From the NCBI RefSeq assembly GCF_964204645.1, contig NC_134026.1, positions 14,976,150 through 15,040,149 of the forward strand: a DNA stretch of 64,000 nt, given 5' to 3'. The stretch comes from Tubulanus polymorphus (taxonomy: Eukaryota; Animalia; Nemertea). How positions within the stretch are numbered: the stretch's first letter is position 1; every line of letters starts with the position of its first letter. The position numbers and the translations under genes are program-made. Positions 1-64,000 of this stretch are shown here, in pieces. Below the pieces are notes generated by a model. It searched no databases and had not been told where the DNA came from. It was given only the letters and a program-made list of their open reading frames with translations.

Positions 1-8
1 TACATATT

Positions 9-363
9 TTATTCGAAATCTATTTCATGGTGCCCTTTTTCATTCTTACCTTTGTATATGAAATAGAAATCTCCAGAACATAATTCTTCTAAATCTTCAC
101 TTGATAATCTATGAAATCTATCTGGTAAATATGTTCTGAATTTTATATATATTTCTTTTTAATCCTTCATATTCTAAGTGTATAACTAATTTATCTCCAT
201 ATTTGTTAGTAACTGTATCAATATTTGTAATTAGATATTTCTTATGGATTGTTAATTCTTTTAACTTCTTAAATTTATAATCTACTGATTTGACATTTGA
301 AGTATCTTTTATTCTATCTAGAAATAATTTGTTGTTCTCACTGTTTGCTTGTTTACTCTCCAT
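9..363 (-). pseudogene. Frameshifted small Polinton protein (homolog of 25285..25638; possible OB-fold ssDNA-binding protein)
   Basis: N-terminus nearly identical to the 117-aa ORF of copy B; the frame breaks near 140 and the ...HHEIDFE end lies in another frame. Confidence 0.75.
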
Positions 364-392
364 TTATAATACACATTTTTATTAAAATTTGA

Positions 393-3300
393 TTAACACG
401 TTATAGTCCTATTCATTATTTCCTTTTCTTTCTCTTCTTCTCTTTTAAATTTTAGATATTCATCTAAATTACAACCATATGCAACTGTATGAATTCCATC
501 ATCTAAAATATATCTTTTATCGCCAAATGGGTTTAGACTTACCTTTTCAATTTCTTCAATAAACATCTCGTGGTACTCAGATCTTAAACATCTCATCTTA
601 TGTTTTCTAACTTCTTCATTGAATATACAATTGATGTAATCTTTGAAATAAATATTCTTTTCTACTACACTTTTGGTTATTCCTTTTAACTTTTTAGATT
701 CATGTTCTTTCTATCATTTCTTCACCACCTAATTCATCCTTAAACTTCCCGGGTCGCTTTTTATTATCATTGCTAAACAATTCATAGTCTTTAGGATAGT
801 TACTGAAATCAAAATGATGTTTTAATGTTTTTAAATCATCAGTTATGTTATTAGTTTTTATCTTTAATATGTAACTGTCAGTATTTTTTATGATTAATGG
901 AAATCCACAATTAAATGTACCATCTTCAGTTGTTAAATCATAAACATATTCTGTAGGATTGGATATTTCAAATAAATCTCTAACTTCTTCTGTTAGTTCA
1001 TCTTCTATATGCGTTAATTGAAATACATTTAGTTTATCTTTTCTAATATTAACTAACATATTAAATCCTAATGAATTGCATAATGTATTTAATCCTGATA
1101 TAGCAACTTTTCCTTTTTGTGTCAAAGATATAGTTTTCTGTTTTTTTGAACCATCTGCAGCATAAAATCCAATGAAGAACCATTTTCTTAAATCATATTT
1201 TGCATTTATTACATAATCTGGAACTACCTTTCTTTAGTTGAAGTATTACTTTTAACTATTGCATGAATATAGAATTCGTAATTATATTTTATAGCAAAAT
1301 CTTTAGGGTTATTTACAAGTATTCTATAAACTGCTGTTGATTTCATATAATCCACGATTCTAAATGTTTTATGTGAATAAACTTCTTCACAGTCTTTCTT
1401 AATTCTTTCTAATAATTTCAAATCTTGATTGCATAAACACCAACAATATTTATAACCACTAACATAATTATACACACCTGCTGAACCATCTCCCATAAAA
1501 AATCCTTTGATAAAATATTCTTTTTCTTCTAATGTTTCGGGTTCTATATTATAAATATTATCAATTATTTCATCAAATGACATATGATTCATTCTTGGGT
1601 AAAATCTTTTATGTAATAATTCATCTCCAATTTTTATATCAGTTGGTTTTATTTCATCACCATTTTATTTAATTAAACTATGATCTTCAGTAACATCAAC
1701 AAATCCTAATTTAGTTCTAACTCTATAGATTTTCTTATTCGCTTTATGCCTAATTATATTCTTTAATTTCACCCATCCATTTTTTGTCCAAACATCCAAT
1801 AATGCATTTATTTCTATTAATTCTTTTTCACCATACGAAATATAAAGTTCATTTTGTTTTGGAATTATTTCTGAAATTCTTCTAATTAACATTTTATTAT
1901 TATATTTTAAAAATATTGGGGTGTCAGCTGTAACAGAATCAAAGTATAGAATTTCTATATGTTTTTCTCCAAAATGAGGTTGTAATACATTATAATAGAA
2001 TTCATACATTAATAACTTTGATAATTCTAAAACTGATGCTGCAACATTAATTGGTTTATTAAATTTCATAGATGTTCTTCTCATTTTAACTGCAGCTAAA
2101 TTTTCATCAAATATTCTGTTGCCAATAAATTTAGGGTATGATTGTAAATGCCTTATCCTTTTACCATTACTAACTAACTCAATATCATTTCTATTTCTAA
2201 TATTTTTCACAAGTTTTTCCATAGAATGCATTATTCATTAGTTTGAAAAAATCTTTCTCGAAATCAGTTTTAGCTTCAGTTCTCTGTTTGGTGTTAAAAT
2301 CTATATATTTTTCTAACCACTTAGATTGACTAAATGAAATATATCTATGTACTTTTTTTAGGATCATTCCTTGTTTTAGATAAAACTTCAACATTCTATA
2401 ATGTACTACATAATTATATTTATCTTCCTGAGTTTCCATTAACTTTTCTGTATGAATATGATTATCGGGTTTAATTCTTTTTTTGATAATTTGATAGTTC
2501 TTCATGAGTAACAGTTTTATGTTCGGGACAGTATGCTAGATTTCTAGATTTAAATTTAATGTTTTCAGGATATTCTAAATCTTCAACGAAGAAGTAACCA
2601 GTATCTGAATCATCTGCAATATCTAGGATTCTTTTCTTCCAATCAAATTTATCATTATTTTCATGTTGTAAAACTTCACTTATTTCAAATACTCCATAAG
2701 GTTGTGGTTCCATCATTGCCCAACCATACAAATTATTTGCATCTATATATAATAACTTATATCCAGGGTTATCATTTACATTGAAATGTCTATCACCTAA
2801 TACACCTGAAACTCCTCCTCTTATAGATTTTTCAAATAATAGTAATTGATCTATATTTGTTAACAAATCCATTTTTATATCTGTAAATTTTAATCCACAA
2901 TCCCAAGTTAATCCTGGTGATGAATAACAATGACATGGATCAACATTAAAATATTTTAGGTTTACATCTCTAAATCTTTCGAATATATCGGTTAATAATA
3001 ATACATCTGGTTTTAAATATAAATCTACTAATTGTCCATGATTTTTCATTACAAAATGATTCCAAATATTCAATGTTCTATTATATACTTCATCTTTAAC
3101 ATATTCATTTTTTAATTCATCATAAAATTGTTCTTTTAATAATTCAGTTATATTAAAATCATTATGTGATTTATAAAATGAATATGGAATTGCGCCTTTA
3201 TATCTCATTAATTTAAAATTATCATTATTTGGATAGTGTTGTTTTAATATTTTTAATTCATCATCAACTAATGATTTTGATAAGTTATCTAATGAACTGT

Positions 3301-5465
3301 TTAAAAATCTATATGAATCTATAAATCTTAGACACCCAAATTGGAATGATATATAATTCTCAGATGTTCTAGCTAACATTTTAAATTTATAAGTTGGTAT
3401 TTTATCTTTTGATCTATTTGAATTTAATCTTTCTATTTCATTATTAATTTCTTCTATTTTATGGCATAACTGTTTGATGAATAAATGTGCATCATATCCT
3501 GATAGATTATGAAATATAACTGGAACAAAATTTATTTTCTTTGCTTGCAAATTACAATTCTCATGCGCTGCACCTCTAAACTTTCCATTCAAATGATCAT
3601 GGTCTCTTACTTTTTTATCTTTATAATTAAATATCTTTTCACAATAATAACATTTATCTGCAAACTCAAATGCTTCTTTATCTTCTTCTGTCATTATAAT
3701 TTCTATATTTTTATTCAATAATTTACTAAATCTTATTTCATATTCAATTAATAAGTCACAAAAATGATTGATAACATTTTAATTTCTATAATGATAATAT
3801 TCACTTTTAACTAGTTCTGGATAATCAGATTTAATATATAATCCGAAAGCTGCAGCTGATTGATGAATCTTTTTAATAGTAGTTGTTATTAGGGGATCTG
3901 AATAATCAATTATATCATTTTCATTAGAATTTAATTTCTTTCTTTTATAATATATTTCTTTTCTATCTTGATCAGTTAATTCTTTATTTAATGATTCAAA
4001 ATCTCCATATATTACAAATGGTACTTTATTTTTGAAATCATATTTTTTTGAATTCTAATATTTTATCCTTTTCATTTGGTAAAACTAATTTACAATAATC
4101 ATGATTTTCACATAATTGTTTATGATTTAATAATGTACTTTCATTACTGAATTTATGTAAACATTTTCTACAAAGATATATTTTATTATGGTGATCACTT
4201 TCTGTTCTAAAGAATAAATCGATTTGTTTAATCCACATATAATGATTCTCATACTATAATATATCTATAACATCATTTGAATCATAATCTTAAAGGTATA
4301 AAAGTTCTAATGTATAATGTTTTATATTGTTACCTTTTGTTTTTGGCAATTTGATTAAATCAAATACATTTATTTTTAAATTATTATCTCTTTCTATTTT
4401 TGGAATATTTTTAATTCTAACAGGATAATTATCTATCTTATAATTATTTTCAAATGGTTTATAATGAGTTAATCTACAAATATTATCAGTTGCAGCATGT
4501 AAGCAACTAATTATTGCCCATAAAAAACATTTATCATCAAAATTGTGTACATTTATAACAGCATTAGTTTTAAATGGTAGTTTAATATAACTCGATGCTT
4601 AAATATCTGGTTCTTTATGATATGATACATTATTTTCATCTATTGGTTTCGATTTAGTTATATTTTCATATATATCATTATATTTTGTGTTATAGACATG
4701 TAAAGTCATAAATATTATTTCATCAAATATTAAACCTGATCCTTCAAAATATTTCTCTTCTATTTTAGTTTTTACTTCATTATAACATTTATCTAATTTA
4801 TCATCTATATGTTGTTTAGATATAATATGTTGTGAATGAGAATTTCTATTATATATTGGTTTATCTTCAGATTTTATAAACTTTACTTTAGAAGATATAC
4901 TAATTTTAGGATATTCAACATTAGTTATTATTTTTATAATATTTTTCATATTTTCTAAATGTTTTTTATTTTCTTCTAATGTTTTTCCTTTATGAAATTT
5001 AAACTCAATTGCTGCTGGACCAATATCACTTTTAAATGCTTCGGTTATTTCTATATCTTTATTATTATCTAATGAATTAATATAATTTCTTACATCTTCC
5101 ATGTATGGTCTTTTATTGTTTAATTTATTTTTTATTCTTTTAATTGTCTTCTGTTTCTTATCATTATCTTCATCAAAATAATCTTCACCTAAAATATCAT
5201 TATTCTTATTTCTAATATGACTTTTAGATTTTAAATGTTCATTATAATATCTTTTATCACTGAATGATTGATTACACGCATCACATTTGTATGTTTCTTT
5301 TTCATTCTTTAATTCATCTAATTTAGTTTCTAATATATCATCTTCATATTCTAATTTCAATTTATTCTCTAAATGTGTTTTAGTTTTATTATGTCTTATT
5401 ATTTTTGGGATTGATTTATTTATATTGATTTTACATGTTTAACAGTAGTACTTATTTGTTTCCAT
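393..5465 (-). pseudogene. Protein-primed family B DNA polymerase (pPolB) pseudogene with intein
   Basis: ORF fragments carry RDHDHL (HNH-like), FHNLSGYD (ExoII), IRGG, YIDANNLYGWAM (motif A), KLMNNAFYGK (motif B) and YFD/TDS (motif C split by the intein); multiple frameshifts. Confidence 0.92.
883..1937 (-). other. LAGLIDADG intein in copy A pPolB (frameshifted)
   Basis: YFD|SVTADTP...VTEDHS...GFFMGDG...VYDLTTEDGTFNCGFPLIIKN|TDS. Confidence 0.9.
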
Positions 5466-5766
5466 TTTAATACTAAATTTTTATTAAAATTGATTTTAGA
5501 AGTTCAATGATTTAAATATGATTCATATAAAATTTAAATTTAAATATGATTTATATATTTCAATCACACTATACTAACACTTTTAATGTTTAAAAATCTA
5601 ACAAATACAAATATAAATATTGAAATATGTTTAAAAAATATCTATTTATCTATCTATAAGAGCTCGTTAATTACTCGTTACTTTTTTACTAACACTTTAT
5701 ATTGAATAATCTATCAATTTATATGTTATTCATATATTTTTTTTTCATGTATATAAATATTTTAAG

Positions 5767-5937
5767 AGTAATAGGGGAAATAGGCTTTCAGATTAAAGGT
5801 TGAAAGGGCGAGTGAGTAAAAAATGAAAAATATGAAAATAATAATAATTTCTACTTTAATTAGGAGTGAAACTCATAAAAAATGAAAAATAAATTCGAGC
5901 GTTCATTTTGATCTGAAAACCTATTTCCCCTATTACT
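5767..5937. repeat. Terminal fold-back inverted repeat of copy A
   Basis: AGTAATAGGGGAAATAGGCTTTCAGAT at 5767 pairs with ATCTGAAAACCTATTTCCCCTATTACT ending at 5937 (26/27). Confidence 0.9.
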
Positions 5938-6059
5938 AGTATAAATCTGATGATAATGATTCCGATGATTATAAACCTATTATACCAGAAAATAAGTCAA
6001 ATCATAAAATCATTGAAACTAAATCTAAATTTTAAATATTATTAATGGATTAAAATAAG

Positions 6060-6875
6060 ATGAAAAAAGAACAATATTTAAGAGATTTATATTATAACCC
6101 AGAAATTGAAGTATCATATTCTAGCGTTTCAGAATTATGGGATGAAATTAAATCTGATAAAGAAAATGGTGCCGTATGGCACCCACATGGTGATATAAAA
6201 TATAGTGAACTAAGATTATGGTTACAAAATCAACCAACGTATCAAATCCACAAGAAAATGGATAAAAATTATTTAACAAGAAAGGTTATGGTTTCATATA
6301 TCGATCAACAATGGCAAACAGATTTAATTGACATGAAGAACTTAGAAGAATACAACAAAGGATATTTCTGGATATTAAATGTTGTAGACATATTCAGTAG
6401 ATACGCATGGTCAATTCCAATCAAAAATAAAACTGGTATAGAAGTGACAAATGCTTTTAAATCAATATTTAAAGAAGCTATTCCAGGTAACATACAATTT
6501 GATGAAGGTAAGGAATTCTATAACAAACATTTTAAAAAACTATTATCTGATAACGATGTAGAGTATTTTTCAACACACTCAGATAAAAAAGCATCTATTA
6601 TAGAAAGATTTTATAAAACATTGAAATCTAGAATGTGGAAATATTTTACTGCTAATGAAACATATAAATATATCGATGAGTCTATATATATATTAGATGA
6701 TTTAGTGAAAGGTTATAATAATTCTAAACATAGTTCTATAAATATGAAACCTATACAAGCTAGAAAAGAAGATAATTCAGAAATAGTTTGGAATAATTTA
6801 TATGGAGCATATGTTACGTATGATTTCGTAGAACCTAAATTTAAAATTGGACAACATGTAAGAATATCTAAATAG
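6060..6875 (+). pseudogene. Polinton-type rve integrase, 3'-truncated (fragment of another Polinton, copy G, about 5938-6874)
   Basis: WQTDL, QFDEGKEF and IIERF (DDE triad); homologous to 33061..34191 but ends at VRISK, where Gypsy sequence begins, so the chromodomain is missing. Confidence 0.88.
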
Positions 6876-9800
6876 GATGATTTTGACTTGGGTCGGACCA
6901 CACTTCTCGATTTTTCAATCGACACGGGCGACAGCAGACCAATTAAACAACGACCCCGGCGTTTACCACCAGCAAATAGGGAGTTTGTTGAGGCAACCAC
7001 CAAGGAGCTGCTTGATCGAGACCTCATACGGCCCTCATACAGTCCCTGGGCGAGCCCGATAGTGTTGGCCAAGAAGGCGGATGGGTCACTCGGTTTATGC
7101 TGCGACTACCGCCTCCTAAATGCACATACAAACCGTGATTCGCATCCGCTAGGGAGGATTGACAGTACCCTCGAAGCATTGGCTGGAAGTAAATGGTTCT
7201 CGAACCTTGATATGACAAGCGGTTACTGGCAAGTCCCAATCAAGGAAGAGGACAAACCGAAACAGCTTTTGTGACCGAGTGCCACCTTTACGAATAGAAT
7301 GTCCTTCCATTTGGGGTAACTAACGGACCTGCCTGTTTCGCTAGGTTAATGTCACTCGCTCTCGATGAGGTCGCCTGGAAAACTTGCTTGATATACTTGG
7401 ACGATGTTGTGGTATTTTCGGTTGACCTAGAAAGTCACGTCTCTCGGCTTGACAAGGTATTCAGTTTATTTTCTAGGGCACATCTGAAACTAAAACCCCG
7501 GAAATGTAACCTCCTTCAAAAACAGATTAAGTTCCTTGGTCATGTTATCGGCGAAGCCGGTATCGCCACTGACCCATCAAAGTGCGAAAAGGTTCACTCA
7601 TGGCCAGAACCAAAGAATGTATCGGAGGTACGGAGTTTCCTAGGGTTAGTTACATATTATTCCCAATTTGTCAAAGATTTTTCGGAGATAGCAGCCCCAC
7701 TTCACTGGTTGACCAAAAAGCATTCTGTCTTTAAGTGGCATCATGAACAACAAGTTCCATTTGATACGCTGAAGAAAAAACTGTGTGAGGCCCCAGTGTT
7801 AGGGTTCCCAGATTTTACGAAAAATTCAGGTTCGTTCATTTTAGACTGCGATGCTAGCAATTGGGCCATCAGCGCTGTTCTTTCCCAAACCCAGTATGAT
7901 GGCAGTGAGAAGGTGATTGAGTACGGGGGTAGAATGTTCAAGGGTGGCGAAGAAAATTATTGCGCAACTCGCAGGGAAATGCTCGCTATGGTTGACATGA
8001 TTGACCGACATTACCTCCTCGGTCGAAAATTTCTAGTCCGCACCGATCATGCCGCACTCCGCTGGCTGAGAAGTTTTAAGGAACCAACAGGACAGGTCGC
8101 CCGTTGGCTTGAGAGGCTGCAAGAATATGACTTCGACATCGAGCACCATCCGGGTACCCGTCATGGTAACGCTGATGGAATGTCTCGAATACCAAAACCC
8201 AGGCGGAAATATGGGGATTGTCCATCTTGTGGCCCCACCGATATCAACGCCATCGCACGGTCCACAAATCCAGAGATTCCGGTGATTCTCCGTCGAGACA
8301 TCTTAATTCAGGCACAGAAAAAGGATTCTGAGATTTCTGGAGTGAGAGATGTTGTAGCTGCTGGGGTAGGAAGGCCTGATCAGCCAACTCTGCAACAGTG
8401 CGGCAGCTTTATCCCGATCTCTTTATGGTTTGTTAGAAAGATTACAACTCCATAATGGATTGTTGTTCCTTCATCCACTACCGAGTTCAGATAAAAAGCT
8501 TTGTCGTGTTGTTTTGCCCAGATCAGCAGCCAGTGCGGTCATAGCTGACTTACATTGTGGGTTTGCTGGAAAGCATCTTGGTGGGTTAAAAACAGAGAAG
8601 AAGGTTCGAGAACGGTTTTGGTGCCCGGGAATCACTGGTCTTGTTAAGAGAAATGTGAGAGAATGCGAGACATGTCAGAAAAGCAAGTCTCCTACAAAAC
8701 GGCCTCGAGCCCCCCTTAAACCGACTCCAATTGGTCGACGAGGCCAGCGAATACACATTGATATCGTTGGGCCCCTCCCAAGGACTCGAAAAGGAACTGT
8801 TACATCCTCGCTGCCCAGGACGCCTTCACAAAATGGCCGGAAGCGTGGGCCATCAGAAATGAACGCGCAGCGACAGTTGCACGTGTTTTTGTGAATGAAT
8901 GGGTTACACGTTTTGGGTGTCCTGAAAGCATTCACTCGGACAAGGGCTCTAACTTCGAGTCAACATTGTTTTCGGAAATGTGCAAAGTTCTTGGCATTGA
9001 TAAGTCCCATACCACGTCATACCATCCGATGGGAAACGGACAGGTCGAGAACCTAAACAAATCCTTGAAGGCAATGTTGACAACAGCAGTTAATGACCTT
9101 GGTACCGATTGGGATGGAAAACTCCCAGCCTGCATGATGGCTTTCCGGTCAGGAGTACAGGCGCCTACACAGGAAACACCATTCTTTATGACATTTGGCG
9201 AGAAGATGTCTCCCCATTGATCTGATGGTTGGTGCACCGTAACCACGTGACCCAGGGACCAACTTCACGGACAAATTAGTTGACTGCCTTAAATGGGCAC
9301 ACAAAATTGTTCGTGAGCGTTTGAAAGTCGCCCAGAAGGTGCAAAAGAAAAACTATGACCGTTTTTCGAAGCGTGATGGATATCTGGCTGGAGACAGGGT
9401 TTGGCTGTATAGTCACTTCTTGAGGTCAGGCGAGGCATCTAAATTCCATCGACGATGGAAAGGACCATTTGTCGTGACGGAACGCCTCTCAGAAGTTAAC
9501 TACAGGGTGCAGCCTGAAGAAGGGAAGAAAGTGCCAAAGGTAGTCCACTTTAATGACATGAAACCTTGTCATGGAGCACCCAATAGAGTGACCCCATTTC
9601 CCAGGCAACAGAAGACGAAGCGGCACCAAAGGAACCCTCACATAAGACCACGTATGGTTGTTCCTGAGGACAACACCTCGGACTCAGAACCGGCTGAGGA
9701 GACTGTGTGGACCAGGGGGCCGTTTACCGGCCAGGGTCAAACACCAGTTCAGCAAGGTGTAGACCCAGAACCGGCCGTGGAACCTGAGGGCCAGGAACCG

Positions 9801-10073
9801 CAGGCTGTAGACCCTTGTTCCCAAGACTCCGAACCCGAAGACACATCAAATATCGACCAAAACTCTGCACCTGAAGATACCTTGGACGTCGACCAAGGCA
9901 GACGAATCTTGAGACCGAGAGAAGGCATACGCCCCCCATTTCGTTATGTTTGTTCTGCCTCGGTAAATAAGGAAATGACCAGGACCCAGTACTGGGAGTC
10001 AGTGCTCGCAGAGAATGAGAAATGGCTAGAAAGAACTAGGCAAAAGTCAATCACTTACCTAACCACGGTTTAA
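6876..10073 (+). pseudogene. pol: Gypsy pol (RT, RNase H, integrase) with stops and frameshifts
   Basis: SPWASP, CCDYRLLN, LDMTSGYWQ, YLDD, DCDAS, TDH, H-x-G...CETC zinc-binding region, IHIDIVGP, IHSDKG, GNGQVE, WKGPF. Confidence 0.92.
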
Positions 10074-10161
10074 TGTGATTGTTACTTAGCCCATCACTTA
10101 CCGTGTTTCTCCTCGATTTCATGTTTTTCAGCTGAATTCGACCCTGCGCTTACAAGAGAAA

Positions 10162-10989
10162 ATGGATGTTCTTCAGCTAGACCGTCTGGACGAGAAAACG
10201 CAAAATTTCAAGAAGATCCTGACCAAGGAAGTGGCGAAATTTGTGCGAAATTTCTCGCAGAAGGAACAACCGGCTTGCCCCTCGACGTCAGAATTGATCG
10301 TATCCGCTCGGGAAAACTTGCACAACCCGAACACGATCGTCACAGCGGCAGTGATCACCGGGTTGAAGATAGCAATGGGGAGGAAATTCACCCCCCTCAC
10401 CGATGGTCAGTTCGCTACCTTAGGGGGCGAGCTGAAGAAGTTGGTTGGAGATGCCGGCGGGAGTACCTTAGGGTTAGAGCGCAAGTTGCAAAAACTCCAG
10501 TCAAAGATGGGAAGTATACCGAAGCCAAAACCTAAGAGAGTGTTTCTGCTTGCTTATTCCATGTTCAGCCGAGCCAAAGTGTCCGAATCAGTCTTTCCGC
10601 TTAGTCACTCTGGTGAGACAGTGGCTGAGCTCCTGTATTCTCTTCCGAGTTTCCGCATGGATTGCTCCGCCATTGTTTTCAACCATGGGTTGAACCACAT
10701 GCGGAACTCTGACTCGATTGAGGACGACCTGAATCGGTTGTACGGCCTGCTGAAAGGCAGATATCCAGGTATCCCCCTTTACCATCTGGAGGTTCCGAAG
10801 CCACCCTGTATTCGGAAGAACCGGCCTTGCATTATCAACATCGACAGAGTGAACGTTTTTGCTCAACGCGCCGGATTCACACAGATCGACCATCCGGATT
10901 ACGGGGATTCTGACTTCATGGGAGTACACTACCGGAAGCCCACAATGGATCATGTTCTCAGCCATGTTATCTCGTCCATTGAGCAATAA
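10162..10989 (+). CDS. Extra ORF 3' of Gypsy pol; C-terminal SGNH/GDSL-hydrolase-like domain
   Basis: 275-aa open frame between pol and the 3' LTR; VFLLAYSM (GDS-like), SHSGET, IVFNHGLN and MGVHY match SGNH block spacing; candidate splice acceptor TTTTTCAG at 10123-10130. Confidence 0.55.
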   Translation: MDVLQLDRLDEKTQNFKKILTKEVAKFVRNFSQKEQPACPSTSELIVSARENLHNPNTIVTAAVITGLKIAMGRKFTPLTDGQFATLGGELKKLVGDAGGSTLGLERKLQKLQSKMGSIPKPKPKRVFLLAYSMFSRAKVSESVFPLSHSGETVAELLYSLPSFRMDCSAIVFNHGLNHMRNSDSIEDDLNRLYGLLKGRYPGIPLYHLEVPKPPCIRKNRPCIINIDRVNVFAQRAGFTQIDHPDYGDSDFMGVHYRKPTMDHVLSHVISSIEQ

Positions 10990-11608
10990 TGACAGGCTAA
11001 CTGGGTTACCTGATAACGCCTTATCATGGCCTGTTTATGGTTTTCCCCACTTTCATGGTTGCCTGCTCATTTTGACCCACGATAAGCTTGGGTGGTAAGG
11101 TGAACATACCTTTTCATGTTTTATTGATCCACTGGCCTCTGTCTGTTGTGGTTGTAAATAGTGTATGTATGTATATATGTATAATTTAGAAACAGTTCTC
11201 CAGCGCCTTTTTGTGTTTATATTTTTCAGGGTATGTGGAACGAATCTGGACTGCCAGATGGAACCGTTGGCTTAGTGATTTAGAAGACCATCACTCGGAC
11301 CTACCTTATCATGGTTTATGTTTGCAGTGAGGATGCCTTTTCATGGTAATCTAGGTCATAATTCCTGCACTCGGTGATACAATATTACTGGTGTCTACAC
11401 ATACTCGTACCAAAGAACTATTGGACTACTTTTCAACTATCCTCAACTGTCCTTCATACACTGCCGTAAAAAAATGGACTTACCAAAAGATTTGAATCGA
11501 GGACTTTCAAGAGTGACGGATTATTTGCGAACAGGGATTATATAAATTGCGATCGAATGTATTGGACTTAAAAAAATTTCAAGTGTCCCTTTCTACGGAG
11601 GGGGATGG

Positions 11609-11933
<325 letters not shown>

Positions 11934-12738
11934 GATGGACTACTCAGCCAGGTTTTCTTCACTGTGTGTTGTATCATCACAGCCATTGAAGCTTATACCG
12001 GTACCTACTAATGTAAAAGACACTACAATGCATGATCTACAACCATTTGTGAACCAGTGTAAGCAGGATCTTCCATCCCCATGTGGAGTAAACTCATAGT
12101 TGTTTTTTGTGGAAAACCAACTGTGCTAGTATTCTTGGTAACTAAAACAAGATTGACAAAAAACCTGATGCGGCAGCCCGCGCTTAAAAATTTGCAATGT
12201 TGCTTACTTCCCAAATAAATACGCGATGTTGAAAATAGTTTGTACTCACCAGTTGAGAGTGTAAACGAGCTAACAGTGAACTTGGCCTTCTCAAAAGTTA
12301 CTTGAGAAGTACGATGACTCAGAATCGATTATAGTGGCTTGGCCCTGATGCATGTTCATCACAGGATCACAAGTGATTCCAACTTTGTGGATCGAGTAAT
12401 AGACCAATTCAGTAGGAAACACCCAAGGAAAATGATGCTAAGAAACATTTTACTTGATGACTGAATTGAACTTTAACTTTGAATCAGTATTAATTAAGTC
12501 AAGTGAAAATGGTTTATTCATTTATCAAGGCTAGCTGTTAAGAGTTCTAGTTGTTCTAGAAAAGATTGATACTATAATAACTCCAATTGATCTCTGTTGT
12601 TCATTGCCTGAAATTGGATGGTCGTGTATTAAGGGTCGTGACATCAAGATGCCCCTAAAATGCATCTAGTGTGCTCCATTTTTCGCATTTTCCGGGGTAG
12701 GTCCTCCAGAACAAAGTCACCGTCTGGATCGACCCCTG
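11934..12738 (+). mobile_element. hAT DNA transposon 3' remnant
   Basis: About 12200-12460 translates, with frameshifts, to ...LLKSYLRSTMTQNRL.GLALMHVH...VIDQFSRKHPRKM (hAT dimerization domain); TIR-like TCTGGATCGACCCCTG ends at 12738. Confidence 0.7.
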
Positions 12739-14847
12739 CGGGTTTAACACTTCATGTAACGATGTAGACAACGCATCTCTTAGCTCTTTAAAAGTAATCA
12801 GTTCAAAGTTCGATTAATTCTACTACAGAAATACAAAACCACCAAGCTAGCATTCAATACAACCATGTCAGCAAGCCCATAATTAGAATTTCTTTCATGA
12901 TCAATTATGTTAGATCAATGATATCCTTATATATGCGCTAAATTTCCTGAAACTAATATTCAGAATTTAGGCCACTGCTTGTTTTGAACAAAATAAGAGA
13001 ACAAATATGTTCTACAATTTCTTTCGTGTATATATATTATTATTACTCATATTCACCTATCATTCACAATATTAAACCCGCTTAGGCATTTTTGGGTTTA
13101 TCTGAGTTCATTTGTACAATAGCTTTAATCTCAAATCTTTTGAATATTTGCATTCGTGTCCACTTCAATAGTCATAGCTATAAATGACGTTTCCGCGATA
13201 TTTCGTGGTCGCTATAGTACTTTTCGCAGGCGGAGCGAGTTTTAGCCAAACGATAAAGGAATAATGTGTTGTAAGTGTTAATTTTTCCATGGTTTTTTGT
13301 ATCTTAGTAAATTGAGTATTTGGCCATACTTAGCTTGTTGAAATATCTATATAATCTACGATAAACTTACAGAAATACGACAATTTGTTTGTCATTAAAT
13401 TACTGCTTCACCTATTACATATCAATAATTGTTTGTTCAATTGGCAATAGATTAAGAACATTCTCACTTTATTTCCAGAAACCGTATCGAGTTCAAACAA
13501 TAAACTTCTATCATCAAGTTCTTAAAAAACGAGTTTATCAAATTCATTTCGGGCGCCTCCGGTATACTGCTTATAGCTAATGTCTCTTTTCTGGAAACTG
13601 GCGGGTGAAAAGCTTTGATTGCTATTTGCAATCCTCGCGGGTAGGTAAAATGATTTGTCATTCATAGTTCATGACAAATCTTCCGTCAGTGTTTCCCTTC
13701 ATCCGGTAATTACTCAGAGTGATTATTCAGAAATTCAGTCTTCGGCTATACGTATGTAACCATTCATTATTCCTGGCGTTTACAAGTCTCATGATTGTTG
13801 CGTTTTCACTTCTTTCAGATTATGTTTCGTTATCATTCATTAATAATACGGAAGGCAATGTGATTAAGTATCAATATGTGAGCAAAATGTAGAAATTGTA
13901 ATAAAGAATCAGGGTTTAAAACCGAGCATACTAAGTTTCGTTGCATTTATTTATTAGTTATGGGCTAGGCCTACTGTTATATTTTACGTGCACTACCTGG
14001 AACGACAAAGTACTCACGCACCAAGTTAGGTCAAGATTGATTTTAATTATAGTGTCATCGTTAGACTACGACAAAACTGCTTGTTTCTCAACGGTTTCAT
14101 TTTCCGCGTGCGTCACAGAAAATGATGCAAATAAAGGTGCGCATCCCGCATGCAGAGATCTGTTTTCGTTTCTTATTTTAAAAATGTAAAACACTCAAGT
14201 TATGGTGCAACCCCTGAAAATTTGACTTTAACCAGAAAGAACATTTGTTATCATTATCATATGGCGCAAAGAAAAATAAACGATTATAAAATTATTGTTG
14301 TGGACTTTTTTGGCGCGAAAAAAGTACGACAAAGCGAACGTAACTACATGCTAACATTCAATGACAGAAAATCAATAAACATACGGTAACGGGCTGTTAA
14401 TTTTCGGATTTTAAGATCGTGAGCCCTGCTCTAGAGTATGTACGAACTGGATGACTGAATGTCTCCGTGAGCGATGTATAATCTTTCTGTGTAACGTGGA
14501 CTACTAGTAGCCTACTAATTAAAGCAGTAAAGACACGCATGTTTTTATTCGATACTTGTGTTTCCAGCCGGGAGATGTTTGAGTTGAGAGGAGGTTTAAC
14601 GTAATTATGGTCAAAAAGTTCGAGTTTAACGAATATTTGAGCTGAGCGATTTCGAGTAGAGTGAATTTAAATGTATGGTTAAACATAGGAGAACGCAATA
14701 AAATTTCAATGAATTGAAGAGTTGAACGGATTTTCGGTTAATTGGATTGAATATGTATTTCCAATCAAAAGGTGGCTCATACAAATGCGGATGTAGTTCT
14801 GATACGAAAGGACAAATCAGATGGAAGCAATACGGTGTCCAATACCG

Positions 14848-14931
14848 TGACGTCAGCGCATCGCTAGTAATAAGTAAATGCCGTGTTCAGTTCCGAGAGA
14901 CGCTCTGCTTATCTTATGACTCCAGGACCTG
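14848..14931 (+). promoter_or_regulatory. Candidate promoter and non-coding first exon of the IMP-L2-like gene
   Basis: CRE palindrome TGACGTCA (14848), Inr-like TCAGTT (14887) and strong donor G|GTAAGT (14931/2); an acceptor AG lies at 19735-6 just before the ATG. Inference only. Confidence 0.25.
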
Positions 14932-15048
14932 GTAAGTCTAGCTTAAACAATCTTCGTACCTGTTCATGCAACATTTTGAATATTTTGAACTGGTTCTTGA
15001 TCTATTCTTAAATTTAATATATCTATTCTAAAATTAAATATACCACGG

Positions 15049-15345
15049 CTAGTTAACAGTATCAACGCGTTGAATAAGTTTTTGTTCCATGGTTTCGCGC
15101 GAATGCTCATTAGAAGTGTTCATTTTATGTAACGCGGTCACTTTTAGGTTACTGATAGTGTGGTTCGGAAGTTTGAAATGTTCGCCGGTAGGTTTATCCA
15201 TTTTCTCTTGTCTGATATCAAATTTGTAACCGGTCAAGCATTGACGTAATGTTTGTCCAGTTTCTCCGATGTAGATGGTTCCAGGACAGATATCGCATGT
15301 GATATCTGTCATACACATTTGAACTGTAGAATATTCATACATCAT
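15049..15345 (-). pseudogene. Penelope-like element GIY-YIG endonuclease remnant
   Basis: TCDICPGTIYIGETGQTLRQ...GEHFKLPNHT...MEQKLIQRVDT. Confidence 0.75.
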
Positions 15346-15984
15346 GAAAACCTACACTACATGTATGCAGTAATCAAACTTTCACCGATGTTGGATATTT
15401 TAATAACCGTTAGGCTTTTTCAGTATTCTAAAGCAGAAAATAAAAAGCCAAATAAATAGGCCCTATTCCCATTGGTACAATTGTATAATGGGTACAGCTG
15501 TACCGTACACCTATCAGTCAGGATTGGAGAAATCGGTATACCAAACCTACGTACAGCATAATGTACACAGGCCTACAATGATTTCTGGTGTACAAGCCGT
15601 GACCACATGAACGTTTTGGATCTAGGTTTGACTATTAATTTCAGCAGGTCAGAGAGGCATGAGTAAAATTTAATTGTTTGGCTCAAATCAATAAGCCTTT
15701 CTGCGCGTGTAATACTGTATTGTTTTAATAATATCGAGTGAATAGTGCATTTACTGCATGTGATAACGGTACCAGTTATAGTAACATCAGTGTAGGGCCG
15801 ACGAGAGGTAAAAGTTGTGTTTGTAGTATGTAGGCATCGTAGGCTTATCATACTCACTTAATACTTAAAACGTTGTTGTTGCCTTACGTGACTGTACGGT
15901 GATTTCCACAGGTTAGCCGTAGGCCTATGTGAGTACGTTGACGCTATGACTTGCAATATTGGGATTCGAAACCAGAGAGAAAAT

Positions 15985-18900
15985 GGGGATTTTGATTCAT
16001 TAGATTAAGAATTAACTGATAGAAGATAGAAAAGAAATATGCAATCAAAACCAATTTTTAAAATCATTGGATAAAGGAAATGAAGTAAATGAAGATACAA
16101 TTCAAGACCCACCAATTATAAATACAATTTAAAAAAAAATAGTTATGACAAAAGGAAAAATTGATTTTAATTATACAACTCATTGTTGTTCTTGTGAAAA
16201 GCTATTTTATTCATTTGAGAAAAAAAGCTAAAGATCGTGATCATCTTAGTCCGAAATATCGTGCAGCTGCTCATGAAGATTGAAATTTCCAAGCAAAAAA
16301 GTTAATTTCGTACACATATTATTTCATAATTTATCAGGATATGATACCCGTCCATTTATTAAACAATTATCAGGAGAATTAGGTGTAATTAATCAGGAAA
16401 TAGAAGAGTATAATGCAATAAATGATGCAAATGTGAGAAAATATGATTTTAGAATATTAGCGAAAACATCGGAAAATTATATTTCGTTTCAATTTGGTTG
16501 CTTTAGATTTTTAGATTTGTATAGATTTTTAGCAAGTTCATTAGATAATTTAGCTAAAAGTCTAGTTGACAATTATTTTATAATAATGCGATATCATTAT
16601 CCAAATGAACAAGATTTTAAATTATTAAGATATAAAGGTGCAATTCCTTATCAATCTTATAAAACACACGATGATTTAAAGTCGCAGAATTATTAAAAGA
16701 GCAATTTTAGAATCGATTGAAAAATGAACACGCGAAAGTTTTTATTAGAACTCTAAATATTTGGAATCATTTTAGAATGAAAAATCATGGTGAATTAGTT
16801 GATTTATATTTAAAATCAGATGTTATGATATTTGCTGATATATTTGAAAAATTAAGAGAAGTTAATTTAAATCATTTTAATGTTGATCCTGGTTATTATT
16901 ATTAAAGCCCTGGTTTAACTTTGCATGTGGTTTGAAATATACAAATGTAGCAATAGATTAATTCAAAGAACCAGATATGGCATTATTGTTTGAAAAATCA
17001 ATTCGAGGTGGAATTAGTGGTGTTGTGGGAGATAGACATTATAAATCAAATGATGAATATAAATTATCATATATTGATAAAAATAATTTATATGGTTGGG
17101 CAATGATGCAATATCAACCATACATAATTTTTATATAAACAGAAGTTGAAAATGATGACAATACTGATTTAGAAGATGATGCTCCAATTGGTTATTTCTT
17201 TGTAGTTGATATAGAATATCCTGATGAAATAAAATTTAAATCTAAAAATTTACCATTTTGTCCTGAACATATAATTGTAGATGATAGTTATTTAAGTAAA
17301 TATCAGAAAAAAATATAACCGAAAGATCATGTTTTTATAAAAAAATTAATAAGTAATGAATATAACACAAAATAATGAATATAATTTCTATTGTTCATTA
17401 AAGAATGTTAAAATTTTACATAACACAGGAAATAAAATTAAAGAAAGTTCATAGATTTTTTAAATTTAATTCATCGAAATGGTTAGAAAAATATCTAGGT
17501 TTCAATACTCAGCAGCGAACAATTTCAAAATCAGATTTTGAAAAAGATTTCTTTAAATTAATGAATAATAGTCTTTATGGTATAAATCGTGTGAAAATAA
17601 ATATTTGAAGTGATATTGAATTAAAAGATAATTCTGCTGAGTGGCTGAGTTCAGGTTACCGCTCGCGGTCAGCAGACATTGTTACGCAATGGCGTTTAGA
17701 CGTCTGAATTGCATGGCTCGTGCCATCACCTGGCGATTTGTTTTTCAGGTCGAGGTCAAGGTTGTTTATCAGCATACATAGTACCATAAAATTTCTGGAC
17801 TGCGGAATAGCGTATACCTCCGCAACCTGGCGAATAAGTAACGCCAAGCGAATCAGACAATTCAATAGATAACAACCCTCTGGGGAGGTCGTGAGAGGTT
17901 GCCTGTCGGTTTTTTGGAGGTAATCGATACCGGAGAATGCGCCGATACTAAAACCATAACGCCAAATCGATTTATGGTGTTTAAGTGATATAAGAGGTGA
18001 AAAAACATTTGAAAAAAAGTTGAACCAGTAACGGAATTTGAACCGGTAACGAGAAATTTGAATCGGGAACATGTAATGGTTCCTTGTTCCTCAATGGGAG
18101 ATGAATTCTGAATGGGTAACAACCCTCTGGGCAGGTCGTGAGAGGTCACCTGTCGGTTTTATGGAGGTAATCGATACCGGAGGATGCGCCGATACTAAAA
18201 TCATAACGCTAAATCAATTTATGGTGTTTAAGAGATAATAGAGTCAATAATAAACATAAACAAGGCAATTTGAAGAACCCCGAAGAACCTATCTTTTAAA
18301 ATCGAAATATGATGAGTGTATCCAGGGATAGTTATTTAAGAATTGACAGGGTTTTAGGCAAAATACCTCTCCTAACCTGGACCTTTGGCCATAGAGCTCC
18401 AAAATCACTAGAACTCCAAAATCACTCCAAAAGGCACATCCCCTGGGGTAATCATACTATGAAATAGCATTGTCTTGTTACCAATGGTTCTTCCTGAATC
18501 ATGTTTACAAGATTTCACATGAATGACCTGTAGTGACCTTGACCTTTGATCCTAGGACCCCACAATCAATGGGGCACATCCTCTCCATAGGGGTAATCAT
18601 AGTACGTAATATCATAGTCCTGCGATCAACGGTTCTTCTTGAATCGCGTTCACAAGGTTTCACATGAATGTTCTGTGGTGACCATGACCTTTGGCCCCCA
18701 AAATCAATAGGGCACATCATCTCACTAGGGGTAATCGTACTGTGTAATATCATAGTCCTGCGATCTTAAATGATATTCAAGATTATGAAATGGTTCCTTT
18801 TTTTAACTCCGTTATTTGTGAAGAGATAGCAGTTATATAGTAGCTTCTTCACGTTGATTTCATGGGTTAAAAAAACGTACTGTAGGTACTAGACAGCGGT

Positions 18901-19588
18901 TTCTATGAAATTTAATGTTTAGGCACCGGTACATCATTTCTGGTCGTAGCACATTTCACGTTTGCAGCTGAAACTACGGGCCGACCTAAAGCGACCTTGC
19001 TCAATCCCCGAACTGATAATATTCGGTTATACAAAGTTCGCAATAAGTCATATTAACTTCGATAACCAATGTCTGCACCGGTGCCGTTCTCTTTCCTCGA
19101 TTCTGACTGCTCCTGCACATTGTTACTGACAACCAGCGTGAAATAGTACCAGATAAAATTGTCTGTATAAGTGGGATTCGAAGCTAACTCTGTGCATCGA
19201 TTGGTCAGATGCATTGTCCGACACCGGGTATCCCTGCGGCAAATCCCGGTTACTATTTATACTGAAAATGAAGGAATTCCGTTTTATCAAAAAACTACGC
19301 GATTCCGTCATTACCCGATATGACAACACCGACAGAATGTGTCATTTGCCTTTTTATGAGAAAGCTGACAGGCCATAGTACCCCTCAGGGCTCTTGTTTT
19401 TTTTTCTAATTTTATTGTTTTTAAGTTCAATTTCATTTGTAACATCAACCAATTTCTTCGATGGTTTCATTCTGTTATGTATTGATGCCAAAAAGGTCTT
19501 TCTGTCTCCCATTTATGAGGAGAAAAATAAGGAGTGTGGACGACTCATGCATCGTCTCCTGGCCTGAAAGCGCCATTTTCCCATTACT
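15985..19588 (+). mobile_element. Polinton relic F (C subfamily), heavily deleted and interrupted
   Basis: Decayed pPolB at 15985-17632 (FHNLSGYD, YLKSDV, KLMNNSLYG); 19400-19512 on the minus strand reads MGDRKTFLASIHNR (homolog of the 108-aa terminal ORF); terminus ...TTTCCCATTACT at 19588. Confidence 0.8.
17633..19396 (-). mobile_element. Non-autonomous Helentron/HINE-like repeat(s) inserted in relic F
   Basis: The end AACAAGAGCCCTGAGGGGTACTATGGCCTGTCAG (minus strand) resembles the start of the 51999 insert; sits in a T/A run; internal direct repeats (about 17870 and 18117) and TGACCTTGACCTTTG-type repeats. Confidence 0.45.
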
Positions 19589-19745
19589 TCCGTGAACGAA
19601 ACCAGTCTAAATCTTTAAGTAGGTGTAGTAATACGAAGGAATAATTTGTGTGCTGTGAAAGTTTGAAAATGCGACCCGATAATCAACACTGAATCAGTAA
19701 TATTTATAAAGTTTATCATTTTATTTCAATAAATAGGATGAGAAA

Positions 19746-19844
19746 ATGTTGGGATTACTCTTGACGTTCGCTTTTCCAATTAGCTTTCTTCTAATATGCT
19801 CCCCGATGAACCATACGTACGGGATGACTAATGCCATATTTAAG
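19746..19844 (+). CDS. IMP-L2/ZIG-like secreted two-Ig protein, coding exon 1 (signal peptide)
   Basis: MLGLLLTFAFPISFLLICSPMNHTYGMTNAIFK then GT donor, phase 0. Confidence 0.75.
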
Positions 19845-19926
19845 GTAGTGACGTGAATAGCATTAAAACATTCAAATTCATATTTTGCTTTGTCAAATTA
19901 CGACCCTTCAATTTGTTGTGACACAG

Positions 19927-20115
19927 GTTTCCAGACGGATTTCAAAAACAGATCCTCCTATGAGCTCAACAATACAGCCAAGATTATTCTTTAGGAAAGT
20001 GGCTGTAGATCGAATCACAGTTAGATTCCACAGTAGCCATAAGCTTAGCTGTGAGGCTGGTGGAAGTCCAACTCCTACAGTTTATTGGTTGTTTAATGGT
20101 TCGAGAATAATACAG
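19927..20115 (+). CDS. IMP-L2/ZIG-like protein, coding exon 2 (Ig1 N-half)
   Basis: CAG|VSRR...LSCEAGGSPTPTVYWLFNGSRIIQ|GT, 189 nt, phase 0/0. Confidence 0.9.
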
Positions 20116-20238
20116 GTAGTATTCTAAGATTTCTTTATTATCAAACCACCAGTATGATATTGAATGTTCTCTATTCCTATAACCTAAGAAAATATCAAAG
20201 TATATATGCTGCTTAATTATTTGTTATTATTTTGGCAG

Positions 20239-20434
20239 AGCAACTACTTTGATAGGGACCACGCTGTCCCTGAATTTGGAACTGTTTCCTCTTCTTCGGA
20301 GAAACTCATTCAATTAGGTTCAACAAAATCCAGGTTATTTATAGACTGTGTCAGTCAAATGAATGTAGGCACCTACACGTGCGTAGCAGAAACCCCGACC
20401 AGTAAAATTGTTTCGGAAACGATTTTGAATATAA
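20239..20434 (+). CDS. IMP-L2/ZIG-like protein, coding exon 3 (Ig1 C-half)
   Basis: CAG|SNYF...LGSTKSRLFIDC...GTYTCVAETP...|GTAAGT, phase 0/1. Confidence 0.9.
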
Positions 20435-20562
20435 GTAAGTAATTTCTGCAATTTCCATGAAAATGACCATTAGTAGAAATCACCTTCACGACCTACTCAT
20501 TTTAATCTTATCATCTGATTCTACAATATTTTTTTCAACGATTACCCTTTACTTTATTTTAG

Positions 20563-20616
20563 AACCATTTGGGGATGCTTACGAGGAGAGATGTCTGCTA
20601 AAAAAACAACAGCAAG
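20563..20616 (+). CDS. IMP-L2/ZIG-like protein, coding exon 4 (linker)
   Basis: TTTTAG|..PFGDAYEERCLLKKQQQ.|GTAAG, 54 nt, phase 1/1. Confidence 0.8.
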
Positions 20617-21176
20617 GTAAGAAAAAATGGCAGGCAGTGAGCCATTGCTTGATTGTAATCTTAGTGACTATCAATTTAGTACGTACGCGCGATAGGGGAG
20701 AGGTGCGTGAAAATGCAAACATTTGCGTACAGGGGAGGGAGGGCGTACTTGGCTCTGCGAACGATACGCTCTTGATGATTATTTTGCACTCCGTTAACCG
20801 TTTATTGTTCCCGACGTGAATACGGGAAATTCTCAGAATATCGGGGCATTTCGGCACTTCTGACGTAATTATAGAAAGCCACAAAATGGCGAGGATTTCT
20901 TTTGACGTTCGTACCGTGCAAAGGTTGCTTAGTGTATTCGTTGTGAGGGTTACAATGGAGTCGGCTATCAAATTTAGTATACCGAACTCAGTAAGTAGGC
21001 TTATGTACAAAATACAATATTTGATGAAGTTAGAAGATAATGCAACTTTCTTGCTTTGGTAAAAAATAACTTCCGAACGAAGCTTAGTTTCTCTTCGTGA
21101 TTTTCAAAACATTCAATGCAGTAATGAGATCTCTAACCCTATATAATTCCATCGGAATCCGTTGCTCATTTATTGA

Positions 21177-21345
21177 TTAGGGTTTTCTGTTTCTTCACAG
21201 AAAACCCTATTGAGATTCGCATGATTATTAGGGTTTTCTTTCTGACTTTCGTCGAAAACCCTCTTGTAATTCTGTTGATTATTGTTATTAGGGTTTCTGC
21301 TGCCTCGGCAGAAACCCTATTGGATTCCTGCTGATTATTATTTTC
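21177..21345. repeat. Array of three divergent short stem-loops (TAGGGTTT..AAACCCTA), probable stacked transposon termini
   Basis: Each unit of about 55 bp is TTATTAGGGTTT(T)CT-loop-GAAA(A)CCCT; a partial copy recurs at 30538. Confidence 0.6.
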
Positions 21346-21892
21346 GTCACATTAAAATCATCTTCTATTAGATTTGACTACTAACAACTTTGAAACGAAA
21401 TGTTAAACTCTTATGTTAACATAACACAATATATAATATAATCTCTTTCTACGCATAGTTTTTATGGATGTACTGTGCTTCCTATTTTAAACTTGAAGTT
21501 ACTTAAAGATAACACCGGTGGAAATAGCAATCATCGATCATGGCGCGCATACTGGCTCGAATCTGAATGTTTGTGACGTCATTTCACAAATAAATAAAGA
21601 AGGAAGGCTCAGAGAATATCCAAATCACAGGTTACTGTGAATAACTGGGGTTCGACCATTCGCAAGTAAAAAATGTACTTCCTTGTTTGTGAAGTAAGTT
21701 TATTCATACTGTTATTAAAAACAGTTCCTTTTAAACATTCTATAATAGTATAGTTTTGTTCGTGGATATCAATACTTCAAAAAATCAATAGCGGTTTATT
21801 TATTTACTGTACCGGTACGCGTTTTCTTAATTGAATTGAATTGGTCCGGTCCAAAAGGCGGGTCATACTAGTTATCGTCAGAAAATGTCAGC

Positions 21893-22044
21893 AGTAATTG
21901 GGAATATGGGGGTTCATACCAAAGGTCGAAGGGTCGAACTCATAAAAGATAAAAAATAAATTCTTGCACGCTCGAATTTATTTTTTATATTTTACTCACT
22001 TGCCCCTTCAACCTTTGTTATGAACCCCCATATTCCCAATTACT
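21893..22044. repeat. Terminal fold-back hairpin of copy B
   Basis: Perfect 26-bp arms AGTAATTGGGAATATGGGGGTTCATA / TATGAACCCCCATATTCCCAATTACT, with imperfect pairing continuing to the centre. Confidence 0.93.
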
Positions 22045-22124
22045 CCTAATAATATTCATATATATGAATAACATATAAATGAATAACTTCTAAAATGAAT
22101 TTTAATAAAAAATTTGATATTAAA

Positions 22125-25100
22125 ATGGAAGCAAATAAGTGCTACTGTCCGTTATGTAAAATTAATATAGATAAATCTCAAAAAGCAAGACATAATAAAA
22201 CAAAATATCACTTAGAGAATAAATTAAAGTAAGAATATAAAGATGATATATTTGAAACTAATTTAGAAGAATTAAAGAATGCAAAAGAAATATATAAATG
22301 TGATACGTGTAATCAATCATTCAGTAACAAAAGATATTTTAAAGAACATCTAAAATCTAAAAGTCATATTAGAAATATGAATAATGATATTTTAGGTGAA
22401 GATTATTTTGATAATGATAATGATAAACCGAAGACAATTAAAAGAATAAAAGATACTTTAAATAATAAGAAATCATATATGGAAAATGTTAGAAATTATA
22501 TTAATTCATTAGATAATAAAAAAGAAATAGAAATAACTGAAGCATTTAAAAGTGATATTGGACCAGCCGCAATTGAGTTTAAATTTCATAAAGGTAAAAC
22601 ATTAGAAGAAAATAAAAAACATTTAGAAAATATGAAAAATATTATAAAAATAATTACAGACGTAGAATATCCTAAAATTAGTATATCCGCTAAAGTTAAA
22701 TTTTTAAATCTGAAGATAAACCAATATATAATATAAATTCTCATTAACAACATATTATTTCAAAACAGCATATAGATGATAGATAAGATAAGTGTTATAA
22801 TGAAATAAAAAGTAAAATAGAAGAGAAATATTTTGAAGGATCTGGTTTAATATTTGATGAAATAATATTTATGACTTTACATGTTTACAATACAAAATGT
22901 AATAAATTAACTAAATCAAAACCAATTGATGAAAATAATTTAATATTATAAAGATGATAATATTAATGGATCAAGTTATAACAAATTACCATTTAAAACT
23001 AATGCAGTTATAAATGTACAAAATGAAGATGATAAATGTTTTCTATGGACAATTATAAGTTGCTTACACCCAACAGAAGATATTACACATAGTTTTAGAT
23101 TAACAAATTATAAACAATTTGAAAAAAAATATAAGATAGACAGTTATCCGGTTAAAATTAAAAATATTCCAAAAATAGAAAGAGATAATAATCTAAAAAT
23201 AAATGTATTCGATTTAACTAAATTACCAAATACAAAAGGCAATAAAATTGAACATTATACATTAGAACCTTTATATCTATCAAACGATTATGATTCAAAT
23301 GGTGTTATACATATATTATATTATGAAAATCATTGTACGTGGATAAAACAAATCGATTTATTTTTTAGAACAGAAAATGATCACCATAAAATATATCTAT
23401 GTAGAAAATGTATTACTAAATTCAGTAATGAAAATATTAGAATTCAAGAAATATGATTACAAAAATAAAGTGCCATTTGTAATATATGGAGATTTTTAAT
23501 CATTAAATAAAGAAATAACTGATCAAGATAGAAAAGAAATATATTATAAAAGAAAGAAATTAAATTCTAATGAAAATGATTTTTCAGAAGAACCACCAAA
23601 AACAAATACTATTAAAAAGATTCATCAATCAGCTGCAGCTTTTGGATTATATATAAAATCTGATTATCCAGAACTAATTGAAAGTGAATATTATCATTAT
23701 AGAAATGAAAATGTTATCAATCATTTTTGTGACTCATTAATTGAATATGAAATAAAATTTAATGAAAGTTAAATGAAAATAAAGAAATTATAATGTCAGA
23801 AGAAGATAAAGAAGAATTTGAGTTTTCAGATAAATGTTTTTATTGTGAAAAACTCCAATTTGGATGCCTAAGATTTATAGACTCATATAAATTTTTAAAT
23901 AGTTCATTAGAAAATTTAACAACCTTGCCATAGTTATTCTAGTCCAGGTTTAACTTGGCATTGTGGGTTAAAATTTACAGATATAAAAATAGACTTGTTA
24001 ACAAATATAGATCAATTATTTGAAAAATCTATAAGAGGAGGAGTTTCGGGTGTATTAGGCGATAGATATTTCAATGTAAATGATAACCCTCGATATAAAT
24101 TATTATATATAGATGCAAATAATCTATATGGTTAGGCAATGATGGAACATCAACCTTATGGAGTATTTGAAATAATTGAAGTTTTACAACATGAAAATAA
24201 TGATAAATTTGATTGGAAGAAAAGAATTCTAGATATTACAGATGATTCAGACACTGGTTACTTTTTTGTTGTAAATTTAGAATATCCCGAAAACATTAAA
24301 TTTAAATCTAGAAATCTAGCATACTGTCCCGAACATAAAACTGTTACACACGAAGAATTATCAAATTATCAAAAAAGAATTAAACCTGAAAATCATATTC
24401 ATACAGAAAAGATAATGGTAACTCAGGAAGATAAATATAATTATATAGTACATTATCGGATGTTAAAATTCTATTTGAATCAAGGAATGATTCTAAAAAA
24501 AGTACATAGATATATTTTGTTCAGTCAATCTAAATGGTTAGAAAAATATACAGATTTTAACACCAAACAGAGGAATAAAGCTAAAACTGATTTCGAAAAA
24601 GATTTCTTCAAGTTAATGAATAATGCATTCTATGGTAAGACTGAAAATATTAGAAATAGAAATGATATTGAGTTAGTTAGTAATGGTAAAAGGATAAGGT
24701 ATTTACAAACATATCCTAAGTTCATAGGTAACAGAATATGTGATGAAAATTTAGCTGCAGTTAAAAAGATTAAAAAACATTAAAACATCATTTTGATTTC
24801 AGTAATTATCCTAAATATCATGAATTGTTTAACAATGATAATAAAAAGCGACCCCGTAAATTCAAAGATGAATTCGGTGGTGAAGAAATGATAGAGTTCA
24901 TTGGAATTCGATCTAAAATGTATTCATATAAAACCAAAACTCATCAAGCTAAAAAGTTAAAAGGAATTACTAAAAGTGTAGTAGAAAAAAACATTCATTT
25001 CAAAGATTACATCAATTGTATATTCAATGAAGAAGTTAGAATACATGTTAGATGAAATGTTTAAGATCAGAAGATCATGAAATGTTTATTGAAGAGATAG

Positions 25101-25255
25101 AGAAGATAAGTTTGAATCCTGATGATGATAAAAGATATATTTTAGATGATGGTATACACACAGTTGCTTATGGTTGCAATTTAGATGAATACTTAAAGTT
25201 TAAAAGAGAAGAAACAAGAGAGAATGAGATTATGAAAAGGATTCTAGCATGTTAA
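22125..25255 (+). pseudogene. pPolB pseudogene with several internal deletions (HNH region and motif C/intein region lost)
   Basis: Collinear with copy A; sequence jumps at about 23852, 23920 and 24767 (ENLAAVK joined to ..KTLKHHFDFS). Confidence 0.88.
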
Positions 25256-25284
25256 TCAAATTTTAATAAAAATATGTATTATAA

Positions 25285-25638
25285 ATGGAGAGTAAACAAG
25301 TACACAGTGAGAACAACAAATCATTTCTAGATAGAATCAAAGATACTACAAATGCTAAATCAGTAGATTATAAATTTAAAAAGTTAACAGAATTAACACT
25401 TCATAAGATATATTTAATTACAAATATTGACACAGTTTCTAACAAATATGGAGATAAATTAGTTATCCACTTAGAATATGAAGGATTAAAAGGAAATACA
25501 TATAAATTCAGAACATATTTATCAGATGGATTTCATAGATTATCAAGTGAAGATTTAGAAGAATTATGTTCTGGCGATTTCTATTTCATATATGAAGGTA
25601 AGAATGAAAAAGGGCATCATGAAATTGATTTCGAATAA
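25285..25638 (+). CDS. Small Polinton protein (possible OB-fold ssDNA-binding protein)
   Basis: 117 aa; NKYGDKL and YEGKNEKGHHEIDF motifs shared with 30744..31070. The fold assignment is inference. Confidence 0.65.
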   Translation: MESKQVHSENNKSFLDRIKDTTNAKSVDYKFKKLTELTLHKIYLITNIDTVSNKYGDKLVIHLEYEGLKGNTYKFRTYLSDGFHRLSSEDLEELCSGDFYFIYEGKNEKGHHEIDFE

Positions 25639-25654
25639 AAAATATGTAAAATAA

Positions 25655-26412
25655 ATGGTAGAATAAAAGAATACAGAATATTTGTTGATTCAAGAAGACT
25701 GGCAAATTATAAATCACATAATTTACTAGTACAATTAGATAGAGAATTTTAAAAATGCGTAGATTTAAAATTAGTAAATATTAGTTTATGTATCTCATTT
25801 TACAATATATCGGATAAATCTATTGGACATAGAGTCTTTTAATTCATGACAGAAATAAGAATAGATGGTTTCATCTTTATCTTAAACCAGGATTATATAA
25901 TTTAGAAACATTAGCTCAAGAAATTAATAAAAGAGCACAGGTAGAAAATGGGTGCATCTGCTGGATTTGGATTAAGACTTATTAAAAGTGATAGCTCTGA
26001 TAAAGTAAGAATAAAATTAGGCAATGAAGATCAGCATCAATTTCCAGTTAAAAAACCTTTAGCTAAAATTTTAGGAATAACCCCGGATGTAAGGATACGT
26101 AATGCTGATGCTACACCAAACTTAATGCCTTTTACGCATTTTTATATTTATTGCAATTTGATTGATCCTACAAAAACATTTGAAGCAACTAAAGATACAA
26201 TTTGTAATTCTGGTTTATTGAATATTTTACCATTGAAGAATGTTAAAGAATTTGGAACACAAATAAATTATAATTTAGCTGAGTGTGATTTCAAACCATG
26301 CATTCCTCAATTTAATAATTTTAGATTTGAAATTAGAAATTATAATGGATATTTAATTGATTTGAATAACTCTCATGTAATTCATGAATTAGTTATAAGA
26401 TGTAAAGAGTAA
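25655..26412 (+). pseudogene. Minor capsid (penton-like) gene, disrupted
   Basis: Homologous to 39781..40539; YRIFVDS, PGLYNL, FYIYCNLI, EIRNYNGYLIDLN. Confidence 0.7.
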
Positions 26413-26428
26413 TTTCTTTGATATATAA

Positions 26429-26773
26429 ATGAATATAACTGTTGGACCGAGTATATGTTTTGGGTTTGATTTTAAACATGGTAAAGAAATGAGAATTAAA
26501 CTAAATAATATAATTACTGATATTAAAAGTAAATCATTTAACAATGCATCAATGATTAATAAAGAAAATTATAATATCGAAAAGGTAATTGATTTAATCA
26601 AAACATCTTTTGAATATTATGAATTAAATGAAGATGGAATTATTGATGATATTAAAAACATATTATCTAAAATATATGATAATCATAAAAGTAGTAATGA
26701 AATAAATGTTGAATTAATCATAAATAACATAACTAAATATTTTGAAGATGGTAATTTTTTGATAAATAAATGA
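26429..26773 (+). CDS. Polinton hypothetical protein
   Basis: Homolog of 39408..39764 (MNITVGPSICFGFDFK). Confidence 0.7.
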   Translation: MNITVGPSICFGFDFKHGKEMRIKLNNIITDIKSKSFNNASMINKENYNIEKVIDLIKTSFEYYELNEDGIIDDIKNILSKIYDNHKSSNEINVELIINNITKYFEDGNFLINK

Positions 26774-27014
26774 GCGATAATAAGTGGATAATAATTGGAT
26801 TATATAATGGAGCATTATTATCAGTGGGAACTGTTGGATACAAAATGGTATTTAAAAAGTATTTAGAATGGGCAGTATTAATGTTGATAGATTTGATATC
26901 AATGATATTTTAAAATTTACGTTGGCAGTTACTTTATCTAATTTAACTATTGATTATATAGAAAAACAAAAATACATTCCTCCTATATAAATGCATAATT
27001 TTTTTGTTAAATAA

Positions 27015-27437
27015 ATGGTATCTGTAATTATAGCTATTATAGGATCGGCAATTGTTATCGCTTTAGCATTTACTGGTGGTGGTTATTTATTTAAGCATAT
27101 TGATAAAAATGGTTCATTATCAGAACAGAAAAGACATAATTTAGCATTAGAAAAATATAATAAAGCAGCGGAAGAATACAGAGAAAAGAGACAAAACTAT
27201 ATTGATTATATTAACAAAAAATTATATGATCACAAGATTTCACATAGAGATTTTCAATCAGTCGATGATGCAATGAGTTTATATAACGCAGTAACAAATA
27301 AAGAAAAATTACATCTATATAAACCTAAATTATCAGATTATTATACACCAAGTAAAGAACAACAGAAATATGAAATGATTTGGATTTTAGGTGGAACAGT
27401 TATTGTTATATTTGTTGCATATAAATTTACTAATTAA
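27015..27437 (+). CDS. Polinton small membrane protein
   Basis: Close homolog of 38739..39161; hydrophobic N- and C-terminal segments. Confidence 0.75.
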   Translation: MVSVIIAIIGSAIVIALAFTGGGYLFKHIDKNGSLSEQKRHNLALEKYNKAAEEYREKRQNYIDYINKKLYDHKISHRDFQSVDDAMSLYNAVTNKEKLHLYKPKLSDYYTPSKEQQKYEMIWILGGTVIVIFVAYKFTN

Positions 27438-27462
27438 TTATTTATTATTTTTTGTTAAATAA

Positions 27463-30400
27463 ATGGATGATAAAGTTGATAATATTGATATTATTCCTCA
27501 TGATATCAGTAAAACTAAATTAAAATCGTATTTGGAAAAACAAATATTAGAATTTGAAAATGATTTAAAAGTTTAAAAGAAAAAATATTTAAAAAGTGAA
27601 ATTATATATTATTTTTTTATTAGTGGTTCAGTTACAATTAGTTCTGTAATAACATTTTTAGCAATATTCTCACCATTAACACCTTTAGCTATATCAATTG
27701 GTGTGTTAGGATTTAGTTCAAGTGTTTTAACCGGAATAAGTTCAAAATTAAATATAAAAAAGTAATAAAGAAAAAATAATATAAAAGAAATTAATAAATT
27801 GAAGAATACATTAGATTATAGTATTAGTTTAAACGGTAATACAACAGTTGAAGAACAAGATAAATTATTAAAAGAATTAATAAATTATTAATTTTTTTAG
27901 TATATAAATGGGGTTTCCAAAAGCTTTCCAATATAATAAATAGAATTAAATATAATATGCCTACAATAGATTTTGATAAGAATATTACATATAAAGATTT
28001 AGTTTTAAATTCATTAGTTAATTTAGAAATTTATGTTACTGAAACACAGTTTTTTATTTCTAAAATGGAAAATATATTTAATGCATATGAAGTTACTTTT
28101 ACTCGAGATGAATATCATATACATGAAGTAAAATCTAATATGAAATATTGGCAGAATCAATTAAATTTTGCTGTTTATTGTGCAACAACAGGGTGTGGTA
28201 TAAGTTGGAACAATCATCTTAATAACTTAGATAAAAATTTGTCTTATTCAGATTTAAAATTCATTCATACAATACTTAGATTTCACACATATTTTCAAGT
28301 CAGAATTATATTAAATGAATTACAATGCCCTTTGCCTGGATGTAAATATTTTAAAGAATTGGATAATAATATTAATCTATCTAATTTTGATAAAATATGT
28401 AATGAATTTAATATAAATATTAATTCCGATTTTAGAGCGCATGGTAAATTGCAAGGTATTGGTGAACAGTGTGAAATATAAAGCATTGATTATATGCATA
28501 GAATTTCAGCTTATCATAATTATAAAATTGATAATAATAATGGTTGGATTAATTTCATTTTAGAAAATAGTGAAGGTTTTACAAAATCAGGTATACAAAG
28601 AATAAATCAATCTATAAGAACATATTTAATTTGTATATTAGGTGCACAAGTTGAAACAAGATCCCCAATAGTTGGAAATGATAGTACTTCATTTGATGCA
28701 CAGAAACAATTTAAAGTATTATTTGAAGATTCAATTCATAATGATAAAAATAGATCGATTCCAGAAAATATAGTCAGGTACAGAAATTATTCAGATAATT
28801 CTCATGTAAGATTAAATTATTGTATAGGTCCTAATTTATTGATTATTTCTAATGATTTAATATTAAAAATGGGAAATATAATTGGTTACAATAATTTGAT
28901 TAAAACTGCAACAATACATAATAAGTTTGGAATAAATGATATAAATAAGAAAATTATTACCGCTCCAAAATTAATGGAAGGTGAAAAAATTAAAAAACAT
29001 ATTCAATCAACTGAAACTAAAACTAAGAATATTGAATTAAATAATGATTATAAATTAAAAGATTACAATACATCAGAAAATATAAAAACTGATATTATTC
29101 AACATGAAATAATAAAAACCAATAATGATAATAAATCACATGAAAATGCTAAATTGACTATAACTTGTATAGGAATTATAATAGGAGGAATATTATATTT
29201 TTAATTTTAATTTTTATATGATATAAATGGATGTAGAAGGTGGAGAAGATATTCCAATGGAAGACATGGGAAATAATAATGATGGGTATAATGATGATGA
29301 TTATGATGATGCTGAAACTAATATTGTTGGTGATGATGGAACAGCATATAGTTCTAATTTAGCAGATAGTGGTTCTAAAGCCCCATCAACAGAGGAGTTT
29401 GATAAAAAACTAGATCGAGAATAAATCCTGAAAATGAAAATCCAGATTTAGTAAAACAAAGATTAGATCATAATGAATATATTTATAAATTCAAACCTGT
29501 ATTTGAAAGATCTGGGTATAAAATAAATGATAAAGGTGCCGAACGTTTAGTAGGAGATTTAAAACTAAAAGTTAAATATCATTATCATTTGGATGGGGAT
29601 TATTATATTGATATAACTAATAAAAGTACAAAACTAAATAAACTATTAGCAGAATCAACTTTGAGAAAATTAGAAACATTTAGAATTAAAAGAATAAATA
29701 ATACCTGGTAGTTATGAAACAACTGATGTTACACAACAAGAAAGAGATGATAATATAACAGACTTTAGTGAAAGAATTGATGATTTATTTGAAACAATCA
29801 ATAATAATTTAGAAACAGAAACAACTTCTAAACAGAATATAACTTCCAAAACTAGTAAATTTAAATCAAATAAAGTTCCAACTGAAAAACTTATACCGAA
29901 TGGATTACTTGATGCAACAGGTCAATAATTAGAAGATTTAAATTTATTTTCTGATAAAGCAATTAGAGAAATTATTAGTACAAGACTAGCAGCTGATAGT
30001 ATTGCGCATGATAAAAGTATAAGAGATTTTAAAATTAGATTTTTAGAAAAAGAATTATCTGATAAATATAAAGAAACAGATCAATTAAAGTCTGATTTAG
30101 AACGACAAGTGATTGATGAAATAGAATATAGGCAAAAAGAATTATGTTTAGAAAAAGAAATTGATAATTTAAAAGATAATTTAGAAGTACAGAAAGAAGA
30201 AATTAAATAATTATTAAAATCATATGATTATTGTATTAATAGATTAAAAGTTGTTGTTAAGGATTTAATAATAAAACCAGATTCTAATATATCATTGAAT
30301 GATAGAATAAAATTATTATTGAAGTTAGAAGGAATAACAATTCTTTCAATTTTAACACCTGTAACTATGGTATTTACAACAATAGGTTTAGCTATTTCTA

Positions 30401-30530
30401 ATTCATTAAAATCTGCGCCAAATCCTAATAAACCACCGGATAAACCTCCGAATAATAATTCTATACAAGATTAAGTTAAGGATGGTTTAAAAAAATTAAA
30501 TCTATGGGATATCAAAATATCTATGGGAAT
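27463..30530 (+). pseudogene. Disrupted homologs of the 144-aa, 433-aa and 478-aa genes of element C
   Basis: Starts at 27463, 27908 and 29227; sequences align by eye with element C; stops and frameshifts present. Confidence 0.8.
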
Positions 30531-30628
30531 TATCTATTTCTTCACAGAAAACCCTATTGAAATTCGCGTGATTATTATTATTTTTTTCCCCTTTTCCACA
30601 TAGTTTTTGTTAAAAGTGTAAAGGCTTC

Positions 30629-30748
30629 AGTAATTGGAAAAGTAGGCTTTCAGATCAGAGTACGAAGTACGAGACACCACTCATCACCACAAGTAATTTT
30701 TTTCCTAACACTCATCACCACAAGTAATTTTTTTTCCTAATTAATGGG
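30629..30748 (+). repeat. Left TIR of element C
   Basis: Reverse complement of 46962-47081; two direct copies of CACTCATCACCACAAGTAAT(T)n. Confidence 0.95.
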
Positions 30749-31070
30749 AGATAGAAAAGCATTCTTAGCAACAATAAATAACAGAATAAAACCAGCAAAA
30801 AAACAATTTGAAATAAAAAAGTTAGTTGATGTTACAAAAGAAATTGAACATAAAATATTGAAATTAGAAAAGATAAAAACTAAATATGGAGAGAAAGTAT
30901 CAGCTAATTTAAGCTACTGTAATGTTAGTACATCGCGAGAATTTAAAGTGTTTTTACCTGATAAATGGGTTTCATTGAGTACGGAGGAATTGAAAGATTT
31001 AGTAGGATTTAAAATAATATATCATGGGAAAAATGAAGACGGTCATCATGATTTAGAAATTGTTGATTAA
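30744..31070 (+). CDS. Small Polinton protein (possible OB-fold ssDNA-binding protein)
   Basis: 108 aa; KTKYGEKV and YHGKNEDGHHDLE motifs shared with the 117-aa ORF of copies A and B. Confidence 0.7.
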   Translation: MGDRKAFLATINNRIKPAKKQFEIKKLVDVTKEIEHKILKLEKIKTKYGEKVSANLSYCNVSTSREFKVFLPDKWVSLSTEELKDLVGFKIIYHGKNEDGHHDLEIVD

Positions 31071-31251
31071 ATTTTAAAAAAAATAAATTAATAGAAATAA
31101 TGAATATCTAGAATCCGAAATGACTTATCTGGACAATTTAATTGCTCCACATAGATGGTGCCATAAACAGCACCCACACAGTGATAGACAAAAGTAGTGA
31201 GATATTCAATTAATTAAAAAAAATTATTTTTTTTTGCTTTTTTCTAAAATA

Positions 31252-31620
31252 TTAATCCATTTTTTTTATTATCAATTTTGGAATTTCAGAAGTATTTTCA
31301 TTTTTGATAGCAGTTGTTTCAGAATTATTACTATCATGAATTTTATTTGATTTCTTATACCAATTACACCCAATCAAAATGAATACAATTACAAATCCAA
31401 CTGTAAAATATAGATATTTATCAAATATTCTACTATCAGAAGGAGTAGAAATAACAATATTTTCACCATTTTTATTAACATTTTTATTACTTATTTTTTC
31501 TTTTACAGCTTTTTTATATTCTTGTGATTTAATTCCTAATTGTCGAGACCATTCAATTTGTTTCTGAGTTCTCGGTTTTTTCTTCACAGTTAATTCCTTC
31601 ACTTCTTTCACTTCGCTCAT
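31252..31620 (-). CDS. Small basic protein with one TM segment
   Basis: TAAATG start; KKKPRTQKQIEW; hydrophobic YLYFTVGFVIVFILIG. Confidence 0.7.
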   Translation of the reverse strand: MSEVKEVKELTVKKKPRTQKQIEWSRQLGIKSQEYKKAVKEKISNKNVNKNGENIVISTPSDSRIFDKYLYFTVGFVIVFILIGCNWYKKSNKIHDSNNSETTAIKNENTSEIPKLIIKKMD

Positions 31621-32158
31621 TTATTATAGAAATATTTTTACTTTCAATATTTGAAAATGTTATAACCCCGGTTGATAATAATGTCATAAATCCACCTAAT
31701 TGAAATGATAAATATCCAATCCACTTATTTAATTCAGTCATAACTAAATAATCATATTTTAAATCGGAATATAATCTATTTTCATCTTCAATTGGTAGTA
31801 TATAATTACATAATTTACTATAACCTTTTACTACATTTTCTGATATCGCTTCATTAATTTTAGCTGTTCTCGCGGCTTCATAAATCTTAAATAATCTAAT
31901 AATTTCAACTGATTTCATTGTATCTAATTCATTATAAGTTAAATTTTTATCAACAAATTTTTTACATTTTCCAGATGCTATTAATATTTCTAATTGATGT
32001 TTGCAATAAAGATAATATTCATAATCATTATTTGTTGTAACATTATTTAAAGCACCATCATCTGGAGTTAATTTTGTTTCTGTTATTCCTAAATCATCTA
32101 AAGTTTTTTCAATTGGAACATCACCATTTTTAGATTTTATTTTCTTTTCACCTCCCAT
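31553..32158 (-). CDS. Polinton hypothetical protein with hydrophobic C-terminal segment
   Basis: 201-aa ORF in AT-rich DNA with TAAATG start. Confidence 0.75.
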   Translation of the reverse strand: MGGEKKIKSKNGDVPIEKTLDDLGITETKLTPDDGALNNVTTNNDYEYYLYCKHQLEILIASGKCKKFVDKNLTYNELDTMKSVEIIRLFKIYEAARTAKINEAISENVVKGYSKLCNYILPIEDENRLYSDLKYDYLVMTELNKWIGYLSFQLGGFMTLLSTGVITFSNIESKNISIINERSERSEGINCEEKTENSETN

Positions 32159-32169
32159 TTATAAAACAA

Positions 32170-32450
32170 ATAAATTAGTTGTGTTGTTGCAACTAGAATT
32201 CAACTAGAATGTAATTAGAATTCAACTAGATTAACAAGCTAGTTGAAATATTGTTGTTTTTGTTTATTTCTTGTTAAATCTAGTTGATTTTTGTTTCAAC
32301 TACTAACAACTAGAATTCAACTAGAATGTAACTAGAATTAAAATAGATTAACAAGCTAGTTAAAATATTGTTAAATCTATTTGATTTTTGTTACAACTAC
32401 TAATAACTAGAATTCAACTAGAATTCAACTAGATTAACAAACTAATTGAA
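32170..32450. repeat. Intergenic array of CAACTAGAATT-type degenerate repeats
   Basis: Many copies of (C)AACTAGA(ATT) in higher-order blocks; a similar stretch occurs at about 48255-48300. Confidence 0.75.
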
Positions 32451-32451
32451 T

Positions 32452-33060
32452 TTAAATAAATTCATATTTAAATGGGTGTTGTAATCTAAATAGTAATTTT
32501 GATCTTTTAATATTTTTCAACTTATCCATATATTCATTATGTAAATCATGTGGAATAATATCATTTTCCTCAAGTGCATTTTTCATCGATTTTCTATCTT
32601 TATTGTAGAATAAAACTAGAAATCTAATGTTTTCTCTAAAGTCTTTAACAATTGAATTATATTTTTGATTTAAAACCCAAGTTGTTATCCCAAAATGTCT
32701 CCCAGAGAAAGCTAAATAACATAACTCACTTTCTCTAATTTTAGAATCATGTAAATTTGCGCAATCATCTATGATAAATAATGTATTTGATCCTTTATAA
32801 ATATCAATTGCTATTTTTATACAATTATCTAAATTTTCTTTTACTGTTTTAGGATCTAATATAATAAATTTATTATTCCTAGTAATATTTTTATCATAAG
32901 TTTGATTAAATTCATACGTTGGGCAAAATAATACTATATTATCAAAATAGTTTTCATAAACAGTTTCTAATAAATTTAATATGAAATAAGTTTTTCCACA
33001 ATTTGTTACGCCAGATATTAACATATTATGAGGCTCAAATATAAATAATTCTTTATTCAT
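32452..33060 (-). CDS. A32/FtsK-like DNA packaging ATPase
   Basis: Walker A GVTNCGKT, Walker B LFIIDD, SGRHFGI and the downstream Q motif. Confidence 0.93.
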   Translation of the reverse strand: MNKELFIFEPHNMLISGVTNCGKTYFILNLLETVYENYFDNIVLFCPTYEFNQTYDKNITRNNKFIILDPKTVKENLDNCIKIAIDIYKGSNTLFIIDDCANLHDSKIRESELCYLAFSGRHFGITTWVLNQKYNSIVKDFRENIRFLVLFYNKDRKSMKNALEENDIIPHDLHNEYMDKLKNIKRSKLLFRLQHPFKYEFI

Positions 33061-34191
33061 TTATATATTTTTAATTTTACTTGATAGTATCCATTCATTG
33101 AATTTATCTGGCCATCCAACCCATTTTACTAAAGAATATTTTTTTCTTTTAACAGTTTTTGTTTTTAATACTTTTTCAATTTTATATTCTTGTTCTAGAT
33201 TTTCAGTAGTTAAACTTAATTCTTCTTCGTAAAAGTAGCCATCAACTTCTTCACCATCTAAATCTTCTAATTTATAGACATATGGTTTTGTTGTTATTAC
33301 CTTTTTTATTTTGTATATTTCTCTAGTAAAATTTCGATCGTATCCTTTGTCAAATATCTTTTTATACTTAGAAATTCTAACATTTTGACCAACTTTAAAT
33401 TTAGGTTCACCAAAATCATCAACAAGAAATGCTCCATATAAATTATTCCAAACAATTTCAGCATTTTCAGGTTTTCTAGCATCAATAGGTTTCATTCCAA
33501 TAGAAGAATGATAAGAATTATTATATCCTTCTATAAATTTTGGTAAAACATCAATCCATTTATAAGTATTATTTGCTGTAAAATATTTCCACATTCTTCT
33601 TGTTCTTAATGTTCTATTAAATCGTTCAACAACTGCTGCTTTTTTATCTGATTTTGTTGAAAAATATTTAATATTATGAAAATCTAAAAGTCCATGAACT
33701 AATGAATTATCAAATTCTTTTCCATCATCAAATTGTATTTTTTCTGGTTTTAGTTTACCACCTGAAAGAAATTTTCTTAAAACATTTGATGTTTGTACAG
33801 CATCTTTTCTATAAAGTGGGAAACTCCATACATAACGACTAAAAATATCAATTATATTCAATAACCACCAATAATCATCATTATCTTTCTTAACATTTTT
33901 CATATCAATTAAATCTCCTTGCCACTGTTGATCTACATAACTTACCATAGTTTTACGAGTTTTATATTTTCTAACAATTTTTTTATGTGTTGTATATGTT
34001 GGTTGTTCTAACATAAATTCATTTATATCTTTATATTTAACTAAATTTTGTGGGATTATCTTATCTAATTTATCTTGTTTTACTTTACGCCATATATTTT
34101 TAGTAGAAGAATAAGCAACCGAACTCTCAGGGTTGTAATATAAATTTCTTAAATATTGTTCTTTAGTATTAGGAGTTTTTTTACCACTCAT
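33061..34191 (-). CDS. Retroviral-like (rve) integrase with C-terminal chromodomain
   Basis: WQGDL, QFDDGKEF, VVERFNRT; YKIEKVLK...LVKWVGWPDKFNEWI. Confidence 0.95.
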   Translation of the reverse strand: MSGKKTPNTKEQYLRNLYYNPESSVAYSSTKNIWRKVKQDKLDKIIPQNLVKYKDINEFMLEQPTYTTHKKIVRKYKTRKTMVSYVDQQWQGDLIDMKNVKKDNDDYWWLLNIIDIFSRYVWSFPLYRKDAVQTSNVLRKFLSGGKLKPEKIQFDDGKEFDNSLVHGLLDFHNIKYFSTKSDKKAAVVERFNRTLRTRRMWKYFTANNTYKWIDVLPKFIEGYNNSYHSSIGMKPIDARKPENAEIVWNNLYGAFLVDDFGEPKFKVGQNVRISKYKKIFDKGYDRNFTREIYKIKKVITTKPYVYKLEDLDGEEVDGYFYEEELSLTTENLEQEYKIEKVLKTKTVKRKKYSLVKWVGWPDKFNEWILSSKIKNI

Positions 34192-34221
34192 TTATATATC
34201 CTTAATTTTAACTTTATATTT

Positions 34222-35469
34222 CTAATATTGAATACTATCTAATTGAGAATTTACAATATTTAATTGTGCGTCAGATATAATATAAATGTGCATTTTAAAA
34301 TTTTTGATTCCTTTATTCTTTTTCATAAATAATTGTATTCCATCTTTAGTGTTCTGTAGTTTTTTTCCAGAACCATGTAATAAGTTATCTTCAGTTGTTC
34401 TAAAATCTAACCATAATGCATATTTATTACCGGTATAATAATCAATTTGATTAATGTTACAATTTTCAGATGATTTCACTTTTTCATTCATAAAATGTTT
34501 TCTAATTTCTGGCCATTGATCAATCATTCTCATTCCTTGACAAAATATTTTATTCGCTATTCCTTCGATAGTTATTTCTACTTTTGTTATTTCAGGATTA
34601 TAATAATTATCAACATTTATTGCACCATTAGAATATGTTGCAATAGTAAAAAATATTAATATACCTTTAATAGATCTTCTAGGAAAGTTAATATTCTCAT
34701 TAATTATTTCATCATTTGCATTAATAGTTACAGTTTTAAATTTATCAATATAATCATATAATAATGAAAATCCTTGATTGTATTGAGTTTGAATTGTGCT
34801 AGCAATATTTTCATTAGTTATTGTGTTATATTCTAAACATATATTCGATAATTTATAACTCATATCTTTAACAACGCTAGATAATACAATTTCATTTACA
34901 GGAGCAAATGTTATCTCAAATATAATATCTTCTTGAATTGCGTATTTATATAAAGGTGCATTATTATTTATCAATTCAAAGTCTAATGGAATTTTATATT
35001 TGCTTCCATAAATCTTTTTAATCAAATTATCTGTGGCACGAGTTACTACTGCATTATTGGCTTCAGATCTTAATTTATTATGGTTTTCCGATTGGATGCC
35101 TTGAAATATCATATTATTTCTATTTTCTTTAGTTAACCATAAATCTTTATAATGCATAAATAAATTATAATCATCTAATGAGAAAACTGTTTCCGGACCA
35201 ATCTTTATTGTTAACTTTTTAATCAAATATCTTCCAACATTATCAACAACATAATTGTTATCATGGCCAGTTACTTTTATATCGGCTGATAAATAAATAC
35301 TGTTTGGAACATAAAAAGTATTTTGTGTTAATCGAGGGATTCTAACATATAAAGTTTCATCGGGATTAATATTTGAAGGGTTATGAGTAATTATATGATG
35401 TGATCTTTCTGCTTTAATAGCATTAGATATTCTATGATTCTTCGAAGGACTTATATAACTCCCACTCAT
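34222..35469 (-). CDS. Major capsid protein (double jelly roll, hexon-like)
   Basis: 415 aa, beta-rich; NPSNINPDETLYVRIP, KIPLDF, YKLSNICLEY, YNPEITKVEITIEG and LWLDFRT..HGSG pattern as recalled for invertebrate Polinton MCPs; position next to integrase and ATPase. Confidence 0.8.
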   Translation of the reverse strand: MSGSYISPSKNHRISNAIKAERSHHIITHNPSNINPDETLYVRIPRLTQNTFYVPNSIYLSADIKVTGHDNNYVVDNVGRYLIKKLTIKIGPETVFSLDDYNLFMHYKDLWLTKENRNNMIFQGIQSENHNKLRSEANNAVVTRATDNLIKKIYGSKYKIPLDFELINNNAPLYKYAIQEDIIFEITFAPVNEIVLSSVVKDMSYKLSNICLEYNTITNENIASTIQTQYNQGFSLLYDYIDKFKTVTINANDEIINENINFPRRSIKGILIFFTIATYSNGAINVDNYYNPEITKVEITIEGIANKIFCQGMRMIDQWPEIRKHFMNEKVKSSENCNINQIDYYTGNKYALWLDFRTTEDNLLHGSGKKLQNTKDGIQLFMKKNKGIKNFKMHIYIISDAQLNIVNSQLDSIQY

Positions 35470-35513
35470 TTATTTAACAAAAAAATTAATTATTTATTTT
35501 TTGATATCATGGT

Positions 35514-36950
35514 TTACTTGATATTTTTTGATATCATATTTACTAAACCAAAAATAATAGCACTTACAACTGTAATTAAAAATAAAATAATATGTTCAGC
35601 AGCAATGTTAATAATGTTTCCTGCAGATTTCAATATAAAACCAACAATTGAAGCAATAACTCCTGGTAAAGCTGCAGCAGATTTCTTTGATAGTTCCCAT
35701 AAATATTTTGCTAATTTCTTTAAACCATCCTTAACTTTATCTTGTATAGAATTATTACCTGGAGGTTTATCTGGTTTGTTAGGAGTGGGAGTAGGAGTAG
35801 ATTTCAAAGCATTTGATATAGCTAAACCTATTGTTGTAAATAACATAGTAACAGATGTTAGAATTGAAAGAATTGTTATTCCTTCTAATTTAAATAATAA
35901 TTTTATTCTGTCTTTCAATGATATTTTAGAATCTGGTTTTATCAACAAATCTTTAAAAATAACTTTTAATCTATTAATATTATAATCATATGATTTTAAC
36001 AATAATTTAATTTCTTCTTTTTGTAATTCTATGTTATATTCTAAATCATCTTTTTCTTTTTCTAAACGTAATTCTTTTTGCCTATATTCTATTTCATCAA
36101 TTACTTGATGATCTAAATCAGACTTTAGTTGTTCTATTTCTTTATTTTTATCAGTTAATTCTTTTTCTAAAATTCTAATTTTAAAATCTCTTATACTTTT
36201 ATTATGTGCAATTTTATCACATGCAAGTCTTATACTAATAATTTCTCTAATTGCTTTATCAGAAAATATATTTAAATCTTCTAATTGTTGATTTGTTGCA
36301 TCAAGTAATCCATTTGGTAAAAGTTTTACAGTTTGAACTTTATTTGATTTAAGTTTACTATTTTTGGAAGTTATATTCTGTTCAGAAGTTGTTTCTGTTT
36401 CTAAATTTTCATTAATTATCTTAAAAAATTTAGCATTTCTTTGTTTAAATTCTTTTATATTATAATCTCTTTCTTCTTGTGTAACATCAATTATAGCATC
36501 ATTTTTTATTTTCTTAATTCTAGATTGTTCTAATAAATTAAAAGTTGATTGTGTTATTATTTTATCACTATTTTTAAGATTTGAAATCTTAAAATAATAG
36601 TCGCCTTTCAATTTCCAATAATATTCACCATTTAAAAATTTTAAATCTTCTACTAAATGATCCATACCTTTATTTGTTATATTGAAACCAGATTTTTCTA
36701 ATATTGGTTTAAATTTATGAATAATTTCATTATAATTGTATTCTTTTTCTGTTATTTCTGGTACTTCATTTTCAATACTTATCTTTGAACGTGCTTTGTC
36801 AATAAATTGGGGTGTAGTTAAATTAGAATTATATGCTGATTCATTACCATCATTAAAACTTGTTTCATCAAAATCAGGTGGTTGTTCATCAGTTATACCA
36901 GGTTCATCAAAAGGATCCATTCCAATATCTTCTACACCTTCTACATCCAT
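35514..36950 (-). CDS. Coiled-coil protein with C-terminal hydrophobic/TM helices
   Basis: 478 aa; acidic N-terminus, heptad-rich middle, GITILSILTSVTMLFTTIGL, AAALPGVIASIVGFIL, IILFLITVVSAIIFGLV. Confidence 0.8.
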   Translation of the reverse strand: MDVEGVEDIGMDPFDEPGITDEQPPDFDETSFNDGNESAYNSNLTTPQFIDKARSKISIENEVPEITEKEYNYNEIIHKFKPILEKSGFNITNKGMDHLVEDLKFLNGEYYWKLKGDYYFKISNLKNSDKIITQSTFNLLEQSRIKKIKNDAIIDVTQEERDYNIKEFKQRNAKFFKIINENLETETTSEQNITSKNSKLKSNKVQTVKLLPNGLLDATNQQLEDLNIFSDKAIREIISIRLACDKIAHNKSIRDFKIRILEKELTDKNKEIEQLKSDLDHQVIDEIEYRQKELRLEKEKDDLEYNIELQKEEIKLLLKSYDYNINRLKVIFKDLLIKPDSKISLKDRIKLLFKLEGITILSILTSVTMLFTTIGLAISNALKSTPTPTPNKPDKPPGNNSIQDKVKDGLKKLAKYLWELSKKSAAALPGVIASIVGFILKSAGNIINIAAEHIILFLITVVSAIIFGLVNMISKNIK

Positions 36951-36966
36951 TTATATAATAAAAAAA

Positions 36967-38268
36967 TTAAAATTTAAAATATAATATTCCTCCGATTACA
37001 ATTCCTATACAAGTTATAGCTAATTTAGTATTTTCATGGGATTTATTATCATCATTTAGTTTAATTATATCATGTTGAATATTATCAGTTCTATTATTTT
37101 CTGATGTATTATAATCTTTTATTTTAGAATCATTATTTAATTTAATATTCTTAGTTTTAGTTTCTGTTGATTGAATGTGTTTTTTATTTTTTTCACCTTC
37201 CATTAATTTTGGAGCAGTAATAATCTTTTTATTTATATCATTCAATCCAAATGAATTATTTATTGTTGCAGTTTTAATTAGATTATTATAACCAATTATA
37301 TTTCCCATCTTCAATACTAAATCATTAGAAATAATTAATAGATTAGGGCCTATACAATAATTAAGTCTTACATGAGATTTATCTAAATAATTTTGATATC
37401 TTATAATGTTTTCTGGAATCGATCTATTTTTATCATTATGAATTGAATCTTCAAATAAAACTTTAAACTGTTTCTGCGCATCGAATGAAGTGTTATCATT
37501 TCCAATTATTGGGGATCTTGTTTCAACTTGAGCGCCTAAAATACATATCAAATAAATTCTAATAGATTGATTTATTCTTTGTATACCTGATTTTGTAAAA
37601 CCTTCACCATTTTCTAAAATGAAATTAACCCAACCATTATTATTATCAATTTTATAATTATGATAGGCTGAAATTCTATGCATATAATCAATTCTTTTTA
37701 TTTCATACTCTTCACCAACACCTTGCAATTTACCATGCGCTCTGAAATCGGAATTAATATTTATATTAAATTCATTACATATTTTATAAAACTTAGATAT
37801 ATTAATATTATTATCCAATTCTTTAAAATATTTAGACCCAGGTAAAGGACATTCTAATTCATTTAATATTATTCTGATTTGAAAATATGTGTGAAATCTA
37901 AATATTGTGTGAATTAATTTTAAATCAGAATACTTCAAATTTTTATCTAAGTTATTTAAATGATCATTCCAACTTATTCCACATCCTGTTGTTGCACAAT
38001 AAACAGCAAAATTTAATTGATTCTGCCAATATTTCATATTAGATTTTACTTTATATATATGATATTCATCTCGAGTAAAAGTAACTTCATATGTATTAAA
38101 TATATTTTCCATTTTAGAAATAAAAAACTGTGATTCATTAACATAAATTTCTAAATTAGTTAATGAATTTAAAACTATATTTTTATATGTAATATTTTTC
38201 TTAAAATCTATTGCCGGAATATTATATTTAATTGATTTATTATATTGGAAAGCTTTTGGAAACCCCAT
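36967..38268 (-). CDS. Conserved Polinton protein (WQNQLNFAVYCATTGCG motif), C-terminal membrane anchor
   Basis: 433-aa ORF, conserved in copy B; ends LAITCIGIVIGGILYFKF. Confidence 0.8.
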   Translation of the reverse strand: MGFPKAFQYNKSIKYNIPAIDFKKNITYKNIVLNSLTNLEIYVNESQFFISKMENIFNTYEVTFTRDEYHIYKVKSNMKYWQNQLNFAVYCATTGCGISWNDHLNNLDKNLKYSDLKLIHTIFRFHTYFQIRIILNELECPLPGSKYFKELDNNINISKFYKICNEFNININSDFRAHGKLQGVGEEYEIKRIDYMHRISAYHNYKIDNNNGWVNFILENGEGFTKSGIQRINQSIRIYLICILGAQVETRSPIIGNDNTSFDAQKQFKVLFEDSIHNDKNRSIPENIIRYQNYLDKSHVRLNYCIGPNLLIISNDLVLKMGNIIGYNNLIKTATINNSFGLNDINKKIITAPKLMEGEKNKKHIQSTETKTKNIKLNNDSKIKDYNTSENNRTDNIQHDIIKLNDDNKSHENTKLAITCIGIVIGGILYFKF

Positions 38269-38284
38269 TTATATAACTAAAAAA

Positions 38285-38719
38285 TTAATAATTTATTAAT
38301 TCTTTTAATAATTTATCTTGTTCTTCAACTGTTATATGACCATTTAAACTTATTATATAATCTAGTGTGTTCTTTAATTTATTAATTTCTTTTATATTAG
38401 TTTTAATTTTTTCTTTATTACTTTTTATATTTAATTTTGAACTTATACCAGTTAAAACACTTGAACTTAATCCTAACACACCAATTGATATAGCTAAAGG
38501 TGTTAATGGACTGAATATTGCTAGAAATGTTATTACAGAACTAATTGTAACCGAACCACTTATAATCAAATAATATATAATTTTACTTTTTAAATATTTT
38601 TTCTTTTTTATCTTTAAGTCACTTTCAAATTCTAATATTTGTTTTTCTAAATATGTTTTTAATTTAGTTTTATTTATATCATGAGGAATAATATCAATAT
38701 TATCAACTTTATCTTCCAT
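38285..38719 (-). CDS. Two-TM membrane protein
   Basis: 144 aa; paired hydrophobic helices flanked by Lys-rich coils. Confidence 0.75.
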   Translation of the reverse strand: MEDKVDNIDIIPHDINKTKLKTYLEKQILEFESDLKIKKKKYLKSKIIYYLIISGSVTISSVITFLAIFSPLTPLAISIGVLGLSSSVLTGISSKLNIKSNKEKIKTNIKEINKLKNTLDYIISLNGHITVEEQDKLLKELINY

Positions 38720-38738
38720 TTATTTAGAATAAAAATTA

Positions 38739-39161
38739 CTAATTAGTAAACTTATAAGCAACAAATATAACAATAACAGTTCCACCTAAAATCCAAATTA
38801 TTTCATATTTCTGTTGTTCTTTACTTGGGGTATAATAATCTGATAATTTAGGTTTGTATAGATGTAATTTTTCTTTATTTGTTACTGCGTTATATAAACT
38901 CATTGCATCATCAACTGATTGAAAATCTCTATGTGAAATCTTCTGATCATATAATTCTTTATTGATGTAATCCATATAGTTTTGTCTCTTTTCTCTATAT
39001 TCTTCTGCAGCTTTATTGTATTTCTCTAACGCTAAGTTATGTCTTCTTTGTTCTCCTAATGAACTATTTTTATCAATATGTTTAAATAAATAACCACCAC
39101 CAGTAAATGCTAAAGCGTTAACAATTGCCGATCCTATAATAGTTATAATTGCAGAAGCCAT
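38739..39161 (-). CDS. Small membrane protein (NALAFTGGGYLF motif)
   Basis: 140 aa; conserved in copy B. Confidence 0.8.
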   Translation of the reverse strand: MASAIITIIGSAIVNALAFTGGGYLFKHIDKNSSLGEQRRHNLALEKYNKAAEEYREKRQNYMDYINKELYDQKISHRDFQSVDDAMSLYNAVTNKEKLHLYKPKLSDYYTPSKEQQKYEIIWILGGTVIVIFVAYKFTN

Positions 39162-39185
39162 TTATTTAACAAAAAAATTATGCAT

Positions 39186-39407
39186 TTATATGGGAGGAAT
39201 ATATTTTTGTTTTTCCAAATAATCAATAGTTAAATTAGATAAAGTAACTGCTAATGTTAATTTTAGAATATCATTTATATCAAATCTATCAACATTAACA
39301 CTTCCCATTTTGAATACTTTTTTTAATACCATTGAATAACCAACAGTTCCAACTGATAGTAATGCGCCATTATATAATCCAGTTATTATTCACTTATTAT
39401 CACTCAT
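39186..39407 (-). pseudogene. 73-codon small membrane protein with premature stop (not in the ORF track)
   Basis: MSDNK*IITGLYNGALLSVGTVGY...DYLEKQKYIPPI; codon 6 is TGA here but TGG in copy B (start 26770). Confidence 0.75.
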
Positions 39408-39764
39408 TTATTTATCAAAAAAATTACTATCATCAAAATATTTAGTTATCTTATTTATGATTAATTCAACATTTATTTTATTACTAGTTTCATTTGTATA
39501 TATTTCAATTATTATTTTTTTAATATCATCGATGATAAAATCTTCATCTAATTCATAAAATCTTAAAGATTCTCTAATTAAATTAGTAATCTTTTCTACA
39601 TTTAAAGTTTCTTTATCTATTGTTGTTTCATACTCAAATGTTGTTTCATTAGAAAATGTTATATTTTTGATATGTGTTATTACATCATTAATGTTAAATT
39701 TCATTTCTTTCTCACGTTTAAAATCAAATCCAAAACATATACTCGGTCCAACAGTTATATTCAT
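39408..39764 (-). CDS. Polinton hypothetical protein
   Basis: 118 aa; homolog in copy B. Confidence 0.72.
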   Translation of the reverse strand: MNITVGPSICFGFDFKREKEMKFNINDVITHIKNITFSNETTFEYETTIDKETLNVEKITNLIRESLRFYELDEDFIIDDIKKIIIEIYTNETSNKINVELIINKITKYFDDSNFFDK

Positions 39765-39780
39765 TTATAAAGGTGAAAAA

Positions 39781-40539
39781 TTACTCTTTACATCTTATAA
39801 CTAATTCATAAATTACAGGAAAGTTATTCAAATCAATTAAATAACCATTATGATTTCTTATTTCTAATTTAAAATTATTGAAATGTGGGATACAAGGTTT
39901 GAAATCACATTCAGTTAAATTATAATTTATTTGAGTTCCAAATTGTTTGACATTTTTTAATGGTAAAATATTTAATAAACCAGAATTACAAATTGTATCT
40001 TTAGTTGCTTCAAATATTTTTGTAGGATCGATTAAATTGCAATAAATATAAAAGTGTGTAAAAGGTATTATATTTGAGTTACCTTCTGCGTATGCTGTAA
40101 CGGTATCTGGTGCAATTCCTAACAGTTTAGCTAAAGGTTTTCTTATTGTAAATTTAAATTGTTCGTCATTAGCTAACCTAATCTTTATTTTATTAGAACT
40201 AGCACTTTTTAAAATTCTAATACTAAATCCGGAATCACTTCCTAATTTAGCTCGAGCTTTTCTATTAATTTCTTGTGTTAATGTATCTAAATTATATTAT
40301 CCTGGTTTTAAATATATAAAAAACCATTTATTCCTTTTTTTGTAAAAGATTGAAAAAATTAAATGTTCTAGACTTTTATCCGATATATTATAAAAAGAAT
40401 TACATAAACTTATATTAACTAATTTTAAATCTACACAATTCTTAAATTCTTTATCTAATTGTACTAATAAATTATGAGATTTATAATTTGTAAGTTTTCT
40501 AGAATCAACAAATATTCTGTATTCTTTTAATTCTACCAT
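39781..40539 (-). pseudogene. Minor capsid (penton-like single jelly roll) gene with an in-frame stop
   Basis: 253 codons; PG*YNL (TAA at 40297-40299) corresponds to PGLYNL (TTA) in copy B; NSFYNI and FYIYCNLI-type motifs. Confidence 0.72.
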
Positions 40540-40607
40540 TATTTATAACATAAAAAAATTACCGCTCATCACTAAAAATTAATCTTAATAAAATTTTTCC
40601 TTAATAA

Positions 40608-41906
40608 ACGGATGAGAAGATAGCATGCGAAATTTGTGGTGAACTTCTAAGAAAAAGTAATATGGCTCGACATATGAAAAAACATGATGAAAATTATAAA
40701 CCCCCTAAAATAAACTGTCCAAAATGTAATAAATTATTCTCAAGAAATTATGTTAAAAAACATTCAGAGAAGTGTAGAATTAATGGCGCAACGGCTAATG
40801 TTGATAGTAATTCTGCTGAAGTTGAACCTGAAGTTATTTGGAAAACACCTTTCTTATTCTATGATAAGGATAATATAAAAGATCATTTCTGTGAGCCTTG
40901 TCAAGTAAAATATAGCCCTGAAAATATAGAAGATTGGGAGAATCATCAATTTCGTAAAGCACATATAGATAAAATTTCTAATAAATTTGAAACTGAATTC
41001 AATGAAAGAAAAAATAATTTATTAGAAAAAATAAAATATGAGAAAACGTTACCAGATAATAAAGAAACAGTTGAAAAGTTAGAAAAACAATATAATGAAT
41101 TAACAAGAAAAACATATTATTGTAAATATTGTAAATTGATTATTACAACAAGTAATTCAAATCTACATAATAGAACAATAAAACATAAAGAAAACGTAAG
41201 AAAATACCAAGAGCTTAATGAAGATCTATTACCAAGAAATTATAAACAAAAATGCCCACAATGTAGTTATGCGACCTTAAGGCAAGAAGGTACTGTGTTA
41301 TTTTGTGTTGAATGTGGATGGCAAAAGAATTTATGGGGTGAAGAAAAAACTAGAGATTTTCTCATAGAACCAAAATTAAATTATCTAGATGAAATTTTTA
41401 AAATATTTTCTATAGAAGATCATACACCAGAATATATGCAATGGCTTGAAAAAATGAAAATAATAGAAAATAAAAATGGTGAAATAACTAAAAAAGATAT
41501 TATAAAAACAATTATTCCACCAACATTTAACACAAAACAAAAGAAAATGTATTTATATTTATTATTTAACGATTATTATGAAAAACCTAAATTAACAGAA
41601 GAAGATATGGAAAATATAAAAAAAATATTTAAACAAATATTAATGTATCATTTGGAAAATAGAATAACAGATTCAATAAATTATGAATTCTTTTTAAATA
41701 AGATTGTAAATTATTTAAACCTAGATATTATAATTCCATTTGATGAATTAACAAACAAAAAGAAACAAAGAGAGCGAGATGAAATGTGGAACAAGATAGA
41801 ACTTTATTTAAATGAGAAAAATGGAATGGAAGAAGAACCTGAACAATTAAATGAAAATGAAGAAGCCAATAGTGATTTCGAGTTTGATGATATAGATCCA
41901 TTTTAA
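40608..41906 (+). CDS. Multi-zinc-finger protein with VLTF3-like (poxvirus A2/NCLDV late transcription factor) C-terminal region
   Basis: Several CxxC/HxxxH fingers; ribbon CPQC...EG..LFCVECG; PKLTEEDMENIKKIFKQI, INYEFFLNKI and KQRERDEMWNKI resemble VLTF3 motifs. The frame extends upstream of the track start (40662) to TAAACG at 40608, completing a CEIC..H..H finger. Confidence 0.68.
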   Translation, partial: TDEKIACEICGELLRKSNMARHMKKHDENYKPPKINCPKCNKLFSRNYVKKHSEKCRINGATANVDSNSAEVEPEVIWKTPFLFYDKDNIKDHFCEPCQVKYSPENIEDWENHQFRKAHIDKISNKFETEFNERKNNLLEKIKYEKTLPDNKETVEKLEKQYNELTRKTYYCKYCKLIITTSNSNLHNRTIKHKENVRKYQELNEDLLPRNYKQKCPQCSYATLRQEGTVLFCVECGWQKNLWGEEKTRDFLIEPKLNYLDEIFKIFSIEDHTPEYMQWLEKMKIIENKNGEITKKDIIKTIIPPTFNTKQKKMYLYLLFNDYYEKPKLTEEDMENIKKIFKQILMYHLENRITDSINYEFFLNKIVNYLNLDIIIPFDELTNKKKQRERDEMWNKIELYLNEKNGMEEEPEQLNENEEANSDFEFDDIDPF

Positions 41907-44900
41907 TAACCATAAGGTAATGTTTTTATACCATCATCTGAAATATGCCTTTTATCATCAAATGGATTTAAACTAGTTTTTTCAACTTCATTAATGTACA
42001 TCTCATGATCTTCTGATCTTAAACAATTCATCTTGTGTTTCATTACAATTGATTTATATAAACACTTTATATAATCTTGAAATTCTATATGTTTATCAAC
42101 CACATGTTTTGTTATTCCTTTTAACTTTTTAGCTTCATGATCTTTTGTTCTGTAACTATACATTTTACTTCTTATCCCAACAAATTCAGTCATTTCATCA
42201 CCTCCTAATTCATCTTTAAATTTACAAGGAATCTTTTTATTATCATTGCTAAATAGTTCATGATCTTTAGGATAATTGCTAAAATCAAAATGATGTTTTA
42301 ATGTTTTTAAGTCTTTTGTTATGTCATTTGTCTTGATTTTTAGTATGTACGCATCCGTATTTTTTTGGATTAATGGGAACCCAGAATTGAATGTTCCATC
42401 ATCTGTTGATAAATCATAAACATAGTCAGTTGGGTTATATATTTCAAATAAATCTTTAACTTCTTCAGTTAAATCTTTTTCTACATGCCTTAAATTAAAG
42501 CAATTTGGTTTAGATTTAATCAATCCAATATTCATATTGAAGCCTAATGAACTGCATAACACATTTAACCCACTTATTGCACATTTTCCATTCTGTGCAA
42601 AGGTTATCGTTTTATCCTTTATAAATTTTTTAGTACCATCGGCTGCGTAGAACCCAATGAAGAACCATTTTCTAAGATTATATTCTGAATTTAATATATA
42701 ATCTGGTACTATTTTTTCTTTAGTTGAAGTATTACTTTTCACTATTGCATGAATATAGAATTCATCATTATATTTTATAGCAAAATCTTTAGGATTATTT
42801 ACAAGTATTCTATAAACCGCGGATGATTTCATAACATCCATGATTCTAAATGTTTTATGTGAATAAACTTCTTCACAGAATTTCTTAATTCTTTCTAATA
42901 ATTTTAAGTCTTGATTGCATAAATACCAACAATATTTATTACCCCAAACATATTTATACACACCTGCTGAACCATCACCCATGAAAAATCCTTTGATAAA
43001 ATATTCTTTTTCTTCCAATGTTTCGGGTTCTATATTATAAATATTATCAATTATTTCATCAAATGACATATGATTCATTCTTGGGAAAAATCTTTTATGT
43101 AATAATTCATCTCCAATTTTTATATCAGTTGGTTTTATTTCATCACCATTTCGTTTAATTAAACTGTGGTCTTCAGTAACATCTACAAATCCTAATTTAG
43201 TTCTAACTCTATAGATTTTCTTATTTGTTTTATGTCTAATAATATTCTTTAATTTTTTCCATCCATTTCTTGTCCAAACATCTATTAAACCATTTATTTG
43301 TATTAGTTCTTTTTCACCATATGAAATATAAGATTTATTTTGATTAGGAATTATTTCTGAAATTCTTCTAATTAATATTTGGTTATTGTATTTTAATAAT
43401 ATTGGGGTGTCAGCTGTTACAGAATCGAAGTATAGAATTTCTATATGTTTTTCCCCAAACAATGGTTGTAATACATTGTAATAAAAATCATACATTAATA
43501 ATTTTGATATTTCTAAAACTGTTGAACCAATGAAAATGGGTTTATTAAATTTCATTGACGTTCTTTTTAATTTTACTGCTGTTAAATAATCTTCAAATCT
43601 TTTATTTCCTAAATGTCTAGGACTTGATTGTAGGTGTCTCAATCGTTCAGAATTATTTACTAATTCAATATCATTTCTATTTCTAATATTTTCACATGTT
43701 TTACCATAAAAACTATTGTTCATTAATTTGAAGAAATCTTTTTCAAAATCTGTTTTTGATATGGTTCTCTGTTGAGTATTGAAATCTATATATTTTTCTA
43801 ACCACTTTGATTGATTAAATTCAATATATCTATGTACTTTCTTTAATTTCATTCCTTGTTTTAGATAAAATTTTAACATTCTATAATGAACAATATAATT
43901 ATATTTATTATTTTGAGTAAGTATTAATTTTTCTGTAAAAACATGATCTTTCGGTTTTATTTTCTTCTGGTATTCACTTAAATAACTATCATCTACAGTT
44001 AAATGTTCTGGGCAATAAGGTAAGTTTCTTGTTTTAAACTTTATGTTATCAGGATATTCTAAATCAACTACAAAGAAATAACCAATTGGTGCTTCATCTT
44101 CTAAACTCATAATTGCGCTTTCCCAATTAGTTTTATCATCATTTTCAACTTCTGTTAATATAAAATTTTTATATGGTTGAGGTTGCATCATTGCCCAACC
44201 ATATAAATTATTGGCGTCAATATATAATAATTTATATTCATCATTTGCTTTAAAATACCTATCTCCCATAACACCACTAATTCCACCTCTAATTGAGTTT
44301 TCAAATAATAAAACCATATCTGGTTCTTTTAATAAATCTAATTCTACATTTGTATATTTTAAACCACATTGCCAGGTTAAACCAGGACTTGAATAACAAT
44401 AACAAGGATCAACATTAAAATGATTCAAATTAACTTCTCTAAATTTTTCAAATATGTCAGCTAATATCATAACATCTGATTTTAAATATAAATCAACTAA
44501 TTCACCATGATTTTTCATCTTAAAATGGTTCCAAATATTTAATGTTCTATCAAAAACTTCGTCTTTCACATACTCCTCTTTTAATTTATCATAAAATTGA
44601 TCTTTTAATAATTCTGTTACATTAAAATCATCATGTGTTTTATAAAATGAATAAGGAATTGCGCCTTTATATCTCAGTAATTTAAAATCTTGTTCATTTG
44701 GATAATAATATCGAGTTATAACAAAATCATTATCAACTAAACTTTTTGATAAATTATCTAATGAACTTGCTAGAAATCTATAAGAATCTAAAAATCTAAT
44801 GCAACCAAATTGAAATGAAATATAATTTTCAGATGTTTTAGCTAATAGTTTAAAATCATATTTTCTTACATTTGCTTCATTCATAGCATTATATTCTTCT

Positions 44901-46966
44901 ATTTCTTGATTAATTGCACCCAATTTTCCTGATAATTGTTTTATAAATAGATGGGTATCATATCCTGATAAATTATGAAATAATATTGGTACAAAATTTA
45001 CTTTTTTAGCTTGTAAATTGCAATCTTCATGAGCAGCTCCACGATATTTTGAATTCAAATGATCATGATCTCTAACTCTTTTATCAAATGAATAAAAACG
45101 TTTTTCACAATAACAACAATGAGTTGCATAATTAAAATCAATTTCATCTTCTTTTGTCATAACTATTCTTTTATTTTTGTTTAATAATTTTGCAAAATCA
45201 CTTTCTAATTCAATAATTTTATCACAAAAATCATTAACTACATTTTCACCTCTAAAAGAAATATATTGACTTTCATATAATTCAGGATAATTTGATTTTA
45301 TGTAAATTCCATAAGCAGCAGCTCTTTGATGAACTTTTTTAATTGTATTTATAATTGGCGGGTCTTGTATTGTGTCTTCATTTAATTCATTTCCTTTATC
45401 CATTGATTTTAATAATTGCTTTTTGTTATATATTTCTTTTCTATCTTGATCAGTTAATTCTTTATTCAACGATTCAAAATCCCCATAAATTACAAATGGA
45501 ACAATATTTTTAAATTTATGATTAGTAAATTTCAATTTATAATCTTTTTCTGTTGGCATTATTAATTTACAAAAATCTTTATTATCACATAATTCTTTAT
45601 GTTTTAATAATGTATTCTCAGTCATAAATTTGGATAAACATTTTCTACATAGATAAATTTTATTATGATGATCACTTTCTGTTCTAAAGAATAAATCAAT
45701 TTGTTTTAACCACATATAATGTTCATTTTCATCTTTTTTGTAATATAACAAATCTATAGCATTTTCATCATCATAATATTCTGTTAAATATAAAGCTTCC
45801 AATGTATAATCTTTAATATTTTCACCTTTTGTCTTTGGTAATTGCATTAATTCGAATACATTTATTTTTAAATTATTAACTTTTTCTATTTTAGGAATCA
45901 TTTTTATAGTTACTGGATATTGATCAATTTTATATAATGTTTCATATTTCCGATAATCTGTTATTCTACAAACATTTTCCTGTGTTGGATGTAAACAACT
46001 AATAATTGACCATAGAAAACATTTATTATCTTCATTTTGAACATTTATTACTGCTTTTGTTGTAAACGGTAATTTGATATAACTTGATGCTTTCATATCC
46101 TTTTCTGTTGTAAAGTTTGAATCATTTTTAAACATTTTATTACTTTTTGATGTTTTATTCCTTTTTGTATTATAAACATTTAAATCTAAATATATAATTT
46201 CATTCAATGTTAAGCCAGAACCCTCAAAATATCTTTCTTCAATATGACGTTTAAATTCATTTAATATTTTTTCTAACTTCTCTTTTATTTGTGTTTTTGA
46301 AATTATTTCTTCAGAGTGTGTTTGAATATTATAATCCATTTTTTCTTCTGACTTTATAAAACTTACTTTCCCAGAGATACTAATTTTTGGATATTCAACA
46401 TCTGTTATCAAATCTAGTATTTTTTCTATTATTTCATTAAATTTACTATAATCTTCTATTGTTGTACCTTTAAAAAATCTAAATATAATAGCTGCAGGAC
46501 CAATTTTACTATGTAATGTTTCTAAGATTTCAATTGTATCTTTTATTTCTAGTGAATCAATATAATTTCTAATATTTTCCATGTAAGGTTTATTTGAAAT
46601 GGATTTAGTTTTTGAAGTTGATTCTTTTACTTGTTGAGGTTTATCATCAAAATAATCTATTCCTAAAACATTATTTCTCAAATTTTGATGGTGTTTTTCT
46701 GTTTCGAGATGTTTATTATAATTCCTTTTTGTTATAAATTCATCACAAACTTCACATTTTATTTCATCCACATTCATATTTTCTAATCGTTCTTTTCTTT
46801 CAATGGAATTTTCTGGAGTTTCAAAATCTATAACATTTTTTATATGATTTGAAGATTTTTCATGTTTAGATTTATTAGATTTATCGATGTATTTTTTACA
46901 ATATTGACAATAATATTGATTTTTATTGATATTATTGTTTTCTAGTTGGTGTTCATTCTCCCCCAT
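41903..46966 (-). CDS. polB: Protein-primed family B DNA polymerase precursor (1687 aa) containing an intein
   Basis: Two N-terminal Zn fingers; OTU-like DNKCF...EHY; ExoI YGDFES; HNH/EndoVII-like CCYC..RDHDH..AHEDCN; ExoII FHNLSGYD; ExoIII YLKSDV; IRGG; motif A YIDANNLY; motif B KLMNNSFYGK; split motif C YFD/TDA; KLKG. Confidence 0.97.
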   Translation of the reverse strand: MGENEHQLENNNINKNQYYCQYCKKYIDKSNKSKHEKSSNHIKNVIDFETPENSIERKERLENMNVDEIKCEVCDEFITKRNYNKHLETEKHHQNLRNNVLGIDYFDDKPQQVKESTSKTKSISNKPYMENIRNYIDSLEIKDTIEILETLHSKIGPAAIIFRFFKGTTIEDYSKFNEIIEKILDLITDVEYPKISISGKVSFIKSEEKMDYNIQTHSEEIISKTQIKEKLEKILNEFKRHIEERYFEGSGLTLNEIIYLDLNVYNTKRNKTSKSNKMFKNDSNFTTEKDMKASSYIKLPFTTKAVINVQNEDNKCFLWSIISCLHPTQENVCRITDYRKYETLYKIDQYPVTIKMIPKIEKVNNLKINVFELMQLPKTKGENIKDYTLEALYLTEYYDDENAIDLLYYKKDENEHYMWLKQIDLFFRTESDHHNKIYLCRKCLSKFMTENTLLKHKELCDNKDFCKLIMPTEKDYKLKFTNHKFKNIVPFVIYGDFESLNKELTDQDRKEIYNKKQLLKSMDKGNELNEDTIQDPPIINTIKKVHQRAAAYGIYIKSNYPELYESQYISFRGENVVNDFCDKIIELESDFAKLLNKNKRIVMTKEDEIDFNYATHCCYCEKRFYSFDKRVRDHDHLNSKYRGAAHEDCNLQAKKVNFVPILFHNLSGYDTHLFIKQLSGKLGAINQEIEEYNAMNEANVRKYDFKLLAKTSENYISFQFGCIRFLDSYRFLASSLDNLSKSLVDNDFVITRYYYPNEQDFKLLRYKGAIPYSFYKTHDDFNVTELLKDQFYDKLKEEYVKDEVFDRTLNIWNHFKMKNHGELVDLYLKSDVMILADIFEKFREVNLNHFNVDPCYCYSSPGLTWQCGLKYTNVELDLLKEPDMVLLFENSIRGGISGVMGDRYFKANDEYKLLYIDANNLYGWAMMQPQPYKNFILTEVENDDKTNWESAIMSLEDEAPIGYFFVVDLEYPDNIKFKTRNLPYCPEHLTVDDSYLSEYQKKIKPKDHVFTEKLILTQNNKYNYIVHYRMLKFYLKQGMKLKKVHRYIEFNQSKWLEKYIDFNTQQRTISKTDFEKDFFKLMNNSFYGKTCENIRNRNDIELVNNSERLRHLQSSPRHLGNKRFEDYLTAVKLKRTSMKFNKPIFIGSTVLEISKLLMYDFYYNVLQPLFGEKHIEILYFDSVTADTPILLKYNNQILIRRISEIIPNQNKSYISYGEKELIQINGLIDVWTRNGWKKLKNIIRHKTNKKIYRVRTKLGFVDVTEDHSLIKRNGDEIKPTDIKIGDELLHKRFFPRMNHMSFDEIIDNIYNIEPETLEEKEYFIKGFFMGDGSAGVYKYVWGNKYCWYLCNQDLKLLERIKKFCEEVYSHKTFRIMDVMKSSAVYRILVNNPKDFAIKYNDEFYIHAIVKSNTSTKEKIVPDYILNSEYNLRKWFFIGFYAADGTKKFIKDKTITFAQNGKCAISGLNVLCSSLGFNMNIGLIKSKPNCFNLRHVEKDLTEEVKDLFEIYNPTDYVYDLSTDDGTFNSGFPLIQKNTDAYILKIKTNDITKDLKTLKHHFDFSNYPKDHELFSNDNKKIPCKFKDELGGDEMTEFVGIRSKMYSYRTKDHEAKKLKGITKHVVDKHIEFQDYIKCLYKSIVMKHKMNCLRSEDHEMYINEVEKTSLNPFDDKRHISDDGIKTLPYGY
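42359..43423 (-). other. Intact 355-aa intein with LAGLIDADG homing endonuclease (pol-c site)
   Basis: Residues 1182-1536: block A SVTADTPI, block B VTEDHS, block C FIKGFFMGDGS, block E FFIGFYAADGT, block F YVYDLST, block G IQKN followed by +1 Thr. Confidence 0.95.
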
Positions 46967-47081
46967 TTATTAGGAAAAAAAATTACTTGTGGTGATGAGT
47001 GTTAGAAAAAAAATTACTTGTGGTGATGAGTGGTGTCTCGTACTTCGTACTCTGATCTGAAAGCCTACTTTTCCAATTACT
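46962..47081 (-). repeat. Right TIR of element C
   Basis: Ends ...TTTTCCAATTACT at 47081, followed by the TSD GGCTTC. Confidence 0.95.
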
Positions 47082-47409
47082 GGCTTCCTTACCTTACCGC
47101 TGTCGCCGATACAATCCGTATGATATCCTTCAGCTCACTTCAATCTCCAGATACTGCATGGGAATTTTGATAAATCCACGTTATAAAGGCACTGTCGAGC
47201 CGTAAACATCGGAAATTTGGCTCCGTTCAATTAGTAGCCATGTTGTATTTTCTTTCCGATATTTCTCTCTTCTTTTCGAGGAAGATCTGCAAAAACCGTA
47301 ATGTTTCCAATGTCTCCGTTTTTAACGCATGCGCATTAGTGAGTGTTGGGGAAATTCTCTAAGTCCAGAAATCGGTTGAGTGCGCAGGCGTCACTACATG
47401 TCAGAATGT

Positions 47410-47502
47410 CATGATTTGAAAGTTTAACAATATGTCTCCATGCCTACCAACTGAAGTTTGGTACGTAGGCATGGAAACATATTGTTAAACTTTCAAATCA
47501 TG
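47410..47502. repeat. Inverted repeat with arms of about 38 bp in the repeat flanking element C
   Basis: CATGATTTGAAAGTTTAACAATATGTCTCCATGCCTAC ... GTAGGCATGGAAACATATTGTTAAACTTTCAAATCATG. Confidence 0.85.
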
Positions 47503-47800
47503 GAGTCACTTCTCTTCATTTAACCCCTTTAAGTGAAGTCTTTTTGGATATCCTTCAATACAGTTTCAAATGGATTTAAAAATGATGATTTAGGTCGACT
47601 GCCCGTCCTTTCTGGTCCTACTAAGACCTTTATCAGGTATGTACTACCAAAACAAACTGAGCTAGGCCACCTGGAATGCTCTCAAGTCAGGTTGAAATAG
47701 ACATTAGATATACTGGTTGGTCAGTTGGTTCGGTTGTGAAGTGTGGAAGCTAAGAAAGCCTACCGGTATTTATTTGTCTATAGCAGGCCTATTATATAGT

Positions 47801-48137
47801 AGCCAATACCATTTTGGTACGTAGTTGTTACCCGTACATGACTGTACGGTGATCTCCACAGGTTAACCGTACGTGAGTTCCCCACTAACGCCGTACGTGA
47901 GTTCCTAGAAGCCAATACCATTTAGGTACGTAGTTGTTACCCGTACGTGACTGTACGGTGATCTCCACAGGTTAACCGTACGTGAGTTCCCCACTAACGC
48001 CGTACGTGAGTTCCTAGTAGCCAATACCATTTAGGTACGTAGTTGTTACCCGTACGTGCCTGTACGGTGATCTCCACAGGTTAACCGTACGTGAGTTCCC
48101 CACTAACGCCGTACGTGAGTTCCTAGTAGCCAATACC
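47801..48137. repeat. 109-bp tandem repeat, three units
   Basis: AGCCAATACC recurs at 47801, 47910, 48019 and 48128; a partial related copy lies at about 15885-15921. Confidence 0.92.
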
Positions 48138-48241
48138 AATAGAAATCAAAAAGTTTTAAATAAAAAAACAATAAGTTAAATAAGTTAGTATTAGATAAAG
48201 TAACTTATTGTTTTTTTATTTAAATCTTTTTGATTTCTATT
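48138..48241. repeat. AT-rich inverted repeat with arms of about 41 bp
   Basis: AATAGAAATCAAAAAGTTTTAAATAAAAAAACAATAAGTTA ... TAACTTATTGTTTTTTTATTTAAATCTTTTTGATTTCTATT. Confidence 0.85.
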
Positions 48242-48670
48242 CGCGCTATTGGTTAACAAGAATTGACTAGAATTCAAATAGATTTAACAAGAAATTCAAT
48301 AACTTTAACTGTTAGTATCACTCTTGTATTATTTCATTGTTTCTCTTATTGAATAAGCCAACTAACTAATATCACTCTTGTATTATCCTAGTCAAATGTA
48401 AAGAATTTACAATATCATACTTGAATGAATTAAAACATAAATTACTTATGTTACTTCATTTTCAGAAATAAAGCATAATATGTATTTAATACCATTAATA
48501 GGTATTTAATACCATTAATACGTATTTGATACGTATTTAATACATGGTATTAGGGTATCTAATAGGGTATCTAATACATTGATACCTCAACCCCCCTTTT
48601 TATTAACTTTTATTTTCATACATTTCAACTAATATATTTTATATTTTCAGCTAATTTAACAGTTGATTTC

Positions 48671-48985
48671 TTATTTTGAATCATATAATTTTTCATCAAG
48701 TTCATGAATATATTTATGAGTTTTTAAACTCTTTTTATTTTTATATCTTTTATTGCATATTTCACAGCATTTAATATTATTCAATCTATCTGAAATATAA
48801 TTCATATTTTCTATTAATTCAGTGTATCTAATTTTACAGCAATCATAGAATTCTAACAACTGTTTTATAGTATAAACTGAGAATGAAAATAAACCTGTAA
48901 GCATAATAATTGATTTAATATTCTGTTGATTTTTATATATTAGATGTAATAAGTTTAATATATTTTCACTCATTTTTATAGCCAA
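48671..48985 (-). CDS. Small protein with C-terminal C2H2 zinc finger
   Basis: CEICNKRYKNKKSLKTHKYIH; the start is probably the ATG near 48973. Confidence 0.55.
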   Translation of the reverse strand: MAIKMSENILNLLHLIYKNQQNIKSIIMLTGLFSFSVYTIKQLLEFYDCCKIRYTELIENMNYISDRLNNIKCCEICNKRYKNKKSLKTHKYIHELDEKLYDSK

Positions 48986-49011
48986 AATATATGAAATTAA
49001 AAGATGCTGTT

Positions 49012-49230
49012 TTAATCATCCAAATCATTTAAATCATTAACTTTTTTATTGTTATTCTTTCTGTGATTGTTTCCATTTAACTTCTTTAATTTCTTGCTCA
49101 ATTTTATATTTTCATTAATCAAATCCTTACTAATATTTTCATAATAAAAGAAAAGCGCAGCCAATATTAATCCACCTGCTACTAAATAATGTTTCAAATC
49201 ACTTTTCCCAGTTGGGATGAAACCATCCAT
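49012..49230 (-). CDS. Small single-TM protein
   Basis: TAAATG start; YLVAGGLILAALFFYY. Confidence 0.55.
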   Translation of the reverse strand: MDGFIPTGKSDLKHYLVAGGLILAALFFYYENISKDLINENIKLSKKLKKLNGNNHRKNNNKKVNDLNDLDD

Positions 49231-49344
49231 TTATTTAAGAGAAAAATTAAACAGTTTATAAAATATTTGCTAGTTTTTAATTAAATATTTTATAATCATT
49301 TTAAAGATATTAAACTTTTAAATGATTAAATCAAATAACAATTA

Positions 49345-50112
49345 AATTTACAGCCAAACAATTTAACATTTCAACTGTCAAACAATTTAACATTTCAACT
49401 GTCAAACAATTTATCATTTCAACTGTCAAACAATTTATCATTTCAACTGTCAAACAATTTATCATTTCAACTGTCAAACAATTTATCATTTCAACTGTCA
49501 AACAATTTATCATTTCAACTGTCAAACAATTTATCATTTCAACTGTCAAACAATTTTACATTTCAACTGTCAAACAATTTAACATTTCAACTGTCAAACA
49601 ATTTATCCTTTCAACTGTCTTATCATTTCAACTGTCAAACAATTTATCATTTCAACTGTCAAACAATTTATCATTTCAACTGTCAAACAATTTATCATTT
49701 CAACTGTCAAAAAATTTATCATTTCAACTGTCAAACAATTTAACATTTCAACTGCCAAACAATTTATCATTTCAACTGTCTTATCATTTCAACAGTCAAA
49801 CAATTTATCATTTCAACTGTCAAACAATTTATCATTTCAACTGTCAAAAAATTCATCATTTCAACTGCCAAACAATTTATCATTTCAACTGCCATAAATT
49901 TATCATTTCAACTGTCAAACAATTTATCATTTCAACTGTCAAACAATTCATCATTTCAACTGTCTTATCATTTCAACTATCAAACAATTTATCATTTCAA
50001 CTGCCAAACAATTTATCATTTCAACTGTCAAACAATTTAACATTTCAACTGTCAAACAATTTATCATTTCAACTGTCAAACAATTTATCATTTCAACTGT
50101 CAAACAATTTAT
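49345..50112. repeat. 24-bp minisatellite (TTTCAACTGTCAAACAATTTATCA), about 30 units
   Basis: Directly visible; a few units lack AAACAAT. Confidence 0.95.
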
Positions 50113-50212
50113 CGTTTCATGCTAAACATATCATGATCTTTAGGATAGTTACTGAAATCAAAATGATGTTTTAATGTTTTTAAATCATCGGTTATGTTAT
50201 TAGTTTTTATCT

Positions 50213-50788
50213 TTAATATGTGTTATGATATTTTGATTTAAGATGGTGTGATTTATTGCTTCGAGTATAATATTTTCCACAATTACATAAAACGCTTTCA
50301 TTAGGATTATATTTAGGCGCAACAATTTCATTATTTAAATTACATTGAATTCCAACATCTTTATATGATTTTTCATTTGGAATGTCAGGGATAAATCTCT
50401 TTTCTTGTAATCTGAAAAACATAACATAGCATTCTCTGAATGGGCAATAACGTAAGTGTAAAAATAATGTTTTATGATTTAATAATGTACTTTCATCATT
50501 AAAAAGTGATTGCATTTCATCTGTAATTATTAAATGTTTATCTATTCCATCAAATGTTGTGAATTTTGGAATTATTGTATTGAATAAGATTTTATCTTTA
50601 TCATTCGATAACTCTATCATTAGATAATGATTTTTAAACACTAATTCAGTAATATTTTTTACTTGAAAACGAAGACGCACAGTTTTAATCAAATCTTTAA
50701 TAGGAATGAAATTTTTGATTGTAAAATATTTTTCTAATTCATTTAAATCGATATCTTTGAAATGTAGTATCTGTTCATTCATATTCAT
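50213..50788 (-). CDS. Hypothetical protein with C-terminal CxCG...H..S..H zinc finger
   Basis: 191 aa; VLCNCGKYYTRSNKSHHLKSKYH. Confidence 0.65.
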   Translation of the reverse strand: MNMNEQILHFKDIDLNELEKYFTIKNFIPIKDLIKTVRLRFQVKNITELVFKNHYLMIELSNDKDKILFNTIIPKFTTFDGIDKHLIITDEMQSLFNDESTLLNHKTLFLHLRYCPFRECYVMFFRLQEKRFIPDIPNEKSYKDVGIQCNLNNEIVAPKYNPNESVLCNCGKYYTRSNKSHHLKSKYHNTY

Positions 50789-50825
50789 AAATAGTTTTTT
50801 TTTATTAAAATTGATATTTTCATCA

Positions 50826-51122
50826 ACTCGTTAATTACTCGTTACTTTTAAACATAAAAAAAAATTTAACGCATATAAATATAAATATTCAATGTTTTAA
50901 ACATGAATTATTTCACTCGTTAATTACTCGTTACTTTTTATAACAAAATTTTTTTTAAACTCATTCAAATATAAATATTCAATGTTTTAAACATAAATTA
51001 TCTCACTCGTTAATTACTCGTTACTTTTTATGTTAAAAAAATAAGAATTTAACGCACATAAATATAAATATTCACTGTTTTAAATATGAATTATTTCACT
51101 CGTTAATTACTCGTTACTTTTT
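50826..51122. repeat. About 90-bp tandem repeat, four copies of CTCGTTAATTACTCGTTACTTTT
   Basis: Copies near 50827, 50916, 51006 and 51099; a single copy occurs upstream of pPolB in copy A (about 5664). Confidence 0.85.
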
Positions 51123-51477
51123 ATATTATTTCACTCATTATTCTTATTTCTAATATGACTTTTAGATTTTAAATGTTCTTTATAATATCTTTTATCACTG
51201 AATGATTGATAACATGTATCACATTTGTATGTTTCTTTTTCATTCTTTTAATTCGTCTAATTTAGTTTCTAATATATCATCTTTATATTCTAGTTTCAAT
51301 GTATTCTCTAAATGTGTTTTAGTTTTATTTTGTCTTGCTTTTTGGGATTTATCTATATTGATATTACATGTTGGACAGTAGTACTTATTTGCTTCCATTT
51401 TAATACTAAATTTTTTATTAAAATTGATTTTAGAAGTTATTCATTTATATTTTACTCATATATATGAATATTTTTAG

Positions 51478-51880
51478 AGTAATAGGGAATATGTTGTTTC
51501 AGGTTAAAGGTTGAATGGTCGAGTTCATTAATAACAAATATTAAAAGTAATTTAAAACTATAATATATTTTCATAACCGTGTGTATTTCAGTTGAATAAT
51601 AGAATAATTATTATTATTTGAATATATTTGATTATATGAATGTGTGTATTGTAAATAAATCAATTGGTCGTGGAGCGGAGCGGTAGCGAAGTGGAGCGAC
51701 CAATTGATTTAATACAATATGCTTTTTAAATTATTGATATCTTAGAATAAATATTTAGTTTTAATATTAAATGCACACGGTTATGAAAATATATTATAGT
51801 TTTGAATTACTTTTAATGTTTTGTTTTTAATGAACTCGACCGTTCGACCTTTGGCTTGAAACAACATATTCCGTATTACT
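51478..51880. repeat. 403-bp imperfect terminal palindrome of derivative D
   Basis: AGTAATAGGGAATATGTTGTTTCA...TGAAACAACATATTCCGTATTACT; pairing continues inward to ATCAATTGGTCG / CGACCAATTGAT around a G-rich loop. Confidence 0.92.
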
Positions 51881-51998
51881 GAGATATTCTTCTGGAACCA
51901 AAATTAAAATATCTAGATGAAATTTTTAAGATATTTTCTATGGAAGATCATACTCCAGAATATAAGCAATGGCTTGAAAAAATGAAAATGATAGAAAA

Positions 51999-54233
51999 CA
52001 AGAGCCCCAAGGGGCACAATGGCCAGCCTGTCAGATTTGCTTTATATAAATGATGTAATCTGTGGGTTATATTTATCAATATACACTCCCTGCTCAATAT
52101 CATTTACATAGTAAAATCGTGTGTTAACACAGACAGCAGGAACGAATGTAATATAGAAATACTAAGTTATTGTATTGTTCAACGCCCCCTGGTGGCCATA
52201 AAAAAAACCAATGAGCTTGAAACTCACCTCGATCATAGAACATGTCATGAGCTACAACTTTCCAATTGATTATAGTAGCAAAATATGCTTAAGTATCAAT
52301 TATGATGTGGAAAAACTTTTTTTCCACCTACGAATGAGTACTGATGACCCCAAGATGGCTGCCAAGTGCGTCATAATTGCCTGGTCAAAAATACCCTCTC
52401 GGATATAAAAGATCCCTTTCCAAAGAATACCCATTACAAATTGCAATGAAACATGGCGCACCATTAGAAAGCTACAGTACTCAGAATTCAGGCCAAAATT
52501 GACATTTTTGGGAACAAAAAAGGTCACAGTACGGCCATCTTGAGTCCGATCGACTCAATTTTTCTCATGCCGATGGGCCCTCGGGGGATACAAATATATA
52601 CGACTGATCAAGCTTATTGATAAAAGTGTCTTCAAAATTTCCCTCGAAAACTTCAAAAATGTGTAAAAAGTGCTGATTTTGGCGAACAACAATGGCTGCC
52701 AGTCGGCCATCTTGAATCTGACAGGGCCAGTTTTTGGCCTGAAGATGTGTCTAGGGTAGATACACGTATAAAACAAATATCAAGACATTACCTTGAAGCG
52801 TCTTCAAAACTTTGGAACTCTCACGAACTATCTAGATGGTTATCTCTCGACCTCAATAGCTTCAAGACCCATCTCAAAACAACTTTGTTCCATGCAGCAT
52901 ACCATTAACTCTCGGAAAGCGAATTGTATTTAACATTTTTTGGCAGAATAAAATTTGATTGAATTTGCAATTCGGGCACATGGCTAATTAGCATATCAAG
53001 GTCATACACCCGATTTGGTAAAACCTTTTTTTCGCGAACCTTGCGCGATTGTCAAGGATGAATTTTCTGTAGAGCAAATAAAAATTCCTCCCAAACACCA
53101 AATCAACTAAAGATTTCATAGAAATCGATCTTGAAATACAATTTTAAATCATAAAATAAAACCCGGAAGTAAAACAGTAGACGATACCGCGGATTCACGT
53201 GAACACCTGATTTCTGTAAACGAAATGTTGGTTGTGACAAAATTGTTCAGACGGTTTTAGGTGGTAATAAGTACGGAAACGTAACGACCATGGTCGACTT
53301 ATTCGATGAAATCAGGCCTACGTGATATCCAAATTTTGACTTTTTTATTCTCCAGACCTCCCTGATATAGAAATAGAAAAGTTTGGTGGTACGAAAGTGC
53401 AATCACAGCGCCGACGGGGACAGAGCCGATTCAAAGATCGGCGGAGTGAGAATTGAGGTGGACGAACACGAAGAAGTAGGCTATTGCGCTACTTGAATCA
53501 CGAAAACTCCTGGCGCGGCCCCGACGCTTTTCGTTGATTAAGTAATACAAATATCATGCAATGGGTTTTCACAATCTACCGCTGGTATTTACCGGATTTC
53601 AATATCACTCCAAAATTCAAAGAAACCTCGAAGTATCGAACCGGAACACTTCCGGTAGATATCCGCGGCTGCCCAACCGGGAAACTTATTTGTTTCAATA
53701 GATATTGATAGGATCCATCATCTTCACCCGTCAAGGGATTCGAACCCACTAAGCTAAAGCCATGCCAGAATCGGGTCGGGCCAATCACAGCGCTTGTAAC
53801 AAACCACATTAGGCTTCTGTGGAATTTCCCAGTAAATGGGCCAATCAGCGAAAACGTAGCGAACGCGGAAGTATTGTCGCGTGTTGATACATGACGTCAT
53901 GCGCAAAAGCGCCAGTAATGAAATCGCGATAATTCACGTGAACAGCTGCTGATATTTTCAGATAAACCAATCACAGGGAAGACACAACTTCCTGATTGGC
54001 TGATAAAAATTGAAATTTTCCCGATTTAACTTTCGTGAAAAATGCAGAAAACATTTTTATGAGACCCTATTTCAAAATTCTGCTCGCTTCGATTCCGAGA
54101 ATGGATTACGCTTAAATACGTGATTTGTTCGAATATGCCCTCACTTGGCAAGCAAAAGAGCCTTTTGTGTGGAAACCATGTCATTTAAATTCGCTCCATT
54201 TGTATAGTAATAGGCTCAGCCTACGGCTGGCCT
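51999..54233 (+). mobile_element. Non-autonomous Helentron-like insertion (possibly composite)
   Basis: Cleanly interrupts the VLTF3-like gene in an A run without a clear TSD; ends with a short hairpin (AGCC-TAC-GGCT); the start resembles the 19396 element end. Confidence 0.55.
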
Positions 54234-54310
54234 AATAAAAATGGTGAAATAACTAAAAAAGATATTATAAAAACAATTATTCCGTCAACATTTAACACAC
54301 AAGAAAAGAA

Positions 54311-55065
54311 CGGTACTCGAAAAACGCCTAATGAAATACACCGAATCGGAAAACGCATAACGCCTTATTCCTAGAAAATGACCTAATTTCGTAATTGCAC
54401 CATCTACTGAGACTCACAATCCAACTCATCAACGGAACAGTTTGAAAATACATGTGTTTTACGCTTCACGAAACGACACTACTACTCTTATAAACTACAT
54501 TATAGGATGATTATAGAATGTCCGCCGTGCAAGCAATTAATTACATAACGCCATAGAAGTGTAAACTGAGACAGTTTACACTTCTATGATAACGCGAAAA
54601 CAAACGCCGCGGTTATAAACCGGCTTTCTTGAATTTTGAAACTGGAATGCATAAATATGGTACAACGCACACAAAGACTGATAAAGTAGCAAATTATCCT
54701 CCAAACTTTTCACAACCACGCTAATGTGAACCTACCGAACCAATGAGAGACTAAATAATGTCCAGCCCCTGAACTTCCTTGAACAAAATATAATAAACTA
54801 TACGTTCCATATAAAAAATATGATGTCTTTTATTATCATAATACTCTGTCCTAATATGAAATAATAACACAGATAAGCCTGTGTAACCAAAGACAGTAGA
54901 AACGAAGATGGAACAGGCGGGGCTCCACGCACTCTGACGTGAACTATGTAGCGTTGCGTACATAGTTCACGTAGGGATTTAGGTCAATTTCTTGGATGTT
55001 ACTATGAATTAGGCGTTATACGTTTTCCGACTCGGTGTTTTTCATTAGGCGTTTTTCGAATACCG
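54311..55065. mobile_element. MITE with long TIRs and 9-bp TSD (Mutator-like)
   Basis: CGGTACTCGAAAAACGCCTAATGAAA...TTTCATTAGGCGTTTTTCGAATACCG; TSD AGAAAAGAA / AGAAATGAA; removing it restores the length seen in element C. Confidence 0.85.
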
Positions 55066-55430
55066 AGAAATGAAAATGTATTTATATCTATTATTTAACG
55101 ATTATTATAAAAAACCTAAATTAACAGAAGAAGATATGGAAAATATAAAAGAAACATTCAAAAAAATATTAAGATATTATGTGGATAATAGAATAACAGA
55201 TTCAATTAATTATGAATTCTGTTTGAATAAGGTTGTAAATTTTTTTAACATAGATATTATAATTCCATTTGATGAATTAACGAACAAAAAGAAACAAAGC
55301 AAGCTACATGAAATGTGGAATAATATAGAACTTTATTTAAATGGAAAAATTAAATGGAAGAACCTAAACAATTAAATCAAAATGAAGAAACCAGTAGTTA
55401 TTTCGAGTATGATGATCTTGATTTTATGGT

Positions 55431-58400
55431 TTAATGGCCATAAGGTAATGTTTTTATTCCATCATCCAAAATATATCTCTTATCGTCGAATGGATTTAAA
55501 CTAGTTTTTTCAACTTCATTAATGTACATCTCGTGATCTTCTGATCTTAAACAATTCATTTTGTGTTTCATTACAATTGAGTTGTATAAACACTTTATAT
55601 AATCTTAAAATTCTATATGTTTGTCAACCACATGTTTTGTTATTCCTTTTAACTTTTTAGCTTCATGATCTTTTGTTCTATAACTATACATTTTACTTCT
55701 TATCCCAACAAATTCAATCATTTCATCACCCCCTAATTCATCTTTAAACTTACCAGGCTGCTTTTTATTGTCATTGCTAAATAATTCACGATCTTTTGGA
55801 TAATTAATAAAATCAAAATGATGTTTTAATGTTTTTAAGTCTTTTGTAATGTCATTTGTCTTGATTTTTAGTATGTACGAATCGGTATTTTTTGGATTAA
55901 TGGGAACCCAGAATTGAATGTTCCATCTTCAGTTGATAAATCATAAACATAATCTGTTGGGTTATATATTTCAAATAAATCTCTAACTTCTACAGTTAAA
56001 TCTTTTTCTGTATGCCTTAAATTAAAACAATTTGGTTTAGATTTAATTAATTCAATATTCATATTAAATCCTAATGAATTACGTAGGATATTTAGCCCAC
56101 TTATTGCACATTTTCCTTTTTGCGCAAATGTTATTACTAGAGAACTCGTAAATTTTTTAGTACCATCTGCTGCGTAGAATCCAATGAAGAACCATTTTCT
56201 AAGATTATATTCTGCATTTAATACATAATCTGGTACTATCTTTTCTTTGGTTGAAGTATTACTTTTCACTATTGTATGAATATAGAATTCATCATTATAT
56301 TTTATAGCAAAATCCTTAGGATTATTCACATGTATTCTATAACATTGTGATGATCTATGATTTTAAAAACTTTGTGCGAATAAACTTCTTCACAGTATTT
56401 CTTTATTCTTTCTAATAATTTCAAATGTTGATTGCATAAATACCAACAATATTTATTACCCCAAACATAATTATACACACCTGCCGAACCATCTCCCATA
56501 ACAAATCCATTGATAAAATATTCTTTTTCTTCTAATATTTCGGGTTCAATATTATAAATATTATCAATTATTTAATCAAATGACATATGATTCATTCTTT
56601 GGAAAAATCTTTTATGTAATAATTCATCTCCAATTTTTATATCAGTTGGTTTTATTTCATCACCATTTCGTTTAATTAAACTATGATCTTCTGCAATATC
56701 TACAAACCCTAATTTAGTTCTAACTCTATAGATTTTCTAATTTGTTTTATGCCTAATAATATTCTTTAATTTTTTCCATATATTTCTTGTCCAAACATCC
56801 ATTAATCCATTTATTTGTATTGATTCCTTTTTACCATATGAAATATAACGTTCATTTTGCTTTGGAATTATTTCTGAAATTCTTCCTATCAACATTCTAT
56901 CATTACATTTTAATAATATTGGGGTGTCAGCTGTAACAGAATCAAAATATAATACTTCAATATGTTTTTCCCCAAAAAGTGGTTGTAAAACATTATAATA
57001 AAAATCATACATTAATAATTTTGGTATTTCTAAAACAGTTGAACCAATGAATATAGGTTTATTAAATTTCATTGACGTTTTTTTTAATTTTACCGCGGTT
57101 AAATAATCTTCAAATCTTTTATTTCCTAAATGTCTAGGACTTGATTGTAAATGTCTAAATCGTTCAGAATTATTTACTAATTCAATATCATTTCTATTGC
57201 TAATATTTTTACATGTTTTTCCATAAAAACTATCATTCATTAATTTGAAGAAATCTTTTTCAAAATCTGTTTTAGATATGGTTCTCTGTTGAGTATTAAA
57301 ATCTATATATTTTTCTAACCACTTCGATTAAATTCAATATATCTATGTACTTTATTTAATTTCATTCCTTGTTTTAGATAAAGTTTTAACATTCTATAAT
57401 GAACAATATAATTATATTTATTATTTGGAGTAAGTATTAATTTTTCTGTAAAAACATGATCTTAAATAACTATCATCTACGGCTAAATGTTCTGGGCAAT
57501 TTGGTAAGTTTCTTGTTTAAAACTTTATGTTATCAGGATATTCTAAATGAACTACAAAGAAATAACCAATTGTGCTTCATCTTCTAAACTCATAATTGCG
57601 CTTTCCCAATTAGTTTTATCATCATTTTCAATTTCTGTTAATATAAAATTTGTGTACGGTTGAGGTTGCATCATTACCCAACCATATAAATTATCGGCGT
57701 CAATATATACTAATTTATATTAATCATTTGCTTTAAAATGTCTCCCATATCACCACTAATTCCACCTCTAATTGATTTTTCAAATAATAAAACCATGTCT
57801 GGTTCTTTTAATAAATCTAATTCTACATTTGTATATTTTAACCCACATTGCCAGGTTAAACCAGGACTTGAATAACAATAACAGGGATCAACATTAAAAT
57901 GATTCAAATTAACTTCTCTATAATTTTCAAATATGTCAGCCAATATCATAACATCTGATTTTAAGTATAAATCTACTAATTCACCATGATTTTTTATCTT
58001 AAGGTGATTCCAAATATCTAATGTTCTATTAAAAACTTCATCTTTCACATACTCCTTTTAATTGATCATACAATTGTTCTTTTAATAATTCTGTTACATT
58101 AAAATCATCATGTGTTTTATAAAATGAATAAGGAATTGCGCCTTTATATCTCAATAATTTAAAATCTTGTTCATTTGGATAATAATGTCGAGTTATTATA
58201 AAATCATAATCAACTAAACTTTTTGCTATATTATCTAATGAACTTGCTAGAAATCTATAAGGATCTAAAAATCTAATGCAACCAAATTGAAATGAAAAAC
58301 AATTTTTAGATGTCTTGGCTAATAGTTTAAAATCATATTTTCTTACATTTGCTTCATTCATAGCATTATATTCTTCTATTTCTTGATTAATTGCGCCCAA

Positions 58401-60450
58401 TTTTCCTGATAATTGTTTTATAAATAGATGGGTATCATAGCCTGATAAATTATGAAATAATATTGCTACGAAATTAACTTTCTTAGCTTGTAAATTGCAT
58501 TCTTCATGAGCAGCTCCACGATATTTTGAATTTAAATGATCATGATCTCTAACTTTTTTATCAAATGAATAAAAACGTTTTTCACAGTAACAACAATGAG
58601 TTGCATAATTAAAATCAATTTCATCTTCTTTTGTCATAACTATTCTTTTATTTTTGTTTAATAATTGTGCAAAATCACTTTCTAATTCAATTATTTTGTT
58701 ACAAAAATCATTAACTAAATCTTCACCTCTAAAAGAAATATATTGACTTTCATATAATTCAGGATAATTTGATTTCATATAAATTCCATAAGCAGCAGCT
58801 CTTTGATGAACTTTAAAAATTGTATTTATAATTGGTGGGTCTTGAATTATATCTTCATTTAGTTCATTTCCTTTATCTATTGATTTTAAAAATTGCTTTT
58901 TGTTATATATTTCTTTTCTGTCTTGATCAGTTAATTCTTTATTCAACGATTCAAAATGCCCATGAATTACTAATGGAAAAATATTTTTAAATTTATGATT
59001 AGTAAATTTCAACTTACAATCTTTTTTTGTTGGCATTATTAATTTACAAAAATCTTTAATATCACATAATTCTTTATGTTTTAGTAACGCATTCTCAGTC
59101 ATAAATTTAGGTAAACATTTTCTACATAGATAAATTTTACGATGATGATCACTTTCTGTTCTAAAGAATAAATCAATTTGTTTTAACCACATATAATGTT
59201 CATTTTCATCTTTTTTGTAATATAACAAATCTATAACATTTTCATCATCATAATATTCTGTTAAATATAAAGCTTCTAATGTATAATCTTTAATATTTTC
59301 ACCTTTTGTCTCTGGTAATGGCATTAATTCGAATACATTAATTTTTAAATTATTAACTTTTTCTATTTTAGGTATCATTTTTATAGTTACAGGATATTGA
59401 TCAATTTTATATAATGTTTCATATTTCCGGTAATTTGTTATTCTAAATCTATGCGTAATATCTTCTGTTGGATGTAAGCAACTAATAATTGACCATAAAA
59501 CATTTATTGTCTTCATTTTGAACATTTATTACTGCTTTTGTTGTAAATGGTAATTTGATATAACTTGTTACTTTAATATCCTTTTCTGTTGTAAAGTTTG
59601 AATCATTTTTAAACATTGTTTTGCTTTTTGATGCTTTATTCCTTTTTGTATTATAAATATTCAAATCTAAAAATATAATTTCATTCAATGTTAAACCAGA
59701 ACCCTCAAAATATCTGTCCTCAATTTGACGTTTAAATTCATTAAATATTTTTTCTGATTTCTCCCTTTATTTGTGTTTTTGAAATTATTTCTTCAGAGTG
59801 TGTTTGAATATTATAATCCATTTTTTCTTCTGATTTGATAAAACTTACTTTTCCAGAAATACTAATTTTTGGATATTCAACATCTGTTACCAAATCTAGT
59901 ATTCTTTCCATGATTTCAATAAATTTACTATAATCTTCTATTGTTGCTCCTTAAAAGAATCTAAATATAATAGCTGCGGGTCCAATTTTACTGCGTAATG
60001 TTTCTAAAATTTCAATTGTATCTTTTATTTCTAGTGAATCGATATAATTTCTAACATTTTCCTTGTAAGGTTAATTTGAAATAGATTCAGTTTTTGAAGC
60101 TTCAGTTTTTTTAATTGTTGAGGTTTATCATCAAAATAATCTGTTCCTAAAACATTATTACTTAAATTTTGTTTGTGTTTTTATGATTCGAGATGTCTTT
60201 TATAATTCCTCTTTGCTATAAATTCATTACAAACTTCACATTTTATTTCATCCACATTCATATTTTCTAATTTTTCTTTTCTTTCATTGGAATTTTCTGG
60301 AGTTTCAAAATCTATAACATCTTTTGTATGATTTGCAGTTTTTTCATGTCGTGCTTTATGAGATTTATCAATGTATTTTTGACAATATGTACAACAATAT
60401 TTATTTTCCTTAACATCAATTTTTTCTGAATGTTGTTCACTCTCTCCCAT
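55431..60450 (-). pseudogene. pPolB pseudogene with intein (copy E)
   Basis: Collinear with 41903..46966; many frameshifts. Confidence 0.92.
55887..56940 (-). other. LAGLIDADG intein in copy E (disrupted)
   Basis: YFD|SVTADTP ... FFIGFYAADGT ... YVYDLSTEDGTFNSGFPLIQK, then a 1-nt shift before TDS. Confidence 0.88.
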
Positions 60451-60659
60451 TTATTAGGGAAAAAAATTACTTGTGGTGATGAGTGAGAAAAAAAAATACT
60501 TGTGTTGATAAGTAAGAAAAAAAATTACTTGTGGTGATGAGTGGTGTGTCGCCCTCTCGCCCTCTGGTCTGAAACCCACATTTCCCAATTACTTCCCTCA
60601 ACTGAAGGTTCAGGTTTTAGCCCTTACCACATGTTATGTGGTCATGAAATGCGTCTACC

Positions 60660-61031
60660 AATAGACACGGCTTTGATTCCACGCATTCGTTAGCTACTGA
60701 TCATAAGGCATACTTATCGCATATATTAAGGCAGCTTGTCATATCACTAAATATCGCTAACGAGAATATTAAAAGAGCTCAAAATAAGTATAAAACTCAG
60801 TTCGATAAAAAGGCATCAAAACCTCAGTTTCAGATTACTGATCGCGTTTGGCTAAAAGTCATGAAAGTTAAGAAAGGAAAATCGCCAAAACTATGTAAAA
60901 AATGCGTAGGTCCCTATTTCATTCAGTCAATAGCTAGCAAAGGGGCTTATCAATTACGAAGAATCTCTGATAACGTTTTACTCCCATCGCATGTCAATGG
61001 GAATCGTCTGAAGCCATACAAAGATCCCTAA
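60660..61031 (+). pseudogene. Gypsy integrase C-terminal remnant
   Basis: ANENIKRAQNKYKTQFDKK...DRVWLK...SPKL...VGPYFI...HVNGNRLKPY. Confidence 0.75.
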
Positions 61032-61505
61032 TGTGAAAAATTCAAATTTGCCTAAATCTTAACTACATTACTACTATATTTCAAACGGTCCAACCACGAC
61101 GACGTTATATCAAATCCCTACCAAGTAAACAGTGTTGAATATCAGATACGTATATACATTCATGGTCAAATGAAGAAACCAAGCAATAAATATTCACGAC
61201 TGGTCAAAGATAATCAACTTTTTTAGCAAATGATAAAGACATTCAATCTTTCTGGTTTTCGCAATTCCCCCAGAGTAAGATGAGCGTGCGTGATTCGAGT
61301 GCGTATCGTTATAACCGTTTAAGCGTCCTTAATGCAAGTTATGAAGGCAAAGGACATAGGCAGACATCTCGAGATATACTACACGTAAATGCCTGTATGT
61401 ACATGCATGTACGTTGGCTTTATTTCACCAAAACACGATAAAAACCTTGAATTGGTTCGAATTCAAACATATTTCGACTGCTATAGGCCGACATTCACAT
61501 TTTAG

Positions 61506-61663
61506 GGTCACCAGCTAGAATATATACGTGGACAAGTGATCAAGTTGAACGAGAAAGTGCAGTGGTCCAACTGCATTGCCGAGCATCTGGCTATCCTGCA
61601 CCTCATTTTGTATGGTTGGACCCACAACGAAAATTAATTGGCACCGGCCAATCTAATTACCAG
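61506..61663 (+). CDS. IMP-L2/ZIG-like protein, coding exon 5 (Ig2 N-half)
   Basis: TTTAG|.SPARIYTWT...VQLHCRASGYPAPHFVWLD...NYQ|GT; phase 1 matches the donor at 20616. Confidence 0.88.
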
Positions 61664-61879
61664 GTCAGTATTGAATTGGATGCAGCCAATTCGTGAATTC
61701 GCTTGACTGAATGATGTTCATCGGGATCCGAAACTCCATAATAGGCCAATATAATTACATCATGGAGAATGAACGTTCATAATGAACTAAGTGGTTCAGT
61801 TTCAAATAGCCGACCAATTACACGTGTCGACAATTCCGACTATTTACAATTTAGAAGGGAATATTAATTGTCAAGCAAA

Positions 61880-62432
61880 GACACGGCTCCTCCATCCCAT
61901 CCACTTAGTATCTAAAACGGGTAATATACGGGGAATCACATCCCTTCATCCTAGCCAATTTTTATGGAAAATCCACATACACACGCGTCCCTTGAACCAA
62001 GCCACTTGATATCAGTATAATCCACACACACGCACGCACGCACGACCCCTTGATTCAGGCCACTTCATATCAGGCTAACCCACGCACGCGGCCCCTCGAT
62101 ACAGGCCACTTTATACATTGAAGAGTAATCCCCCATACAGCCAGCCCGACGATCCCGACACTTTTATACCAGGGTAATTTACGCACACGCGGCCCTACGA
62201 TCCCATCAACTTTATATCGGAGTAATTCACGTGCACCTCCAACTTTAAGTCGTTGGAATTGTCGAAAAGTTAAGTTGGCAATATTAAATCGTCGGAATTA
62301 TTGGCAAGTTGAGTCGGCAATTTTAAATCGTCGAAATTGTCGACAATTATAATAGGTCGGGAATTTTAAGTCGTCGGAATTGTCGACAAGAACAAAGGTT
62401 GGCAATTTCAAATCGCCAGAATTGTCGACATT
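61880..62432. repeat. Two adjacent degenerate tandem arrays
   Basis: Units of about 50 bp with CACGC..CCCT.GA...CCACTT, then TTTTAAGTCGTCGGAATTGTCGACAA-type units. Confidence 0.6.
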
Positions 62433-63144
62433 AAAACAGGTCCCTACTCATGGATGTATACGTGCTATGTACTCAACCTGCGCAGATTTACTTTTATACC
62501 TGTTCAGGCGTTGAGCCGGGACTTCTTTGAAATTGCTACTCCACCAGCATGAACATATTTCCTATCATATTCCCTGGTACCAGTGCAATCGCCGGGGAAT
62601 GGATGTAATTCGTATATTGTGGAATTAGATTTGGACTGCGCATTTCAGACATTTGAACTACATATAACTCAGTTTTAAGTGACAGCTTATTACCCGGGCT
62701 GTCTATTTCAATGGCTTTGCACCAAAATCAAATGCTCTCAGCGGATTTTCGTAATGTGAAATTTGATACTGGAACCATTGGACAGAGTACCAAACATAAA
62801 TCTAGATGAATAATTAGCCAGAATGTTCTAGCGGGTTAAAAGCCCTGAAAAGAGAATCACTGAACAGTTTTGTTTGCTGTCAAAGTCGAAATAATTAAGT
62901 CTTACTATTTGCCATTCTACAAGGAGAGATAAACTCATACTGGAAAAATCGGTTACGTCTCGTTTAAATCACTTTAGTCCCATACGGATAAAACATAGTA
63001 TTTTAAGCGTTTGGTTACTGTTCTTAAACAATGCAAAAACTAAGTTTTTTACGGGAACAAACTATGATTAACATATATTTTACAAAATGGATTGGCCGAG
63101 TGAGTGTGAACCTCAAATCATTGTGGCTATCACATTTTTTTTAG

Positions 63145-63264
63145 TTACTGCCAAATGGTGACCTTTTGATCCGGGCAATTTCCTGGGAAGAGAATATGGG
63201 TGTGTACACATGTATTGCTGGCAATGAGATTGGAGAGGATTCGGTGAATACATTTCTCTATCCG
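63145..63264 (+). CDS. IMP-L2/ZIG-like protein, coding exon 6 (Ig2 C-half)
   Basis: TTTAG|LLPNGDLLIRAISWEENMGVYTCIAGNEIGEDSVNTFLYP|GTGAGT; the TFLYP end is typical of IMP-L2/ZIG proteins. The stop is either in a short later exon or by read-through. Confidence 0.9.
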
Positions 63265-63499
63265 GTGAGTGTGATTGTAACGATATCCACTAAAATAATT
63301 CGAAAATGATATGATACGAAAGTAGACGAAATTTTCAACATCTGCACTTATTGACAAGTGATCAGCCAATTGCAATATGACAAATTGATGACGATGCATT
63401 CGAACGAGTTTCAAAGTATTTTGTAGTATTCTCAACCAGAATCATCACAAATCTATGCTCTCTTCGTCCCTATAACGAAATATTTACAGCGTTTGTTTT

Positions 63500-63873
63500 T
63501 GACGGTTCGACAGTTTGATGGTTTGACTATCGACGGTTCGGCAGTTCGACGATTCGATGATATATATGAAGATGCCGGCATATCTATATAGCAGAAGATC
63601 CCGCCAGAACACAGGATAGGATCTCGGCATATCTTTACAGGGGAGATCCCGGCACAACTATACAGAGGAAGATCCCAGCACAACTATACAAGGGAAGATC
63701 CGGGAAAAACTATGCAGGGGAAGATCCCGGCACAACACAGGAGATATATAGGGGATGGATTCCTTATATACTGTCGAATCGTCGAACCGTCAAACTGTCG
63801 AATTGTAAAGCTATAACGAACTTATTTGCGCTCCTTATTTACTATCGAACCGTCGAACTGTCGAATCGTCGAG
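63500..63873. repeat. Small repeat element with inverted GTCGAACCGTC-type ends and internal GAAGATCCCGGCAC repeats
   Basis: GACGGTTCGACAGTTTGA (63501) versus GTCGAACCGTCAAACTGTCGAA (63781). Confidence 0.5.
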
Positions 63874-64000
63874 CTCATTACCTATAGAACTGTAAAACTA
63901 TGTAAAAACTATGAAGAACTCGTGCGTAGTAATAAATTCATGTGCATCGCCCAAGGAACTAATTATCCCCTATACCTCAGTTGAGCCCAGTTTTCAATCG

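Follow-up and report, generated by a model that had tools for sequence, protein, structure and literature searches.

A Polinton of Tubulanus polymorphus with poxvirus-type gene starts and a zinc-finger-fused VLTF3-like factor

We analysed a stretch of 64,000 nucleotides of Tubulanus polymorphus DNA (the window) and found that a complete Polinton within it carries a VLTF3-like late transcription factor fused to zinc fingers, and that most of its genes start at a motif resembling the post-replicative promoters of poxviruses. The reading towards which we lean is that this Polinton, with its poxvirus-A2-like factor, would depend for its transcription on the RNA polymerase that a co-infecting poxvirus-like helper supplies, with the TFIIB-like factor of the element assisting. 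Because the genes start at poxvirus-style TAAATG signals, it is likely the helper's polymerase that transcribes the element.

The Polinton and its gene set

Polintons, or Mavericks, are marked by terminal inverted repeats, AG...CT ends and a 6-bp target duplication. The 16,453-bp element at 30629..47081 has all of these, with the duplication present on both sides. Its left repeat (30629..30751, ~123 bp) is 97.6% identical to the right repeat (46959..47081, with the alignment extending to 47082). The left repeat carries a near-copy of the gene-start motif described below, and the right repeat carries the gene-start motif of the polymerase. In reads of run X7, a joint skips 16,459 bases, which corresponds to the element plus one duplication.

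The expected gene set is also present, namely a protein-primed DNA polymerase B (pPolB), an rve integrase, an A32 ATPase and a major capsid protein. The polymerase (41903..46966, – strand) has 1687 aa and bears an intein; PF03175 matches the sister copy at 2474-3694. The capsid protein (34222..35469, –; 415 aa) gives a weak Capsid_N match and has 765 homologues, and the gene content is common to related loci. Pfam identified the integrase, which has a chromodomain (33061..34191, –), and the A32-like packaging ATPase (32452..33060, –; E 2e-13). Five more genes, encoding 478, 433, 144 (SLATT-like), 140 (lipase-like) and 118 aa, lie at 35514..39764 (–), and two conserved genes of 201 and 122 aa with no assigned function lie at 31252..32158 (–). 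All of these begin in TAAATG.

As originally predicted, no RNA polymerase subunit gene was detected among the ORFs of the element; neither an A1 nor a G8 gene was found in it, and Rfam gave 0 matches over 30000-56000. In the published accounts that we drew on, phospholipase occurs often in Maverick-Polintons of group 2 and an adenovirus-like cysteine protease is a group 1 trait. The ORFs of the element, several of which are unnamed, gave no match to this protease, a possible likeness to group 2. Group 2 is otherwise recognised by the clade of its capsid and ATPase; the match of the lipase-like ORF is weak (E 0.025) and our capsid tree had no group 2 reference sequences.

The intein of the polymerase (42359..43423, –; 355 aa, HINT and LAGLIDADG) sits within the catalytic Asp motif. 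It has 54 homologues, 8 of them with detectable pPolB flanks and 30 carrying PF00136, and it is missing at loci whose polymerase spans the site, for example L001-L003, L010, L026 and L027. Intein invasions of Polinton pPolBs in general are described in the part of PMC11071308 that we used. The Polinton inteins form one group (SH-aLRT 98) separate from the inteins of RNA-primed PolBs, and we rejected the idea that the intein is a sign of a present helper because of this separation.

The complete copy adjoins copy B, and run X7 reads contain the element family in abundance. Several more of its members, decayed or reduced to fragments, lie at 1-5.8, 16.0-17.6, 22.0-30.5, 50.1-51.5 and 55.0-60.6 kb. 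The window also holds a decayed LTR retrotransposon (integrase, RT, RNase H) at 6060-11000 and a tandem array with a 24-bp period at 49247-50167.

A divergent VLTF3 with four zinc fingers

The fusion frame (40608..41906, +) is open for 432 codons with its stop at 41904-41906, and the motifs on which the original prediction was based are present in it. Four zinc fingers of C2H2, C2HC and U1-like types (40626..41189, +) begin at residues 7, 37, 95 and 172; Pfam matches the fourth to zf-U1 at E 1e-6 and the first three weakly. These are followed by a Cys4 zinc ribbon (41253..41315, +; residues 216-236 counted from 40608) that aligns with the N-terminal ribbon of poxvirus A2. A helical domain identified by Pfam and the structure model (41340..41819, +), with a predicted cyclin/TFIIB-type fold, comes next, and an acidic tail follows, up to 41903 (+). 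The predicted fusion thus held, with four fingers ahead of the ribbon, and they are kept in independent elements (P0001/P0005/P0006, 46-47% identical, and P0002, 33% identical).

The assignment to VLTF3 also stood up in Pfam. Three C-terminal pieces matched Pox_VLTF3 (PF04947) at 26.3, 27.0 and 28.4 bits (E 7e-6 to 2e-6), above the gathering cut-off of 25 bits. With the full 432-residue frame, Pox_VLTF3 was absent among the 17 Pfam families listed, and the frame gave no Pfam match to the ribbon profile PF08792. Alignment to poxvirus A2/VLTF3 (PF04947, PF08792) with hhalign covered the ribbon and helical domain over 190 columns (P 97.8%, with a query profile that held two pox-type rows), and a 10-residue core motif is near-identical. 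Unlike A2, the window protein has ~200 extra N-terminal residues with the four fingers, an acidic tail and only ~20% identity, and its gene sits in an integrating 16-kb element. In the ESM Atlas, the top score was 0.96 and Pox_VLTF3 clusters made up 27 of the 30 matches. Other searches were negative: a word-index homologue search with the VLTF3 half returned 1867 candidates, 0 of them significant; no loci came up in IMG/VR for the VLTF3 half, alignment A1, the capsid or alignment A2; and no VLTF3 match was found in NCBIfam, PDB sequences or phage records.

An AlphaFold model built with an 11-row alignment had a pLDDT of 84 and a pTM of 0.73, compared with a poor pLDDT of 49 for the single sequence. 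Against BFVD, the best match of the aligned model was cowpox VLTF3 (E 2.4e-6, TMq 0.65, 202 columns), and the 10 matches at E <= 0.001 were mostly VLTF3 proteins of many large DNA viruses. Poxvirus A2 proteins held ranks 1, 3 and 5, a ranking biased by the two pox-type rows in the alignment; with the unaligned model they were the top three matches (E 0.008-0.1). When the helical part was compared to solved structures, Orc6, cyclins, TFIIB and Brf occupied most of the top rows at Z 5-7, where values below 8 may reflect merely a common helical arrangement. Foldseek against the PDB placed TFIIB chains at ranks 1-3, below significance (E 0.17-0.26). These fold matches, from a comparison that the original prediction had proposed, are modest yet consistent with a TFIIB-like layout. 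The model favours this reading of VLTF3, and neither sequence nor fold searches of the PDB yielded a solved relative. Judged from profiles and the model, the protein is a true VLTF3, though a divergent one, and its predicted layout is TFIIB-like.

The first codon of the frame is not Met in the window, and the first ATG, at 40662, lies within finger 1. All run X7 reads over the first codon (140 of 140 in one count, 165 of 165 in another) differ from the window copy, so the missing Met is a peculiarity of this copy. In the relative L004, the fusion gene begins with Met at the matching place behind the same motif. The motif upstream of the window frame (40589..40610, +) has the layout and spacing seen at other genes of the element. 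The deoxynucleoside kinase gene of L004 adjoins its Met-started fusion gene; such kinase genes occur in two relatives in the TAAATG clade (L004:10340-10981, –, Pfam E 2e-31; L009:2895-3377, –, Pfam E 8e-31). A 254-aa gene of L004 is fragmented in the window (39800-40539, –), where just an 80-aa ORF is left from its start.

Affinity of the factor

A phmmer search of 1.84 billion proteins gave 4 matches, and the sole conventional VLTF3 among them (P0004) bears a pox A2L ribbon. A 10-residue pattern derived from the window retrieved 40 IMG/VR loci, of which 38 are pox-type A2 (GC 23-66%). A profile built only from Polintons scored a median of 47.5 bits on these 38 compared to 15.9 bits on 74 giant-virus VLTF3s, a comparison in which the pox set was chosen by the window's own motif and the giant-virus set, drawn from 120 pattern loci, is narrow. 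With the selecting motif masked, the medians were 21.4 (pox) and 6.8 (giant). One AT-rich giant-virus VLTF3, L196, scored level with the poxviruses at 45.8 bits and, after masking, reached 32.9 bits versus a pox maximum of 28.1.

In an unrooted VLTF3 tree, built as the original prediction had proposed, with 11 of the 38 pox rows and 14 of the 74 giant rows left after removal of near-duplicates, the Polinton rows fell on long branches outside the pox clade (97/99, unmasked), with L018 and L022 on the same side. In topology tests, which left out P0003, L018 and L022 and are subject to the same long branches and lack of a root, a grouping of the Polintons with two insect-pox-like rows was not rejected (p-AU 0.34) and a grouping with L196 was rejected (p-AU 0.003). 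In these sequence and model comparisons the factor seems closer to poxvirus A2 than to most of the giant-virus VLTF3s sampled, and we consider an origin of the Polinton VLTF3 on the pox side probable.

The gene is optional within the family

In the window, copies A and B carry a different gene, of 117 aa, in the VLTF3 slot (25285-25638, +; 1-363, –). Read depth in run X7 drops at 40540 from ~300 to ~110 per direction, with 336 loose ends. Because of the other gene in copies A and B and this fall in depth, we conclude that the VLTF3 gene is optional within this Polinton family. The 117-aa gene has no Pfam match and is 31% identical to a 108-aa gene that starts in the left repeat (30744-31070, +; compare L004:125-469). 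Run X9, presumed to be RNA, placed 3 pieces, none of them on the VLTF3 gene, which speaks neither for nor against its transcription.

The original prediction also held that copy E has the same gene. Copy E (51883..55422, +) is a disrupted 3' fragment of the gene: residues ~250-430 are present in four tblastn pieces that are 68-88% identical and interrupted by two insertions and one frameshift, while its fingers and ribbon were not found in the window.

One alternative is that the gene was picked up from a large DNA virus as passive cargo and plays no part at present. It is missing from copies A and B, lacks its Met start in the window copy and is broken in copy E, and the third codon position shows no excess of the common differences between copies (6/10/7 over the three positions at 23 places, a tally dominated by differences private to the window copy). 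Against this, independent elements keep open frames with the fingers, ribbon and VLTF3 residues at 33-47% identity, and in both the window and L004 the gene lies behind the element's own start motif. We regard passive cargo as very improbable.

Gene starts of poxvirus type

Of the 14 ORFs of at least 100 aa in the element, 11 begin in TAAATG. The other three comprise the VLTF3 frame as opened by its internal ATG, a shadow ORF in antisense and the left-repeat gene with its near-copy of the motif. As a background, 46 of 645 ATGs lie in TAAATG, and a Markov simulation using the same ORF rule gave 8.3%. We therefore rejected the possibility that the motif is an artefact of ORF calling, and translational coupling was also rejected because a stop-start overlap occurs in only 1 of the 11 TAAATG starts. 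Upstream positions are constrained too: TAA is at –16..–14 in 10/11 genes (in two of which it is the previous stop codon) versus 2/35 internal TAAATG sites, T is at –11 in 11/11 versus 14/35, and T is at –10 in 9/11 versus 11/35. In the sections of PMC11980589 and PMC5294985 that we used, late promoters of vaccinia carry TAAATG across the start codon together with a conserved T ten bases upstream, and intermediate promoters have an AT-rich block 15-19 bases upstream. The motif of the element combines features of both; the late-promoter match is to the published poxvirus consensus and not to an identified helper. In the main-text passages of the literature searched, no description of poxvirus-type promoters in Polintons was found.

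We compared relatives using a capsid tree of 44 rows from 43 capsid loci (300+ aligned residues, no stop). In the clade of the window capsid (SH-aLRT 99), TAAATG opens 34 of 44 homologous genes in the 14 other loci; by contrast, a 17-locus clade has it at 0 of 56 genes, including loci at 26-28% GC. These tree-based counts are the ones to be used, since a cut at 47% capsid identity (36/51 versus 17/126 genes) was chosen post hoc. The motif also occurs in two other small capsid clades, and the capsid tree needs 4 changes. TAAATG starts were seen as well at L042, L043, L044, L052, L056, L065 and L002, which are in separate capsid clades or have unplaced capsids. Pfam was run on 30 of the 115 unassigned ORFs plus 26 chosen ORFs.

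Short VLTF3-like genes of 165-169 aa, without a ribbon, occur in other Polintons (L018:6543-7052, L019:4427-4936 and L022:5082-5579), with Pfam E-values of 6e-4 and 4e-5 that are below the cut-off. TAAATG starts are found at 0/7 genes in L018 and 0/5 in L022, so the presence of VLTF3 and TAAATG starts are not tightly coupled. The short genes score higher by phmmer on giant-virus than on pox VLTF3 and are unstable in trees; from their sequences, they are possibly a second capture. A 281-aa VLTF3-like protein (P0003) and a 54%-identical capsid (P0031), whose longest contigs share a length of 12,994, may lie on one element.

Copies without the VLTF3 gene keep their TAAATG gene starts, so the starts are independent of the element's own factor. 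This bears on a rival explanation in which the protein partners host RNA polymerase II in the nucleus as a finger-steered, TFIIB-like initiation factor, TAAATG is the element's own initiator and there is no helper. Integration requires the nucleus, the predicted fold resembles TFIIB (at Z 5-7, and not significantly in Foldseek), mriyaviruses encode VLTF3 without an RNA polymerase according to the part of PMC11253617 consulted, and the short VLTF3-like genes belong to Polintons without TAAATG starts. However, the starts persist in gene-less copies and their motif fits published poxvirus post-replicative promoters, and in several relatives outside the clade TATA-like words take its place upstream (17/126 genes versus 2/51). 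We consider transcription by the host polymerase doubtful. When used as a nuclear-versus-cytoplasmic test, AATAAA and GTRAG depletion did not separate the groups clearly; AATAAA in coding strands was at 1.11x in the window, 0.88x in its clade, 0.96x in the TATA clade and 0.48x in the L018 group.

The original prediction proposed that the factor redirects the transcription machinery of either a helper or the host. The TAAATG starts and the pox-leaning factor add to the helper side, although they do not settle the choice.

Comparison with known systems

The original prediction regarded VLTF3 as foreign to the canonical Polinton gene set. Its presence is less surprising than this implies, because VLTF3 has been reported in a polintovirus subgroup from corals, according to the passage of PMC11131425 citing Krupovic and Koonin 2016. 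The parts of other sources that we used also place it in MELD viruses (PMC8502044, Fig. 6 legend) and in polintoviruses (10.64898/2026.06.19.733378). VLTF3 in Polintons is not uniformly recognised in these sources; the part of PMC11253617 consulted describes it as undetectable outside Nucleocytoviricota. The window element resembles VLTF3-carrying polintoviruses in having VLTF3 as an accessory gene and SLATT-like and lipase-like neighbours. Unlike our element, the portions of those reports that we compared mention no finger fusion, poxvirus affinity or poxvirus-type promoters. Parts of 10.1101/2024.03.23.586382, 10.64898/2026.10.13.758929 and PMC12220804 were also in the literature compared.

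Three other systems are relevant, each compared with the portions of its report that we used. The entomopoxvirus-associated Polinton-like viruses (Barth et al. 2024, PMC11296320) are proposed hyperparasites of poxviruses, linked to them by occlusion bodies. Like our element they are Polinton-class, and some are near the group 2 capsid clade; unlike here, VLTF, TAAAT, motif, transcription and RNA polymerase each occur 0 times in the text consulted. Mavirus and endogenous virophages (10.64898/2026.07.28.741278) are likewise integrated elements with pPolB and integrase whose gene starts copy the late promoter of the helper. The window element differs in its poxvirus-type motif, Polinton-type capsid and own late factor, and its dependence on a helper is putative. 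Mriyaviruses share a small genome, VLTF3 and the lack of an RNA polymerase, but they have VLTF2 and an HUH endonuclease, are without a DNA polymerase and are inferred to be nuclear (PMC11253617).

A possible helper-dependent cycle

By analogy with mavirus, the integrated element may be silent until a helper infects the cell. If so, its genes would be read by the post-replicative machinery of the helper, which the VLTF3 of the element would join, and the fingers and acidic tail might bias that machinery toward element DNA. Because sister copies have the same starts without the gene, VLTF3 would be an optional booster in this cycle.

An alternative that also assumes transcription by a helper is that VLTF3 is a decoy that blocks the late transcription of the helper, making it an antiviral weapon for element and host. 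The strong divergence of the protein from pox A2, its extra domains and the optional nature of the gene would suit such a role, and virophage-type elements often damage their helpers in the accounts we consulted. Yet both the ribbon and the helical domain are complete over the aligned columns, and a block of late transcription would be expected to silence the late-type starts of the element too. We think a decoy unlikely, and favour a factor that assists the helper's polymerase on element genes.

A broader proposal, which we hold tentatively, is that poxvirus-like viruses have an endogenous virophage in a widespread lineage of Polintons. Host TATA promoters would have been replaced by poxvirus post-replicative ones, and some members would have captured the TFIIB-like late factor of their helper and fused fingers to it to pull the helper polymerase onto their own genes.

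Since VLTF3 in Polintons is already published, the gene alone is not new. What is added here is the fusion to fingers, the lean of the factor toward poxviruses and the poxvirus-type starts across the clade; together they turn the dependence of a Polinton lineage on poxviruses into a specific proposal that can be tested. This bears on the question of whether Polintons of the animal type are nuclear viruses that act autonomously or rely on large DNA viruses, and the system offers handles in a short fixed promoter motif, a captured late factor and clades of relatives that lack the motif and can act as controls. If the proposal is true, transcriptional wiring extends virophage-style parasitism to poxvirus-like helpers. 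The elements would then point to poxvirus relatives still to be discovered in marine hosts, and could serve as an inherited antiviral defence.

Follow-up and report, generated by a model that had tools for sequence, protein, structure and literature searches.

A complete pol-c LAGLIDADG intein in the DNA polymerase of an animal Polinton, predicted to splice and probably spreading by homing

The window, that is, the whole 64-kb stretch of DNA analysed here, contains a Polinton whose DNA polymerase gene is interrupted in frame at its active site (Table 1). The locus raises the question whether the insert is a working intein, how such an intein came to reside in an animal genome, and whether it still moves. 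The reading we prefer, and to which we assign a probability of roughly 0.8, is that the insert is a complete pol-c LAGLIDADG intein of a multicopy animal Polinton family, predicted to splice and likely to be spreading by homing.

Table 1. Features of the split polymerase gene, its intein, the carrier Polinton, the other polymerase copies and the host locus. Positions are those of the window.
Feature	Positions	Strand	Remarks
Protein-primed family B DNA polymerase precursor	41903..46966	-	1687 aa, frame unbroken
pol-c intein, full-length	42359..43423	-	355 aa; Hint N + LAGLIDADG endonuclease + Hint C
Block A	43403..43423	-	Ser1 nucleophile
Block B	43166..43177	-	TEDH (TxxH), intein residues 83-86
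LAGLIDADG helix 1	42971..42997	-	GFFMGDG, acidic residue present; model helix 136-150
LAGLIDADG helix 2	42635..42661	-	GFYAADG, acidic residue present; model helix 248-262
Blocks F and G	42359..42421	-	VYDL, Gly at block F His position, penultimate Lys, terminal Asn
Carrier Polinton	30629..47081	.	16,453 bp, AGTAAT termini; polymerase is the last gene
Left terminal inverted repeat	30629..30751	+	121/124 positions match the right one (98% identical)
Right terminal inverted repeat	46959..47081	-	
Target-site duplication, left	30623..30628	+	GGCTTC (6 bp)
Target-site duplication, right	47082..47087	+	GGCTTC (6 bp)
A32-type packaging ATPase	32452..33060	-	Pox_A32 50.9 bits
Retroviral-like integrase with C-terminal chromodomain	33061..34191	-	rve 36.7 bits (above 32.6); chromodomain match (Chromo, E 2e-4) under its cut-off
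Major capsid protein, double jelly-roll type (likely)	34222..35469	-	weak Capsid_N match
Minor-capsid-like gene	39781..40542	-	in-frame stop
Polymerase copy A	473..5255	-	decayed, divergent subfamily; with intein (about 880-1940)
Polymerase copy B	22325..25175	+	heavily deleted; intein site and flanks deleted
Polymerase copy C	55431..60450	-	decayed, 91.5% identical; with intein (about 55890-56940)
Two host exons (to 20115; 20239-20434)	19927..20434	+	one Ig I-set domain; 123-nt GT-AG intron between; first acceptor uncertain
Host Ig-domain exon	61506..61663	+	acceptor in phase 1, compatible with the phase-1 donor at 20435

The split polymerase and its intein

The insert comprises 1065 nt and corresponds to residues 1182-1536 of the precursor. 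Its junctions are HIEILYFD/SVTADTP and GFPLIQKN/TDAYILKI, that is, the intein sits between the first Asp and the Thr of the PolB motif C (YxDTD), which is the pol-c allele. The closest intein-free relative, P0165, reads YFDTDS unbroken at this site and aligns to residues 15-1182 (64%) and 1536-1686 (77%) of the precursor; as the alignment stops at 1182 and resumes at 1536, the intein boundary is set independently. The window polymerase has no PF03175 match of its own, its class being assigned through relatives and atlas neighbours, which have it. A first-pass annotation of this DNA had described an in-frame insert of this length splitting YFD/TD, the pol-c site, and a pPolB of 1332 aa after excision. 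The insert is confirmed, on the minus strand and with exact junctions; the site is borne out both by the insertion point and by kinship to inteins at the same site (YGD/TDS); and the exteins flanking the insert do add up to 1332 aa.

The residues of a class 1 intein are all there: Ser1, the block B Thr and His, the block F Asp, the terminal Asn and the +1 Thr. The same annotation had spoken of all intein blocks, which holds for the motifs, but not for the two usual assisting histidines, the block F His being replaced by Gly and the penultimate His by Lys. These two histidines are usual in class 1 inteins, but not invariant. The block B TxxH is kept in 90 of 94 delimited relatives of the intein, and the terminal KN is found in 47 of 97. 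The Gly/Lys pair is the commonest state, observed in 44 of 94 relatives as against 32 of 94 with His/His, and giant-virus polymerases are among its carriers. Hence the pair is no mark of decay peculiar to this copy. A literature search on the penultimate Lys of inteins returned nothing.

In the profile scan, the insert passes the cut-offs of TIGR01445, the intein N-terminal region (33.8 bits, cut-off 24.5), and of LAGLIDADG_3 (26.4 bits, cut-off 22.5), and stays under that of Intein_splicing, PF14890 (30.1 bits, cut-off 35.8). Together with the model matches given below, this supports a Hint fold that encloses the insert. Among solved structures, the closest in sequence is PI-PkoII (E 3e-5). 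The structure model, built on 30 sequences, has a mean pLDDT of 87.2 and a pTM of 0.89. The first solved Foldseek matches of the model are TliVMA, PI-PkoII, PhoVMA, PI-PfuI and PI-SceI, with E from 1e-16 to 1e-9, and the matches to I-DmoI come after these endonuclease-bearing inteins. The best named fold matches are giant-virus polymerases, from an unknown phycodnavirus, Pandoravirus and Marseillevirus and then from Megavirus. The endonuclease features two helices with acidic ends and alpha-beta-beta-alpha-beta-beta-alpha repeats, as in the LAGLIDADG family. Base composition gives no help on the origin of the intein, the G+C content being 25.9% in the intein and 23.4% in the exteins.

Two more polymerase copies in the window, A and C, are decayed and carry the intein. 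All splicing nucleophiles are kept in these three divergent copies. In comparisons of the intact copy with copies A and C, dN/dS is 0.08-0.17 in the exteins and 0.24-0.29 in the intein, indicating purifying selection; it is 0.14-0.43 in the Hint halves and 0.20-0.39 in the endonuclease part, though copies A and C are decaying.

The insert could also be a relic that splices poorly or not at all, in which case the polymerase would be inactive and the element would be moved in trans by intein-free helpers. The two missing histidines, the low Intein_splicing score and the in-frame stop in the minor-capsid-like gene of this copy are what such a relic would lead one to expect. We consider this very improbable, given the prevalence of the Gly/Lys pair in relatives that include giant-virus polymerases, the nucleophiles and constrained Hint halves of divergent copies, and the strong purifying selection on the exteins of intein-bearing copies.

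If the insert is instead a splicing intein, the conserved class 1 residues would carry it through class 1 splicing to the 1332-aa enzyme, with the Gly/Lys pair probably standing in for the two usual histidines. It is established in the biochemistry of inteins and polymerases that a split YxDTD motif needs splicing for function. In the 1687-aa precursor the motif C aspartates are 355 residues apart, so that no working polymerase is expected without splicing, and the selection on exteins in the intein-bearing copies implies that splicing has worked. The near-identical terminal repeats and perfect target duplication of the carrier also speak for a need of splicing. We infer that the replication of this Polinton would depend on protein splicing.

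The carrier element and its host locus

The carrier is a Polinton, recently inserted and nested in the remains of others. The terminal inverted repeats, the 6-bp target duplication, the pPolB, the rve integrase and the A32 packaging ATPase are all found, in agreement with the earlier assignment of the carrier to Polintons. The atlas neighbours of the major capsid candidate (0.97-0.98) include DJR/capsid clusters, with a low recognition value. The frame 39781..40542 is presumably the minor capsid gene, to judge by its motif and position. The Rfam and tRNA scans of the 64-kb window were empty. With the Polintons/Mavericks (adintoviruses), as presented in the available part of PMC8502044, the element shares the pPolB, the rve integrase, the A32 ATPase, a likely capsid, the terminal repeats and the 6-bp duplication. 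No intein is mentioned in that survey, and no protease gene was recognised here in the profile scan of 24 ORFs.

The nest of Polintons is flanked by exons with GT-AG signals and Ig-domain matches, the latter found in three of 49 frames, taken from stop to stop, that were scanned outside the Polintons. The best solved relatives of these exons are neurofascin, Robo, DSCAM and Lar. Since the phase-1 donor on the left fits the phase-1 acceptor on the right, the whole nest may lie within a single intron of an animal-type immunoglobulin-domain gene, as far as splice signals and phases can tell. Of the relatives listed for the neighbouring Gypsy element (120), all that bear an organism name are from animals, apart from one Chara protein.

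The stretch is found in five of the eleven sequencing runs listed. Four of them belong to one study with one species label and may include the source sample. For the second study, which has the same species label, 12% of the raw-read run was covered, and 47,758 reads of all identity classes map to positions 39000-49000, 3164 of them at identity of at least 99% and 13,242 at less than 90%. This spread over many variants demonstrates that the intein-bearing family has many copies and occurs in more than a single sample. The depth of the second-study reads is 138-242 over the intein and 405-425 in the flanking polymerase bins, which fits empty copies and, equally, faster divergence of the intein. 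No joint skipping 42359-43423 is seen among the joints listed for these reads (15 of 254). A marine metagenome with a share of 0.06 yielded short pieces only and was left out of the analysis, and one RNA run gave a single record, which speaks neither for nor against expression.

Thus spliced animal-type exons flank the nest and the locus is present in separate samples, as expected of an animal nuclear locus. The animal host suggested earlier is upheld by the Ig I-set exons with GT-AG introns on both sides, the animal relatives of the Gypsy element and the second-study reads. It would be otherwise if the contig were chimeric, or if the element came from a protist symbiont or contaminant, either of which would place the intein outside any animal genome. 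The closest polymerase relatives do come from short contigs, and none of the contigs matched to the window spans the whole stretch. We regard this as highly implausible nevertheless: the target duplication binds both ends of the element to one flanking site, the nest lies between animal-type Ig exons whose splice phases are compatible, decayed copies and the Gypsy insertion surround the element, and it is present in runs from two studies that share a species label, one of them a raw-read run, 12% of which gives a depth above 100.

Relatives of the intein and signs of mobility

The intein search produced 320 hits, of which the best 120 were taken. The nearest inteins among these 120 are those of protein-primed polymerases, P0002 (64%), P0003 (50%) and P0004 (48%), and further ones are P0005 and P0006 (46% each) and P0010 and P0011 (42% each). 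They are followed by inteins of RNA-primed PolBs at 30-42%. The best viral contigs, which are giant-virus MAG records, reach 42%, and full-length identity above 42% is found neither in the viral contigs (37 loci) nor in the metagenome contigs, of which 80 out of 132 were retained. Flanks were read at eight loci, and all eight are YGD/TDS polymerases, with their inteins at pol-c. One more close fragment, P0407 (74%), with a polymerase C-extein, came from searching cluster representatives.

The intein was delimited in 96 of the 120 hits; three were left out (two with wrong ends and a short one), and a quick tree of 94 rows was constructed. The eight inteins from protein-primed polymerases form one clade (SH-aLRT 100), and this clade sits in a group of 32 rows (99) formed otherwise by inteins of RNA-primed PolBs and one thymidylate synthase intein. 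Both acidic LAGLIDADG residues are kept in all eight, compared with 66 of 94 overall. In alignment A1 the HKTNKKIY stretch is invariant, but this reflects the search pattern and was not counted as evidence. The single clade points to an old entry of the intein into protein-primed polymerases and subsequent spread among Polintons. Both the intein tree and the extein tree are quick trees built without bootstrap or outgroup; since the former is midpoint-rooted, the direction from giant virus to Polinton is one that we infer.

A likeness to the mimivirus PolB intein, noticed in the first-pass annotation, extends to giant-virus pol-c inteins in general rather than to mimivirus in particular, as Megavirus is the fourth fold match and the terminal KN is widespread. 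Similarly, the proposal that the Polinton had gained an NCLDV-type intein stands as to giant-virus-type kinship, but not as to straight uptake by this element: the nearest inteins reside in protein-primed polymerases (64% and 50%), whereas giant-virus ones reach 42%, so the intein was probably not taken directly from a giant virus.

The state of the insertion site was assessed in the best 120 relatives of the upstream extein, the count being anchored on the alignment. The site is empty in 104 and filled in five; ten sequences end before it, and one is unclear. By the class 1 criterion of absence from close homologues, the insert is thus missing from 104 of the 109 readable ones (about 95%) among these best 120. 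On the 41-row extein tree, the intein label changes eight times, no fewer than shuffled labels (mean 8.3), the nearest empty neighbours having been added to this tree by choice, which raises the number of changes. The filled P0003 and the empty P0131 and P0132 are 98.3-98.5% identical upstream of the site, and P0139 and P0142, with opposite intein states, are 99.5% identical there. Each of these sets belongs to one 90% cluster. The filled/empty allele pairs of both clusters come from outside the window, and members of the P0003/P0131 cluster are found on contigs up to 1.0 Mb.

The copies within the window form a mosaic. The synonymous divergence (dS) between the intact copy and copy A is 0.34 in the intein, compared with 1.04 and 1.91 in the exteins, and identical synonymous codon pairs number 240 of 280 in the intein and 236 of 353 in the exteins (Fisher p 3.5e-8, the sites not being independent). 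No such contrast between intein and exteins exists for copy C (p 0.40). The tract of high identity with copy A sets in a little upstream of the intein but does not persist through the final third of it, identity falling to 0.67-0.76 at gene positions 4323-4500. Hence this is not a single clean conversion tract, and its explanation requires several events or recombination at a later time. Copy B might be taken for an empty allele, but was rejected as not being a clean one: the deletion, which ends in a short shared stretch, has also removed about 140 nt upstream and 41 nt downstream of the intein site.

An alternative is that the intein is real and splices, but has descended vertically from an ancestral Polinton polymerase and has been lost often; the endonuclease would no longer home, and the mosaic would reflect ordinary recombination. 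The inteins of the single clade do partly track their exteins, P0003 grouping with P0004, and P0010 with P0011 and P0006; the tract in copy A covers only part of the intein; and an empty target in this host is lacking among the read joints listed. On the other hand, with about 95% of the readable relatives empty, precise loss would have to be very frequent, and near-identical filled and empty alleles occur. The polymerase of P0005 has no BLAST match to the N-extein of the window, while its intein is nested in the same clade; and the nuclease, with both acidic residues kept, is under purifying selection. Vertical descent with repeated loss thus seems unlikely, and homing among Polintons is the best reading of the distribution and of the copy mosaics.

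Under homing, the freed intein would act as a monomeric two-motif LAGLIDADG nuclease that cuts intein-free Polinton polymerase genes at the codons of motif C, and repair of the cut gene from an intein-bearing copy would convert it and spread the intein. The lineage would have entered protein-primed polymerases likely once, from giant-virus PolB inteins using the same site, and would have moved later among Polinton lineages, even across polymerase classes. A single entry from the giant-virus pool followed by homing would explain why a monophyletic intein is found on scattered exteins. Integration of Polintons would then bring the intein into the animal germ line, where it would persist as a parasite of a parasite. 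The fuller version of this reading, in which a Polinton-specific pol-c intein clade has a natural homing cycle in animal germ-line nuclei, makes Polinton replication dependent on splicing and constitutes the first natural case of LAGLIDADG homing on a multicopy target in animal nuclei, is held with less assurance, at somewhat better than even odds.

Known inteins and the place of this one

The pol-c allele (YGD/TDS) is known from the 351-aa intein of mimivirus R322 and from position III of archaeal PolI, according to the available text of PMC549080. The window intein resembles these in its site, size, Ser1, Asn and Thr+1, TxxH and two LAGLIDADG motifs, and has 33-42% identity to inteins on giant-virus contigs. 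Its host protein sets it apart from the inteins of that source (PMC549080): a protein-primed polymerase encoded by an integrating element of 16 kb instead of the RNA-primed PolB of a giant virus or archaeon. It also occurs in an animal genome, in many copies, and in a clade of its own.

Viral DNA-polymerase inteins on nuclear scaffolds have been described in Klebsormidium, Tetrabaena and a labyrinthulomycete (PMC10710043, text and two supplements). There, too, a virus-borne polymerase intein enters a nuclear genome by integration. However, these hosts are algae and protists, and the polymerases are viral-like and in a giant-virus context, whereas here the host is an animal and the carrier is a Polinton with intact ends and signs of ongoing spread. 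The text and two supplements of PMC10710043 mention neither Polinton nor Metazoa.

The HNH and VSR nuclease domains inside Polinton pPolBs (PMC10748475) likewise are nucleases embedded in Polinton polymerases of animals. In the searched text and supplement of that paper they are reported with no splicing domain and stay in the mature protein, and the words intein, Hint and LAGLIDADG have no occurrences; the window insert, in contrast, comprises the two Hint halves and splits the active site. One sentence of PMC11071308, citing PMC10748475, takes the nuclease domains of polinton pPolBs as a possible sign of intein invasions. The word intein is absent from the text and supplement of the adintovirus survey (PMC8502044) and from the text of the vertebrate Maverick survey (PMC8097293).

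Animal Hedgehog/Hint domains have the same Hint fold and N-terminal acyl shift chemistry, but, as described in the accessible parts of PMC5784728 and PMC7765530, they lack an endonuclease, are immobile and do not join two exteins together. In the same parts of these surveys, nuclear inteins come from fungi, algae and protists only, and viral polymerase inteins from giant-virus families only. That inteins are essentially unreported from animal nuclear genomes, as the first-pass annotation held, is consistent with the eukaryotic intein survey, whose available part lists no animal (PMC5784728). The novelty claimed for animal Polintons stands as well within the literature searched, where no splicing intein in a Polinton is described.

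The intein allele itself is known; its host protein class is new and so, within the searches made, is the kingdom. The comparative evidence speaks against a relic and for a lineage that is spreading. A full intein in an animal Polinton would remove the boundary that confines nuclear inteins to fungi, algae and protists and viral polymerase inteins to giant viruses, and suggests a route from giant virus through Polinton to the germ line. Homing in a eukaryotic nucleus can be tested directly with filled and empty alleles of 98-99.5% identity, and the two kinds of residue pair, His/His and Gly/Lys, provide a natural comparison for terminal asparagine cyclisation without histidine. Finally, the intein would record physical contact of giant viruses with the ancestors of Polintons, and such contact bears on the question whether Polintons live as virophage-like viruses.

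Related inteins in other proteins

The pol-c intein of P0116, a protein from the green alga Chloropicon primus annotated as the DNA polymerase delta catalytic subunit, belongs to the same family as that of the window. The clade of protein-primed-polymerase inteins that includes the window intein also contains the intein of P0005, although this protein-primed polymerase belongs to another class. In seven other proteins recovered by the searches (P0026, P0007, P0099, P0105, P0112, P0118 and P0119) related inteins lie inside a thymidylate synthase, at CRGD|TD, or type II topoisomerases, at DQD|TD. The insertion point is Asp | Thr-Asp in every one of these cases, and these inteins are putative products of ectopic homing into sites mimicking motif C.

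Polinton nest and the Cys-rich stretch of pPolB

The intact Polinton (30629-47081) is enclosed by the remains of related Polintons (22000-51900). An Ig-domain gene has a phase-1 donor at 20435 and a phase-1 acceptor at 61506, and by these phases a single 41-kb intron may hold the entire nest. The palindromic units bounded by AGTAAT span 150-400 bp and are possibly non-autonomous Polinton derivatives.

Repeats, insertions and the Cys-rich stretch in the window
Feature	Position	Remark
Short palindromic unit	5767-5937	Polinton-type AGTAAT ends
Short palindromic unit	21893-22044	Polinton-type AGTAAT ends
Short palindromic unit	51478-51880	Polinton-type AGTAAT ends
Polinton integrase gene	6060-6875	Broken by Gypsy LTR retrotransposon
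Gypsy LTR retrotransposon	6880-11000	Splits Polinton integrase gene
24-bp minisatellite, ~33 copies	49355-50119	Within decayed Polinton sequence
Cys-rich RDHDH...RGAAH..CN stretch	about 44999-45124	pPolB residues 615-656

In its motif, the Cys-rich stretch is similar to the endonuclease VII/HNH domain of pPolB2. The Pfam scan gave no match on it; PF02945 was matched on the relatives P0169 and P0170. If the resemblance holds, the window polymerase is predicted to contain two unrelated nucleases.

Block F and the penultimate residue

Of the inteins delimited among the matches listed in the intein search, 94 were scored, with kinship ignored, for two residues: the one in place of the block F His and the one just before the terminal Asn. 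The pair is Gly/Lys in 44 of the 94 and His/His in 32, whereas the mixed pairs are represented by a single Gly/His case and no His/Lys. Since the two positions thus vary jointly, the sequences suggest that the terminal Asn may be cyclised by a coordinated alternative route.
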